Positions 1-64,000 of a DNA stretch of 64,000 nt are shown in pieces (positions within the stretch are counted from its first letter, which is position 1; each line of letters begins with the position of its first letter). Source of the DNA: Haplodiscus bocki (Eukaryota); contig OZ296656.1 in NCBI GenBank assembly GCA_965655095.1, forward strand, positions 83,080,001 to 83,144,000, read 5' to 3'. The notes beneath the pieces are model-generated. The model worked only from the letters and a program-made list of their open reading frames with translations, did no database searches and was not told the DNA's origin. Made by a program: the position numbers and the translations under genes.

Positions 1-540
1 TAAAGTTGTTTACAGTTGTTTACAAACAATGTTTGTACGTTTTGCAGTTTGTTGAACATTTATAGATTGATGCTTTAGTCGTCAGAAAGCTTGTTCGACC
101 GTATTACAATAAAATTCTCTCGGAAAACGTTCTTTGTATTGGCATCAAAGATTTACAAAGAAATCTGCAAGAATTGCTCAATTGTTATTCTTTTTTGACG
201 ACATCAAATTTTTTCAATGTTTAATTTGAGGGGTATTCTGGTCTGTTCTTTAAAAAAAGCTTGTTCTTTTTAGCCATAGGATTTTGTAATATCGATTGAT
301 AAGTTTTAGGAATGAAAAGCAACCTTATTTTCTATCTTTTTGTGTCTTCCAGCCTTTTTTTCTTGGAAGTAGTGGTGAAACTCTCTGATTACTTCTGAGA
401 ACCAAATGGTCTGTTTTCCAAGTTTTGTGTTAACTGTCTTTTGATGTTCTATTTCGTATACTGTAATAATTGTGCTTTGCTTCCTATGTTTGTGCGTCTT
501 CCCTTCCAGCTTTCCCGCAAATAATGATAGGTTTTCGACA

Positions 541-593
541 AGATTGCATTACCTGCGTTTGCAGGCAATTTTGCACGCGCCAGTTTTACAGTG
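541..593 (-). repeat. Terminal fragment of a CACTG-ended DNA transposon/MITE family (copy 1)
   Basis: Reverse complement CACTGTAAAACTGGCGCGTGCAAAATTGCCTGC closely matches CACTGCAAAACAGCCGCGTGCAAAATTACCTGC at 14520 and a third copy near 7060-7094. CACTG termini suggest the CMC/EnSpm superfamily (inference). Confidence 0.5.
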
Positions 594-849
594 TTCTTTG
601 TAATAACCTTAAAACCGTTAAAAATGCCCTTACATTTGAACTTCATGCTAACTGCTGAATCAGTCAACAATTTAGACATTTGAAAGTGGTTTTCAAAATC
701 TATGGTTCCCTTCACATGTCAGATTAAAAGCCATAAATTTCACCAGCTCAATAAATGGCTAATCTTTTAACATTGGTCTTTAATATGATACGACTAATAA
801 ACTAAACTTTTTTGGTCACAACATCCTATCTATCACGCGAACATAGCTA

Positions 850-3800
850 TTTGTCATAAAAGACAGCGAGTGTTTTTAACACCCTTTAAATGTTACTGTT
901 ACAACCAGCAATTGGCTTGTGTACCCGATAACGAATAATACACATCTGTTGCTGGGAACAAAGTCAACAACGGCACTCGCTATACCTCACCATAAAGTGA
1001 CTCTTCCGTGAACGTTTTTGGGTGACTCAATCAAGATCGCCAGCTTGTATTTAACGTCCTTATCCTGAAGGTCAGTTCTGTAGTCGGACGATTGAATCGT
1101 TCTTTCTTCTCGGACGCTCTAATACTTCGCATAGCTCGTAGCACCCTCCATCGGGGCCGGTTTGTTTGGGGCTATAATGCAACGGCCAATATTGGAGACA
1201 ACACTGGCCCACCACACCCAGAGTCGGTCAATATGAATGAGTCTGTTTGACCATCTACTGGCATTTTTGATAATGCCAGAACCCCAGAGGTTTATTAAGG
1301 AGGCATGCGTATCATGAGTTATTCAACCGCAGGTCTTGCTGCTTGTAGCACCAACGTTCATCGCCCAGCAACACACAAAGGGCAACGCCACCCGGATTTG
1401 TCTATAGCACTAAAGAACTGCTGCTCATAGTGCTATCTCTTCAAGTTGTTATCCAGACCCCTCCATGCCGTGGGACTCCCATTCACCATCACCGCGCGCA
1501 AGAAGCCTTCTGACAAGAATTACCGCCCAGAACTTGTTCTCTGGCCAACTGTATTCGTCCGGTTGTCCTAAACCGGCAATTTTTTTCAGAATTGATATCA
1601 AATAATCTCACCCTGGATGATTTGATGTTTTGGGATAGGTCAACGCTCATGCAAGAGACTGTACACGCTTCACGAAACAAACTGAATTGGACTACCATGG
1701 AAACTCAACAATCATCGGTTATACTGCGTTGGATGGAATGGCCATTGAGTTTCCAATGGTGGAATGGCAATAAAAAACCACTGTTCTTTTTTACATTTGT
1801 CCTCGTCTTCCTGCCAATGCCAATATACCACGTGGATGTTCCACGACGGCTACTCCAACTAGTAGGCGTTGCGCAGTTACGCCAATACATCACAAAACAA
1901 AATGGACGAAACTTGTTCGAGAGTGGTGGACTCATTTAGTGCACCCTGAACAACGTCAATGATCTTGCTTCTCTGCGCCATCAATGGACAGTATTCTTTA
2001 TCATAACGTCAAGGATTAGGCGGTTGCTCCTGTTTTTGAAACCTTGGACGATGATACTGTCGTAGCAAGTGGATTTCCAACTATGACACAGTGGTGGCTA
2101 CCGTTCCATTGGGGAACACAGCTCCAGTTCTGATCTTCAACATGGAGTAGCACCCACCACTACCAAAACGATTACTATCAGTCTCGTTACGAAGTAATTC
2201 AGTCCAAGTCCCAGGAAAAGTGAAGAAAGAACCTACCTTGTGCATAAAGGTAATTGAAACATGCCTAAATTTCGTTGCAATCCCGGAACAAAAGTTCAAG
2301 TTTTGATCTCAACAAAAATTACCTGACAGCTACTCACTACATCATATTACTGATTTCTTTTACCTAAAGTAGGTGAAGGAGATCAAATGAACAAATGTGG
2401 GGTTTTTTATACCCGAACGACGGACTACTTGTCACTGGGAGAGCCGCCTAACACCTTGCTACCACCTGAGCTTCAATTCCTAAGGACCAATCCCTATATC
2501 ATATCGGCTCAAGAGGACTTGTTGCTCCAAGCTTTCCTCGGTTCTGCGGGTCACGCTCCTTTCATTTTACAATTCTTCAATATAGAGTGCCAATCTTGGT
2601 AATCAGTAAGTACGGAAAACTGGACTCAACAGTCAAGTATTGAGAAGAACAGCCAAAGATTTCAGACAAGCCCATAAGTAAGATTTATCAGTCAGTTTGC
2701 CATAATCACTACTCCTAGTTTCTCCGTTGGCTGACTCGGCGAAGGAGCATGCTGATGTGCCGCGCCACTGCTAATATCATCGAAAATATCGAAAATCTAA
2801 TAACCGTCCTATCTTTTGCGGAAGTGATTCCCCTTCAAATAACATGCGCAACATCTAAACTATCGAGAAAAACCTATAATACGGCACGTTTTATCGAACC
2901 TCGTGTTGATGGAAATCAAAGCACTGCCCGTCATAACTACCTTGTGCAGAGGCAAATCAGACATCACTTCCAATGGAAAAGTGAACCCCAAGAAGTCCTT
3001 GCGTACTAGTAATGGATTTCGTCAACGGAGACCAGATATAATCTTGACACCTGCCTTCCATAACGATCTATAATTCAATTCAATCATCGAAGACGAAGCG
3101 AACAAAACCCAACTTGCTATCTGTGGATATTTTTTCACGCATTGGGTCGCCTAAAGTATTGCCGTCCGTCTCGTACAACAGAAAACAGGTACACAATTTG
3201 ACCAACGAATGGAAATAAACACAACTAAATTTCAACCTACGTATGGAAAAGATGGTACCCCATTGCTCTCCCTAATATCTTGAACACTCACATTTTAAAC
3301 ACACGGTCAACTTTCCTGGAATCAATGTTAGACTATCAAATTGTCCTGTCCATTGCACATGGTCCTAGTGTCCAATTTGAAACAATTCATGCTTCCCAAA
3401 TTGAGAATTCCACGGCCAGTTGGCCTCGGTAGTCATTAATCCGACATCATCCGCTGACCTTACCCAAAATGTTGCCAATGCACTAGCTTTGCTTCTCCAA
3501 GAACTCTCACAACCGCTGCAAGCAACAATTCACCCCGAACAGCTGTTCGATTCACTAAAGCAAAACACCGTGTAAACTGTGATCACTCAAACTAGCTACA
3601 TCTACCTTAACTTCCATACCACAAAGGGATTCATTTGCCAAGACACGCAGACACAATAATAAGCTCAGCAAACGGTGAAAACAATTCCCAAGAAGCCATA
3701 GTCTTGTTACTGGTAAAGCAAATGTGTTGTTTGACCTAGAAGGTAATATGGTGCCAACTGTCTTTGACTTGTACTTCCAGACGTCACAAGGATCTACGGT

Positions 3801-4350
3801 AGTACGACAATGCATTTTAATGCCTCCTGAGACCAAATCTTTGAACAGCTCTCCACCATCTTTACTTTTTCGAAAGTCACTGGCTCCAAAAACGAATAAA
3901 TCCCAGCTGCGAGCTCATCACATCACCGAAAACGATTGCAAAACAAAAGGAAACGTCATCTCGCATTGTCCTGTGACAAACCACGTAGATCCCACTCAGC
4001 CCCGCCACAGTTCGACGTTTTGAAGTGAACCCGTATTAATATGGATTAGAAACCAGTCTACCAACTCTATCGAAACATATCGTTACCTTAACCTATGCTT
4101 ATGTTGTTCCAATTATTTTTGATCAACCATGACCTATTGTCTTTGTTCGTTTGGATGTGAGCGAACCTAATCCCTTGGGATATGGGACCCCCGGCCAAGT
4201 TAAACTAGCTCAAGTGAACCTTCTCACAACGGATAGCCTACAATTCCTTGATAAATCGCCACGATGATTCCACACCATTATGAGGTGCAAGAACCCATCT
4301 TGACAGTTTCATACATCCGCGTATGCTTAAAACGGAGACCACTGGAGTTT
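850..4350 (+). pseudogene. Decayed long coding-like region of unknown origin (boundaries approximate)
   Basis: More GC-rich than its flanks. Successive + strand ORF fragments (1592, 2387, 2749, 3724). The 2749 frame continues as protein-like sequence through isolated TAA/TAG stops (...SEPQEVLAY**WISSTETRYILTPAFHNDL*FNSIIEDEANKTQLAICGYFF...). No motif recognised. Confidence 0.4.
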
Positions 4351-4579
4351 AATCTTTCATGTAACATTTCGCTTTCAAGTAGACTTTTTAACAAACATTT
4401 AACTTTTTAAAAGACGCTACTTTTGAAGCCACGTGACTTCACGTCACACCAAGTCTGAGCTACACCGTCTGCGAACGATTTGGCGTTCCAACCGTTGGTA
4501 CTTGCATGTACAGGCAGTGTTCAAATTGGAAGATGACGATTGACGGTTTCAAAGTCACTTGGAAATTACACTTTAGCAA

Positions 4580-5166
4580 TTAATCCACTGAAAAGGCCAT
4601 TGCCACAATGAGCGACTCCAACATGAGCCTGTGATGAGTGTATGGTTGCCGGTCAAAATGTGGTTGCTCGCCTAGAATATTAATTCGAGTTTCATCATTC
4701 GTAAACACATGTAGTGTATTGTTCCGTTCGGATGCATTTTTAGAGGAGGCAGAAATCCTTATGTGTTCCCCACGTTCTAAAATCCTCATGACACTGGTCA
4801 CATCTCGTCCAGAAGACGCGTTTTTAGACCTAATTGCTAATTCGATTTTAGGAGTAATAATACTATCAATTGCGGTCAAGATCGCGTTCTGAATCTTCGA
4901 TAGTTTAAACAACAGTACCCATTTCCATATAAATTCTTTCAATAAAGCATCTTCCCCAGGGTTTCACATTCACCGAATTCTCATTGGCTGCTAAATTACT
5001 GCCAGAATTATCAATGGGTAAATTCCTGGTCACCGGTACCTTCATTGACTGTAGCATTTTGCTTCCTATCGCTCACAGTATTGCCAATGATAGTATCTGG
5101 ATCGAAGTCATCCAACTGGTTGAAGAGCTTTCTATTTGACTGCCTTTTCTTGCGAGTGGAAACCAT
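4580..5166 (-). pseudogene. LTR-embedded N-terminal gag segment (frameshifted) reading out into flanking DNA
   Basis: Begins MVSTRKKRQSNRKLFNQLDDFD. Contains KIQNAILTAIDSIITPKIELAIRS (cf. RMHDAMLTAINNVQIPRVEMVVRS at 42521-42826). Reaches FDRQPYTHH exactly at the LTR edge. Confidence 0.7.
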
Positions 5167-6494
5167 GTTTGTCTTAGTAGATGAATTACACTTGAAATAT
5201 CAACAAAAAATCAAACAAACGAAAAATTAAAGTAAAAGAAGAATAGATCCAAATGACAATTCTAAAGTGAAGGTTTTCAGTTTAGATGAAGAAATTGGGC
5301 AAATGCCTTGCAAGAATGTTCGGAGGGTTTTCAAATTGATAATTTTGCACAAGTATTTCGTAGAAGCGTTAGAATTCTCTCTGATTGAAATTTCATATCA
5401 GGCTCAGTCATCGATCCCTCCTTTTGACCTCGTGTTCGCCAGCCAATCGGGAAAGCCAATTTCCCGACGTCATAACGATAACTCTAACCAAACTGAAACA
5501 AACATCAAAGGACTTATTCCGCGTTTTACATTACGTCATTGTGATATCAATATAAATATAACAACTGGGTAAATTATCAAAAGGGGAAATGTCGAGCAAT
5601 CATGACCAGCAAAATAAAAATGTAAAAATAGGAATAAATAGAAATTGAAGCTCAATAAAAACATAAATGCATGTGTGATCCATATATTATAGACCTCGGG
5701 TCAAGGGATTCAGTACTCCTTGAGGATTGTGAATGGATACTAGGGGTGTTTGTGGTCAACGCATGAGGGGAAGTTCCTGAAGATTATATTTTCTGGCTTG
5801 ATTATGTGATAATGTAATAAATATGACACGAATGTTATCATCAAACTTCATGCACTTGATTTGTTTAACTTTAACGTTTAGTGGTCAAAAGATGGTCACT
5901 CTGACCGTCTTTTGACTAAGTCAAAATTTCGCTGGAATTTCATTAGTGGATAGCACTGGATAACTTGGTACCAAAATAAATAAGTATAAGCCTCTATATT
6001 GCATAGCCACATCGTTTAATTAAACTTGGTCAGACTTTAGTAGCTGTGACTTTATTTTGCCGTACGTCGCCTTTCATTCAAGAACGACCGCCTGCTTTGA
6101 GCAAAGTGGTCAAAAGTAGGTCTTTGTGACCAACTTTCGACCCCTCTCCTGCAGTGCTGCTATTTGGTCAAAATGTTGACAGATATAATTGTTTTGACCA
6201 ATCAAGTTTGAGTATGATACTGCTCATCAGTTAATCACTGTAAATATTTGTTTAAACCAGTTTGCGATTAATGTTAGCATATTCCTTTATAGTATGGATT
6301 TTGCAGTCTGATATATATGTATATGTATATAGGTATAAGTATATCATATTTTGTAAAATAAGGGGGGAACTTCATCCAGCATTCTATTCAATCAAAGTTT
6401 CATTAGTTTGTATATTCAAATCTTTGTACGTCCAAGTTTTGACTGTTGAAGTTGATTATGTCGAATACGTCGTCACAGGCGGCAGCCTGCGACA
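4630..6494 (-). mobile_element. Solo LTR of a Gypsy family related to element 2
   Basis: On the - strand it starts TGTCGCAGG and ends CATCACA. Flanks GAGCC/GAACC form a 5-bp TSD with 1 mismatch. Its 3' part is homologous to 42319-42880. Confidence 0.8.
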
Positions 6495-6954
6495 GAACCA
6501 GAACATAACTCTGATCTATAAGCAAGCTGAAATCTAACCTTTCGCTGGCCAATGTGCCTTCACCTTGTTGGGTGACCGACGCTTGTCAGGGGCTCTAATA
6601 TTAGGTTTCCTTTACATTGGCGATTGCTTTTTATGCTTCTACGCAAGTACTTACGGATAAAATTTGACACTGAGTAAAGTTAACGTGAGCCTGCAATCGA
6701 AAAACAAAGTGTCAATGGTGTGACTCAAAAAAGAAACTTAAACTCAGTTTCAATTGTAACCGTAGCTGAGTGAAAGGGTAGAAGGACAATTTTGTTCCCT
6801 TAATCGATACCCGGAAACAATTCTTGAGAAAAAGAAAAACGAGGAACAATGTGAGCGCTTCCTGACTGCAACGCTATAATTCTAGACTAGCGGTTGAATA
6901 ATCCATTGATTTATTTGGGGGTCTCCGCGGGTATTGTTCGTGAGGTGTTTGCTG

Positions 6955-7094
6955 CGTAGGTGCAGTATTTTCACCTGTATTTACAGGTAAATTGCATGTA
7001 ACGCTGGTAAACTGCGTGTGGGACTTTTTACATGCGGTCCTCAGATAAAGGCCCTGCATTTGCAGGTCGTTTTGCACGCTCCCGGTTTACAGCA
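6955..7094 (-). repeat. CACTG-family transposon end (copy 2, degenerate)
   Basis: Reverse complement GCTGTAAACCGGGAGCGTGCAAAACGACCTGCAAATGCAGG, plus CCTG/CAGGTAAA motifs as at 14520-14700. Confidence 0.45.
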
Positions 7095-7104
7095 ACGTTA
7101 CATC

Positions 7105-7322
7105 TTCAAAGAATCATCAATGAGACATCAATATTTCAGACATAAACACATTGAAAACATCAATTATCATTAATGTTTGTATCGAAATCATCAATGTTGC
7201 ATACTGTTTCTTCGAAGAATCATCAAAGAATCATCAACGGAACCTCAATGTTTCAGAGATTATCACATTGAAAACATTAATGATCCTTAATGTTTGCATC
7301 GAAGTCATCAATTTCGCACCCT
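7105..7322. repeat. Diverged tandem duplication, ~117-bp unit, ATCAAT-rich
   Basis: AAAGAATCATCAA...CACATTGAAAACAT...AATGTTTG.ATCGAA.TCATCAAT occurs at ~7108 and ~7225. Confidence 0.65.
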
Positions 7323-7554
7323 TCTCTTTTTAATAAACAGACTTATTTTTTAATGACAACTTAATTAATCATCATTGCTACCAATGTGTTGTGGACTGGG
7401 GACATCAGGACTGCTGTTCCCATCATCTGCAAAATTGGTTTGTGGAAGGCATCGTTGTCCGACAACTTGATTCACGATTCACGTTTTTCATCTTTGCGAC
7501 TAGCTAGTTGAGGGGGTCCGAAATTGAAGACTTTCGCTGTTGATGCTGAAGGAC

Positions 7555-7838
7555 AGCGGCGAAAAAATATCAGCGAAATTTTGCTAAGATAGTGGCGATT
7601 CGAAGTGCGCCGTTATTTTTCTAAGATATGGGTGGTAAATTATCGGCGGAAATTTATTAGGAAACGGCTGCTGTAATCGCTGTTATTTTTCCAGGAAACG
7701 CCGGTAACCGCTGCTAAATTTCTAAAAAAACGCCGGTAACAGCCGTTTGTTTCTACAAAATACCGGCGGTTTTGCGATTTTTTTACCGCCGATCCGCCAT
7801 TATCGTAGAAAAAGTTCAGCCAAAATTTCGACCTGGGC
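7555..7838. repeat. MITE-like fragment with ~30-bp internal repeats (AAACGCCGGTAAC.GC)
   Basis: Recurrent GCGG/CGCCGG motifs spaced by A/T runs. Ends in CCTGGG. No matching second end found. Confidence 0.35.
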
Positions 7839-9456
7839 AATCTCCTCCATCATTACCAAGGACGCTTAACATTAATTCCGTAAGGTGTTAAACATTGTTC
7901 CCTCTTGTGTACGCGAAGTAAAAGTGGTAAAGTACGCAATATTTTTCACTTCACTATCAAGAGTGGTGGCCATAGGAAGCCAATGACCAATCTACTCCAG
8001 TTTTATCTCCCTCGTCCTAGCATTCAAGTGGGTACGTTCAAGTTTTTACTCCAAGAAGCACGTAACAAAGTGACTCTACTCGCCTAAAGTTTCAATTATG
8101 ACAATCATGGCGGGCATTTTTACAACCGCAACATGGAAATCAGGCGATCGCGGTGGGGAACTTTGACAATCGCAGGCTGTCTTCTGTTCTGAAGAATAAA
8201 CTTGCCCCTTAATGGACCCAATAATGGTCGATTAACTTTTTGAGGGACGGCCTATGCAGAAATTGGATTCTTTTGACAGCGTGACTGCAACAGTTCGGTC
8301 AAACTCTATAGATATACTCTACCCTACCCATACAGATTGTTGTAGCTGTGGCAATTTCTGCAAATACTACTCGTTTCATCGAAGCAATGCATAAAATCAC
8401 TCCCTCGCTTGATTTAAGTTTCCTCGAAAAAAATCTCAGCCGAATATGTTTAATGTTTGACTTTACATCACATACTAGGCTCAAAATCTTACGACAGGTA
8501 CTGAGAGCTCCCAGTCATATCTAAAGGGAACCATTTTTTCGTCAATTTCAGCAATTTCGCACCACTTTTTTCTCTTCTTTTATTCGCAAATCTTTCTTTC
8601 AATGGTTTTCAAAATAGATCCGATACCATGTAATATTTTGACAACTCCGTTCTCAAAAATTACTGGACTTGAAGATTGATGAAATTTTGACCAAGTGTTT
8701 TTGATTCTGATCGAGCCCCCCATGGTGCATCTTGAGGGCATCATTAAATAGCAGTCTATCACATGTGATGTCCATGTTGTATCTTTACAGAGCAAAAGAA
8801 ACAGTAATGATTTTTCTCAAATCCTGGTTAATGGACTCGATCTTATCATGTACTTAAGTAGAAAGCGTATGCGCCAGTATCATTGGTTCTAAAGCGATCT
8901 TTGTGTATCATGTCTTTCGATTCAAGGCGTTGACCAATCATTGCAAACAAACTACGACACCGTTTTGCATTACACCAGCCTGAAAGCTAGTTTCTGTGAT
9001 TTCTCAGTTTAGCAGCGAGTTTTAGGGAAGGATCGAAGCTTTAGGTAAATCCATTTGAGCCAACCGCATATATTGTTTGCTTTCTTGTTGATAAAGTTAG
9101 CATCAGAAAAACATAGTGTCATCTGTTTATCAGTGAGCTTCTCAACGTCATGTTGACTCTCGAAATGAGTACACAGATCATTCCAAACTCTATCTTGTTT
9201 CTTTTTAAGCTCCTTTCCATATCAACAAAACCACACATTACCATCAGTCTTTTTTTCCAGTGGAAGAGTTTTAACAAACATCTTTCAATTTTATTTTTGT
9301 TGTTGTTGTTTGCTATTGTGGTTTTCCTGAGAAAACTTTTTTCTGGACCTTTCTGTGTTCTGTGTTTATTCTCATTGGTGCAAAGGTTTTATATTAAATA
9401 GCAAAAGAAATCATTTGTAAACATTGCAAATATTGTTGCCCATCAATTACCAATTG

Positions 9457-10962
9457 TGTGAAGAGTGTGCGTTTGTCAGTCGCAATTAAAGTTAAATCCC
9501 GGAAAATTACCATCCTCGAAGTGTTCACTATTACGCGTCTCATCATTCTTATTTTGATTGATGTTTAAGTCCGTTTGGTCAGGATTTTGGACCACACTAA
9601 TGGGTCCGCGTTCTAATCACCCAGCCATTGATCTCTCTGCCATTTCAACCCTCGGTGTAACCACACTATCCATTGCTGTCACAATCACGTCATGGACTCG
9701 ATTTTCGACGGCAGTGACGACGTTATCAACCTCTTTTCTAAATCCGTCAGCGATATACTTTTGAGTGACCTGGTTACGATTCACACTGTTTTTGCCAAGT
9801 GCTGAACTGTCAAATTGTCAACAAAACCAGAATTATGAAGCCCTGCCGTTTTTTCCTCAGCTACACCCGCTTTGCTATCATTACCATGGACAAAATCGTT
9901 ATAAGATTCGTTTAATTGACTAAGGAGTCTTTTGAAACCATGTTTGTATCGAAAAGTGAATTTTTCAAAATTATCAATTCAACAGTTTTACAACAAAATA
10001 ATAGCTATTACAAATGCTCAGCGAGAGGTATTTTGTGAGTTTTGTACCAAGAAAGTGTTTTGCACAACAGTTGAAACAATTTGTCTTTTTCCCTGGTTAT
10101 CTCCGAATTGTGGATTCTATTGGGCAACTTCGTTTTTCGTCCACCAATCAGCATCCTCCCAAAAATGACTATTTCTATAACTATATTTATAACTACAACT
10201 ATAACTGCAACTCAAATAAATGTCAAAGCAAAACTACTGCTTTTCCTTGAGGTAAAAATACACAATTATACAAATAGTATCACCTTTCTACACATAGTTA
10301 ATCCTAGTTATTTTGGTGGTAGATTATAGCAGTGGTTAAATTTCATGGAGTTTGACATGCGCAAACCAACCCATTCAAGAAACACATATCACGTCTGGGT
10401 TTCAAGAAGTGGTGTCCAACACTAGCGCGAATAACCAAATTAATCCGTAACAACTAATTTGCACAGAATGGTGATGGGCAATATTTTATATTAGGTCAGA
10501 AATAATTATTTTGACTTTTTTTGACTCAAGCTGTGAAGTTTTCAAAAATTCCAATTATTACTCAATCATGACATAAGGTTAAAGTTATCAACGCAAAACT
10601 TCTGAATGTAATTTTAAAAATAACTTGAAAGTAATTCTGTGCCGAATTTACAAAATTCGCAACTTAAGAGCGCATTTACTCATTTCCGTAGCATCAGCCT
10701 ATTGCTTTCATTACTTAATATTAACGTCAAGTTTCTCGCCGTTGACCCGATTTTGACATGAATTCAAACTGACGGCGTAGTGAGGAAAGTAGAAGCCTAG
10801 CTGCCGTCAGTTGCGTCAAAAAAACACATCAGAACAATTTTTTCGACGTTTCAAAAGTAAAAAGCATTTGTATTAACAATGCTTGGCGGGAGCTAGGGCA
10901 AAATTAAGTCAGCCAGTCGGAGTGGTGCAATTTAGTGCTCAAACTGGCACGATTGTGCGACA
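9457..10962 (-). mobile_element. Solo LTR, same superfamily as the element 2 LTRs
   Basis: On the - strand it starts TGTCGCAC and ends CTTCACA. Embedded ORF remnant RVHDVIVTAMDSVVTPRVEMAERS...FEDGNFP...THTLH. 10735-10790 resembles 43665-43715. No clean TSD. Confidence 0.65.
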
Positions 10963-11247
10963 TTGTATTTTTATGCTATTTTTGCACTCAGGATTTTTTG
11001 TATTGTTGACATCACTATGGATTTACACTTAATAGGAATAAATTGTATATATGCATATAGATAGTCACTGTAAGCAGGAAAAATAATATAGTACATAAAA
11101 ATTTTTTGTTAATTATTTTTAGTTATCATCTTGGTCTCAGTCTTGGAATATTGGTTGGAGGTTTCATGGTGGTTCATGAAAGAATTTCCATTTGGTTTTA
11201 GAAAATTAACTCTATTCAACTGACTGCCACAATATGTAAGTGAAAGA

Positions 11248-13132
11248 TGTCGTGCGAGGAACTGGCTGCGCTAAAATTAGCGCTGTTATCTGCTCTTGGC
11301 TAAAAATCTGGTTGCTGGTCAGACGACATATACTGAGTTAGCCGAGTCAAGTCCTCTAGCTGGTACGTCAGGGGAGAAATATAGTTCCTGACCTGCTCAT
11401 CAACTTTTTCGTGAGTTAGGATGCGTGCTTCGGATGCTTAATTAACGTTGTCCTCGCGGGAACTCATGATGGGGCCGGTCGTAGATTTTTTGTTGACACT
11501 CATGTTGACATTGTTAACTGTATCGTTTTTTTTTCCGATCCTTATTTCTCTAATCATGTCAGAAGCCGGCTCACAACTATTAAGATTTGAACTAGATTTG
11601 GATGAATTTAGATGAAGTCTTAATGTGGCGTACATTGCGATCTACAATATGGCTATTTAAAAAAAGATGAAATCAGCAAAGGCAGGATTTTTGAAGGTAG
11701 TACAAGTGAGTGAGGTTCTGTTAAATGCAAGATTAAAGTCCGTCAGAGTAGTTCTAACACACATCTAGGTAGCAATGCGAATGATCGTGCAAGTCTATCA
11801 CAATTAACTGATTGCGCTAAAAGTGATTCAGGTTTCAGTGGCTTTGCGTGGTCACGTGACCGATGATAAGACGCAATTTTATCCATGACTGATTAATCAT
11901 TGGCTCGTAAGTTGATGTGTTGATGTGCTAACTACCTAAATAATGTGTGAACGGAAATCCACCGCAAATGCGCATGATTTTCATGCAAATTTAGCGCAAA
12001 ATTTTTGCAAAAGTCTAATGTGGCATAATGTATACGAAGTACAAAAAGAAAATCAATACTTACACGGATTGAATGCTCAAAAACTGTAACGTGTTCTATT
12101 GCTTTCGGGATTCTGAATGTTTTCTGAATTTTTTGACTGCACTTGAATTTCATTTTCACCGGAAATCATCATTTTGCTCGGTTACAACGTTCTCATGTGC
12201 CATCATTGCTATACCGCTGCAATTTGATGTCTTTTTCTTAGGTTAGAATTTTCCGATTTGAATCAACAAAGATGCATCTCAATGACCTCAATATAAAAAT
12301 TGTAGCTGACAAAAGTTGATGAATTCGAAATTTATCATCTTGACTCGGGTTGTGGTTTGGATAAAAACTGATAAAAACGATTCAATTAGATGAGAAATAA
12401 GAATCTGTTTGGTGTTGATTATGAAAACTGATGGACTCAAAATTCATTTTTCTATGTAACAGTCAATACAGAACGTTTTCTTCACATGGATGAAACCGAT
12501 GATTTTTTTAAATTTTTGCTACGGCAGTGTAGGTAGTTTACACATCTCAGATGTACACGGAAAAATTGTTTTGTAATGACTATTGATCTATTCTGTCATA
12601 CTTTACATGCTCATGACTGTTGTTTTTTCATTGAGAGTTAGTTTTATGTAGTGCAGAATAAACCAATGGGGTGAAAACATTAAACGGATGTTCTCCGGTT
12701 AAAATATACTCCGAGTCGTTAATGGTTTTGTCTGTCGAGCCGCTAGATAGGGCAATTGTAGTAGCTTTTAGTGTTGCGATTGGAGTTAACCGGTGTTTTT
12801 CATATCTGTTATAGTATATTTGAGCCTTCATCGGAATGTGTCATTTTCACGGATATGTTTCAGCACTTTGGTGTTCGGTGGATGAAGATACCTTTATAAG
12901 CTCAACAATACTTTCTAGATAGCAGATACGGTTTTTTGAATAATACATAGTTTCGTTCATACCAGAGGAAAAGGTTAGTATTAGTACATACTTTCATTTA
13001 TAACTTTATGCGATTTGTGGCAACAGAACTTGCATTAAGATGTTATTAATAATGATGGCTTCATACACATGTAACATAGCGTAATTTTAGGGATATGTAG
13101 ATACTTCATATTTCCCTCATGCAAGCATAACA
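11248..13132 (-). mobile_element. Probable solo LTR of a third Gypsy family
   Basis: Starts TGTTATGCTTGCATGAGGGAAATA and ends GCACGACA. The 5' part is homologous to 17070-17210 and to 20166. Central GGTCACGTGACC. Embedded ORF remnant KVDEQVRNYISPLTYQLEDL runs to the edge. Flanks AAAGA/ATTGA match only 3/5. Confidence 0.55.
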
Positions 13133-14519
13133 ATTGATTTTTCAATAATTGATTGCCAACTTTTGCTATCAAACACAAATGACACCATGGTCATAGAGGG
13201 GGCTCATTCGTGTCACTGGAGAGCACAGTTGTGGATGGAATGTAAGCTCATCTTTGGTTTTCATCATCGGGTTCCTTCATTTAATTTGAACTGCTTCTTA
13301 CCAAGACCAGTTGAGGCACAGGGCCCGTAATGGAGTCAATAACATCACAATTACTCGCTGTGTTTAATCGGTTGCATACCGGGAATTGCAAGTTCACTGA
13401 TTCACTTTTAAGCAATTGTTTCTTCAATCATGAGAAAAGGCTTTGAAGTCTGTACATACCGATGCACATATCAGCACAAGTTGAACAGGTGAGTTTGTGA
13501 ATTGCGCATTTTAAAAGAAGTTTTCGACTGACAAACTTGTTTCAGTTGTGTTTGAATCGATAAGAAAACTGGAAACTGTTTGACAAGTTTAGATTTGCAA
13601 TCTACTCTCACCTAACCTCTGCAACCATCGGCTTCTCTGTTCAGAAATTGCGTTCTCTATCTTGTTTTTTACGAGTAACCATTTTGGTCACAGTGAAGTT
13701 CATAGGGTGCATAAGAGAAAGCTTCAGATACTCATTAGTCTTCGGAGTTCTTTGTAATTGCTCTCTGGGTTGAAACGATTTAGTTAACTTCGTCTGAATA
13801 GTGAACTAACCTGATCAAATCAACTTGTCTTGTAAAGAGCACTACCTAAATCTTAATATGTGAAGTTAATGCAGTCTTGCACAGGAAACAACCCAAATCT
13901 ACAAAACCCCAGTGCTGTGGCGAAATTACAGCGCAAACCCAATTTTCTTTTGCTGGATCATACCAGATCAATAATTCCCTACCCCCTGTTTAATCACAGT
14001 CTCGCCTGTTTAGGGCACGCCCTAGAGGGGACTTGGTTCCATCGCCTTGTTTACTTTGAACTAGTTCTGAGTGTAAATAGGTACAGGTAGATACTTTGAG
14101 AATTATCATAGTTTGTAGTCTTTGCTTCATCGATCTTACCATAAAATACAGGCTACCACCTTATTACTTTGCTAAAATTGCATGTATGTTATTACTTTAT
14201 GTTCCGTAGTTATACCTTTATAAGAATTTAATTTAATTCAATATTTGTTACATAGCTTCAAGTGATATTCGGCTATCACTCCAGATCAAGTTTGCTGGGT
14301 CCAGCACACCTAACTATAATGAAAAATGCAAGATTGAAGTGGTCAGGAAAAAGAATTGCTTTTTTATGTACCGTATGATTAGGGACCTTTTTACGATCAG
14401 GGGTAATTTAGTTAGTTCCTTACGTTTGTTTGGCTACCATTAGGGACCTATCATAAGATGGTTGTACGGTTGTACAGAACCTTGGTAGAATAGATACTTC
14501 GGACAATGTAGTTTTCATG

Positions 14520-14700
14520 CACTGCAAAACAGCCGCGTGCAAAATTACCTGCGATGGCCGCAGGTAAACCGTTCCGCAGGTAAAATTACATGTGGATGCA
14601 GCCAAAATTTTCCACAGGTAACGATTGCCTGCAGTTTCTGCAGGTAACTAGCGGAAATTTAACTGCGCCCGCAGATAAATTGCGTGAAGCGTCTACTGTA
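14520..14700 (+). repeat. CACTG-family transposon end (copy 3) with GCAGGTAA subterminal repeats
   Basis: CACTGCAAAACAGCCGCGTGCAAAATTACCTGC followed by several (G)CAGGTAA motifs. Confidence 0.5.
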
Positions 14701-14899
14701 TGTTTCAGGGTGGATTTTTTCAAACCTAGTGACATCTCCTGTTAATCAGCACCAAACAACTTGATGAAAATAAACATTTACTGCCCTTAAAGTGAATGAT
14801 AAATCGTTCAAAAGTGATTTTGTTCAGACTAATGTGGACTGCAAAAGTGATGGCTGCTCAACGCTTTGCCCTAGATGATCCACCTGAGATTTCTTCTAA

Positions 14900-15003
14900 T
14901 AATCTTGCAAAAAACGCTCACATTATAAATTCCTTGCAAGAATTTTGCAAGAACAATTATGCCTTGCAAGTACAGAAAACTCTTGCAAGTTTCTTGCAAG
15001 AAA
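14900..15003. repeat. Cluster of the palindrome CTTGCAAG (about 6 copies), probably DNA-transposon subterminal repeats
   Basis: Exact or near copies at ~14904, 14933, 14944, 14963, 14982 and 14993. Confidence 0.55.
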
Positions 15004-16146
15004 CCGCAATATAATTCCAAGAAACTTCCAAGAAAAGGTATGATTTCCAGAAAAATTGAAGGCTGTCTCCGTGTCTATTTGGTCTCAATTCGTTAAGAAT
15101 CAATTTTGATAAAATGAAGCATTTTTGGCAGCAAGGTTATTCATGGATGCCTGAAAAACACATCTTCATTTTTGTTTCGATTTTTCAAAGAAAATATTTG
15201 TGAATGCACTCACAAAAACAGGTGAAATTTTCAACTTGTTGCACGCCTCCTGCAACAAAACCTAAAAAAATTCCAAAAAACTTCCAAGAGAATGTAAGAT
15301 TTCTAGAAATTGCTACCAAATGAAATTGTCCGCGAGTCCTCAAAGAAGGGGTTTTAACAAATCGGAGATTTTCTCGCAGCAACGTCATCTACGAATAGCT
15401 GAAAAACACCTCTTCGATGTCAATCCGACTTTTGAGAATAATTTAAACAAATACCACTCGAAACCAAAAGCGTTTTTCGAAATCTGGAAAAACCGCATTT
15501 AGACTAAAGAAAACAGTTGCACCGATTCAATGCTCGGTCCCAATTTTATCATCCACTTTTCGTACATCGAGCCCAAATCATTAATTCCATATTCATCCTT
15601 TTTAAGTTCGAAATCAGTAAATTGTACAAGAAGAAAACTGCCCATTTTTTTCCCAAGTTGTTCGCTTTTTACAATAGAACGCGTCTACAGAAGTTGTTAA
15701 TCTCGGAAATTTGTCTATATTGCCCAAAGTTGAGTTTGCAGGTCATTTTTCATTCGCCGCTTTCTCACAAAAGTGCGCAAGTTTTACATCGATTTCAGAT
15801 TAGGAATGTTCAAAAATTAACCTTACCTTCAAATTTTTTTGAAGATATTGTCAGATATGCGTTCTCTATGTCTCGAGCAACATTTTGGTTTAAACAAAAA
15901 GTCCAATCACATGACCAATGGATAGATGGAAATCTTGCTATCAGTGAATTCTCATTGGCTTGATGACCCTGGTTTTAATTGAATAATAATTGAGTGACAC
16001 ACAAATCCGCCGATATATTGATAACGGCATAAAAGTTATAAACATTATAGTGCAAATTTTGCATACATTAAATATAGTGTCAGTGTTTGGATAATGATTG
16101 AAACTAGGCTTCAAATATGGTATATATAAAGGTTTTTCAAAAAGCT

Positions 16147-16323
16147 GCCCACGGGACACTTTTTAGTTTACGTTTGAAAGTGTCCATCCGCTAAATTCTC
16201 AAGGTAGTTGAGGTAGTGCGGACATCGGAAAAATTATGGTTTCCGATATATCAGCTAGTTCGGTTACGGTCTAGTATGTCCATAATTACCGTCCGTCGGG
16301 GACATCAAAAAATGTCCTACGGT
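16147..16323. mobile_element. Small MITE-like element
   Basis: Imperfect inverted ends CCCACGGGACACTTTTT / AAAAATGTCCTACGG and internal GGACAT/ATGTCC repeats. Confidence 0.45.
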
Positions 16324-16559
16324 TGATACATGAGTTTATGTGCTGTTCAGACATCGATAAAAGACTGTTTCAAATGTATCCAGTATATTTTGCGCTGCGG
16401 GGTCTTGATGAATCATCGTTTACTCTCAGACATTGGGAAGGATCTGAGTTTTGGTGTAAACTGTTTCTTCAACCAAAACCGATGTGTTTTGTCCTGTATA
16501 CACTATTGCGTGCTTTAGCCATCGCTTCCTGTTGGTAACCCAGCTGCAGAGTCAGTATT

Positions 16560-17210
16560 CGCCGTTTTCCGTCTCAGGCGGATGAAAAACGATATAAATC
16601 TTTTATTTCTCCAAAACCCATTCTGCTCGGGTTTTATCCACTTCAAATCTCTGGTTACTGTTCTCCTTTTGAGAATTTTTGCCTTCACTTACTGCAGAAT
16701 GGATTCTGGAGTGAAAACATCAGAACGATTGTTATCCGGTGGGGCGTAGATTCAGCTCAATAAAAGTGTGTTTAGTTGATTTACTGCATTACTGGGGGCA
16801 CATGTGATACTTGCAGATTTTCGGCCGAAGTATACCAGTGTCTTTTAATCTCGCTATATGTGTTTTCACCTTTGAACTTCAGTCAGAATCGAGCGCCAGC
16901 CAGGTTTGTGTTGCGGATATCTTCTGCACTATTGGTTTTGGTGTGATGTAACTGCTAATTTATAAAATGCTCAGCAGTACTTGGTTTTACATACTACATA
17001 GTGTGTTATATAATATATAGTCGCTTTCATATCGGGGGAGAGGAGAAGTAATATGACATAGTTGCATTTGTACCTTTATGCATTTTTCGGCTAAAGAACT
17101 TGCATTAAGACTTTGTTTCCTGTAGTGGCTTCATACATATAGAGCATAGCCCTATTTTTAGGGATATGTAGATATAGATAACTCAGTATTTCCCTCATGC
17201 AGGCATGATA
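16560..17210 (-). mobile_element. 5' fragment of an LTR of the 11248-13132 family (left boundary uncertain)
   Basis: 17070-17210 aligns by eye with 13000-13132 (AGAACTTGCATTAAGA, TGGCTTCATACA, TTTTAGGGATATGTAGATA, TATTTCCCTCATGCA). 17020-17060 matches 20320-20350. Confidence 0.6.
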
Positions 17211-19399
17211 TTGGCATCAATAAATATGTAATTTTGACAAGAATTCAAAATGGGTTACTTGACGGGTTCCATCTCAATTTTAACTAATATCACGATTATT
17301 TCCACCACTGGATAACGTTATCGTAACTCTCATATTTCATTACCATGAGTGGACAACTTGAACTATGAATAGCCATAGTAGGATCTCATTGGCATTAACT
17401 TTTTGACTCACTTCTTGATTCTTCTTGTCATGTTGTTGTTCTCCTTAACGCTTCCTATCATTGTTTTCTAAACTGTTCTTAACTCTTTCGGAAAAGCTGT
17501 GCTTGAACATGCATACGATCAACCGAGGAGGTACGCTTTAATTCCGTTGACTCAGCTTAGCAGTGTCTTCAAGTTAGTATACAACCACCAACGTACCTGA
17601 ACAATTTTGAAACAAATTCCTGCAGGCATCCCATTGTGGGAACATTCACGTAATATTAATCTTAAAACAACAATTTTTCAACTAAATAGGTGGTTGGGCC
17701 TGGAAAATCATCGTGAAAAATCGCCCAGAGTTGACTGAAACTTTCTTATTAAAAAAACGAGCTTTTACTGAGACTTTTATATAATGGGCCTGCACTAATA
17801 GCTCGCAAATTTTCAACATCAACATTTTTTAATCTGGCTTTCATTGTTCGCAGACTGCAACTTTCCTCCTTAGCAGGCTCATTTATTTGTTCGCGAAGCC
17901 TTTCAGCTGCTCGTAGTCATTCCGTTTTGTAGGTTTCAAAATGAGCACCATCTCCTCGCACGTAATCATCACGCGTTTGCACTCCATTTTTCAAAAACTT
18001 TTTTGTCCTACTGATTAGCCAGACCTTTTATCAGTCTGACTTCTTCAACCACATCCTCTAAATCGTGTCCCATTATTAGTAGTTCAGTAGCGTTATAAAC
18101 AATATTCGGATGAGCAAGTTTTGGATAAATTGTGTTTTTCGATCAGTCTGAAGGCAACTGACATTGATACATGCGACTGTGCTGGAATTGCAAAGTCATC
18201 GATATCGTAGTTTTCTAATGAGGTTTCAAAACGTCCATGAAGACCACGTGACATTTTTGGCGAGGCTGCAGAGCTAAATTGATCAAATTTCTGGAAAAAA
18301 AGAAGAAAGTTCTACCCCGTAATCGGACGCTGCCGCGTTGTTTTGATAATGAATTGAAAACAAGGCCTTCTTCGAAGTATTCGCATACCAATTACTTTCG
18401 TTTCATTTTCGCCTACGTCAATTTTCCATCCTGGATGCAAATGTCTAATGGTTGGCGATATGATGAGAATATATACTTTTGGGAAGTTTTTCAGGCAAAG
18501 CAAAAAATGCTAAAAAAGTCTAGACTTTCTTTCCTGAAGCTTCATTAATGTTGATGTCTGTGCAAACCTTTGTCTTTTCTCGAAGTTTTGCGTTTTACGG
18601 CATTTGGAGTTGCCGTTCTCAAGCAGAAGGTTTTCAATTTCAAAGGCAAGTTGATTATTGCGGTTTCATAAAAGTGAAAAGACTTAATAACAAAAATTGG
18701 CACCAAAAATCGCCACGATTGGTCATTGATTAGCCGATCAATTGAAAGAAAAATTGGTAATAGACTTATCTCTAGTGTGTGTTTTTTTTCTGTGCTCAAA
18801 CTACTTTTTTAGCAGTCTCAAATGTTCCGAACTATTTACATCAATCTCGACAGAAAAACTATCAAGAGTTTTGTTGACAACGACCCAATTTTCACGTTTG
18901 CTTGGAAGACACGGTACAGTAATTTTGCTGTTTTCCTCCGTAGGATCTGAAAACGCTTCACTGATATTGGGAACTTCGGTTTCAAATTTGACCAAAGAGT
19001 GTACACCAAGTTATGGGACCAAGAAATAACTAGAAGAGACCTCAATTTAAGAACGAACAAAAACGGAGGTGAAAATTTCCTTTTTAAAGCTGAACTAATT
19101 TCTAAAACTTCTGAGATGTTACAACCAGTTTTTTCAAAAACAAATTGAACTAATTTCGCCTTTATGTTAGCAGGACGAGCACCACAATCAAATTCTGGCA
19201 CTCTGACCATTATTACAAATTTCGATTTTCCACAAAACATACTCGCCCTCATAAGTACGTGCCACTGATAAATAAAGAAAACAAAGAATTTTTGGAAAAT
19301 AGATGGCAAACTGTTGGTCACTAACTCAAATGCGGTCTTATTTAATGAGAAAAGGGCCAAACGGAACGACTATCACCACATGAAAAGATTCGGGGAGAA

Positions 19400-20050
19400 A
19401 CTAATGAGCTTGATAGCAATCACAATCGCATTCGACAAGCTGTGGAAACCAGATAGATTACTGTCGAAAATTGAGTTTTGAGGGCCATCTTTGAGCTCCT
19501 TCAACTTCTAGTTCGGCGATACAAACAGCACCCAAACAATCAAGCGGCCGCGGTATAATCATAATCGCAGAACCTATGCAAAAATGTTAACCCAAAGCAT
19601 ACAACGGAACTGAACTGAAGATGTTAACATCGATGCTTGGATGAGGATGATAAAGAACTATCTCAACCGTCAAGAGAACATGATTGAAAATGGATAAAAC
19701 TTGTTGAATATTAGATGCCTCCCCAAAACAGTTCTTGTTTTTTTGACAAAAAACTTCAACCGACTACGACATGAAGGATAAACTGCTCCATCTTTTGGCA
19801 AAATGTTTTGACCGAATCCAATCTCCAGTTGCATAATTTTACCGACAACAAGAGTATCAGAAAACCATCAACCCTTCTGTGGATGATCTAAAAGCACTTA
19901 CCTTTCAGCCTATTCTCAGAAAAAGCACGTCGCGTGAAGTAACCTCGTTAGTCCAGATGTTGTCAAATAATTACAATGACGAAGGTCATCGAAGCGTACG
20001 CTAATACGCCACCCACTGTGCTACAGTTGTTACGCATTCTTGCTAGCAAT
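19400..20050 (+). pseudogene. Possible degraded retrotransposon gag remnant
   Basis: Fragments EDVNIDAWMRMIKNYL and RQQEYQKTINPSVDDLKAL resemble Gypsy capsid-domain patterns. Many stops. Confidence 0.35.
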
Positions 20051-20165
20051 ACATTCCGCCGCAAAACTTTTTGAAAACTCCAAAACGAATTAACCCATGT
20101 TGGTGTTCGCTATCAATACCCCAATACCCTATCAGGCAGCGTTACCAGAAAGTTTCAGAACCTCA

Positions 20166-21640
20166 TGTCAAGCCCGCATTAGGGGAATACACATACATAC
20201 ATACCAATATGCAACTAGCTTATGTCATATTATGAAATACCTACTCTATCTATTATATCGTAAGAGATAAATACTTAATGCAGCAACCTATATGAACCGA
20301 TATGAAAACCATTATGTTCTATTACTTTCCTCCCACACGATATGAAGGCGATGACATAATATGATTAATGGAATTGGATGTAGACGGAAACGTCACCCGA
20401 TCGAGCTGAAACATCTACTCCCAAAATAACCGAAGAAACAAGACCGCACTTGCCAATAATAAAGACATACGGACGAAATACCAACTTCTGCAACACTTGG
20501 ACAAACAAATACAAGACGGTTTACTGGCAAGAATACAATTGGAATAAGTCGTGTACCGAATCAAGCAAGTGTTCCGCTGAATGAAAATACGAATTTGGAG
20601 CAATTTGAACACTGCAGTAGGCGCGCCAGATTCAGCCACGTGTACCGCGAAATAGTCCTGAACAAAAATTGCCAGTTGAAATTCAAGCCTCAACAACGCG
20701 TGTACCAATTTACTCGGGGGAACAGTGGAAATGAAAGTCATAAAACCGACCAGGACATTTAAACAGCTATTCAATTGAAAAGGACGAGTCTAATAAACCA
20801 GAAACGAAAAAATTACTCTGAAGATTTTAGAACAAAATTTGATCACCAACGCTTTTTGGTGATGTCAATTTTTCGGGACAGTCTAAAATAAGTTCAAAAA
20901 CTCAAATTCAGAAATCGGTGATTTTTGTGTATAGAAATGTCGAATAAGCGTTGCAGAACACGTTTTGAGTCATTTGATGAAAATCTAATACTTTCACCAA
21001 TATAGTGCTGTACCCATTTTGTCACCAGTACGCCAAAAATTTCGTTTTGAAAAGGTGCTAAAGTGCAATATTAAAGGCAGTTTTTGTGAACGCCAATCAG
21101 CAGGTGATAACGTGGTTACGTGACCAATTACAAAAATACTTAATTTGAGGCCAAAATGCGGGGCAGATACCCACGTAGCTAGTCAGAGAACACACGTCAC
21201 CCAAACGTAACACCAAAATATTAGTCATTGGTTATATAATTTGGACTCTTGTAAATAGCTACTTTGCATTGAAACTCTCTGAAAGTCTCAATTAAATTCA
21301 CTAAATTTACTAAACAGAACTTTTCTTACCACCGATCAAGGAACCGATTATGTCTGAAGAAAACAGAACCCCTACTCGACAGTTCGTTGAGATTGATGAT
21401 GCGCACGCTTCGGTAGAGTCAGCAGGTGACGGTGAGGACAATCTACAGTCCCATCTACTAGAGCGGAAGTTCTCATCAAGCGAAGTTGATAGAAGGTTAA
21501 ACGTGATAGTCGCTCCACTCGCAACAAAATCGAAACGTTAATCTAGTCGGTAACAGAACTTAGTGGAAAGAGTTCCAATAGATCGACTGAAGGGAACGTG
21601 GAATCCGAACGATCGAGGCCATAGGGTCAGCGTTCCGACA
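20166..21640 (+). mobile_element. Solo LTR (family of 11248-13132)
   Basis: Starts TGTCAAGCCCGCATTAGGGGAATA and ends TCCGACA. Flanks CCTCA/CCCCA form a 5-bp TSD with 1 mismatch. GGTTACGTGACC at ~21113. An embedded ORF from 21350 (MSEENR...EVDRRLNVIVAPLAT) continues after a frameshift towards the LTR edge. Confidence 0.65.
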
Positions 21641-23608
21641 CCCCAACCTCACATAATCCCATAACACATGCCGTTACCACTGATGTAACCCCTCTGCTGC
21701 CAATCACAGCGGCACGATGCAAAAAACTAGTGCTGAAAAAGTTTTTTCCTTCAATCTTGAACGTTCAGATCAGGAAAAAACTTGAGAAAGCTCCCGTGGA
21801 TCACCAATCGTACTATGGACAGAAAGTTAGAGAGATTCTTTGCAACACCAATGCAATGGAAACTGTACCTTAAGAACCCATGAATTAAGCCAAGGAATGT
21901 CGTCATGGTTGCTACATCTACCGAATTGAACAACTGTTGGGCACGCCTGGAACTTGTTTAGCTTGAATTGATGAAGGAAATTAATCCAATGATGTACACT
22001 TCGCTGTCGAGAGGCATACCTGAAACCAAAAGTTGGATCCTGTGTCTATCTTAAAACGCCAGCTTCCACACTGTCATTAAATTAACGTGATTTTGACGGT
22101 TAAGACACTCTTCTGCAAGAAGACAACTTCAAAGGCACCACAATTCCTTACCGTGCGCATCAGATTGACCCTATTCTCCTTACTAAAGATGTCAGCTGGA
22201 TGCGCAAATGATTTGTACGCCACCAATTCTGAGCCTACGGAGTTTGTTCCACGATTGTTTCCTGAGAAAGTTACGGAAACTGGTAATGTAGAGATATAAA
22301 TTGTCTTAAAGGGAATAACTCCTGTTTTCCTCCTGAAATGACACTATCAGTTTGTTTTACCAACACGACTTTGATTCTCCAACAATCTGTGAACTTGTTT
22401 AGTTAGTTTTACAAGAACAGAAATGAAACTTTTTTGAGTTCCCCTGGTTATGCAACCCTCTGACTTTGGCAGAAATCACGTGTTTTTCAAGTCAAATCAA
22501 TGAACTTTGTTCGGAAAAGAACTTTTACAGATGAGATTCGGCTTGCGCAATCCGCAGAAAAGTACCTGCCCCCATTAATTGGCAATCCCGTTGGCTATTG
22601 GCTTGACATTCGTCTTATCCTCTAGTGTAATTTACATTTCGATGAACAAACACTTTTCGGAAGAAAGGACTTTATATTATTTAGTTAAATGAGTTTTGTT
22701 TTGCACATCTGCCGGTTGTCGACCAAAAAGTGGTCGTCATATCAAAATCTTTTTCGTAACTAATAGTCCTATTGAAAGATTTTTGATCAGAAGGATTCCA
22801 TCGGAAAAATTCCGGTGATCACTTGAACAACGATTTATTCTTTTTTTTGCTTACAACTGGAAAACAGCTGCTAAAGAACATTTGACTCTGAGCTTTGCTT
22901 ACAATTGGCCGATAGGTCTGTTTGGAATTGCTCCAGTAATAACCTAATTTTCAAATGTAATGTTTGCATATAATTCTTTGGGACCGTGCCTTTTCACCAC
23001 TAGCTAAACGTTTGTAGAATCTGGGAGCAAATTTTTGTTTATGATTCGTACCACACCTTTGAACATAACGTGTCTTGCTACAAAGACTCCTCAATTAACC
23101 TCAAATCTTTCTTTTCAGATCCAACATGAGCCACCAACGAAAACTAGGACTGCAAACAATCATCGGCCGATAAGGAACCAAAACAACCGTACACACCGCT
23201 GCATCTTTCGAACTATTAACGAAACAGTCAAACGGAAGCTAACAGTCCATGACGTATCTAATCCCAATCTCAAATTCCACTAGAACTGGGATATCGAAGA
23301 AGACGGTATCAACGAGGCTAACTCAAAGAATAATCAAGCTAACGATTAATGGATCTCTTTTTCAGCCTCCATCGAGGACATTGCTGCATTTGTCTGAAAC
23401 CTTGCCGCTGGTTGCGCAACTCTCTGTTGCCAAATGTGTCATTGGAAATCAAAACTTCAACGCAGATAGTGCGTTTGATGACCTTCAATGGGAAAAAGTG
23501 GGTAACGGAAGTGGATGATGAAACAGACTAGAATGAGGTGACGCTTCTGCTCAAACAACGGAACCTACGTACAAAAAGTTCCACTTCTGGGTCCATCTGT
23601 GTTTTAAC

Positions 23609-25873
23609 CAGTCATGTGCAATTCAAGAAAAAAACGTCCAATTCAGTTTCGATTCAATTAGCTTTGTTAAATTGCAATTCAATTAAATATCAATTCAATT
23701 CAGTAAGAGCAATGAAATTAGGTGCAACTGAGTGATCATATTTTCAAACTCTTCTTCAAAAAAAGAAGAACTCGATAATTCATAAGTGAAAGATCTTGTT
23801 TGCCGTCTGTGACATTATTTCCGGCGTCTGACCGAACTCTTTCACTCGGTGCAGCTGTTGGCCAAAACCATTCGAGCAGCTTCAGCTAGTTTGGGGAAGC
23901 TTTTTCAATTTTCAAAATTCAACTGGATTTTTACTCCGTTCAATTATTGTTTGCGAGAAAAAACGATCATTTTCCAAAATCAAATCAGTGTCACGATCAG
24001 CGCAATTTTTACTTTTTTTGTCGTTTACAGGCCACATCAAAGACATCCCAAAACGAACCGGAGCCGTCTACAGAAGTTTCAATATGTAGCTCATGAGAGG
24101 AACAGCTTGTTCTAATGACCGAAATTGACGTGATAAATTTAAGCAGTTTTTGAGCTCCTTGAGAGTCGTTTTAACCAAAACGATCTTGAATCTCGGGGCT
24201 AATAGCATCCCAAGAAAATGGTAAGTACTATCTTTATAATTTCTTGAGAAGCGCTCTTGTAGGCTTTTCAGTAAGTTTTAGCAAAAACGATAACCAAAAT
24301 TTTCATCGTTTTTCATTCGCTTATTCATTATTTCAGTGTTTTTTTTCAAGACCAAAGAGAAGAAAGTTTATTGTTGACAACATGATATATTTTCCCCCGA
24401 TGAAATTAACGTCGCTTCTTAAAATTGCTTAAGTATAGCGAAGAACTGTTAAAATTTCTCCCTTTTTCTGAAGATCGAAAAATGTTAGTCTACAATTGAG
24501 AAGAAGACAACATGAGAGGCTCCCAATTTTCAAATAAAAGTTTTTTTCCAGGTTTTCTGAACTCCATCAAGTTTCGATTGCAGGAACAAGTTTCTTTTCG
24601 TGTATGCCGAGTTTTTTTGACTGGCATCGAAGTTTTCGAGAGATTCATGAAAATTTGTTACTGTGTCGGTGCCTTTTTCCAAAATATTTGAGAGATTAGA
24701 TTTTTTCTCTATAGCCTCCTTAATTGTCAACCGGAGTGTATGGGGAAAGCAAGGAAGCGAGGGGAGAGCATCAGCTACTAACTTTAGGGCTTTGACAGAT
24801 TTGGACCCATTATCCGTTACCACGATAATTTTTTTTCTCCTATCAGAATGTTGTAGGTCTCTGGTACAAAATCATTTTCGCAAGAATTTTGTCGTAAGTA
24901 TGTCGCTCGGGAAAAAAATGTGTGTCGAGTAAGGAATTAATATTTTTGAATTTTTTATCGACAAAAAGACAAGTAATATCATTTAAACAGTTTTGTCTTT
25001 TCGTAGAACAAATATCGGCAGTTAATGCTAGAGACGTCAAAAAGCTAATAATTTCTTCTTTGACTCGATTTTGTTGCCACTCAAACTTTTCAGGATTATT
25101 GGATCTTGAAAACGTAGTTCGGGATGGAATTTTGTATCTTGGTTCAAATTTGTACAGAAGATTCCGAAGTCCACGATGTTCCTCCTTGGAAAACGGTTCT
25201 ATATCGATTGGTAGCTTTTCAGCAATCGCACGAATAAAACTTGTTTGTCACGGATCATTTCCGGTAAAGATTGGTGCATAGGCAAATTTTGTTTTTTTTC
25301 CAGATGATTCAGAAGCACAAGTGGCTTTCTTTTCCTGGTTTTTTTGTTTTTGCTTGTCAACTTTTTCTTCTCTTTGCCGTACATTTTATGCAGACCCAGA
25401 TGTTTCCTCTGCAAATGCTGTATCATGTTAGTTGTTCCACTTTTGGGACATGTAATTTGAATGCAGCACTTGTTGCACGAAATTCAATTTCCCTCATCAG
25501 TTTTCTTGAAATAATTTAAAGTGGGATGAGACTTTGCAGTTGACATTATTGAAACAAATTTAAATTTATTTTCGTTTCAGTTTTTCTCTCATTCAGGCTA
25601 TTCTTAAAAACTTTTCCTTTCATTCACGGAGGTGAAACATATAACTATATATTTTCAAGCGATTCAAAACGCTATCAGCGAATATTAGATAGCTGGTTCA
25701 TTCAGTTCCATCGATTATTACGTAGTTGCCCGAGAATAGTTTTATTCATCCGACGACGCGAGCTAGCGAATTGAATTGGAAGTCAATGCTAACCAATCAT
25801 ATCAATTCAATTAATTTAATTCCCTTGATTGAATTGACTTCCAATTCTCGATTCAATGAACTGCGCATGCCTA
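23609..25873 (-). mobile_element. Full-length, inactive hAT DNA transposon
   Basis: Imperfect TIRs CAGTCATGTGCAATTCA / TAGGCATGCGCAGTTCA. 8-bp TSD GTTTTAAC/GTTTCAAC. AATTCA/TGAATT subterminal repeats at both ends. Internal transposase remnant. Confidence 0.92.
23735..25546 (-). pseudogene. hAT transposase pseudogene with N-terminal BED zinc finger
   Basis: CNKC...GTTNMIQHLQRKH (BED), IPSRTTF, SLALTADICS, PERHT, VTDNGS, LPCFPHTLRL (CxxH motif), FPKLAEAAR...SERVRSDAG (C-terminal dimerisation region). Many frameshifts. Confidence 0.9.
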
Positions 25874-26543
25874 GTTTCAACCTTGCGAAATGACATCCAA
25901 CCAACAGACAATCTTGCTTCCATCCAATCAACAGCCAACTGTGCCACTGGCAAATCACAAGACAAGGATACAAACGTCTCATTCGGGGAAGGTTAATTCA
26001 GAGTTTCTAGTCAACAGTTCCAACTATCAAGACATCGCAGATCTCTTGACGGTAAATGAAACGGCGCCAGTCGTGGCATCCGCTAGTAGATTGGTTAAAA
26101 ATTTTGAAAGCTTCTGCAGAAGCCCAAGACTTGTCACGACCAGAACCTTACACTGTTTTTCATCAAGTCACACCCCTGGAGCTTTTATCAGGAACTGCGC
26201 AAATATACCGGTAGTACAAAAATTTTGTGTGCAGTCTTGCTAATCTCATCTAAACATCAAAATTTCATCAGATGCATCATCGAGCCAGTCCGAAATATCC
26301 ATCTCACCTGCATCATCTCATTGATAAACCATGAGTGAACAACAGCAGGAACTGACTCACAACAATAAAATGCATCAACAATCAGTTATGCAGATGAAGC
26401 GACGTTTGGTGACCTCTAAACACTTCGGTGGACTCGTAAGTGATAAAACCTACAAATGCACTATCAACCTGGAGCTCTGTTCTCTATGAGTTTCACCGGT
26501 ATTCAAAGATGATTCAATTTTAACGGTTGAATCAGTATCTACT

Positions 26544-27715
26544 TGTAATGAGCGTGCGCTAGCCGGTAATAGTTAGGTCTCAATACCGGAAAGTCGCCGT
26601 CCGAAGCTTTCAACAATACGAGTCTCAAAATTTCTGTCTTGATCAACGTTCATATCTATTTGACTAGAAATCGATTTGAGCGGGTTGTTTTCAGTATTCC
26701 CTGTGAAATTCCTTAGATCAGAGTTTTGGACCACAATAGAGGGTCATCGTCCTAGTGACTCTGTGATCGATCTCACAACCACTTCAACTCGAGGAAATTG
26801 TACATTGTTGATTGCTGTCAACATTGCGTCATGCATACGATTTGCGACAGTCATAACAGCATTATCAACTACTTTCCTAATTCTGTCGCCAATACTGTTT
26901 TCACGGACTTGATCGTGACATGCACTGTTTCAACCGAATATAATCCTTCCGATTTTTTTAGGACGACTGTTGGTCTGACTTTCTAAGGTCTCATTTTCTG
27001 ATGCACTCGTATTGGTATCATTATCGATTTCAAAACTGTTTGAAGTCTCGTTCAACCGACTATGTTGTCTTTTTTGTTGTTGCTTCTTCTTCCGTGTGGA
27101 AACCTTATTGACTAAATAGTTGAACTCAACTCAAAAATGTAAATCAACAAGGTGCAACTGAATCATCATATATAAGAAATTATCAGTCAAAGAAACTTTC
27201 GTATTTGGAGGAAAAATGATTCGTCAAACGTTCAAATTGAGTTTTGCAACTGATCAGTAAGAAAGTTATGGAAAAATACGTTTTCCCGTTCCTTGAATTC
27301 GTTTTGCAAAGTTGAAGGTGATTTCTTTTTTTCCTTGTCCGATCGGTTCTCTCTGGAAACGATATTATTTGCGAAATTGTAATAGAAACTACAACATTAA
27401 AGGAAAGATTATCACTTTATTATGACATTTTTTCACGTGGTTCCAAAAAAAACATTGATATTCCAAAAAAAGAATAAAATACCGCTTTTGCATGNNNNNN
27501 NNNNNNNNNNNNNNNNNNNNNNNNNNNNNNNNNNNNNNNNNNNNNNNNNNNNNNNNNNNNNNNNNNNNNNNNNNNNNNNNNNNNNNNNNNNNNNNNNNNN
27601 NNNNNNNNNNNNNNNNNNNNNNNNNNNNNNNNNNNNNNNNNNNNNNNNNNNNNNNNNNNNNNNNNNNNNNNNNNNNNNNNNNNNNNNNNNNNNNCACAAG
27701 CTGCCTCTTGCGACG
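26544..27715 (-). repeat. 3' LTR of element 2, interrupted by the N gap
   Basis: Ends GCTCATTACA at 26544, the same point as the 5' LTR/PBS junction. After the gap, CGTCGCAAG (degenerate TGTCGCA) is preceded by a short purine run GGGAG. Confidence 0.7.
27495..27694. other. Assembly/scaffold gap (200 N)
   Basis: Run of N. The round size suggests a placeholder length. Confidence 0.99.
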
Positions 27716-29499
27716 CTCCCAAGAGTACAAAATTTATGACTCCCCATCCTAGACCAACCAGGAAAGCTTGTCGTTTAATGTGGCGACCTCTGATCGTTTT
27801 TCGTGGCTCCGCCGTACGATTTAGCTAATGGGTGTCAGTTTAGTCGAGTACTTTGTGTTATGATTTGCCACAAACTGAGCATCCTGTAAATTGGTTGTGT
27901 ACTTCTGGATGGTTATGTTTTGTGAGCTCTTGTGGTTATTGTACGACCGAATTGGTGTTGGGTATTGTACATTTTCTGGTCGCAGGGGGAGTATCTTGCA
28001 AATCCTTTAACCGGAATATTTTTGTTGGGCCTCTGTTCGACGGCGTTGGTGATTCGACTGAACCTAGCGTTGGTAATTTTTGGCTGATTTTATTAGTGTC
28101 GGGCCCGGTTTGAGTGTAGTAGCGTGTTGTTGCCGCACACACGTTGTGTATATGTTTAGTTAATTAAAATCCGGAGTTGAACATTGCGGATGGGGATAGT
28201 TCAGTCATATCAGCGTCATAAATGGGCTGCATCTGATGGATCATTTGGGTGGATCACAAGTTGATTTAATGACTGATATTGGGCGTCATAATCTTCTGGC
28301 ATTCATTGGTCTTACATTCCGTATTGCGACGCGTTGTCTTCTTTAGCCGACAATTTTAGGAGTTCCGTTACCATGGGTTTGTCTTATTCCACGAATGATT
28401 GAGTTCTTTGCTCTGCCATTGTTTTTTTCTCAAAATTGGGGAGCCATTTTTTGTAAGTCTTTTTGTTTTTGTGAAAGAACTGGGGGGGGGGGGGTTGTAT
28501 CAATCTTGATGTGAGCATGATATTCGAGTTTGGAGGTGAATGATTTGCGTTTGACTTGGGAAAGAGGAGAAGGGTTGGAGGGCCCTCCAAAATTTGTTCT
28601 AATTGCGGAAAAGTGGCATTTGTTTTTGATATGAAGTGCAAGTGTCTTAAAGTAGAGGTAAAGTTTGATGATGTAATAAATGTGAGCAGCGATGAGAGCG
28701 TTACTTTGATCTTAATTAGCTGTTTAGCTGGCTGTAGAAATTTGTCGATGAGCTATAAAAAATAAAGTGAAGCAATTTTGGGTGATTCTAATGATAGTGA
28801 TAAACGAATGAGTTTTGTCGAATCAGATGAGTGGAATAATGTTTGAAGAAGAAGAAAATTTACTAAAACATGGAAATTGAGTGCAATGAATTTTTTAGGT
28901 CAAACAGATACTGATCTGACTTTATAATGACGTAGGTGAATTTGATTGTTAGGGACTTTAGAAGTCAACTCTGGCAGAAGTATGTCCTTGTATGTTTAGA
29001 CCAGAGAATAACAAGATGACATAGTTTTGACGTAAACCGATTTTGTGCAGTCACGGGATCCACATATTTTTTATTTGTAAATGCTACTGTACATTTGCCT
29101 ATCAATAGTTGGGTTTTTGTGTAATTATTGCCTTCATTGTACGATTCCATCTACCTTTGCCTGTAAAAATCGTCGTGCCTGGAGAACAGTAGTTGCTGGA
29201 ACAGGAGACACTGTCTTTTGCGAAACTCGATTAACACCACTATATTTAGAGCACCAAGTCCCTGTCATTGTTTTTTTGGTGCGACCTTTGGAATGACCAA
29301 TCAGGGACTACTTGATCAGTGACGGTTTGTCACTTGGCCAGAGTTTTTGTTCTTCACTTTTTAAAACCCGCAATCCAAAATGCATATGAACAAACATGTG
29401 TTCCCGACATTGGACTTCCATGAAAACAAGAGAATTTGCTGGTAATTTGCCGTGAACTTTCACAAGTTTTCAATGTTTATATGAAGAATCCCAAATATA

Positions 29500-32400
29500 A
29501 GGAGGGTGTCAAACTGAAAATTGTCGGCGTTTGGTGATTTATTCCCCAGATACAGATGCTGGTAGTGTCGAGATCTTTGAGAATGATACATTACCTGTCA
29601 AGACAATGACAGTATTACAGAGTGCCCGACCCAGTATTGGCGTTGAGGAGACACAAAGACAGTCAGTCGGAAATGCGACTCACAAAACCATAGATGTAGC
29701 GATTTCTGGTCAGAGAAGTGGTGATTCGGACGTGCACGCTTTTTTGTGAAGACAAATGGGGGTCCCTAACTGAGGGCGAGTTACGAACAGTGGCAAAAGT
29801 GAGTAAGGATTCCATTGCGCAGAAACCGGGTTGACCTAGTTCTAGTGCCCCGGTTACTGTTACGGCCCTGGGTGGTATTATCGCCAGAGATCAGGCAAAG
29901 GAAGGTCATATGCATTTAGGTTCAGCGCATTGAAAAATTCCGAGAGCAGCAAGTGTTGACTTTCCTCCGAGCAATTTTGTTTTTGCTGAACAACCAGCGT
30001 AACGTACTGTTGAGGTTTCGTTTACTCCTAATGAGCAGGGAGAAGTTTCTGGTAGAATGCGCTTCTCTGAAAAGAAAAGGAAGGCTAATGATGGAGAGTG
30101 TAGTTGTGCGGCAGCTTCAACTAGTGACCTGATGACAGAAATTGGGCTGTCGGAAAGAGATGCAGTGGTTGGTCCGGGGCACTTGCTGCACGTGTTAGTG
30201 CGCCTACGATTGGTGGGGCTGCTTTGGATTTCCAGTTATATCCGAGAGAAGTGTCGGTTAGTGGTGAGAATTTTTCCCAATGAAGTAAGTACTATCTTAG
30301 TCAGCCCGCTAAATTTTGTTCCAAGAGTTTTTTGTGCTGAATCCCCAGATAACAATGGATCCTGGTCGTAAAACTACCCGTCTTAGCGCCGACCAGTCGT
30401 TTCAATTTGTTCGTGAGGTCGGTTTGGAGGTTACACTTGTTTTGTGTGGGTCACTGGAAGATTTATCAGTTCGTTCGCTTGGAGTTGGTGATGTTTGTTT
30501 GCGTGGGGTGCAGGGCAGGTCGCCATATCCCGGTGCAGTTGGCTCTACTCTCGGTGATAACGTAGCGTTGCAGTCGTGGTATTCCTGCCAACTGTTACTA
30601 GTTTGACTGTTGAGTGTTGGAGTGAAGCTGTCATCGCTTTGTGCCATTCTTCGGCTGATGAACTAAGCAGTTCCCATGGACGTGTTGTTGATGATGCTGT
30701 ATAGCTTGAGAATAATCCACTAGCAGCGCTCGCAGACCAGGAGAGAGCGAGAAGAATGAAAGGGCCAAAGAATGCTGCTGATTTGTCTCAAATGTCACAT
30801 GAGGGAATGCTTAATTCCATCCCAAAGAGCAGTGTTGATGAAGATGGATAGAATATTACAGAAGAAACGATCCAGCGAGTACGCTGGAAAGAAAAATTTG
30901 CTAACGGGCCAGAAGATCCCCTGAGAAACAGGCTTAAATTCTACTGCATGATTTGTCAAGTGAATGAGCCAATGCGTGATTGGGGTGTCTACGACATCAA
31001 AAGACACTATGACAGTCGGAATAACTCGCGTCAGGTCCAGCAATTCAAAGAAAATTTTTTGCCAGAAGTGGGATGGACTCTACAGTGTTGCAGGGAGAGC
31101 AATTTAGCTGAACGCAGAACTTACATGTATTGGGAGGTTCCTGATCTAGATCATAGGCGTCCATTTTAAAATGATGTTCTAAAGGGCAGGACGTTTTTGT
31201 TCACAAGTGTCGGAGATCGGGTGCGCATTCAGTTGCAAATTTTGTTAACCATTTTGAAGGGAAGACGCCGGCTATGGATGCAAAAAAATTTTGGGACGTA
31301 AGTTGGAATCTTGACTGGCAAGTCTGCTGCAACATGTAATTTCAATCGGAGCAAGGAACACATCAGTGTATTTAACTGGTCATTGACTTGATTTGTGAGA
31401 TACTTTTGTTGTACTAGTTATCAAATCAAGTTAGTGTAAGGAGTTGGTCATTGAATTGATTTGTGAGGGAAATTTGACATGCTACTTCATGAGTTCCCCA
31501 GCTTGTTGTTTCAAATGTAATGCCAATCTGTCGTCACTTTTACAAATTTTGACGTTTTTGTTCCGATTTAGAAGTTTTTGCATTATTGCTTCAACTGCTG
31601 GAGCAATTGAGGTTGCTGTTCTCAAAAATTAATTTTGTGTCGATGGAGTTTGACAAAAATTCAAAGCGAAGAAAGATGAGTGTGCGTCTGTGGGAATAGA
31701 ATCGTTTGGTAAATGTGTGCCTCATGCTGTATGGGAGGGATGTGCCAGTCGTTAAAAGTCGGTTGCCGAAGGTTTCAAGTTTTTGGGCGCTGTTTCCGAA
31801 ATTTTCGATATGGTACGTAGTGAATGTCGACGTTTTAAGACTTTAGACCAAAGTCGATGCAGTAAAATATGGCTCCATTGCCCTTAGATTACTCATACGT
31901 TGCAATTGGTGAAGCTACTACGAAAGCTGAGTCAAAGTGTAGTGGGGTGGGCCGCAGCGACCTGTTCGCTCTTTTTCTCACATCGTTACCTCGCAACATA
32001 GTTTGTCTTGATTGCAAATGGATGCAGAACAATCATTACCTGCGCGAGGTTTGTCAATTTACAGTGAAGTGTTCAATTAAGGACAGGAAGTTGAACTTAA
32101 TGTCACTATGTTTTTAGGCAATGAAAGAACAGATTCTTGACATTAAGAATCTTCTTTCAATGTTGCAAGATCTGAGCCAGCAGTGGAGGAATGCGTGTAG
32201 TTAAATCGAATCGATCTTTAACCACCGAAAGTTCCAGAATTTAAAGGGCCATGTGAGACTTTTTTTTGTACATTGCCGAGTCGTGTAAGTGGTCTTTGAC
32301 GTTTGTTTTTTAGCCTCAAGCAATCTACTACTCTGTTACAGGAGAACATTACATCTTGTCGTGGCTGGAACTATTCCAGGCAAAAATGCCAGACTAATAG

Positions 32401-33480
32401 GAAAGTGTTGGATTGTTGGGTGTTAGCAGTCAGCGTGATCAGTCCTCTCTCTATTTGGGCAACTCTTGAATTTCTGCCTCCAGCTACTGCGGAGAATTGC
32501 TGCAAAGTCGAGTTTGCCATGTGAAAAAGACTGCGATTAAATCCTTTTTTTTCGATTTCACTGGCTTCAGTTTTCTTGCCATCCAAAAATTCATGAAAAT
32601 GCTTCAATTTTGAACATCAGGTTTGCGTGTTGTCAAAACTAATGTGGATTGGGAGAGGGAGAATGGGAAGTTGAAGGAGAAAGTTGCTCAATCGTTGAAT
32701 GCCATTTCATTGGATGAGTCTGTAGCCCCTTATTTGGAATCTGCGAGCAATTACATTAAGTTTACTTGCGAAGGGCTTATCTCCTTTAGTGTGTGGAAAT
32801 CTGATTTAGTGATGTGGGAGGCAAATTCTGATTGAAACTTCTAATTTGATTTGCCCAAAGAAGAGGCTGCGTTATGTTATGCTTATCTGTTCAAGAGTAT
32901 CAGCGTTTGGGTGGCATTTGGGTGGCAAAAGACTTGAGGAGTGTCCATATTGAAGAGCAGGTAGATTTGATTGATGACTTACGAAATTGTTATGTCAATG
33001 ACGATTAGAGTGGACCTGAAATCGGCGATCTGATCATTTTCTTGTGCAGATGTCCTGAGTTATGTCAAAAACTGAAGAAATTGACAGTGTTCCCAATTAG
33101 TAGCCTTTGCGTCTCCCATTCCCTGCCGCATTGCCAGATGTACAATTTGGCTCGGCTAAGACATCTTCTGAAGGTCCTGTTTTTGACGAGATCATAGAAC
33201 CGTTTAAGATTTATTTGTTGTCCTAAATTCCTCAAGCAAATATACTTACAAAGGCTGGTTCAATTATTGAGTTCGTGGAAGTGATGGAAAATTTCGATGG
33301 GACTGCGTTGCAGAATGGATACAACATTAGGGTTTTTTGTCTGCGTTATTACTCGGGCTGATTAAAGCAATTTCGTAAAGTTTGAGAGGCCCATTTGTGA
33401 TTTGATTAAATGTTTTCTGTTAGTTTGTTGGTTATTCTTGATTTGATATTGTTTTTGCAGTTTTGAGAGGACTGTTTAAA
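29500..33480 (+). pseudogene. Antisense (relative to element 2) zinc-finger gene, decayed homologue of 57077-61562; boundaries approximate
   Basis: FANGPEDPLRNRLKFYCMICQVNEPMRDWGVYDIKRHYDSRN...DHRRPF aligns with FVTGPLDAANLPSNFYCRLCRKDVSVLTHGHHEKLRHSQGRRH...DPEHPF. IGDLIIFLCRCPELCQKLKKLTVF aligns with INSVFAFCNQPSFRSRRNLHKIF. Confidence 0.75.
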
Positions 33481-36400
33481 TATAACTGTGTTTTGTTGCG
33501 TCCCGGAAGAGGCGAGAAAAAGAAAAGATTGATTAAAAATATTGAACTTTTGAGTGCCGGTGGTATTAATCATTTATTTGCCAATTGTTTAATTTCAATC
33601 TGAGTCAGAGAAGTTTGGGTTTTTAGAGGGCCTTTTGGGTCTGAGAATTTTAACTGCTGTAAGATTGGACACCGGGTAAGCGAATGCGCATCTTGAAAAT
33701 ACATCAAATGCTATGATGATGATTTCGTAGCTTCCATTTAGTGGGGTTTTGGTAGCAAATCTATTTGCAGGACGTCTTCTAGACCTAAACTTCATTAAGG
33801 TATACTAATATGTTCAGGTGTAATATGTGAGTTGTCAATCAGTTTGTCTTGGACGTAGTTTTTACATCCTTTTATCCATTTGAGGACATGGTTCGCAATT
33901 GATGGGTGGTAGATTTTCTGTCTGAGGTCTTGCTTTATTTTAGAGATGCCTGGATGTTTGCTTGCTTCACCATGTAGTGATTTCAGTAGAGTATCGTTTA
34001 GTTGCACCAATAGTAACTAGTAACACTTGTAGGTGGTTAATATCAGCGACGTTGTTGTAGCATTGTCTGTACAAGATATCGTCTTTCATTATGATGCGTT
34101 TTTTGTTTGGGCAATAGTCAGTGAATCTAGTGTTCATTTGTAAGATGTGTTGGTCAAAAGGTCAGCCATGCATTTATCGTTCGACAACAGGTGGCAATGC
34201 GTCTGCATTTTGATCAATTTTTATATGTGGGACCTATCTTGATGAAAGTTTCCATGTTTTACATTAGGAGGTCTGTGTCTTTGTCATTTTTATGGCAGTG
34301 CTACATGGTTTTGACTAGAGGTTCAGTCTATACAGTATTCCGTTATTCTTCTTTTTTGCCAAAACTTTTCTCCGGATAGCAAGTCAACTTCATCGAAGTC
34401 ATAGAAAATTGGGTCTTCTTGTGCTAATCGTGTTTTTTCAGTGTTGACTTCAATTGGGTTTGTAGGAAGGTTTTCTCTAATTCTAAGGATGATTTTTTCA
34501 ATTAGCTATGTCCTCAAACTTGATAAAGAAACAACGGCTGTGTTCGAGTTGCCAGGATTGTGTGCTCTAGCAAAGATGAATTGTAGGCTAAAATCTTGCG
34601 CGCTCCATTATGGTGGTAGAATCAATTTTGTTTGAAAAAATTGTGTCACTGATTTGCTGTCTGTCATAGTGATGACTGGTGTTGTTGTTTCCCAGAGTAT
34701 ATGTCCAACTTTTTTGAATGCTCAATAGATGGCTAGGATTTGTGTGGCGTAAATGGACACTTTCATTTGTGAGGCCGTGAAGGTTTTGCAGCCATATACT
34801 ACTGGGGCTTAGTTTTTGCGTGTTGACATAAATTTGTGATTATGCTTATCTTCTGTTAAAACTGCATAACTTGCGACTTTAAAACTTGTCCCGGTCATTT
34901 GGCTTGATTGTTTGTCAGGTAAAGGCTGTTTGAGTTCCAATTGACAACATTTTTCTTCGACGTCTTTAATCTCGCGGAATTCATTCATGCGTTCTGGTGT
35001 GATGATGATAGGTCTTTGTTGTCTGTTGCTTCAAGGAGTCAAGTTAGTGTAAGGAGTTGGTCATTGAATTGATTTGTGAGGGAAATTTGACATGCTACTT
35101 CATGAGTTCCCCAGCTTGTTGTTTCAAATTTAATGCCAATCTGTCGTCACTTTTACAAATTTTGACGTTTTTGTTCCGATTTAGAAGTTTTTGCATTATT
35201 GCTTCAACTGCTGGAGCGATTGAGGTTGCTGTTCTCAAAAATTAATTTTGTGTCGATGGAGTTTGACAAAAATTCAAAGCGAAGAAAGATGAGTGTGCGT
35301 CTGTGGGAATAGAATCGTTTGGTAAATGTGTGCCTCATGCTGTATGGGAGGGATGTGCCAGTCGTTAAAAGTCGGTTGCCGAAGGTTTCAAGTTTTTGGG
35401 CGCTGTTTCCGAAATTTTCGATATGGTACGTAGTGAATGTCGACGTTTTAAGACTTTAGACCAAAGTCGATGCAGTAAAATATGGCTCCATTGCCCTTAG
35501 ATTACTCATACGTTGCAATTGGTGAAGCTACTACGAAAGCTGAGTCAAAGTGTAGTGGGGTGGGCCGCAGCGACCTGTTCGCTCTTTTTCTCACATCGTT
35601 ACCTCGCAACATAGTTTGTCTTGATTGCAAATGGATGCAGAACAATCATTACCTGCGCGAGGTTTGTCAATTTACAGTGAAGTGTTCAATTAAGGACAGG
35701 AAGTTGAACTTAATGTCACTATGTTTTTAGGCAATGAAAGAACAGATTCTTGACATTAAGAATCTTCTTTCAATGTTGCAAGATCTGAGCCAGCAGTGGA
35801 GGAATGCGTGTAGTTAAATCGAATCGATCTTTAACCACCGAAAGTTCCAGAATTTAAAGGGCCATGTGAGACTTTTTTTTGTACATTGCCGAGTCGTGTA
35901 AGTGGTCTTTGACGTTTGTTTTTTAGCCTCAAGCAATCTACTACTCTGTTACAGGAGAACATTACATCTTGTCGTGGCTGGAACTATTCCAGGCAAAAAT
36001 GCCAGACTAATAGGAAAGTGTTGGATTGTTGGGTGTTAGCAGTCAGCGTGATCAGTCCTCTCTCTATTTGGGCAACTCTTGAATTTCTGCCTCCAGCTAC
36101 TGCGGAGAATTGCTGCAAAGTCGAGTTTGCCATGTGAAAAAGACTGCGATTAAATCCTTTTTTTTTCGATTTCACTGGCTTCAGTTTTCTTGCCATCCAA
36201 AAATTCATGAAAATGCTTCAATTTTGAACATCAGGTTTGCGTGTTGTCAAAACTAATGTGGATTGGGAGAGGGAGAATGGGAAGTTGAAGGAGAAAGTTG
36301 CTCAATCGTTGAATGCCATTTCATTGGATGAGTCTGTAGCCCCTTATTTGGAATCTGCGAGCAATTACATTAAGTTTACTTGCGAAGGGCTTATCTCCTT

Positions 36401-38653
36401 TAGTGTGTGGAAATCTGATTTAGTGATGTGGGAGGCAAATTCTGATTGAAACTTCTAATTTGATTTGCCCAAAGAAGAGGCTGCGTTATGTTATGCTTAT
36501 CTGTTCAAGAGTATCAGCGTTTGGGTGGCATTTGGGTGGCAAAAGACTTGAGGAGTGTCCATATTGAAGAGCAGGTAGATTTGATTGATGATTTACGAAA
36601 TTGTTATGTCAATGACGATTAGAGTGGACCTGAAATCGGCGATCTGATCATTTTCTTGTGCGGATGTCCTGAGTTATGTCAAAAACTGAAGAAATTGACA
36701 GTGTTCCCAATTAGTAGTCTTTGCGTCTCCCATTCCCTGCCGCATTGCCAGATGTACAATTTGGCTCGGCTAAGACATCTTCTGAAGGTCCTGTTTTTGA
36801 CGAGATCATAGAACCGTTTAAGATTTATTTGTTGTCCTAAATTCCTCAAGCAAATATACTTACAAAGGCTGGTTCAATTATTGAGTTCGTGGAAGTGATG
36901 GAAAATTTCGATGGGACTGCGTTGCAGAATGGATACAACATTAGGGTTTTTTGTCTGCGTTATTACTCGGGCTGATTAAAGCAATTTCGTAAAGTTTGAG
37001 AGGCCCATTTGTGATTTGATTAAATGTTTTCTGTTAGTTTGTTGGTTATTCTTGATTTGATATTGTTTTTGCAGTTTTGAGAGGACTGTTTAAATATAAC
37101 TGTGTTTTGTTGCGTCCCGGAAGAGGCGAGAAAAAGAAAAGATTGATTAAAAATATTGAACTTTTGAGTGCCGGTGGTATTAATCATTTATTTGCCAATT
37201 GTTTAATTTCAATCTGAGTCAGAGAAGTTTGGGTTTTTAGAGGGCCTTTTGGGTCTGAGAATTTTAACTGCTGTAAGATTGGATACCGGGTAAGCGAATG
37301 CGCATCTTGAAAATACATCAATTGCTATGATGATGATTTCGTAGCTTCCATTTAGTGGGGTTTTGGTAGCAAATCTATTTGCAGGACGTCTTCTAGACCT
37401 AAACTTCATTAAGGTATACTAATATGTTCAGGTGTAATATGTGAGTTGTCAATCAGTTTGTCTTGGACGTAGTTTTTACATCCTTTTATCCATTTGAGGA
37501 CATGGTTCGCAATTGATGGGTGGTAGATTTTCTGTCTGAGGTCTTGCTTTATTTTAGAGATGCCTGGATGTTTGCTTGCTTCACCATGTAGTGATTTCAG
37601 TAGAGTATCGTTTAGTTGCACCAATAGTAACTAGTAACACTTGTAGGTGGTTAATATCAGCGACGTTGTTGTAGCATTGTCTGTACAAGATATCGTCTTT
37701 CATTATGATGCGTTTTTTGTTTGGGCAATAGTCAGTGAATCTAGTGTTCATTTGTAAGATGTGTTGGTCAAAAGGTCAGCCATGCATTTATCGTTCGACA
37801 ACAGGTGGCAATGCGTCTGCATTTTGATCAATTTTTATATGTGGGACCTATCTTGATGAAAGTTTCCATGTTTTACATTAGGAGGTCTGTGTCTTTGTCA
37901 TTTTTATGGCAGTGCTACATGGTTTTGACTAGAGGTTCAGTCTATACAGTATTCCGTTATTCTTCTTTTTTGCCAAAACTTTTCTCCGGATAGCAAGTCA
38001 ACTTCATCGAAGTCATAGAAAATTGGGTCTTCTTGTGCTAATCGTGTTTTTTCAGTGTTGACTTCAATTGGGTTTGTAGGAAGGTCTTCTCTAATTCTAA
38101 GGATGATTTTTTCAATTAGCTATGTCCTCAAACTTGATAAAGAAACAACGGCTGTGTTCGAGTTGCCAGGATTGTGTGCTCTAGCAAAGATGAATTGTAG
38201 GCTAAAATCTTGCGCGCTCCATTATGGTGGTAGAATCAATTTTGTTTGAAAAAATTGTGTCACTGATTTGCTGTCTGTCATAGTGATGACTGGTGTTGTT
38301 GTTTCCCAGAGTATATGTCCAACTTTTTTGAATGCTCAATAGATGGCTAGGATTTGTGTGGCGTAAATGGACACTTTCATTTGTGAGGCCGTGAAGGTTT
38401 TGCAGCCATATACTACTGGGGCTTAGTTTTTGCGTGTTGACATAAATTTGTGATTATGCTTATCTTCTGTTAAAACTGCATAACTTGCGACTTTAAAACT
38501 TGTCCCGGTCATTTGGCTTGATTGTTTGTCAGGTAAAGGCTGTTTGAGTTCCAATTGACAACATTTTTCTTCGACGTCTTTAATCTCACGGAATTCATTC
38601 ATGCGTTCTGGTGTGATGATGATAGGTCTTTGTTGTCTGTTGCTTCAAGGAGT
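31426..38653. repeat. Near-identical tandem duplication of a ~3,613-bp unit (31426-35039 and 35039-38653)
   Basis: ORF pairs offset by 3613/3614 bp (31444/35057, 33795/37409). About ten differences seen by eye. Confidence 0.97.
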
Positions 38654-41150
38654 AGGAAGGAACGGTCTAGCATTTCTGCTAAACGGGGTATGAGAGTTCG
38701 GCAAAATTTTCGGAAGTCGGTGTATCGTTGTAATGCTTTTGTAGAGCGTACATATTTGCCTTTTCCTAAAATTTTCGTGATTTTTTGTTTTTTTCGGGGT
38801 CACTCTGTTTAGTTTAATGTTTCGTCCGAGAAAATCAATTTCTTCTGTTCCGAAATGGCATTCTGCCAGGAAAATTATCAATCCTGCGTTTTGAGCGCAT
38901 TTGAAAACGTCTCGTAAGTTGATGATCAGCAGTTCAGGCGATTTTGTGGCAATGTCGATGTCAGCGAAATAATGTGCGCATTGATCTGTTATGATAACAG
39001 GATTAGGATAATCAATTATAAAAACTTCGGAAAGCTAACAAAGATCTGCTAAAGTTTTGTGCTAGTCTCTGAAATGCATACGTTCTGCTGTCGAAAATGA
39101 ATTCGAGCATTTTTTCAGATTGTTGGACTGCCTTTTGTAAACAATGATATGCCTGGGAAAAAAGACGTTTACAAATTTATTTTTTTCCTGCCATGTGTTG
39201 TGCAGCATCTGACAGTTTGCTGGCGGCGTGGTTATTATTCATATAATCTTCTGGTATCGAGTCGTTGATTTTTCGTAAATAGTAAATATACGAGGAGACG
39301 TAGTCTACAGTTTGGTTTTTTTTGCGCGAAAACTGGACTCGCGTAATTGCTAAAAGAAAGGCTGGGAAAATGGCCGTGTTTCTGTAATAGGGCAAACTCC
39401 ACTGTAATGTCTTCTCCCAGATTGATTGGTGTGGGTGCTCTGACTATAAGCTGCATTTTTATCTATAGGTGTCAATTTTACTCTGAAGTCAATTTTAGTT
39501 CCAATATTAATTGCAAAAATGTCATAAAATTCATCGAATAGTTCGACAAAGGGTTGAAGTGCTTGTTTGTCACATGTTTATCCATTCCAATCGAAATTAG
39601 ACAATTTTAGTCACGTGATTTTCGGTTATCTTGTGTAATCGTTGTTCATATTTCTGTAAAGCTATCAGTTCTTGAAGTATACGTTTTTGTATTGGTGTGT
39701 TGTGTCTCATCACTGGGTTTGTAAGGGTAAGAAACCAATATATTTTGTTGGTTTCCTCAGACTTGGGCCTTTTCAATATTGCGCTAAGGTATTGAATGGC
39801 CTCATCATGGTTTGTGTCTAAGGGATGACGGAATGGTGCTGGGTTTACTGTTTAATATAGTTTGCTTGGTTTGGTGTTAGTGTTAAAAAAATTGCGTTAC
39901 GGCATCCTTTTTTTAGTGTTCATGCTTTTCCAAGAAGTTTTTGATAAGTTTTGTGTATTGCCTTCCGTGAGTTGTTGTCAAACTTGGGCTAATGATGAGA
40001 TCATTATTATCTTCTAGATAATGGGCGGATTTTATAGTGTCCGTTACTTGAGTTTCTGTATACACTTGAGATTTGGTGTAAATCAAGGTTGGTTTTCTTG
40101 GTTCAGAAGGGGATGTCTGTTGTTTTTAAAGAAGGTTCGTTATTTGTAGAGCCCTCGGTGTCTGCATGTTTGAGTTGCATGGAAAAAGAAGGGAAAACAA
40201 GTACTCCTTGACGCATGACTAGGATAGTGCTGTTTTTTGTAAAAAAAAACAATCCAATTGATAGACCCGTTAGATTGGTCATGAAAATGAAACGTTCTTT
40301 GAATAAAATATCCCCAATTTCAAATTGAACTTCAACTGTTGCACTTGATGTTTCTAGATGTCCGTTCGCTACTATCATTTGGAAATCCGGGGCAAGTTCC
40401 TAATTTAATATTGTTTCCGTAAATCTGTTTCTGAAATGGCACGTGTGAATGCGCTTGTATCATTGAAGCCATCAATGGTTAATTTCCCGAAATCCATTGA
40501 GAATTAAAGCATCCTCTTTTTGTTTTTCCGCTGGAAGATCGTCAATAGTGGTAGGAAGTTTGTGTGTTTGCCAGGAATTGATTGGACTTGTGGGTTGATT
40601 TCTGTGTCAACGATAGCATAGTGGTTTGTTTCGAAATTGGGTCATGGTTTGAAGTTTGGTAATGTTGAAAAATTGGGCAGTTCTGGATTAACTACCGAAA
40701 GTCAATCAATGCGTATATGAGTTTTTGTGACACGTGTCACACGCGTCAGTCTATAATTATATCGCCGCCATAAAGTTGTTCTAGTGACTTGTTAAAAATG
40801 TGACTGACCTTAAATTTTCTCTGATCGTTACGATCATCATCCCAGTAAGTATCTAGTTGATACTCTAGGGCAATAAAATGTAGCTCGTAATCAAGTGCTT
40901 CCAGTAGAGCTCCAAAGGGTGTAGGAATGCTTTGTTTGGCTCAATTTTGGTGAGTTAGGGTTTCGTTTTTGATTTAGAAAAAGCATTTTATTTGATCGTT
41001 TTATGCAGGTTTTTTCCATCCGTTGCTGCCCGACAGCGAATGGGACACCTTCACATATAATTTAAATTTCGTTTCAATATAGATTAGGTTGGTCAGATTG
41101 TACATAATGAGTTGCGAGTGGTATGTATGACCAGTGTAGTCGTGCTGTTT
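33595..41150 (-). pseudogene. pol: Element 2 pol remnant (PR-RT-RH-truncated IN); RH/IN part present twice because of the duplication
   Basis: IDGFNDTSA (degenerate protease), IVANGHLE, YASPVFAQKKPN, LSDAAQHMAGK, CHFGTEEIDFLG, LHGEASKHPG, AIDVFSRCAFAYP. Collinear with element 1 pol. Confidence 0.9.
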
Positions 41151-42880
41151 TTAAATTGAAGAATTTTTAAGATCGATGTTGCGGTTTGTTTTGTACAAGT
41201 TCCTGGCTTATGACTCTGGTGTTATGAACAATTTTTTTTTTCAATTTTGTACCTCTTGGTCTTTTAGCCACGTCTGGGCCGTTCCAGCACATGTGTTTTG
41301 TGTGGTTAGGTTTTTGGCAGTGTGGACAGGGTGGGTGTATTTCTGCATTCAGTTTTTCAGTAGTTTTTTTCACTTTTTAATTACTGTTTTTTTACGAATG
41401 CGTTTCCGACATTCTTTAATAACATGTCCTGGTTTTTTGTAGTCTCGGCATATTGTTTGTTGCTATTCTACGTCTTGTGGTTGATATTGCTTACTTTCCG
41501 TCGTTGTTAAGGTTGCCATTGCGAGAATACGAGAATAGGTAATTCTCCAGCTGTTTTCAACCAAGTCATTTCGATTTTCGGTCTAGATGTGCAACTATTC
41601 GATCGTATGTGCCATTTTCTAGAAAAGCTAGGTTTAATGACCATTTCAGATGTGAGGGTATCTTTGCATACAGTAGACTGTCTATCATCTGCTGTGTAAG
41701 AGGTCTGAAAACTTGTTCAGCACATTCATTAGGTTTTTCAAGGAAAATTGATAGTGATTTCGTGTCGGGATCAAAAATGGCTCTATACCCTTTGTGTTTT
41801 GCTGTGACTTGTGATTCTGCTGCGACGTCCTTCCGTCAAAAAATGATGAGTAAGTGTTCAAGTGTCCGTTTATTGTTAACAGTTATGTTTCTAAATGCTT
41901 GCAGTGTTTTGTTTTGAAGGTGTGAATAGAAGTTGTTAGTTTTCATCGCTTCTGACGTTTCAGGATGCATTTTAAACATAATTTGAAAAAATCTTCAAAC
42001 AGTTCAAATTTCCTATTTTTTTGTCGTAGATTAACGTGTTTATTGTTGTTAGCTTGAACACTGCCGACGACGACTGAGGTCACTATTGGGATGCAATGCT
42101 TGCAGTAGCTTCAACAAGTCTGTTGATGGGGTTGCCCGATTGTAAGTTTTCTCTTTGCGGTGTTTGTACAACCATTAGCAATAGGTTGTCGGGTGAAATG
42201 TATGTAGCCGTGTTTTCTGCTTGAGTAAATTGGTGTGGTATTGGGTTCTTTTGATTTGGAATTGGTCCCGTGAGAAAATCAGGGATACTGTTTTGAGGGG
42301 CATTATGTCCCGTCACCATGTGATGAGCGTGCGCTCGCCGGTCAAAAATAGGTCTCAATGCCGGAAAGTTGCCGTTCTCGAAATTTTCAACAATACGAGT
42401 CTCAATATTTCTGTCTTGATCAACGTTCATATCTATTTGACTAGAAATTGACTTGAGCGGGTTGTTTCCATTATTCCCTGTGAAATTCTTTTGATCAGAG
42501 TTTCGGACCACAATAGAGGGTCATCGTCCTAGTGACTCTGTGATCGATCTCACAACCATTTCAACTCGAGGAATTTGTACATTGTTGATTGCTGTCAACA
42601 TTGCGTCATGCATACGATTTGCGACAGTCATAACAGCATTATCAACTGCTTTCCTTATTCTGTCTCCAATAATGTTTTCAAGATCGTGACATGCACTGTT
42701 TTCACCGAATATAATCCTTCCGATATTCTTAGGACAACTGTTGGTCTGACTTACCAAGGTCTCATTTTCTAATGCACTTGTTTTGCTATCCTTACCGATT
42801 TCAAAATCGTTTGAAGTCTCGTTCAACCGACTAAATTGTCTTTTGTGTTGGTGCTTCTTCTTCCGTGTGGAAACCTTTTT
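41150..42880 (-). pseudogene. gag: Element 2 gag remnant starting inside the 5' LTR
   Basis: VSTRKKKHQHKRQ start, DRRAHAHH-MVTG across the LTR/PBS junction, LLYAKIPSHLKWSLNLAFLENGTYDRI, zinc knuckle CPHCQKPNHTKHMC. Confidence 0.85.
42306..42318 (-). promoter_or_regulatory. Primer-binding site of element 2 (TGGTGACGGGACA)
   Basis: TGG directly follows the LTR end ...CATCACA. Homology with the 26544 LTR copy stops exactly here. Confidence 0.75.
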
Positions 42881-43740
42881 GACTAAATAGTTAAACTCAA
42901 CTCAAAAATCTAAATCAACAAAGTGCCACTGAATCAACATAAATTTTAAATTATCAATCAAGGAATTTTTCGTATTTGGAGGAAAAATGATTCGTCAAAC
43001 GTTCAAATTGAGTTTTGCAACTGATCAGGAAGAAAATTATGGAAAAATGCGTTTTCCCGTTCCTTGAATTCGTTTTTTGGAAGGTTGAAGGTGATTTTTC
43101 TTTTTCCTTGTCCGATCGGGTTCTCTCTGGAAATGACCTTATATGCGAAATTGTAATAGAAACTACAACATTAAAAGAAAAACGACTTTATTATGACATT
43201 TTTTTCACGTGGGTCCAATTATAACATTGATATTCTAAAATTAAACAAACAAAGGATAGAATACCGCTTTTGCATGATACTTGAAAGATAATTACTACTA
43301 ATTTTGATCGTGATAATATATGTGGATAGAGGGGCTGCCTGCACAGATAAAATTGTGTGAAAAAAATGGCGTCATATTTTTTTATATGACATACTTATGA
43401 CATAGCACTAATTGATCCTGAGTATGGGTGGATATTACTCATGTGAAAAATAGGTTGTTGTTTGACGTACTTTTGACGTTAGTTGTCAAATACTCTACCT
43501 TAATTCCCAATCATGGTGTAAAGATAGGGAAAAACTTGGACATAACTTTCTCAAGTAATTTATGAGTAAAGTCGTGTTAATTCATCATTGGTGGGAGTAT
43601 ACGATCACTGTTGGCTGATTTTATTGTACTGGCGTCGTATTTATGTTGTTTCTTTTCCACGTCTATTTTCCGACTGTTGACGTGGTTTTGACACAAGTTG
43701 GGACTGGCTGTAGACGACGAGATTATTTGGGGAAAATTAC
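42319..43740 (-). repeat. 5' LTR of element 2 (outer end truncated or uncertain)
   Basis: Matches 26544-27494. Similarity to the solo LTR 9457-10962 persists to ~43715. Confidence 0.75.
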
Positions 43741-44896
43741 CTATTTTTGAACCTCCTCATTGCAATTTTTTCTCTTACTCTTCAAAAATCAACCCAATCA
43801 AACAGCGACTCTCACTCCAACCCTTGAACGTAACCAAGTCTACTCAAATTCTATATCATCCGACTGCTTAAGTCTGCATGGACTTGAAATAAGGTAAAGG
43901 CAGCGGAAGTCCACACTGTCGTTCACCTAATTTCTACTTCAGCTCCATGACGGTGAAAGCATGAAAGCTCTCCTTCAATGCAGAAATTACGAGTTCACCT
44001 TCTCATAGATTTTATGCAGCTCAGTTAGCCTGACAACTGTTTACCAAATACGACGTTCCCCTTTTAACCAGACATGACCTATCATCCAACTTTTAACCTC
44101 CTGAACAACATGAAAGTACCGCGACCAATTCCATCGGTTGCAGTACACATTGTACTAATTAAACCACTTCTTTCATGTCTGAGGAGTCCAACATCTTTGT
44201 CTGTCGATAACATGAAAAGTTAATAGCCTTGTTAAAACTCGAAAGAATGGAACAAGCAACCACCTGAACAACATCATCATAAGTTAAAAATTGCCGGGAA
44301 CATGACGAAAATCTTTTTCGCCCTTGGCATACCTGAGAAACATAGGCATTCTCTTATGCTTCTAGCATGCCGTTTGTTGACAGTTCAATAGATTTTGAAC
44401 AATCGGGCATACTTTTAGCGAGAATCGCGAGCTACGGTCCATTAAAATCAAGCAATTCGATTTAAACGTTGCCAGCTACATGAAACGCTCTTTTTTCCAA
44501 CATACTTTCGTACCAAGTGAATTAGCCACAAGAGCACATGAGAGAGGAATAAAGGAATTTTCGAGTCAACTACTTTTTCATGCAACCCCTACTGCTGTGG
44601 AGCTTACCAGAAGAACTGCCGCTAAATGACATTTTGATACAACTTTTAGGAGCGATAGCGTAAGCTTGAAACAACAGATTATTGCAATTGGCCTTTTTCT
44701 TTGGGCTGAGATGGACAAAATCAAGCCAATTAGTTATACCCGTCCCGAAACACACCGATAGGGATTAAATCAGTGCAGAAAAAGCTAATTAGTTTCCAAA
44801 AAAATTGACTGAAAGTTTAATACAGCAAACGTAGACTTGCCAACCGTTTCTCCTTTGTCTAATCGTTGAACTAGTGGAACATTTGGATCTCAGAAA

Positions 44897-47800
44897 TATC
44901 AATTGTCGGGATCTTCATGGATTATTTGAAATGAAGATGACAGGAAAAGCGACACCTCAAATTGTCGAAAGGGCGTGAAGTGTTTTAGTAACGGCTTTAT
45001 GCACGATTGTTGTATATCATCAATTCTCAGGATCTTCATCGATTAAATGAAATGGAGATGACAGGAAAAGCGACACCTCAATTTGTCGAAAGGGCATGAA
45101 GTGTTTCAGCAACAGCTTTATATACGATTGTTATATATCATCAATTGTCAGGATCTTCATCGATTATTTGAAATGGAGATGACCGGAAAAGCTACACCTC
45201 AATTTGTCAAAAGGGCATGAAGTGTTTCAGTAAAAGTATTATCTACGGTTGTTGTATATCATCAATTGCCAGGATCTTCATCGATTATTTGAAATAGAGA
45301 TGACAGGAAAAGCGACACCTGCATTTGTCCAAAGGGCGTGAAGTGTTTCAGTAACAGCTTCATGCACGATTGTTGTATATCATCAATTCTCAGGATCTTC
45401 ATCGATTAATTGAATTTGAGAGGACAGGAAAAACGACACCTAAACGTGTCGAAAAGGCATGAAGAGTTTCAGTAACAGCTTTATATACGATTGTTGTATA
45501 TCATCAAAATTCAGGATCATCATCGATTATTTGAAATAGAGATGACATGAAAAGCGACACTTCAATATGTCGAAACGCCGTGAAGTGTTTCAGTAACAGC
45601 TTTATATAGGATTGTTGTATGTTATCAATTGTCAGCATCTTCATCGATTAATCGAAATGGAGATCACAGGAAAAGCGTCACCTCAATTTTGTCGAAAAGG
45701 CGTGAATTACCTCGGTAACAGCATTAATTACGATTGTTGTATATCATCAATTGTCAGGATCTTCATCGATTATTTGAAATGGAGATGACCGGAAAAGCTA
45801 CACCTCAATTTGTCAAAAGGGCATGAAGTGTTTCAGTAAAAGTATTATCTACGGTTGTTGTATATCATCAATTGTCAGGATCTTCATCGATTAATTGAAT
45901 TGGAGAGGACAGGAAAAACGACACCTAAACGTGTCGAAAAGGCATGAAGAGTTTCAGTAACAGCTTTATATACGATTGTTGTATATCATCAAAATTCAGG
46001 ATCATCATCGAATATTTGAAATAGAGATGACATGAAAAGCGAGACTTCAATATGTCTAAACGCCGTGAAGTGTTTCAGTAACAGCTTTATATAGGATTGT
46101 TGTATGTTATCAATTGTCAGCATCTTCATCGATTAATCGAAATGGAGATCACAGGAAAAGCGTCACCTCAATTTTGTCGAAAAGGCGTGAATTACCTCGG
46201 TAACAGCTTTAATTACGATTGTTATATATCATCAATTGTCAGGATCTTCATCGATTATTTGAAATGGAGATGACCGGAAAAGCTACACCTCAATTTGTCA
46301 AAAGGGCATGAAGTGTTTCAGTAAAAGTATTATCTACGGTTGTTGTATATCATCAATTGTCAGGATCTTCATCGATTATTTGAAATGAAGATGACAGGAA
46401 AAGCGACACCTCAAATTGTCGAAAGGGCGTGAAGTGTTTTAGTAACGGCTTTATGCACGATTGTTGTATATCATCAATTCTCAGGATCTTCATCGATTAA
46501 ATGAAATGGAGATGACAGGAAAAGCGACACCTCAATTTGTCGAAAGGGCATGAAGTGTTTCAGCAACAGCTTTATATACGATTGTTATATATCATCAATT
46601 GTCAGGATCTTCATCGATTATTTGAAATGGAGATGACCGGAAAAGCTACACCTCAATTTGTCAAAAGGGCATGAAGTGTTTCAGTAAAAGTATTATCTAC
46701 GGTTGTTGTATATCATCAATTGTCAGGATCTTCATCGATTATTTGAAATAGAGATGACAGGAAAAGCGACACCTGCATTTGTCCAAAGGGCGTGAAGTGT
46801 TTCAGTAACAGCTTCATGCACGATTGTTGTATATCATCAATTCTCAGGATCTTCATCGATTAATTGAATTTGAGAGGACAGGAAAAACGACACCTAAACG
46901 TGTCGAAAAGGCATGAAGAGTTTCAGTAACAGCTTTATATACGATTGTTGTATATCATCAAAATTCAGGATCATCATCGATTATTTGAAATAGAGATGAC
47001 ATGCAAAGCGACACTTCAATATGTCGAAACGCCGTGAAGTGTTTCAGTAACAGCTTTATATAGGATTGTTGTATATCATCATTTGTCAGGATCATCATCG
47101 ATTATATGAATTGGAGATGACAGGAAAAGAGACACCTTAATTTGTCGAAAGGGCGTGAAATGTTTCAGTAACAGCTTTTCATACGATTGTTGTTTATCAT
47201 CATTTGTCATTATCTTCATCGAATTTATGAAATGGAGATGACAGGAAAAACGACACCTCATTATGTCGAAAGAATGTGAAGTAAATCCGTAACAGCTTTA
47301 TATACGTTTGTTGTATATCATCAATTGTCGGGATCTTCATCGATTTTTGGAAATGGAGCAGACAGGAAAATCGGCACCTCAATTTGTTGATTGGGTGTGA
47401 AGTGTTTTACAAACAGCTTTATATACGATTTTTGTATTATATCAATTGTCAGGATCTTCAACGAAAACTTGAAATGGAGATGACAGGAAAAGAGACACCC
47501 TAATTTTTCGAAAGGGCGTGAAATGTTGAACAACAGGTTTTCATACGATTGTTGTAAATCATCATTTGTCAGGATATTCATCGATTATATGAAATGGAGA
47601 TGACAGGAAAAGAGACACCTCAATTTGTCAAAAAGGCATGAAGTGTTTCAGTAACAGCTTTATATACGTTTGTTGAGTATCATCATTTGTCATGATCTTC
47701 ACCGAATATTTGAAATGAAGATGACAGGAAAAGCGACACCTCATTTTGTCAAGAGGGCATGAAGTGTTTCAGTGACAGCTTTATATAGGTTTGTTGTATA

Positions 47801-48648
47801 TCATCAATTGTCGGGATCTTCATTGATTATTCGAAATGGAGATGATAGGAGAAGCGACACCTCATTTTTCGAAAGGGCTTGAAGTGTTGAGTAACAGCTT
47901 TTCATACGATTGTTGTATATCATCAATTGTCAGGATATTCATCGATTAATTGAAATGGAGCTGACTGTAAAAGCGACAACTCAATTTGCCCAAAGGGCAT
48001 GAAGTGTTTCGGTAACAGTTTTATATACGATTGATGTATATCATCAATTGTCAGGATCTTCAACGATTATTTGAAATGGAGATGACAGGAAAAGCAACAT
48101 CTCAATTTGTCAAAAAAGCATGAAGTGTTTCAGTAAGAGCTTTATATACGATTGCTGTATACCATCAATTGTCAGGATCTTCGTCGAATATTTGATATGG
48201 AGATTACAGGTAAAACGACACCTCAATATGTCGATAGGCTGTGAAGTGTTTGAGTAACAGCTTTAAAAACGATTGTTTTATATCATCAATTGTCAGGATC
48301 TTCATCAATTGTTTGAAATGGAGATAACAAAAAAGCGACACCTCTTTTTGTCGAAAGAATGTGAAGTGTTTTTGTAACAGCTTTATATACGTTTGTTGTA
48401 TATCATCAATTGTCGGGATCTTCATCGATTATTGGAAATGGAGAAAACAGGAAAATTGGCAACTCATATAGTTGATGGGTTGTGAAGTGTTTCACTAACA
48501 GCTTTATATACGATTGTTGTATTTTATCAACTGTCAGGATTTTCAACGAATACTTGAAATGGAGATGACAAGGAAAGAGACACCTTACTTAGTCGAAAGG
48601 TCGTGAAGTGTTTCAATAACAGCTTTTTATAAGATTGCTGTATAATAT
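44897..48648. repeat. Satellite array, ~121-bp monomer, ~31 copies, with a higher-order block
   Basis: Consensus ...ATCATCAATTGTCAGGATCTTCATCGATTATTTGAAATGGAGATGACAGGAAAAGCGACACCTCAATTTGTCGAAAGGGC.TGAAGTGTTTCAGTAACAGCTTTATATACGATTGTTGTAT... Confidence 0.97.
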
Positions 48649-50442
48649 TGTCGCAGCACACCTGCGAGACATGCGGCCAACCCTTACCGCAAGGAAAGCC
48701 AATCAATGCTTAGAAGAAACACAAACATTGACTGAACTCTCAATATAACTCTATTATGAATTTTAACTATTGTGCAGATATACGGATACGTATATATACG
48801 TATCCTTGACAACGCACATAAATATGGGTACGTATATATACGGAACCAAACTGACCCGAACTGGGACGGAACCGCTACGGAACAAACGAGTATTCACAGA
48901 GTAGTATTAATAGAATAGGTGCTATATTTATATTAATACAATTATTTAAATATTAGACATAAATCCACCTTTTCTGCAATGAAATCGAACCATGATTGAT
49001 TACTAGAAGTGCAGTTTAATTTCAAATTAGAAATAAATTGATGATGTACGTAGACTGACTGATTTCAAGTGTATTGACTCTAGGAGTGAATATTTCTTCC
49101 GTACGTGTTCCGTCGCTACTAGTCGGGTGACGTCACTACTATTATTACTCTGCCGCGCGGTAGTGATTCCGGAATCAATCCGGAATCACTCCTCATTTGA
49201 GCAAAGAATACGACCACTACTAGTGAATACGGAGCGATTCCGGAATCATTCCGGAATCTACTAGTGCTACTCGTATGAATGAGGAGTAAACTAGTAGTGC
49301 TACTAGTTTCTCCTCATTTCCAAAGATTAAGAACTAATGAGCTGCTGTTATTGATGAGGTGAGTGTGAGGGTGATGATTATTTATATTAATTAAAGTCAT
49401 GTTTTATCATATTTATTTTTTAATCCATTTTTACAATCAAGGAAACAATTTTCCTTTCCCATTTATGGAATAGTTTGTATAACTGTAAACAAAGGTGTCG
49501 GCGCGGGAATAGACACTTTGATGTCCATCTCTGACGGATTAGGACCGTCCATTTTCTATCGAAAGATGGAAAAAGGCGCGTCATATGAGGGAAGAGATGT
49601 ATGGAAGAGTTGTTTATTTCCCGCCAGAGTCGGCACTCTCACCTTTGATGCTATACTTTTCGACGGTACTTTTCCCTATTTGTACCTTGGCTTGGCGTGC
49701 AAACAATTATGTTTCCCGCCAGGAAAAAGTATAAATACGAGAAACGAAAGTACAACGTAAGAACTTTTTGGGGATTTTGACAGAACTTTACAGAACTTTT
49801 GAGAGCCATTCAAGTGAACTTTCAATAATTTCTCAAGAGCTTTTCAGAACCTTTTCGAAAACTCTTAGCAATTGTATTGAACCTTCTTCAGAACGAGTGT
49901 ACAATAATTTGTAACTGATAAGTACTGACAATATTTAGCCACTCTTTGCCTATTCTTCTTTTGTTCTTTATTTTCCTAACGCTAATACTGTAAACCTCCC
50001 ATTTGATTTTACAATAAAAAGACAATCAATTATTAATCGTCGAAAACGCTTTTCCATAGAATGGCAACCCGCAACAAAAGAAAACTGGCAGCTTTGAATA
50101 AGGAAAACTGTGAGGAACATCCCAGGAATGTTTTTGCATCAACCTCAAATGTTCTTAGATCACAGGAGGACTATATAACTCAATTTTCCGAGAAAAATGA
50201 GAGAAGAATCACCAAAAAGTTGTCACAAGAATTTAGCAGAACGGAAAATCGTATACTAGGTGCGCTAGCAAGACTTGATGACTTCCTCATGAACCCACTA
50301 CTGCAGGGCCACTCCGGAACCACTCCGGAGACGTCCCGGAATGTATTTAGTATTAACCAGGGAGCGAATGAGGATGACTCCAAGAGTGACCCTCATCCTG
50401 AAGCGGGCCTTCTCACCTCTGGCCGAGAGGATCGCCACGACA
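48649..50442 (+). repeat. 5' LTR of element 1 (TGTCG...CGACA; alternative end at 50484)
   Basis: 48649-50028 is repeated at 62624-64000. The end is inferred from CGACA|TGG and from the equivalent junction in element 2. Confidence 0.8.
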
Positions 50443-51709
50443 TGGCGACAGGAGTTCAGAGAGAGAGCACACAGGCGCACGACATGGTGACAGGAGTTAC
50501 AGAACAGACTCGCAACCAACGCGACATAATAACAGGAATTCACGAAGAAGTTATGTACTGCTCCCCTAGCACATCTTCCGGAAAACAGAAAAAGAACCGC
50601 TCTGCAAGTCAACCCTAATTTCGCAGCGAAAACACCCCTGCGACGATTGAGGCAGACCAAACTTTGTTGGCACTTCAGCAGTAAGCAAACAACAACAATT
50701 CTGCAAATTTCGATAACAATATTAACAGAATTTCCAAATTGCCAAAGTCACTTACGACAACGATGCCAACGTCTGATGGGAAATCTGAAAAGTTCGTTCT
50801 GTTTGAAGATCTGTTCCAAACGAGTCTCAAAATCCACAATCAATTGACAGAGGAGGACAGAATTAACTACTTCCATTCTCTCAAGAGGGGAGATGCATTA
50901 CAGACATTTGAAAACATTAATGGACCTACCCGAGAGATTCTGGGAGGAATTCTGGCAGTCTTTCGAAGGAAATATGTAAAACCCCAATCGATGGCGACAG
51001 CAAAACATAAATTCCAGAAATTGTCTTCAACCCAGCAAATCAAAAGTTAGTTGATCTTCTTGGCGAACTTCAAAAACTGGCCAAAGACGCATTCGGATTT
51101 GCTGCCCATACCATCATTGAACAATTCATATATGCCAAGATGCCACCGCAGCTGAAAAAGTCATTAAATCAGGCCCACTTGGAAAACGGCACATATGAAC
51201 AGATTGTGACACACCTAGAAAGGGAATTAGAACTAAATGGTTTGGAAGCCCCTGATGAGCTACAAATAAATACTGTGACCCACAATACTGTCAATGCAAA
51301 TGCTGACAGAACCAAACCAACGTGTCACTATTGTAAAAAAACAGGACATTATAAAAATCAGTGCCGGTTTTTGAAAAAACAACGAGAACAAACTGAAAAT
51401 AATCAAAATAATCCTGGAAACAAAAGCAGTGATGCCAACACCTCTAACCCAAACGGCAACGTCAACTATCCTAACAACAACAGCAGGAACAGTAACAGGC
51501 CCGAAAGAGAGCCAAAAACTGTTTACCCACCCTGTGAGACATGTGGTAAGACAAACCATTCCACGGAGAGATGCTATCATGGAGCCAATGCAGCCAATAG
51601 ACCGCCTCCCCGGCAGAGAAGACCGGAAAGACAAAATCAGGTCCAAGAAAGAGCTGTTCAAGATGACTCAAATGAAAATAGCCAGGCTGTAGCCCAGAAT
51701 TTAAACTGA
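50061..51709 (+). pseudogene. gag: gag (interrupted by stops and a frameshift)
   Basis: MATRNKRK start, DGKSEKFVLFEDLF capsid-like region, two CCHC knuckles CHYCKKTGHYKNQC and CETCGKTNHSTERC. Confidence 0.93.
50443..50497 (+). promoter_or_regulatory. Primer-binding sites TGGCGACAGGAGT (50443) and TGGTGACAGGAGT (50485), probably tRNA-Leu type
   Basis: Each follows CACGACA. The second matches 12/13 nt of TGGTGTCAGGAGT, the complement of the vertebrate tRNA-Leu(CAG) 3' end as recalled. The host tRNA was not checked. Confidence 0.7.
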
Positions 51710-51753
51710 ATATGCTACGTCTTCACTCCGGAGCTGCGACTGACAGACCGGAG
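51700..51753 (+). promoter_or_regulatory. -1 ribosomal frameshift signal at the gag/pol junction
   Basis: In-frame slippery heptamer T TTA AAC directly before the gag TGA. pol is in the -1 frame. Downstream CTCCGG/CCGGAG stem (51726-51753). Confidence 0.8.
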
Positions 51754-54700
51754 GCAACTCATTTAACATTTCTACCAATCCCAGAGGTTGTCTGGCTGCA
51801 ACCCCAGGAGACCTATTTAAATAATATTCATAATGATTTGACTAATAAAACTCATAAACATACCCACACGCCCAAACAGAAAAATGATGTAGAAGCACAA
51901 ACGTCGCCAATAAAGGAAACCTCATCTCAAGTATCCGGATCCGACACGGCATCACTCCTCGAAACCCAAACCAGGAGCATACCAGTACAGTGCCCCAATG
52001 ACTCCAAGAAACAACAAAGCGAAATCCAACGAAATGAAATAAGTTTGACAACCCATGGCAATTGAGATGATAATATTTCTCCTCCTCAAATTACAACTTC
52101 TCAAATTCAAGAACAACTTGTGAGAGACGAAAATACTAATGAACTCTATATGCCGCTATCCTCCACAATCGTCTTGAAACGAAAGAAAGAAATGTTGTAT
52201 GTCCCTCTGGATTTCGATAATGGCTGAACAATAGATGCCCTTGTTGACTCGGGAGCCTATGTTAGTGCAATAGCTCAGAAAGAATCGGACAGAATTCAAC
52301 AACAAGCCCCGTCTAACATCCTAAAAATTGATGAACCACCTAATTTTCAAATCCAAGTAGCAAATGGCCAGTTAGAGAAGCCCACAGCAACAGCCACACT
52401 TAAATTTGACATTGGTGACCACATCTTTGCCGAACATTTTGTAGTGATGAAGAATCTGACAGGACCCATTATAGGATTGCACTTCATGAGACAGAACAGT
52501 GTGGTCATTGATACCACTCAAGGCCTCATCAACTTCCCTCATCTAACAATGCAAGTCAAAAGTGCATCGAGCCAAGCAAGTGCTAAACCTCAACCTGTTC
52601 TCATTCATGATAGTATAACAATACCACAGATGACAACGAAAACATTTAGAGCATTTGTTGACCACTCATCGGAATTGAAGACAACAGGCACCGTGACCCC
52701 AGTGGAAAAATTCACAGAAGCCGCGAGCCTAATCATATCCCATTCAATGTCAACAATAATTGACAGGAAAATAGCAGTCACAGTAACTAACACAACGGAA
52801 TCACCCTACACAATCAACAAGAACACACAAATTGCCGAAATCTCCGTAGTCACTCCGGAGCAATCCAAGTTTATTAAACCAGTGGACATGGCAATTCTTA
52901 GTATGATTCCTGAAGGTGACCCAGACCTGGTTATTTACCTGACTGAGCTACTCAGAACGAATAAACCAGAGCAACAAAACAATACTTTCTGGTTTCCGAC
53001 ACCCAAATATCCTGGCAACACAGAAGATCATACCCCGATTCAAACACGAATCCTCACAGAACTCTGTGAATTGCAACGAAGGGAAAAACTAAATCCAAAA
53101 GATGATAGTGAATCACGAGCAGAACTCCTCAAAAGATTTGATTGGACAGACACACTGCTCACGGAAACTGAGAAACAAGCAGTTGAAGACATTCTAGTTG
53201 AATATCATGATATATTTGCTAGACACAGAATGGATATTGGAATGAACACAGAATTCAAGGTAAAACTCAAACCAAAAGATGATAAAGCTGTTTACAGCCA
53301 GAGCTTACCAATGCCGATCCATCTGAAAGAAGACTTAATTGTTGAGCTCGCCCTTATGCACAAATATGGGATCATCACAGTGTTACCATTCTCAAAATAT
53401 GCAAGCCCCATATTTGCACAGAGGAAACCCAACGGAAAATTACGGCTCCTTTTGGATCTCAGGAAAATGAACACCCTGACTGCAGATGATTATACTATTA
53501 ATAACCATCCAGTTAGCACTTTGTCAGACGCAGCACAACACCTGGCAGGAAAGTCACTATTATGTAAGCTTGATTGCTCCCAAGCGTATCACTGCTTGCA
53601 GATGGTGGACCAACGCTCAGTGGAAATGCTTGCATTCAATTTTGCTAGCAGAACTTTTGCCTACAGAAGACTTGCACAAGGTCTTAGCAGATCTGTGTCT
53701 GCTTTTTCGAGCTTCATGCGCGAGTACTTGGACCCAGTTGTCAAAGCTGACCAATGTGCTCAATACGTGGATGACATTGTAATTGCAGCCAATAATGCTA
53801 CGGATCTCACCCGGAACATTCGGGCAGTCTTCAAGTGCATTCGCGATGCAGGATTAAAACTGACAATTGAAAAGTGCCATTTTGGAGTCAGACAGGTTGA
53901 ATTCCTAGGCAGAACCATTTCATCCGAGGGAGTATTACCACAATCTCATAAACTTCAAAACTTTTTGAACAAATTGAGATTCCCTAAATCCAAGAAGGCC
54001 TTGCAGCGCTTCATAAATTACTACAGAAATTATATTCTCAGAATGGCTGAAAAGCTCAACCCATTTTATAAACTTTTGAAAGCAGAAGTCCCAATCAACA
54101 TCACCTCAAAATTGAAAGAAACCTTCGATTCAGTGAACAAAGCACTGAGTGATGCGTGTCAACTAGCACTCAAGCAACCCATTCCTGAAAAACAGTTAGT
54201 CTTATCGACCGATGCAAGTTTCAGGAGTGCAGGGTATGCCCTTATGATTGAAGACAACCCGGTTCAAAAAATCCATTCAAAAAGGAAAACGTATGCACCA
54301 GTCGCGTTTGGATCAGAAGTCTTTTCTCCCGCACAGCTTGAGATGTCAATTTACTCGAAGGACTTTTTGGCAATATACATGGCAATTCTTGAATTTGCGC
54401 ACATTCTGTGGGAAACATCAAAACCGACGATTGTATTGACGGACAACAAATCAGTTACCCGATTTTTCCAGACGAAAGCCATTCCACCATCCCTGTGGAA
54501 CGCATGTGATTATGTGTTGCAGTTCAACTTCAAAATAGCACATGTAGCTGGTTCAGTTAACACAGCGGCTGGGCTGACTTTTGCTTCATGATTGGAATTG
54601 AGAGTCATGGAAAAGATCCATCTCAAAATCCGAGAAGATGTCCAAACAACACCCATAGAGGTGTCAACATCTTCCTCAGATGTCGCAGATGAAGAACAAT

Positions 54701-56593
54701 TCTTTTTCACGCAATCAGATAGTCAGGACGAAACTGAAGAACGAATCCTACAAAGGAAAGAACAATCTCAGAAAAATGCGGCAGAATGGGTAACAAACCA
54801 GGAACTATCCTCAATGAAGCCAAGCATCAATGAATTTACAAAGATCGACGGAAACATTACGTCGTACTCCATCAATGGAATTAAAGCAAGCGCACGAATA
54901 CGAGTAGAGCAAGATGCCGATCTAGTATTGAAGAACCTCAAACTCAAAACACTTGGCCAACCACATGATGATATGCTATTAGCAACGGATAGACGATACA
55001 AACACTACAAAGCAAATGAGGATCGCATTATCCTCAAGGATGGACTCCTATTCCGGAAATACTACGGAGAAGCTGGCAGCGTCAAATACTACCAAATTCT
55101 CATACCGAAGCAGCTTGTTAATGAAGTACTACGGAATCTCCACGGAGAATTTAGTAAACATCCTGGAATTACCAAGACGATAATTACATACAGAGAAAAA
55201 TATTATTACCCAAATATGGCTCAACTAATCAGGGAGTGGGTCTTGTCGTGTGAGCAATGCCTTAGAGAATCACCAATTAATCCCTGACTCACCCGCCCTC
55301 CCCTGCAAAATCCGAACGAGTACACTACTGCGCCAGAAGACGCCATGCAAATCGATTTGTTGTCGGGATAACCGCCATCTGGTGGCTATGAAAACATTGT
55401 GACAGCCATTGATATGTTTTCCCGCTATTCATTTGCATACCCGACATCACACCAGGACGCCGAAACAGTCGCTAAAGTGATAATTAACATCATGACTAAG
55501 CACGTCTACTTACTCACAACACTTATCTCAGATAAAGGTACAGCTTTTACTTCAATTGTAATTGAAGAAGTGGCCGGCGTCCTTGGCCTTACTCTAAAGC
55601 ACGCCACCACCAAGCACGCTCAAAAAATTGGGTTACTTGAGCGATCTCACGCGTCAATCAAACAAGCATTGAAGATTGAGACAGGCGAGCGGAGATCATT
55701 GTGGCACAAATATGTGAGCATTGCGGTCCTTAAGTACAACACATCTTATCACGCGAGCATCGGCTGTGAGCCGAGCAGAGTATTTCATGGACGAATTCCT
55801 TATAATATCCTTGATTTAAAAATGGGTATTCGTCCACAGGAAATTCCCCCTCCAGACTCGCAGATCGCCCAAGATGTGCTTGAACAGACAGAAACAATTT
55901 TCCAGGACGTCCGAAAAAATACCATGCAAGCCTATATCAAATACAAAGCGTAATATGATAGGAAAGCAAATGCCTCAAAATTGAAAAAAGCCGATTACGT
56001 CTTCATACTACAGCCGAAAGCAGACCACCAAGGGAGTAAAAATCCCTTCACAGACTTTCGCTGGATTGGGCCATACATTATTGAAAAGTTATTACCCAAC
56101 AATAATTATCTGGTACGCAAAATCGGCACTGACAAGACACAAATCCTTCATCGAATGAGGCTGCGACAATTCACACCCCGCCAACCGCTATCAGACATAC
56201 CAGTCACACAACGCGAGTGGCAACCAGACCCGGAAGTTGTCATTACACACGATGACTTATACGCCAGGCCGTGGGAATGTGAATATGACGAGCCAATATT
56301 TGACAGCGATTACAATAATTTGGCGGCACCCAGTCGACCCGAGATTACAATAAGATCCGAACAGACAGCTGATGAAATGAGGAACACTCCTGGAATCACA
56401 CCAGAAAAATCCCCAGAAATTATTCCTCAGCCAGACGGATCATATGACGGAAGAGACGTCGATCGCGACACGCAGCCTGATGCGGATATGAGTGTAGAGC
56501 AACTTGACCCCATGCCTACCAACCCCCGCAGCTCAAAATACGATCTCCGAAAATAACCCGAAGCCAAATTGTAACGACGACTACAGATACTGA
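51706..56593 (+). pseudogene. pol: pol: aspartic protease, reverse transcriptase, RNase H, integrase (several premature stops)
   Basis: LVDSGA; YASPIFAQRKPNGKLR; KLDCSQAYH; YVDD; TDASFRSAG; HGEFSKHPG...CEQC; QIDL...SDKGTAF...GLLERSH; WIGPY. Confidence 0.97.
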
Positions 56594-56604
56594 TTCTGTC
56601 CTGC

Positions 56605-56960
56605 AACTTTTCCCGGAACACATACGTATATTTTCCGGAAGCCCCAGGAATATGTCATGCAGAAAGCCAACATATGCTTCCAAGCACTTAAATGGCCCCC
56701 CGAAGTAACTAATGAGCACCACAGACAGAGCAACCACAATTTTGGCACTTAAAGCACTGGGAATCGGATCCTCATCAAATATATCCTCAAGCGATACATG
56801 GAATGCTTCCGGAACAATTCCGGAACCATTCTGGAAAATCCACCAAAATTGGATTCCGGAACTATTCCGGAACCATTCCGGAAAATTTACCAAAATCCAA
56901 TTCCGGATACACTACGGAATACATATGGATACCCCGAGTAGTGTGAGGTTAATTCCTGGA
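56605..56960. repeat. Cluster of TTCCGGAA palindromes between the converging pol and antisense-gene 3' ends
   Basis: About 8 exact or near copies, several at 11-bp spacing (56807/56818, 56854/56865/56876). Confidence 0.8.
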
Positions 56961-57076
56961 TAGCGACGCGTTTCCTACTCATTTCACCCATGCAAAAGAC
57001 GGCTATGATAAATAAATTCAGACTATTTTTAAAATTCTAAAATGTGAGAAGTTTATACAAATATACAGTTAGATTG

Positions 57077-60000
57077 TTACTGGTACCCCCCTTGGAATAC
57101 TGGGGCATTACGGCGATTGCGACCACTTCTCCTCGCCCCCGACTTCTCAAAGCTTTTCTGAAGAGCAGACTCAAATGATGGACGGCTAACAGACGGGCTG
57201 GAAACTGAAAACTGTTTTTTCGAGACACCAGGACTCGCTGATGATTGCCTCTTCTTGCCTTTCCCGGGACTTGACCGACTACAACAAGGGAAACCAAGCT
57301 TCTCGTGCTCAGCTACATACTGCACGTCCCCCACCTCAACAACATAAGAGATGCGGACAGTTGTTTGGGGCGCACTCTCACCAACAGCTGATGAGGCAAC
57401 GGTTTCAGCACTGAACCACCGCTCCCGTGTATCTTTTACCGCCTTCCTCTGGGACAAAATCTTCTCGCGGCAAGACTTCAAATCAATGATAACGGGGCCA
57501 GCTTCAACATCAACAGCTCCCCAAGGGTCAAATCTAGCGCTGTTTCGGACAGCATCTGCGGCAGTGACAGCAGTGTTTAGCATGCTGATCCCAGTCTCAG
57601 AGAAAAAATTTCTCTGTGTGAACGAGGGATGACACACAAAGTCCTGCACACACGCCACTGCCCCCTTCCCCTTCTCATGGTCGATCGCAACCCCATCCAG
57701 CGACACAGTAAAAAGGGGATGCAGCTCCGAAGGACCTTTTACCACTAGTGCTTTCAATTGAAAGATCTAAAGCAGCACATGTGTTAAATCATGAGACTAT
57801 CAGAAAAATTCAGAAGCACAAAATACCAACTTTGTGCAAATTCCGTCGAGAACGAAAACTGGGCTGATTGCAGAAGGCAAACACACTGTTGATTGGAGCA
57901 CGAGATTTATGGCTGCTTGTTTCCACCTGTCGCTCTTCGCGCACAAAAGAGTGGAATTCGGCCTTTGCAGGCTCGTTCTCTGATCCCCTCACCCAGCCAA
58001 GTTCAAGCAGCCCATGTAACAATTGTCCAAAGAGATGGAAAGCGGAATAGTCGTCGCCCCCAATCACAGAAACAACTGAGCCCCTGGCCAATTGGAGAAC
58101 GCGCAGCAACTGTCGAGAGAATGGTGCTCACGAGATCCTCAAGGAAACGACGACAGTCCCTACGGAATTCTTTGCGGAGGAAGCTGCTGTTGACTTTCTC
58201 AAGGGACGATAACAGACGTGTCCCTTCCAGAAAGTGCTCCTCAGGAATTGCACCAAAGCAATGATTTGGTAGCATGTATGCCTCCCACTTCTCAATCACG
58301 GGCAAATCATTACTCCGCTTCACCTTCTGCAAGAGACAATACACAAATCGCGAGAGTTCCCTGAATGCCAAGCACCCATAGTCGGCGCGCCCAGAGTTCA
58401 GTTCGGTGAAGTTGTGTGCAACTGAAACAACACAAACAACGTGACACGAGCATGATGAGAATTGGACCCGCCCTTCCCAAAAGCAGACTACCAAATGAGG
58501 ATCAAACTGGGAGTGATACCCAAATTTCTTAGTTCGTCCCGTGGAATTGAAGAGAGGACTAGCAGTGATACTAAAAACTCCTAGTTCATCATGACCGGGA
58601 ATTACGCTCTGAAATAAAACTCAGCAGCCCACACGAGTCCCCCAACCACCAGAAAGGAGGCCTAGACAATGCCCCACGGTCATAAAAGTGAAAACGCCGT
58701 GAATATACCAACTGTCGCAAATGAGGAAACCAGGAACATTGCCACAATTTTTCCTGGAATCCCGGCCAACTTTTCCGGAATGTATACGTACCAACGTGAG
58801 CTAGATGAGGAAGTGTAAGAAGCGGGACTTACAGATTTCGAGAATCAGATGGAACAGGCGGAATTTGCTGCGGGCCATCTGATCGATATAGAAATAGCCA
58901 TCGATTCCCTTCTTCTAAAAGGAAAACAGCAAGATGAAGGAGTGGAAATTGCAAATGAAATAAACCTGCAGAATGAAATATACCACTAAGCTGTCATCGT
59001 CAGTCTTCCTACCAGTCTCCTTGAGGTACACCACGATGAGAGGCCACACTCCCACGATGTTGCTGACGACCTCAACAAGAGACGGCATCGACATGTCTCC
59101 AGTGATGATGGCACAGCGAAGACTCGTTCTAGACATCATCCAATCGCGATGTTCCGCACCCTTTAGTCGCGTGACGATGAATTCCGTCCTTGAGAAGGGA
59201 TCCAAACACCCAAAGACGGAAGAGGACACCTTCTGTAAGCATCGTTTCAGGAGACGCAAGTCAAAAATGGGATACTCCACCAGCTTGTGCGAGTACCCAC
59301 TTCCCAAATACTCCTTGTACGTGTCAGCCAGCACATGCGACCCGCCAGAAATCGCAACAAGGGACGCCGAACTACCCACTGCAGCCACAACTTACCCGAG
59401 CACTGCTACATCGTGTGTAGCATCAACTGTGAAACGGTCGACAACATCCACAGCAACCCGACGGAAACTGCCCTTCTCCCACGTTCTCATGAAGGCCCAC
59501 AGTGACTCGCCACGCTCCTCAAATTCAAGGCCATAGAAATGATGAGCCTTTGCCCACCCAACAACCCGTGACAAAATTCGGGGCAGCATTCCAGTAATGA
59601 TAATTGACTAAAAGCAAAACAACAATGTGAATCAGGAATGAGACGAAGAGGTTCCGGAAATCTACGGAACCTATCAAAACTTCGTCTCGTGTCCAGGCAA
59701 CTTCACGCTTCACTGGCCCAGCGGTTAGCACAAACTGCGCCCACAGTTTCTCGATGAGACCGTAGCTGCCTCCCATCTTCAACCCATCTACCAGGCAGGA
59801 CACATTCGTCAGGACTGGCAACTGAGGGTCGATCACACCAGCTTCGTCAGAGATCAAGTCCTCTGCAAACGGATGCTCTGGATCCCGTACTACAAGAGGA
59901 CCCTTCTGAATCTTCTCCCTCCGCCGCTCCAGGTCATCTTCAGTCAAGGGATTTCCTTGAAAATCCAGCACGCGCCACCCAGGTGTTTCAAGAAGCAAAC

Positions 60001-61562
60001 GCTGGTCACGGGCAAAGTGACGACGTCCCTGAGAATGGCGCAACTTTTCATGGTGCCCATGGGTGAGCACGGACACGTCCTTTCGGCACAACCGACAATA
60101 AAAGTTGCTGGGCAAATTCGCAGCATCTAATGGCCCTGTCACAAAAAACCTGCCCAGCTCCGTTGCCGCGTAAACCTTTTTCATCCGGTAAATTTTATTC
60201 GACAGAACTTTCCGGCGCCCCTGACTTGCATCTGTCTTGTCTCCGCTGGTGTCCGGCGTCTCAATTCTCTGCAAACTCTGTGAGGGTCCCTGCTTTAGCC
60301 GGTCCAGCACTTCGTTCAGCTCTACCAACAGAAAAATGGAAATTATGGACTGACACAATGCTACTGAACCCAAAAAGGCGGAAAATACTAACTGTTCATC
60401 AAAGGAGACAGCAACTGAGCCTTCTCCTCTTCGCACACGGAGCAACACAAGGGCACCATTTGATGCCCAGTGGCACGAATCATAGTGGCAGCGGGATCGG
60501 TCACGAACTGATCTGTAAAAGAAAGAAACATGGTAAGAACTTGGAGCCAACTTGGAACAATACTAGTAAATTCCTCATTCAAGCACAAGATTTACCATCA
60601 TCAAATGCCCGCTCTAATAGCTCCCTGCTTCGACCTCTACTTTGGACAGCCTCAAGGGCATCATGCTGGGACCTCCCAACCAATGGTACCAGGCTCCTGG
60701 TAACAACAATGTGACGCCCCCTCAACTGCCCATCAGTCTCCACGCCAGTCGACACTTCTTCATTTCCGGATACTCCCGGAATCGTCTCCGCATCAACTAG
60801 AAATAACACAGAGAATGAGCCACTGATATGAAAAAACCTGCAATGTTGAATAGAGAGCAACCAACTCTCAAGAACAGCCGTGAGAGGACTCTTTGGAGCG
60901 CGTTTCGTCTGACTCTTCTTTCTCTCGGCTTCTTCTTCTGCTGAAGTCGGCGCGCCAACCTCAAACTCGGAACCAGACACATCTGCCCGAGACAATTCAG
61001 GCTCATCACCCTGAACCACTGGTTCTCCTGAGCGATTGTACACTAAAACACAACAACCTCACGAAGTCATCTTCATACTCGAGAGCGCGCGCAGCAAAAC
61101 TAGCCCAAATAGAATTCATTGACTGGCCAGCAAAGAAATTCTAAATAGCAAGGCTAATGGCAATCGATGAAGATTTGAAAACTCACATTGTGGAAGGTGA
61201 GCGGTGTCAACGACACCCTCGAACACATTCTTCCCGAGTCTCTTGCGGCGAAGGATCTCTGAGAGCGTGAATACCTCAGACTCATACCCAGAAAGCCCAA
61301 CTTCGTCCACGCCACCAACAACATCAACGTCCTCGTCCTCGTCCTCCTCATCGGCTTCAGTGCCCGCCTCGGTCTCGCACAAACCGCCTACTTCAATTGG
61401 TCCCTCCAGACCTCCCGCAGGACTCTCCTCGCCTCTCTCTCCAGCAACACTTTCTTCGAAGACAACAACAGGGGAAGGGGAACCAACAGCTTGAACAGCT
61501 GATTTATTGTCCACTTGGGACGAATTGATCTCCGCAAGGAAGATGACACTGTCCTCGGACAT
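57077..61562 (-). CDS. Spliced antisense gene, 9 exons, ~1,170 aa: acidic/disordered N-terminus, CX2CX16HX5H zinc finger, hAT-transposase-like body; slightly damaged in this copy
   Basis: Predicted introns 61186-61043, 60865-60797, 60595-60513, 60392-60322, 59674-59608, 58983-58915, 58832-58422 and 57830-57767 join the - strand ORF fragments in the correct phase. Defects: one donor reads ATAGGT, one stop at 59392, one frameshift near 58065. Confidence 0.85.
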
Positions 61563-61992
61563 ATTTTACGAATTGCTTCGAAGAACGTGGCTAATAAGCT
61601 ATTACATGGTGGATTTATAATTTCATTCACGAAATTCATTATTATTTTAATTTTTAACATGACCGATTTGTCTGCCAGCAATAACGTCATCATTACCATC
61701 ATCATCATATTTTCAAGGATACATTGAGGAAACAAACTCAATTCTTCCTCATTCCCAAAACTCAATCCTTGATTTGTTTACAAGTTATCATTTTCTGTTA
61801 TACCGCCAAATACTCGACTTGAGCAGCTAGAGTGATACCGCGGGAACTTCAAAGTATCTCCCGCTTGGCGACGCATGCCGACTGACTTCTTATTTCAACC
61901 ATCACACTTTTTAAAGTCGCTTCATTGATATCAGCAGCTCAAACTTTTTCTCTAATTTTCTCATTTTTACAAACTCTGAGCAAATCATCATC

Positions 61993-62723
61993 ATGAATTT
62001 ATCTCTGGATTCCTGCTCCACAGAGTCTGACGTTTTTTACGTGGAGCAAACATCAACAGAGGGAAGCCCAATCCGAAATAATACCCCTGCGATCCTCAAT
62101 TCGACGGAGATATCCGGAGCCATGGAGAGAGAGAGATCATCACAATCTCCTCTGTCGCCTCTCCGGTACCACGAATTGTGACGCTGAACTCTGACTCGAA
62201 TGACCCCACAATGCCCTATGGGTTTGGCAATCAGCAGCCGATCGTGCCACCCAGTCTCAACGACCTCAATCTGCCGCCCAACCCCTTCAATGTACTGGCA
62301 ACGATAGCCGTAATCCGAGTGGATGATGAATACAGCCCCCAGTCACCGGAGCCAACCATCCCATCCCCAATTTCAACGCCTCCAATGAATGTCAGTACCA
62401 TTGAAGGCTGGGGGATACAACGCATACCACGACTGACAATGACACATTTTATACAGATGACGAGCCCAGAAGAGTCTACTGGCATATTCCGTCGAGCGAC
62501 ACCTTCGACTCTAACGAGCCAAGAAATGTGTCTGTCGCCTCGAGCCTTCTTCTACTCCACCACCTCCACCGCGACAGAAGAGAAGACTAAGCATGGGGAT
62601 GTCTTTTCCTCAAAAGGGAGGAGTGTCGCAGGACACCTGCGAGGCATGCGGCCAACCCTTACCGCAAGGAAAGCCACCCAATGCTTAGAAGAGACACAAA
62701 CATTGACTGAACTCTCAATATAA
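61993..62723 (+). pseudogene. Extra sense ORF (S/T/P-rich, ~235 aa, frameshifted) crossing the PPT and ending in the 3' LTR
   Basis: MNLSLDSCSTESDVFY...PIVPPSLNDLNLPPNPF...; a candidate final frame reads QKRRLSMGMSFPQKGGVSQDTCEACGQPLPQGKPPNA*. Confidence 0.55.
62612..62623 (+). promoter_or_regulatory. Polypurine tract AAAAGGGAGGAG
   Basis: Purine run immediately 5' of the TGTCGCAG start of the 3' LTR. Confidence 0.9.
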
Positions 62724-64000
62724 CTCTATTAAGTATATACACTATTATGTGTACTCTATTATGTATATATACGTATCCTTAACAACGCACATAAATATGG
62801 GTACGTATTTATACGGAACCGAACTGACCCGAACTGGGACGGATCCGCTACGGAACAAACGAGTATTCACAGAGTAGTATTAATAGAATAGGTGCTATAT
62901 TTATATTAATACAATTATTTAATTATTAGACATAAATCCACTTTTTCTGCAATGAAATCGAACCATGATTGATTACTAGAAGTGCAGTTTAATTTCAAAT
63001 TAGAAATAAATTGATGATGTACGTAGACTGACTGATTTCAAGTGTATTGACTCTAGGAGTGAATATTTCTTCCGTACGTGTTCCGTCGCTACTAGTCGGG
63101 TGACGTCACTACTATTGTTACTCTGCCGCGCGGTAGTGATTCCGGAATCAATCCGGAATCACTCCTCATTTGAGCAAAGAATACGACCACTACTAGTGAA
63201 TACGGAACGATTCCGGAATCATTCCGGAATCTACTAGTGCTACTCGTATGAATGAGGAGTAAACTAGTAGTGCTACTAGTTTCTCCTCATTTCCAAAGAG
63301 TAAGAACTAATGAGCTGTTGTTATTGATGAGGTGAGTGTGAGGGTGATGATTATTTATATTAATTAAAGTCATGTTTTATCATATTTATTTTTTAATCCA
63401 TTTTTACAATCAGGGAAACATTTTTCCTTTCCCATTTATGGAATAGTTTGTGTAACTGTAAACAAAAGTGTCGGCGCGGGAAAAATCACTTTGATGTCCA
63501 TCTCTGACCGATTAGGACCGTCCATTTTCTGTCGGAAGATGGAAAAGGCGCGTCCTATGAGGGAAGAGATGTATGGAAGAGTTGTTTATTTCCCCCCAGA
63601 TTCGGCACTCTCACCTTTGATGCTATACTTTTCGACGGTACTTTTCCCTATTTGTACTTTGACTTGGCGTGCAAACAATTATGTTTCCCGCCAGGAAAAA
63701 GTATAAATAGGAGAAATGAAAGTACAACGTGAGAACTTTTTGGGGATTTTGACAGAACTTTACAGAACTTTTGAGAGCCATTCAAGTGAACTTTCAATAA
63801 TTTCTCAAGAGCTTTTCAGAAACTTTTCGAAATCTCTTAGCAATTGTATTGAACCTTCTTCAGAACGAGTGTACAATAATTTGCAACTGATAAGTGCTGA
63901 CGATATTGAACCAGTCTTTGCCTATTCTTCATTTGTTCTTTATTTTCCTAACGCTAATACTGTAAACCTCCCATTTGATTTTACAATAAAAAGACAAGCA
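62624..64000 (+). repeat. 3' LTR of element 1 (partial)
   Basis: Direct repeat of 48649-50028. Confidence 0.97.

What the first reader, a model, noticed from the sequence alone, without database searches (positions are those of the whole stretch)
57077..61562. Gypsy retrotransposon carrying a 9-exon antisense gene that looks like a repurposed hAT transposase
Seen: the scattered - strand ORFs between pol and the 3' LTR are joined by 8 introns (144, 69, 83, 71, 67, 69, 411, 64 nt). Donors are GTGAGT, GTTGGT, GTAAAT, GTTAGT, ATAGGT (mutated), GTATAT, GTAAGT and GTTGGT, with pyrimidine-rich YAG acceptors. Every junction keeps the frame (phases 1,1,1,1,0,0,1,0), giving ~3.5 kb of coding sequence. 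Known: introns survive reverse transcription when antisense to the genomic RNA; antisense ORFs in this position exist in plant Tat-lineage elements (Grande, RIRE2, Retand), and HTLV-1 has a spliced antisense gene. Inference: the finger FYCRLCRKDVSVLTHGHHEKLRHSQGRRH, the segment FYGLEFEERGESLWAFMRTW (where hATs have the first catalytic Asp) and AEFHSF...RNLHKIFQL (where hATs have FPNL..L...SxxxERxFS) follow hAT transposase order but lack the catalytic motifs. This suggests a DNA-transposon gene captured with its introns and kept as an accessory DNA-binding, anti-silencing or targeting factor. I know of no described animal Gypsy with such a gene.
Basis: partly seen in the sequence, partly recalled or inferred. 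Interest (0 to 1): 0.92.

Follow-up and report, generated by a model that had tools for sequence, protein, structure and literature searches.

The report
Intron-bearing antisense gene inside Gypsy retrotransposon
A family of Gypsy retrotransposons in an animal genome carries, backwards between pol and the 3' LTR, a real nine-exon gene for a 1173-residue zinc-finger protein that is kept by selection as strongly as the element's own integrase; the copy in this window is broken, and I could not confirm that the gene descends from a hAT transposase.

Summary
The anatomy is real.

It has an in-frame TAA in exon 6, a private 11-nt frameshifting deletion in exon 8, and a mutated donor 5. Its LTRs are 95.7% identical.

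Thirty full-length copies (of at least 320 in the genome) support the gene:
- GT-AG is kept in 27-30 of 30 copies at every intron.
- The 1173-codon frame holds 0-5 scattered stops per copy.
- Private substitutions are even across codon positions. Shared ones are 0.16/0.12/0.33 per site at positions 1/2/3 and 0.30 in introns.
- Pairwise dN/dS is 0.33, against about 1 in shifted frames.
- Shared indels are about 7-fold rarer in exons than in introns.

Lineages only 27-57% identical in protein keep the same gene, intron positions and antisense placement next to pol.

The hAT origin is not supported by Pfam, PDB searches, profile-profile comparison with hAT profiles from the same genome, or AlphaFold with Foldseek and VIA. 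No RNA data were available.

The closest analogues are the antisense accessory ORFs of plant Retand and Grande elements. Other first-stage notes flag the same cargo elsewhere in this genome.

The parts
48649..50025 (+). 5' LTR. This is the part that can be matched to the 3' LTR inside the window. The true LTR end lies further right and was not mapped here.
   Evidence: Aligns with 62624-64000 at 95.7% identity over 1377 nt (repeats). All other copies' LTR matches start at 48649 / 62624.
50061..51709 (+). gag region, as ORFs 50061-50618 and 51140-51709 with a CCHC knuckle.
   Evidence: ORFs. zf-CCHC hit is weak, E 0.0097.
52444..56556 (+). pol in the order reverse transcriptase, RNase H, integrase zinc domain, integrase core, integrase C-terminal. 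It is split into four ORFs in this copy.
   Evidence: Pfam hits RVT_1 3.6e-23, RT_RNaseH 2.7e-13, Integrase_H2C2 6.3e-15, rve 1.9e-7, Integrase_p58_C 5e-4.
61187..61562 (-). Exon 1 (376 nt), with the ATG at 61562-61560. Encodes an acidic, low-complexity N-terminus.
   Evidence: ATG kept in 26/30 copies. Donor GTGAGT in 27/30.
60866..61042 (-). Exon 2 (177 nt).
60596..60796 (-). Exon 3 (201 nt). Holds the CGA codon (codon 240) that reads TGA in 10 of 30 copies.
60393..60512 (-). Exon 4 (120 nt).
59675..60321 (-). Exon 5 (647 nt). Encodes the Cys2-His2-like zinc finger (FYCRLCRKDVSVLTHGHHEKLRH). Its donor is mutated to AT at 59674-59673 in this copy only.
   Evidence: 1410 database ORF fragments match this exon.
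58984..59607 (-). Exon 6 (624 nt), one of the two most conserved parts together with exon 8. Interrupted here by an in-frame TAA at 59394-59392.
   Evidence: 490 representative clusters match it. The AlphaFold model shows a helix, three strands, then helices.
58833..58914 (-). Exon 7 (82 nt).
   Evidence: Open in 28/29 other copies.
57831..58421 (-). Exon 8 (591 nt here, 605 nt in most copies). Has a private 11-nt frameshifting deletion at 58067/58066 and a private 3-nt deletion near 58261.
   Evidence: dN/dS 0.20.
57077..57766 (-). Exon 9 (690 nt) with the TAA stop at 57079-57077. Encodes a basic, Ser-rich C-terminal tail.
   Evidence: TAA kept in 27/30.
57052..57057 (-). TATAAA hexamer 20 nt after the stop. 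A possible polyadenylation signal variant, by inference only.
61563..62623 (-). Region upstream of the antisense ATG, up to the 3' LTR. Presumed 5' UTR and promoter of the antisense gene, by inference only.
   Evidence: All three... in-frame stops lie upstream of the ATG. Shared substitutions in 61563-61992 are 0.247 per site, slightly below the intron level.
62624..64000 (+). 3' LTR, cut off by the end of the window.

Best explanation
A roughly 15-kb Ty3/Gypsy LTR retrotransposon of an animal genome carries an element-encoded accessory gene between pol and the 3' LTR, on the opposite strand. The gene has nine exons and eight short GT-AG introns. In the family's usual form it encodes 1173 residues: an acidic N-terminal region, one Cys2-His2-like zinc finger, a conserved core of about 600 residues with no recognisable fold, and a basic C-terminal tail.

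Because the gene is antisense to the genomic RNA, its introns are not spliced out of the RNA that is reverse transcribed, so every new copy inherits them.

Shown: the exon-intron structure, its conservation, purifying selection equal to that on integrase, and the same gene and placement in lineages down to 27-57% protein identity.

Inferred: the gene is transcribed from a promoter in or near the 3' LTR region, spliced by the host, and translated into a nuclear nucleic-acid-binding factor that the element needs to propagate. Candidate roles are regulation of its own transcription, escape from silencing, or integration targeting. This would be comparable to the antisense accessory proteins of plant Retand and Grande elements or HTLV-1 HBZ.

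The copy in this window is an inactivated relic with a stop, a frameshift and a dead donor.
For: Structure: exons, introns, donors and acceptors were verified.

Family: at least 30 full-length copies at 88-95% identity, all collinear from pol to the 3' LTR. An internal exon-6 probe hits 321 sites in the genome.

Splice sites: GT and AG are kept in 27-30 of 30 copies at all eight introns, and intron lengths are nearly constant.

Frame: the usual exon lengths sum to 3522 nt. Each copy has 0-5 scattered stops, and the terminal stop is shared by 28 of 30.

Selection:
- Private substitutions per site are 0.49/0.50/0.50 at codon positions 1/2/3 and 0.54 in introns.
- Shared substitutions are 0.164/0.118/0.325 at positions 1/2/3 and 0.302 in introns.
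- The integrase control gives 0.169/0.137/0.387.
- Pairwise dN/dS has a median of 0.33, falling to 0.25 in the most divergent quartile, against 0.98 and 1.26 in shifted frames.
- Shared indels: 8 in 3522 nt of exon against 15 in 978 nt of intron, and none of the intronic ones is a multiple of 3.

Deep conservation:
- Exon 6 finds 490 clusters at 50% identity.
- Divergent loci L031, L032, L048, L049 and L050 have the exons in the same order. L031, L049 and L050 also have RT, RNase H or integrase on the opposite strand just downstream.
- Read-through ORFs lose homology exactly at introns 5, 6 and 8. The intron-8 insert in P0277 starts with GTN and ends with CAG.

ATG is kept in 26/30 and TAA in 27/30 copies. 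The host is an animal, since Wnt genes are present.
Against: There is no transcript evidence. The only four public runs holding the sequence are contigs of unrecorded kind (the tool marks them '?') that also cover the introns, so I take them for DNA. None of the joints listed (15 of 176) matches a predicted junction.

No intron-less retrocopies were found with junction probes 5|6 and 7|8.

The protein has no detectable relative of known function, so the proposed nuclear, DNA-binding, pro-element role rests only on the zinc finger, charge distribution and analogy.

The N-terminal exons 1-4 are only weakly constrained (dN/dS 0.57).

All database relatives that I traced come from one assembly, which also holds a 100% identical exon-5 fragment and so probably represents the same species. 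The gene's range beyond this host is unknown.
Confidence: 0.8

Rival explanations
1. The cargo is a catalytically dead hAT transposase. On this reading, an intron-containing DNA-transposon gene landed in antisense orientation in an ancestral Gypsy and was kept as a DNA-binding accessory factor.
For: Domain order and spacing resemble hATs: a zinc finger, about 170 residues, then a helix plus three-strand meander (pLDDT 80-87), then about 390 mostly helical residues.

Language-model neighbours of exon 8 include FAM200-GTF2IRD2-like (0.90), Dimer_Tnp_hAT (0.89) and DUF4371 (0.85) clusters.

The zinc-finger region aligns with the BED-finger region of a hAT in hhalign, though only at E 0.48.

The genome is rich in hAT elements. 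An antisense, intron-bearing insert is what DNA-level capture would give.
Against: No Pfam hit to zf-BED, DUF659, hAT-like_RNase-H, DUF4371 or Dimer_Tnp_hAT for any intact natural exon, nor for natural ORFs spanning exons 8-9.

No PDB hit by phmmer or by profile.

hhalign against hAT profiles from the same genome gives E 0.31-0.64.

The atlas tool itself flags the exon-8 family call as probably wrong, and a divergent homologue gives unrelated neighbours. Exon 6 gives AAA/Cdc6-type noise.

The protein continues about 230 residues beyond where a hAT would end.
Confidence: 0.2
2. The ORF is a once-functional passenger, either a captured host gene or a nested transposon, that is no longer used. 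On this reading the apparent constraint is inherited from before capture, or is an artefact of how related the copies are.
For: There is no expression evidence. None of the 30 aligned copies is free of both stops and frame-shifting indels across all nine exons. The N-terminal third is weakly constrained.
Against: The constraint is measured on substitutions that separate Gypsy sub-lineages, that is, after capture. It equals that of integrase in the same copies.

Private, post-insertion changes are neutral, as expected for dead copies of a live family.

The gene persists in the same place in lineages whose proteins have diverged to 27-57% identity. A useless 4.5-kb passenger would not be expected to survive that.

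Shifted-frame controls give dN/dS near 1.
Confidence: 0.07
3. The antisense region acts mainly as RNA, for example as a regulatory or dsRNA- or piRNA-generating antisense transcript, and the protein is secondary.
For: Antisense transcripts of retroelements are known regulators, as discussed for plant elements in PMC7264820. Introns 1, 3 and 5 show fewer shared changes (0.12-0.16 per site) than the other introns, which hints at some non-coding constraint.
Against: The codon-position pattern, the low dN/dS in only one frame, conserved start and stop codons, and frame-sparing indels are signatures of selection on a protein.
Confidence: 0.05

Closest known systems
Antisense additional ORFs of plant Tat-lineage Ty3/Gypsy elements (Retand TRP28 ORFs, the Grande accessory gene, RIRE2)
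   Same: A long region between pol and the 3' LTR holds a conserved ORF antisense to gag-pol. The ORF is predicted to give a nuclear or DNA-binding protein with its own promoter, and is a lineage-defining feature (PMC11963269, PMC7264820).
   Different: Those elements are from flowering plants. Their ORFs carry the Transposase_28 (PF04195) or other named domains and are described as single ORFs; the two papers I read never mention introns.

Here the host is an animal, the gene has eight spliceosomal introns and 1173 codons, and no Pfam domain is found.
HTLV-1 HBZ and other retroviral antisense genes
   Same: A protein-coding gene on the minus strand of a reverse-transcribing element. In HTLV-1 it is transcribed from the 3' LTR and has a spliced form, and it encodes a nuclear regulator (my own knowledge; also cited in PMC11963269).
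   Different: HBZ is a small bZIP protein with a single intron in an exogenous retrovirus. Here there are nine exons, an unrelated zinc-finger protein and an endogenous Gypsy. Expression from the LTR is only inferred.
hAT transposases (Hermes, Ac, and the domesticated ZBED and GTF2IRD2/FAM200 group)
   Same: An N-terminal zinc finger is followed by a strand-rich segment and a long helical region with similar spacing. Language-model neighbours are weak.
   Different: No sequence, profile or structural match in any test run here. No DDE residues can be assigned. There is an extra C-terminal region of about 230 residues. The gene sits inside an LTR element, not between terminal inverted repeats.
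Extra ORF3 genes of bdelloid rotifer LTR retrotransposons
   Same: Animal LTR elements that have captured diverse additional genes downstream of pol (PMC5408684, abstract).
   Different: Per that abstract, those ORF3s are env-like, GDSL esterase/lipase or DEDDy exonuclease genes. I read only the abstract and outline and saw no mention there of a multi-exon antisense gene.

Membership tests
Ty3/Gypsy LTR retrotransposon | Two long terminal direct repeats flanking the internal region. | tested here: met
   48649-50025 against 62624-64000 is 95.7% identical. The 3' LTR is cut by the window end, so target-site duplications were not checked.
Ty3/Gypsy LTR retrotransposon | pol domain order: reverse transcriptase, then RNase H, then integrase. 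| tested here: met
   RVT_1, RT_RNaseH, Integrase_H2C2, rve and Integrase_p58_C are found in that order on the + strand.
Spliceosomal-intron protein-coding gene | GT-AG boundaries with pyrimidine tracts that restore one reading frame, conserved across copies. | tested here: met
   27-30 of 30 copies keep GT and AG at each intron. The frame is 1173 codons.
Spliceosomal-intron protein-coding gene | Exons are constrained as coding sequence and introns are not. | tested here: met
   Codon-position bias appears in shared changes only. dN/dS is 0.33 against about 1 in shifted frames. Shared indels are about 7-fold denser in introns.
Spliceosomal-intron protein-coding gene | Spliced transcripts exist. 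| not testable with these tools
   No RNA run holds the sequence. The laid runs are contigs of unrecorded kind, taken for DNA because they cover the introns, and show no predicted junction among the joints listed. No processed retrocopies were found.
hAT transposase superfamily | C-terminal hAT dimerisation domain (PF05699). | tested here: not met
   No hit at E up to 10 for exons 8 and 9, nor for the natural ORFs P0277 and L048:11570-12544 that span both. hhalign against a PF05699-region profile from 15 hAT loci of this genome gives E 0.64.
hAT transposase superfamily | RNase-H-like DDE catalytic core interrupted by an all-helical insertion domain. | tested here: inconclusive
   The exon-6 model has a three-strand meander followed by helices. 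However, there is no significant match to Hermes or any RNase-H fold. The exon 8-9 model has pLDDT 44.6 and is unusable. The full-length protein could not be folded.
hAT transposase superfamily | N-terminal BED-type zinc finger. | tested here: inconclusive
   A Cys-X2-Cys-X11-His-X4-His motif is present. There is no zf-BED Pfam hit. hhalign aligns it to a hAT's finger region at E 0.48.
hAT transposase superfamily | Terminal inverted repeats and 8-bp target-site duplications around the gene. | not tested
   The gene lies inside an LTR element. I made no search for inverted repeats flanking it.
Plant Retand-type antisense accessory ORF | Antisense ORF between pol and the 3' LTR. | tested here: met
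Plant Retand-type antisense accessory ORF | Transposase_28 (TRP28, PF04195) domain. | tested here: not met
   No Pfam hit of any kind.

The most novel reading that the evidence does not exclude
A whole clade of animal Gypsy retrotransposons depends on a third gene of DNA-level origin. On this reading, an intron-bearing gene, possibly from a hAT-like DNA transposon now diverged beyond recognition, was captured antisense and has co-evolved with gag-pol ever since. It would be expressed as a host-spliced antisense mRNA and would act as the element's own nuclear regulator or targeting factor. That would be the first multi-exon antisense accessory gene described in an animal LTR retrotransposon, and the protein would found a new family.
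Probability: 0.5. Interest if true: 0.85.

Novelty: new variant of a known kind. Interest (0 to 1): 0.72.

Why it matters
LTR retrotransposons are usually thought to need only gag and pol. Extra genes are rare. Env-like and enzymatic ORF3s are described in animals, and antisense ORFs in plants.

Here an animal Gypsy clade has kept a large, eight-intron antisense gene under selection as strong as that on integrase, through extensive diversification. This implies three things:
- A retroelement can stably carry spliceosomal introns by placing the gene on the strand that is not its genomic RNA.
- The element relies on a further protein of unknown fold.
- Standard transposon annotation, which looks for intron-less sense ORFs and Pfam domains, will miss such cargo.

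The gene gives a concrete handle for asking how retroelements acquire and use regulatory or targeting factors. It also supplies an abundant, diversified protein family with no known relatives.

Tried and rejected
1. RNA evidence. The look-up of sequencing runs found only four runs from one study, of unrecorded kind. Laid on 56800-62600, they are contigs that cover the introns too, so I take them for DNA. None of the joints listed (15 of 176) is a predicted junction. This says nothing about expression.

2. Processed retrocopies as indirect proof of splicing. 36-nt junction probes for exons 5|6 and 7|8, with up to 3 mismatches, gave 0 hits, while an internal exon-6 probe gave 321. This negative is uninformative.

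3. Pfam on every exon of the window copy, on intact natural exons, and on P0277 and L048 gave nothing meaningful.

4. PDB searches by phmmer and by profile gave nothing.

5. ESM Atlas neighbours. Exon 6 gave AAA/Cdc6-type noise. Exon 8 gave weak hAT-like leads that the tool flags as probably wrong. L048 exons 8-9 gave helical-repeat noise.

6. AlphaFold.
- The exon-6 domain reached pLDDT 65.6. Foldseek against PDB, VIA wide and VIA second look gave no significant match.
- P0277 (exons 8-9) reached pLDDT 44.6 and was not searched.

7. hhalign of a query-anchored family alignment against hAT alignments from the same genome gave E 0.31-0.64.

8. The search for homologous proteins.
- Exon 5 gave 1410 hits, and the 120 best listed were all unnamed ENA ORF fragments.
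- A hAT query gave only 6 hits.
- The L048 query gave 10.
- No annotated full-length protein was found.

9. PF27046 is not in the local Pfam library, so the Atlas lead could not be tested by HMM.

11. The full-length spliced protein could not be submitted to any tool. It has no contiguous reference, and I did not type it.

12. The stop shared by 10 copies at codon 240 looked like a flaw in the exon model. It is a CGA-to-TGA change at a CpG site.


Full report
THE ELEMENT

The window holds a Ty3/Gypsy LTR retrotransposon on the + strand. Its 5' LTR starts at 48649 and its 3' LTR at 62624. The 1377 nt that can be compared inside the window are 95.7% identical. Between them lie gag (50061-51709, weak CCHC knuckle) and pol (52444-56556). 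Pol has RVT_1, RT_RNaseH, Integrase_H2C2, rve and Integrase_p58_C in the Gypsy order. The host is an animal: its genome has Wnt genes, best E 9.5e-48.

CHECK OF THE OBSERVATION

I rebuilt the minus-strand model base by base.

The claim that every junction keeps the frame does not hold for this copy:
- Exon 6 contains an in-frame TAA (59394-59392).
- Exon 8 is 14 nt shorter than in most copies. A private 11-nt deletion at 58067/58066 shifts the frame, and a private 3-nt deletion lies near 58261.
- The ATAGGT donor of intron 5 is private to this copy. 26 of 30 copies read GTAGGT, and all contigs of other copies laid on the window carry the G at 59674.

With LTRs 4.3% diverged, this copy is an old, dead insertion.

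IS THE GENE REAL?

A DNA search of the host genome returned 30 full-length copies at 88-95% identity. All are collinear with the window from pol through the cargo into the 3' LTR. A 36-nt exon-6 probe hits 321 sites. I did not build a consensus; all statistics below are on alignment columns or on pairs of copies.

1. GT and AG are kept in 27-30 of 30 copies at each of the eight introns, and intron lengths are almost invariant.
2. The usual exon lengths (376, 177, 201, 120, 647, 624, 82, 605, 690) sum to 3522 nt, which is 1173 codons plus a stop. In that column-defined frame each copy has only 0-5 stops, nearly all private, and 28 of 30 share the terminal stop. The one stop shared by 10 copies is a CGA-to-TGA change at a CpG.
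3. Private substitutions, which mostly arose after insertion, are spread evenly: 0.49, 0.50 and 0.50 per site at codon positions 1, 2 and 3, and 0.54 in introns. Substitutions shared by two or more copies, which separate sub-lineages of the active family, are 0.164, 0.118 and 0.325 at positions 1, 2 and 3, and 0.302 in introns. The integrase ORF of the same copies gives 0.169, 0.137 and 0.387. The cargo is therefore as constrained as integrase.
4. Pairwise Nei-Gojobori dN/dS has a median of 0.33, falling to 0.25 in the most divergent quartile. The same columns read in the two shifted frames give 0.98 and 1.26. Exons 6-8 are the most constrained (0.20-0.23) and exons 1-4 the least (0.57).
5. 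Shared indels number 8 in 3522 nt of exon (three are multiples of 3) against 15 in 978 nt of intron (none is a multiple of 3).
6. ATG is kept in 26/30 and TAA in 27/30 copies.

Together these results show a protein-coding gene with real introns that was under purifying selection while the family was active.

DEPTH OF CONSERVATION

A full HMMER scan of 1.84 billion representative proteins with exon 6 found 490 clusters (329 at E 1e-10 or better) at 36-90% identity. All are short ORF fragments. Every one I traced comes from a single ENA assembly, which also contains a 100% identical exon-5 fragment and so is probably the same species.

Five divergent loci (L031, L032, L048, L049, L050) carry the exons in the same order at 27-59% identity. 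L031, L049 and L050 also carry RT_RNaseH, rve or RVT_1 on the opposite strand just downstream, which is the same architecture.

ORFs that happen to read through an intron (P0068, P0116, P0087, P0002, P0277, L048) lose homology exactly at introns 5, 6 and 8. The 26-residue insert at the exon 8/9 junction of P0277 begins with Val (GTN) and ends with Gln (CAG). So both the gene and its introns predate a deep radiation of this Gypsy clade.

WHAT IS THE PROTEIN?

By inspection, exons 1-4 are acidic and low in complexity. Exon 5 holds a Cys-X2-Cys-X11-His-X4-His finger. Exons 5-8 form the conserved core. Exon 9 ends in a basic, Ser-rich tail.

No exon matches any Pfam family. This holds for the window copy, for intact natural copies, and for the two natural ORFs that span exons 8 and 9 without interruption. 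PDB sequence and profile searches are empty.

AlphaFold results:
- Exon 6, folded with a 55-sequence alignment, gave pLDDT 65.6. The model has a helix, a three-strand meander (pLDDT 80-87) and then helices.
- Foldseek found nothing at E 0.001 or better; Hermes is rank 14 at E 0.78 and TM 0.22.
- The exon 8-9 ORF P0277 folded at pLDDT 44.6, all helical, and cannot be used.

TEST OF THE hAT IDEA

The genome has many true hATs. I built hAT alignments from 15 of those loci plus four hAT proteins and compared them by hhalign with a query-anchored alignment of the cargo family.
- The only aligned stretch in the full-length comparison is the zinc finger against the BED-finger region, at E 0.48.
- The exon 8-9 region against the hAT C-terminal profile gives E 0.64, and against full-length hATs E 0.31.
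- Language-model neighbours of exon 8 include FAM200-GTF2IRD2-like, Dimer_Tnp_hAT and DUF4371 clusters at 0.85-0.90. The tool flags that family call as probably wrong. A divergent homologue and exon 6 give unrelated neighbours.

What remains in favour of hAT is the domain order and spacing. I rate hAT descent at about 0.2. It is unproven, and it fails the one defining feature that could be tested cleanly (PF05699). It is not excluded, because the full spliced protein could not be folded or profiled against current Pfam.

MECHANISM

Shown: the structure, its inheritance with introns in every copy, and selection.

Follows from established retroelement biology: a gene on the strand complementary to the genomic RNA keeps its introns through reverse transcription.

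Inferred: transcription from a promoter between 61563 and the 3' LTR, or in the LTR itself; splicing by the host; a possible TATAAA signal 20 nt after the stop; and a nuclear nucleic-acid-binding role that benefits the element.

The closest analogues are the antisense ORFs of plant Retand and Grande elements, which occupy the same position and are predicted DNA binders (PMC11963269, PMC7264820), and HTLV-1 HBZ. The two plant papers I read do not mention introns in those ORFs. Three full-text literature searches found no description of such a gene in an animal LTR element.

LIMITS

- There are no RNA data, and no retrocopies of the spliced form were found.
- Other first-stage notes in this scan flag the same cargo on other pieces of this genome. 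They are not independent evidence.

Noticed in passing
window 61993-62723 (+): Two sense-strand ORFs (62 and 181 codons, in different frames in this copy) lie between the cargo's 5' end and the 3' LTR and run into it. Across 27 copies they carry only 0-3 stops each. Shared substitutions are 0.13/0.19/0.26 and 0.23/0.32/0.38 at codon positions 1/2/3. This may be a weakly constrained extra sense ORF, as another first-stage note (s1-359261) suggested.
   Followed up: partly
window 28000-42800 (- strand element); + strand 30885-31025, 31619-31729, 32448-32522: A second, heavily decayed Gypsy lies on the minus strand. An HMM of the cargo family gives collinear but sub-threshold hits on its opposite strand: the zinc-finger region at i-E 0.005, the others at 0.3-0.8. 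160 divergent family fragments give no tblastn hit at 1e-4. Hits recur about 3.6 kb further on (35214-35339, 36052-36135), suggesting an internal duplication.
   Followed up: partly
window 47000-48669: A tandem array of a 121-bp satellite (at least 12 units, 60-86% identical) runs right up to, and overlaps by about 20 nt, the start of the 5' LTR at 48649.
   Followed up: no
L049:12481-13722 (+): In one divergent element, a second degenerate partial copy of exons 8-9 (33% identity, 10 stops, intron 8 read through in frame) follows the first copy in tandem, between the cargo and integrase.
   Followed up: no
exon 3, codon 240 (window about 60631-60629): CGA reads TGA in 10 of 30 copies. This is a CpG transition and the only stop shared by many copies. 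It is either a recurrent deamination hot spot or a marker of a dead sub-lineage that was still copied.
   Followed up: partly
host genome (e.g. G000:C1:51727663-51727860 and about 25 further loci): A hAT family with identical Dimer_Tnp_hAT matches (47.9 bits) and 624-residue open frames occurs at many loci, which suggests a recently active hAT transposon in this genome.
   Followed up: no
introns 1, 3 and 5 of the cargo (window 61186-61043, 60595-60513, 59674-59608): These three introns show about half the shared substitutions of the other introns (0.12-0.16 against 0.22-0.50 per site). This hints at extra non-coding constraint, such as splicing enhancers, or signals on the sense RNA.
   Followed up: no
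window 27495-27694: A run of 200 N, either an assembly gap or masked. Left untouched.
   Followed up: no
host genome: Only about three Wnt loci were detected. One is an apparently intron-less 452-residue open frame.
   Followed up: no
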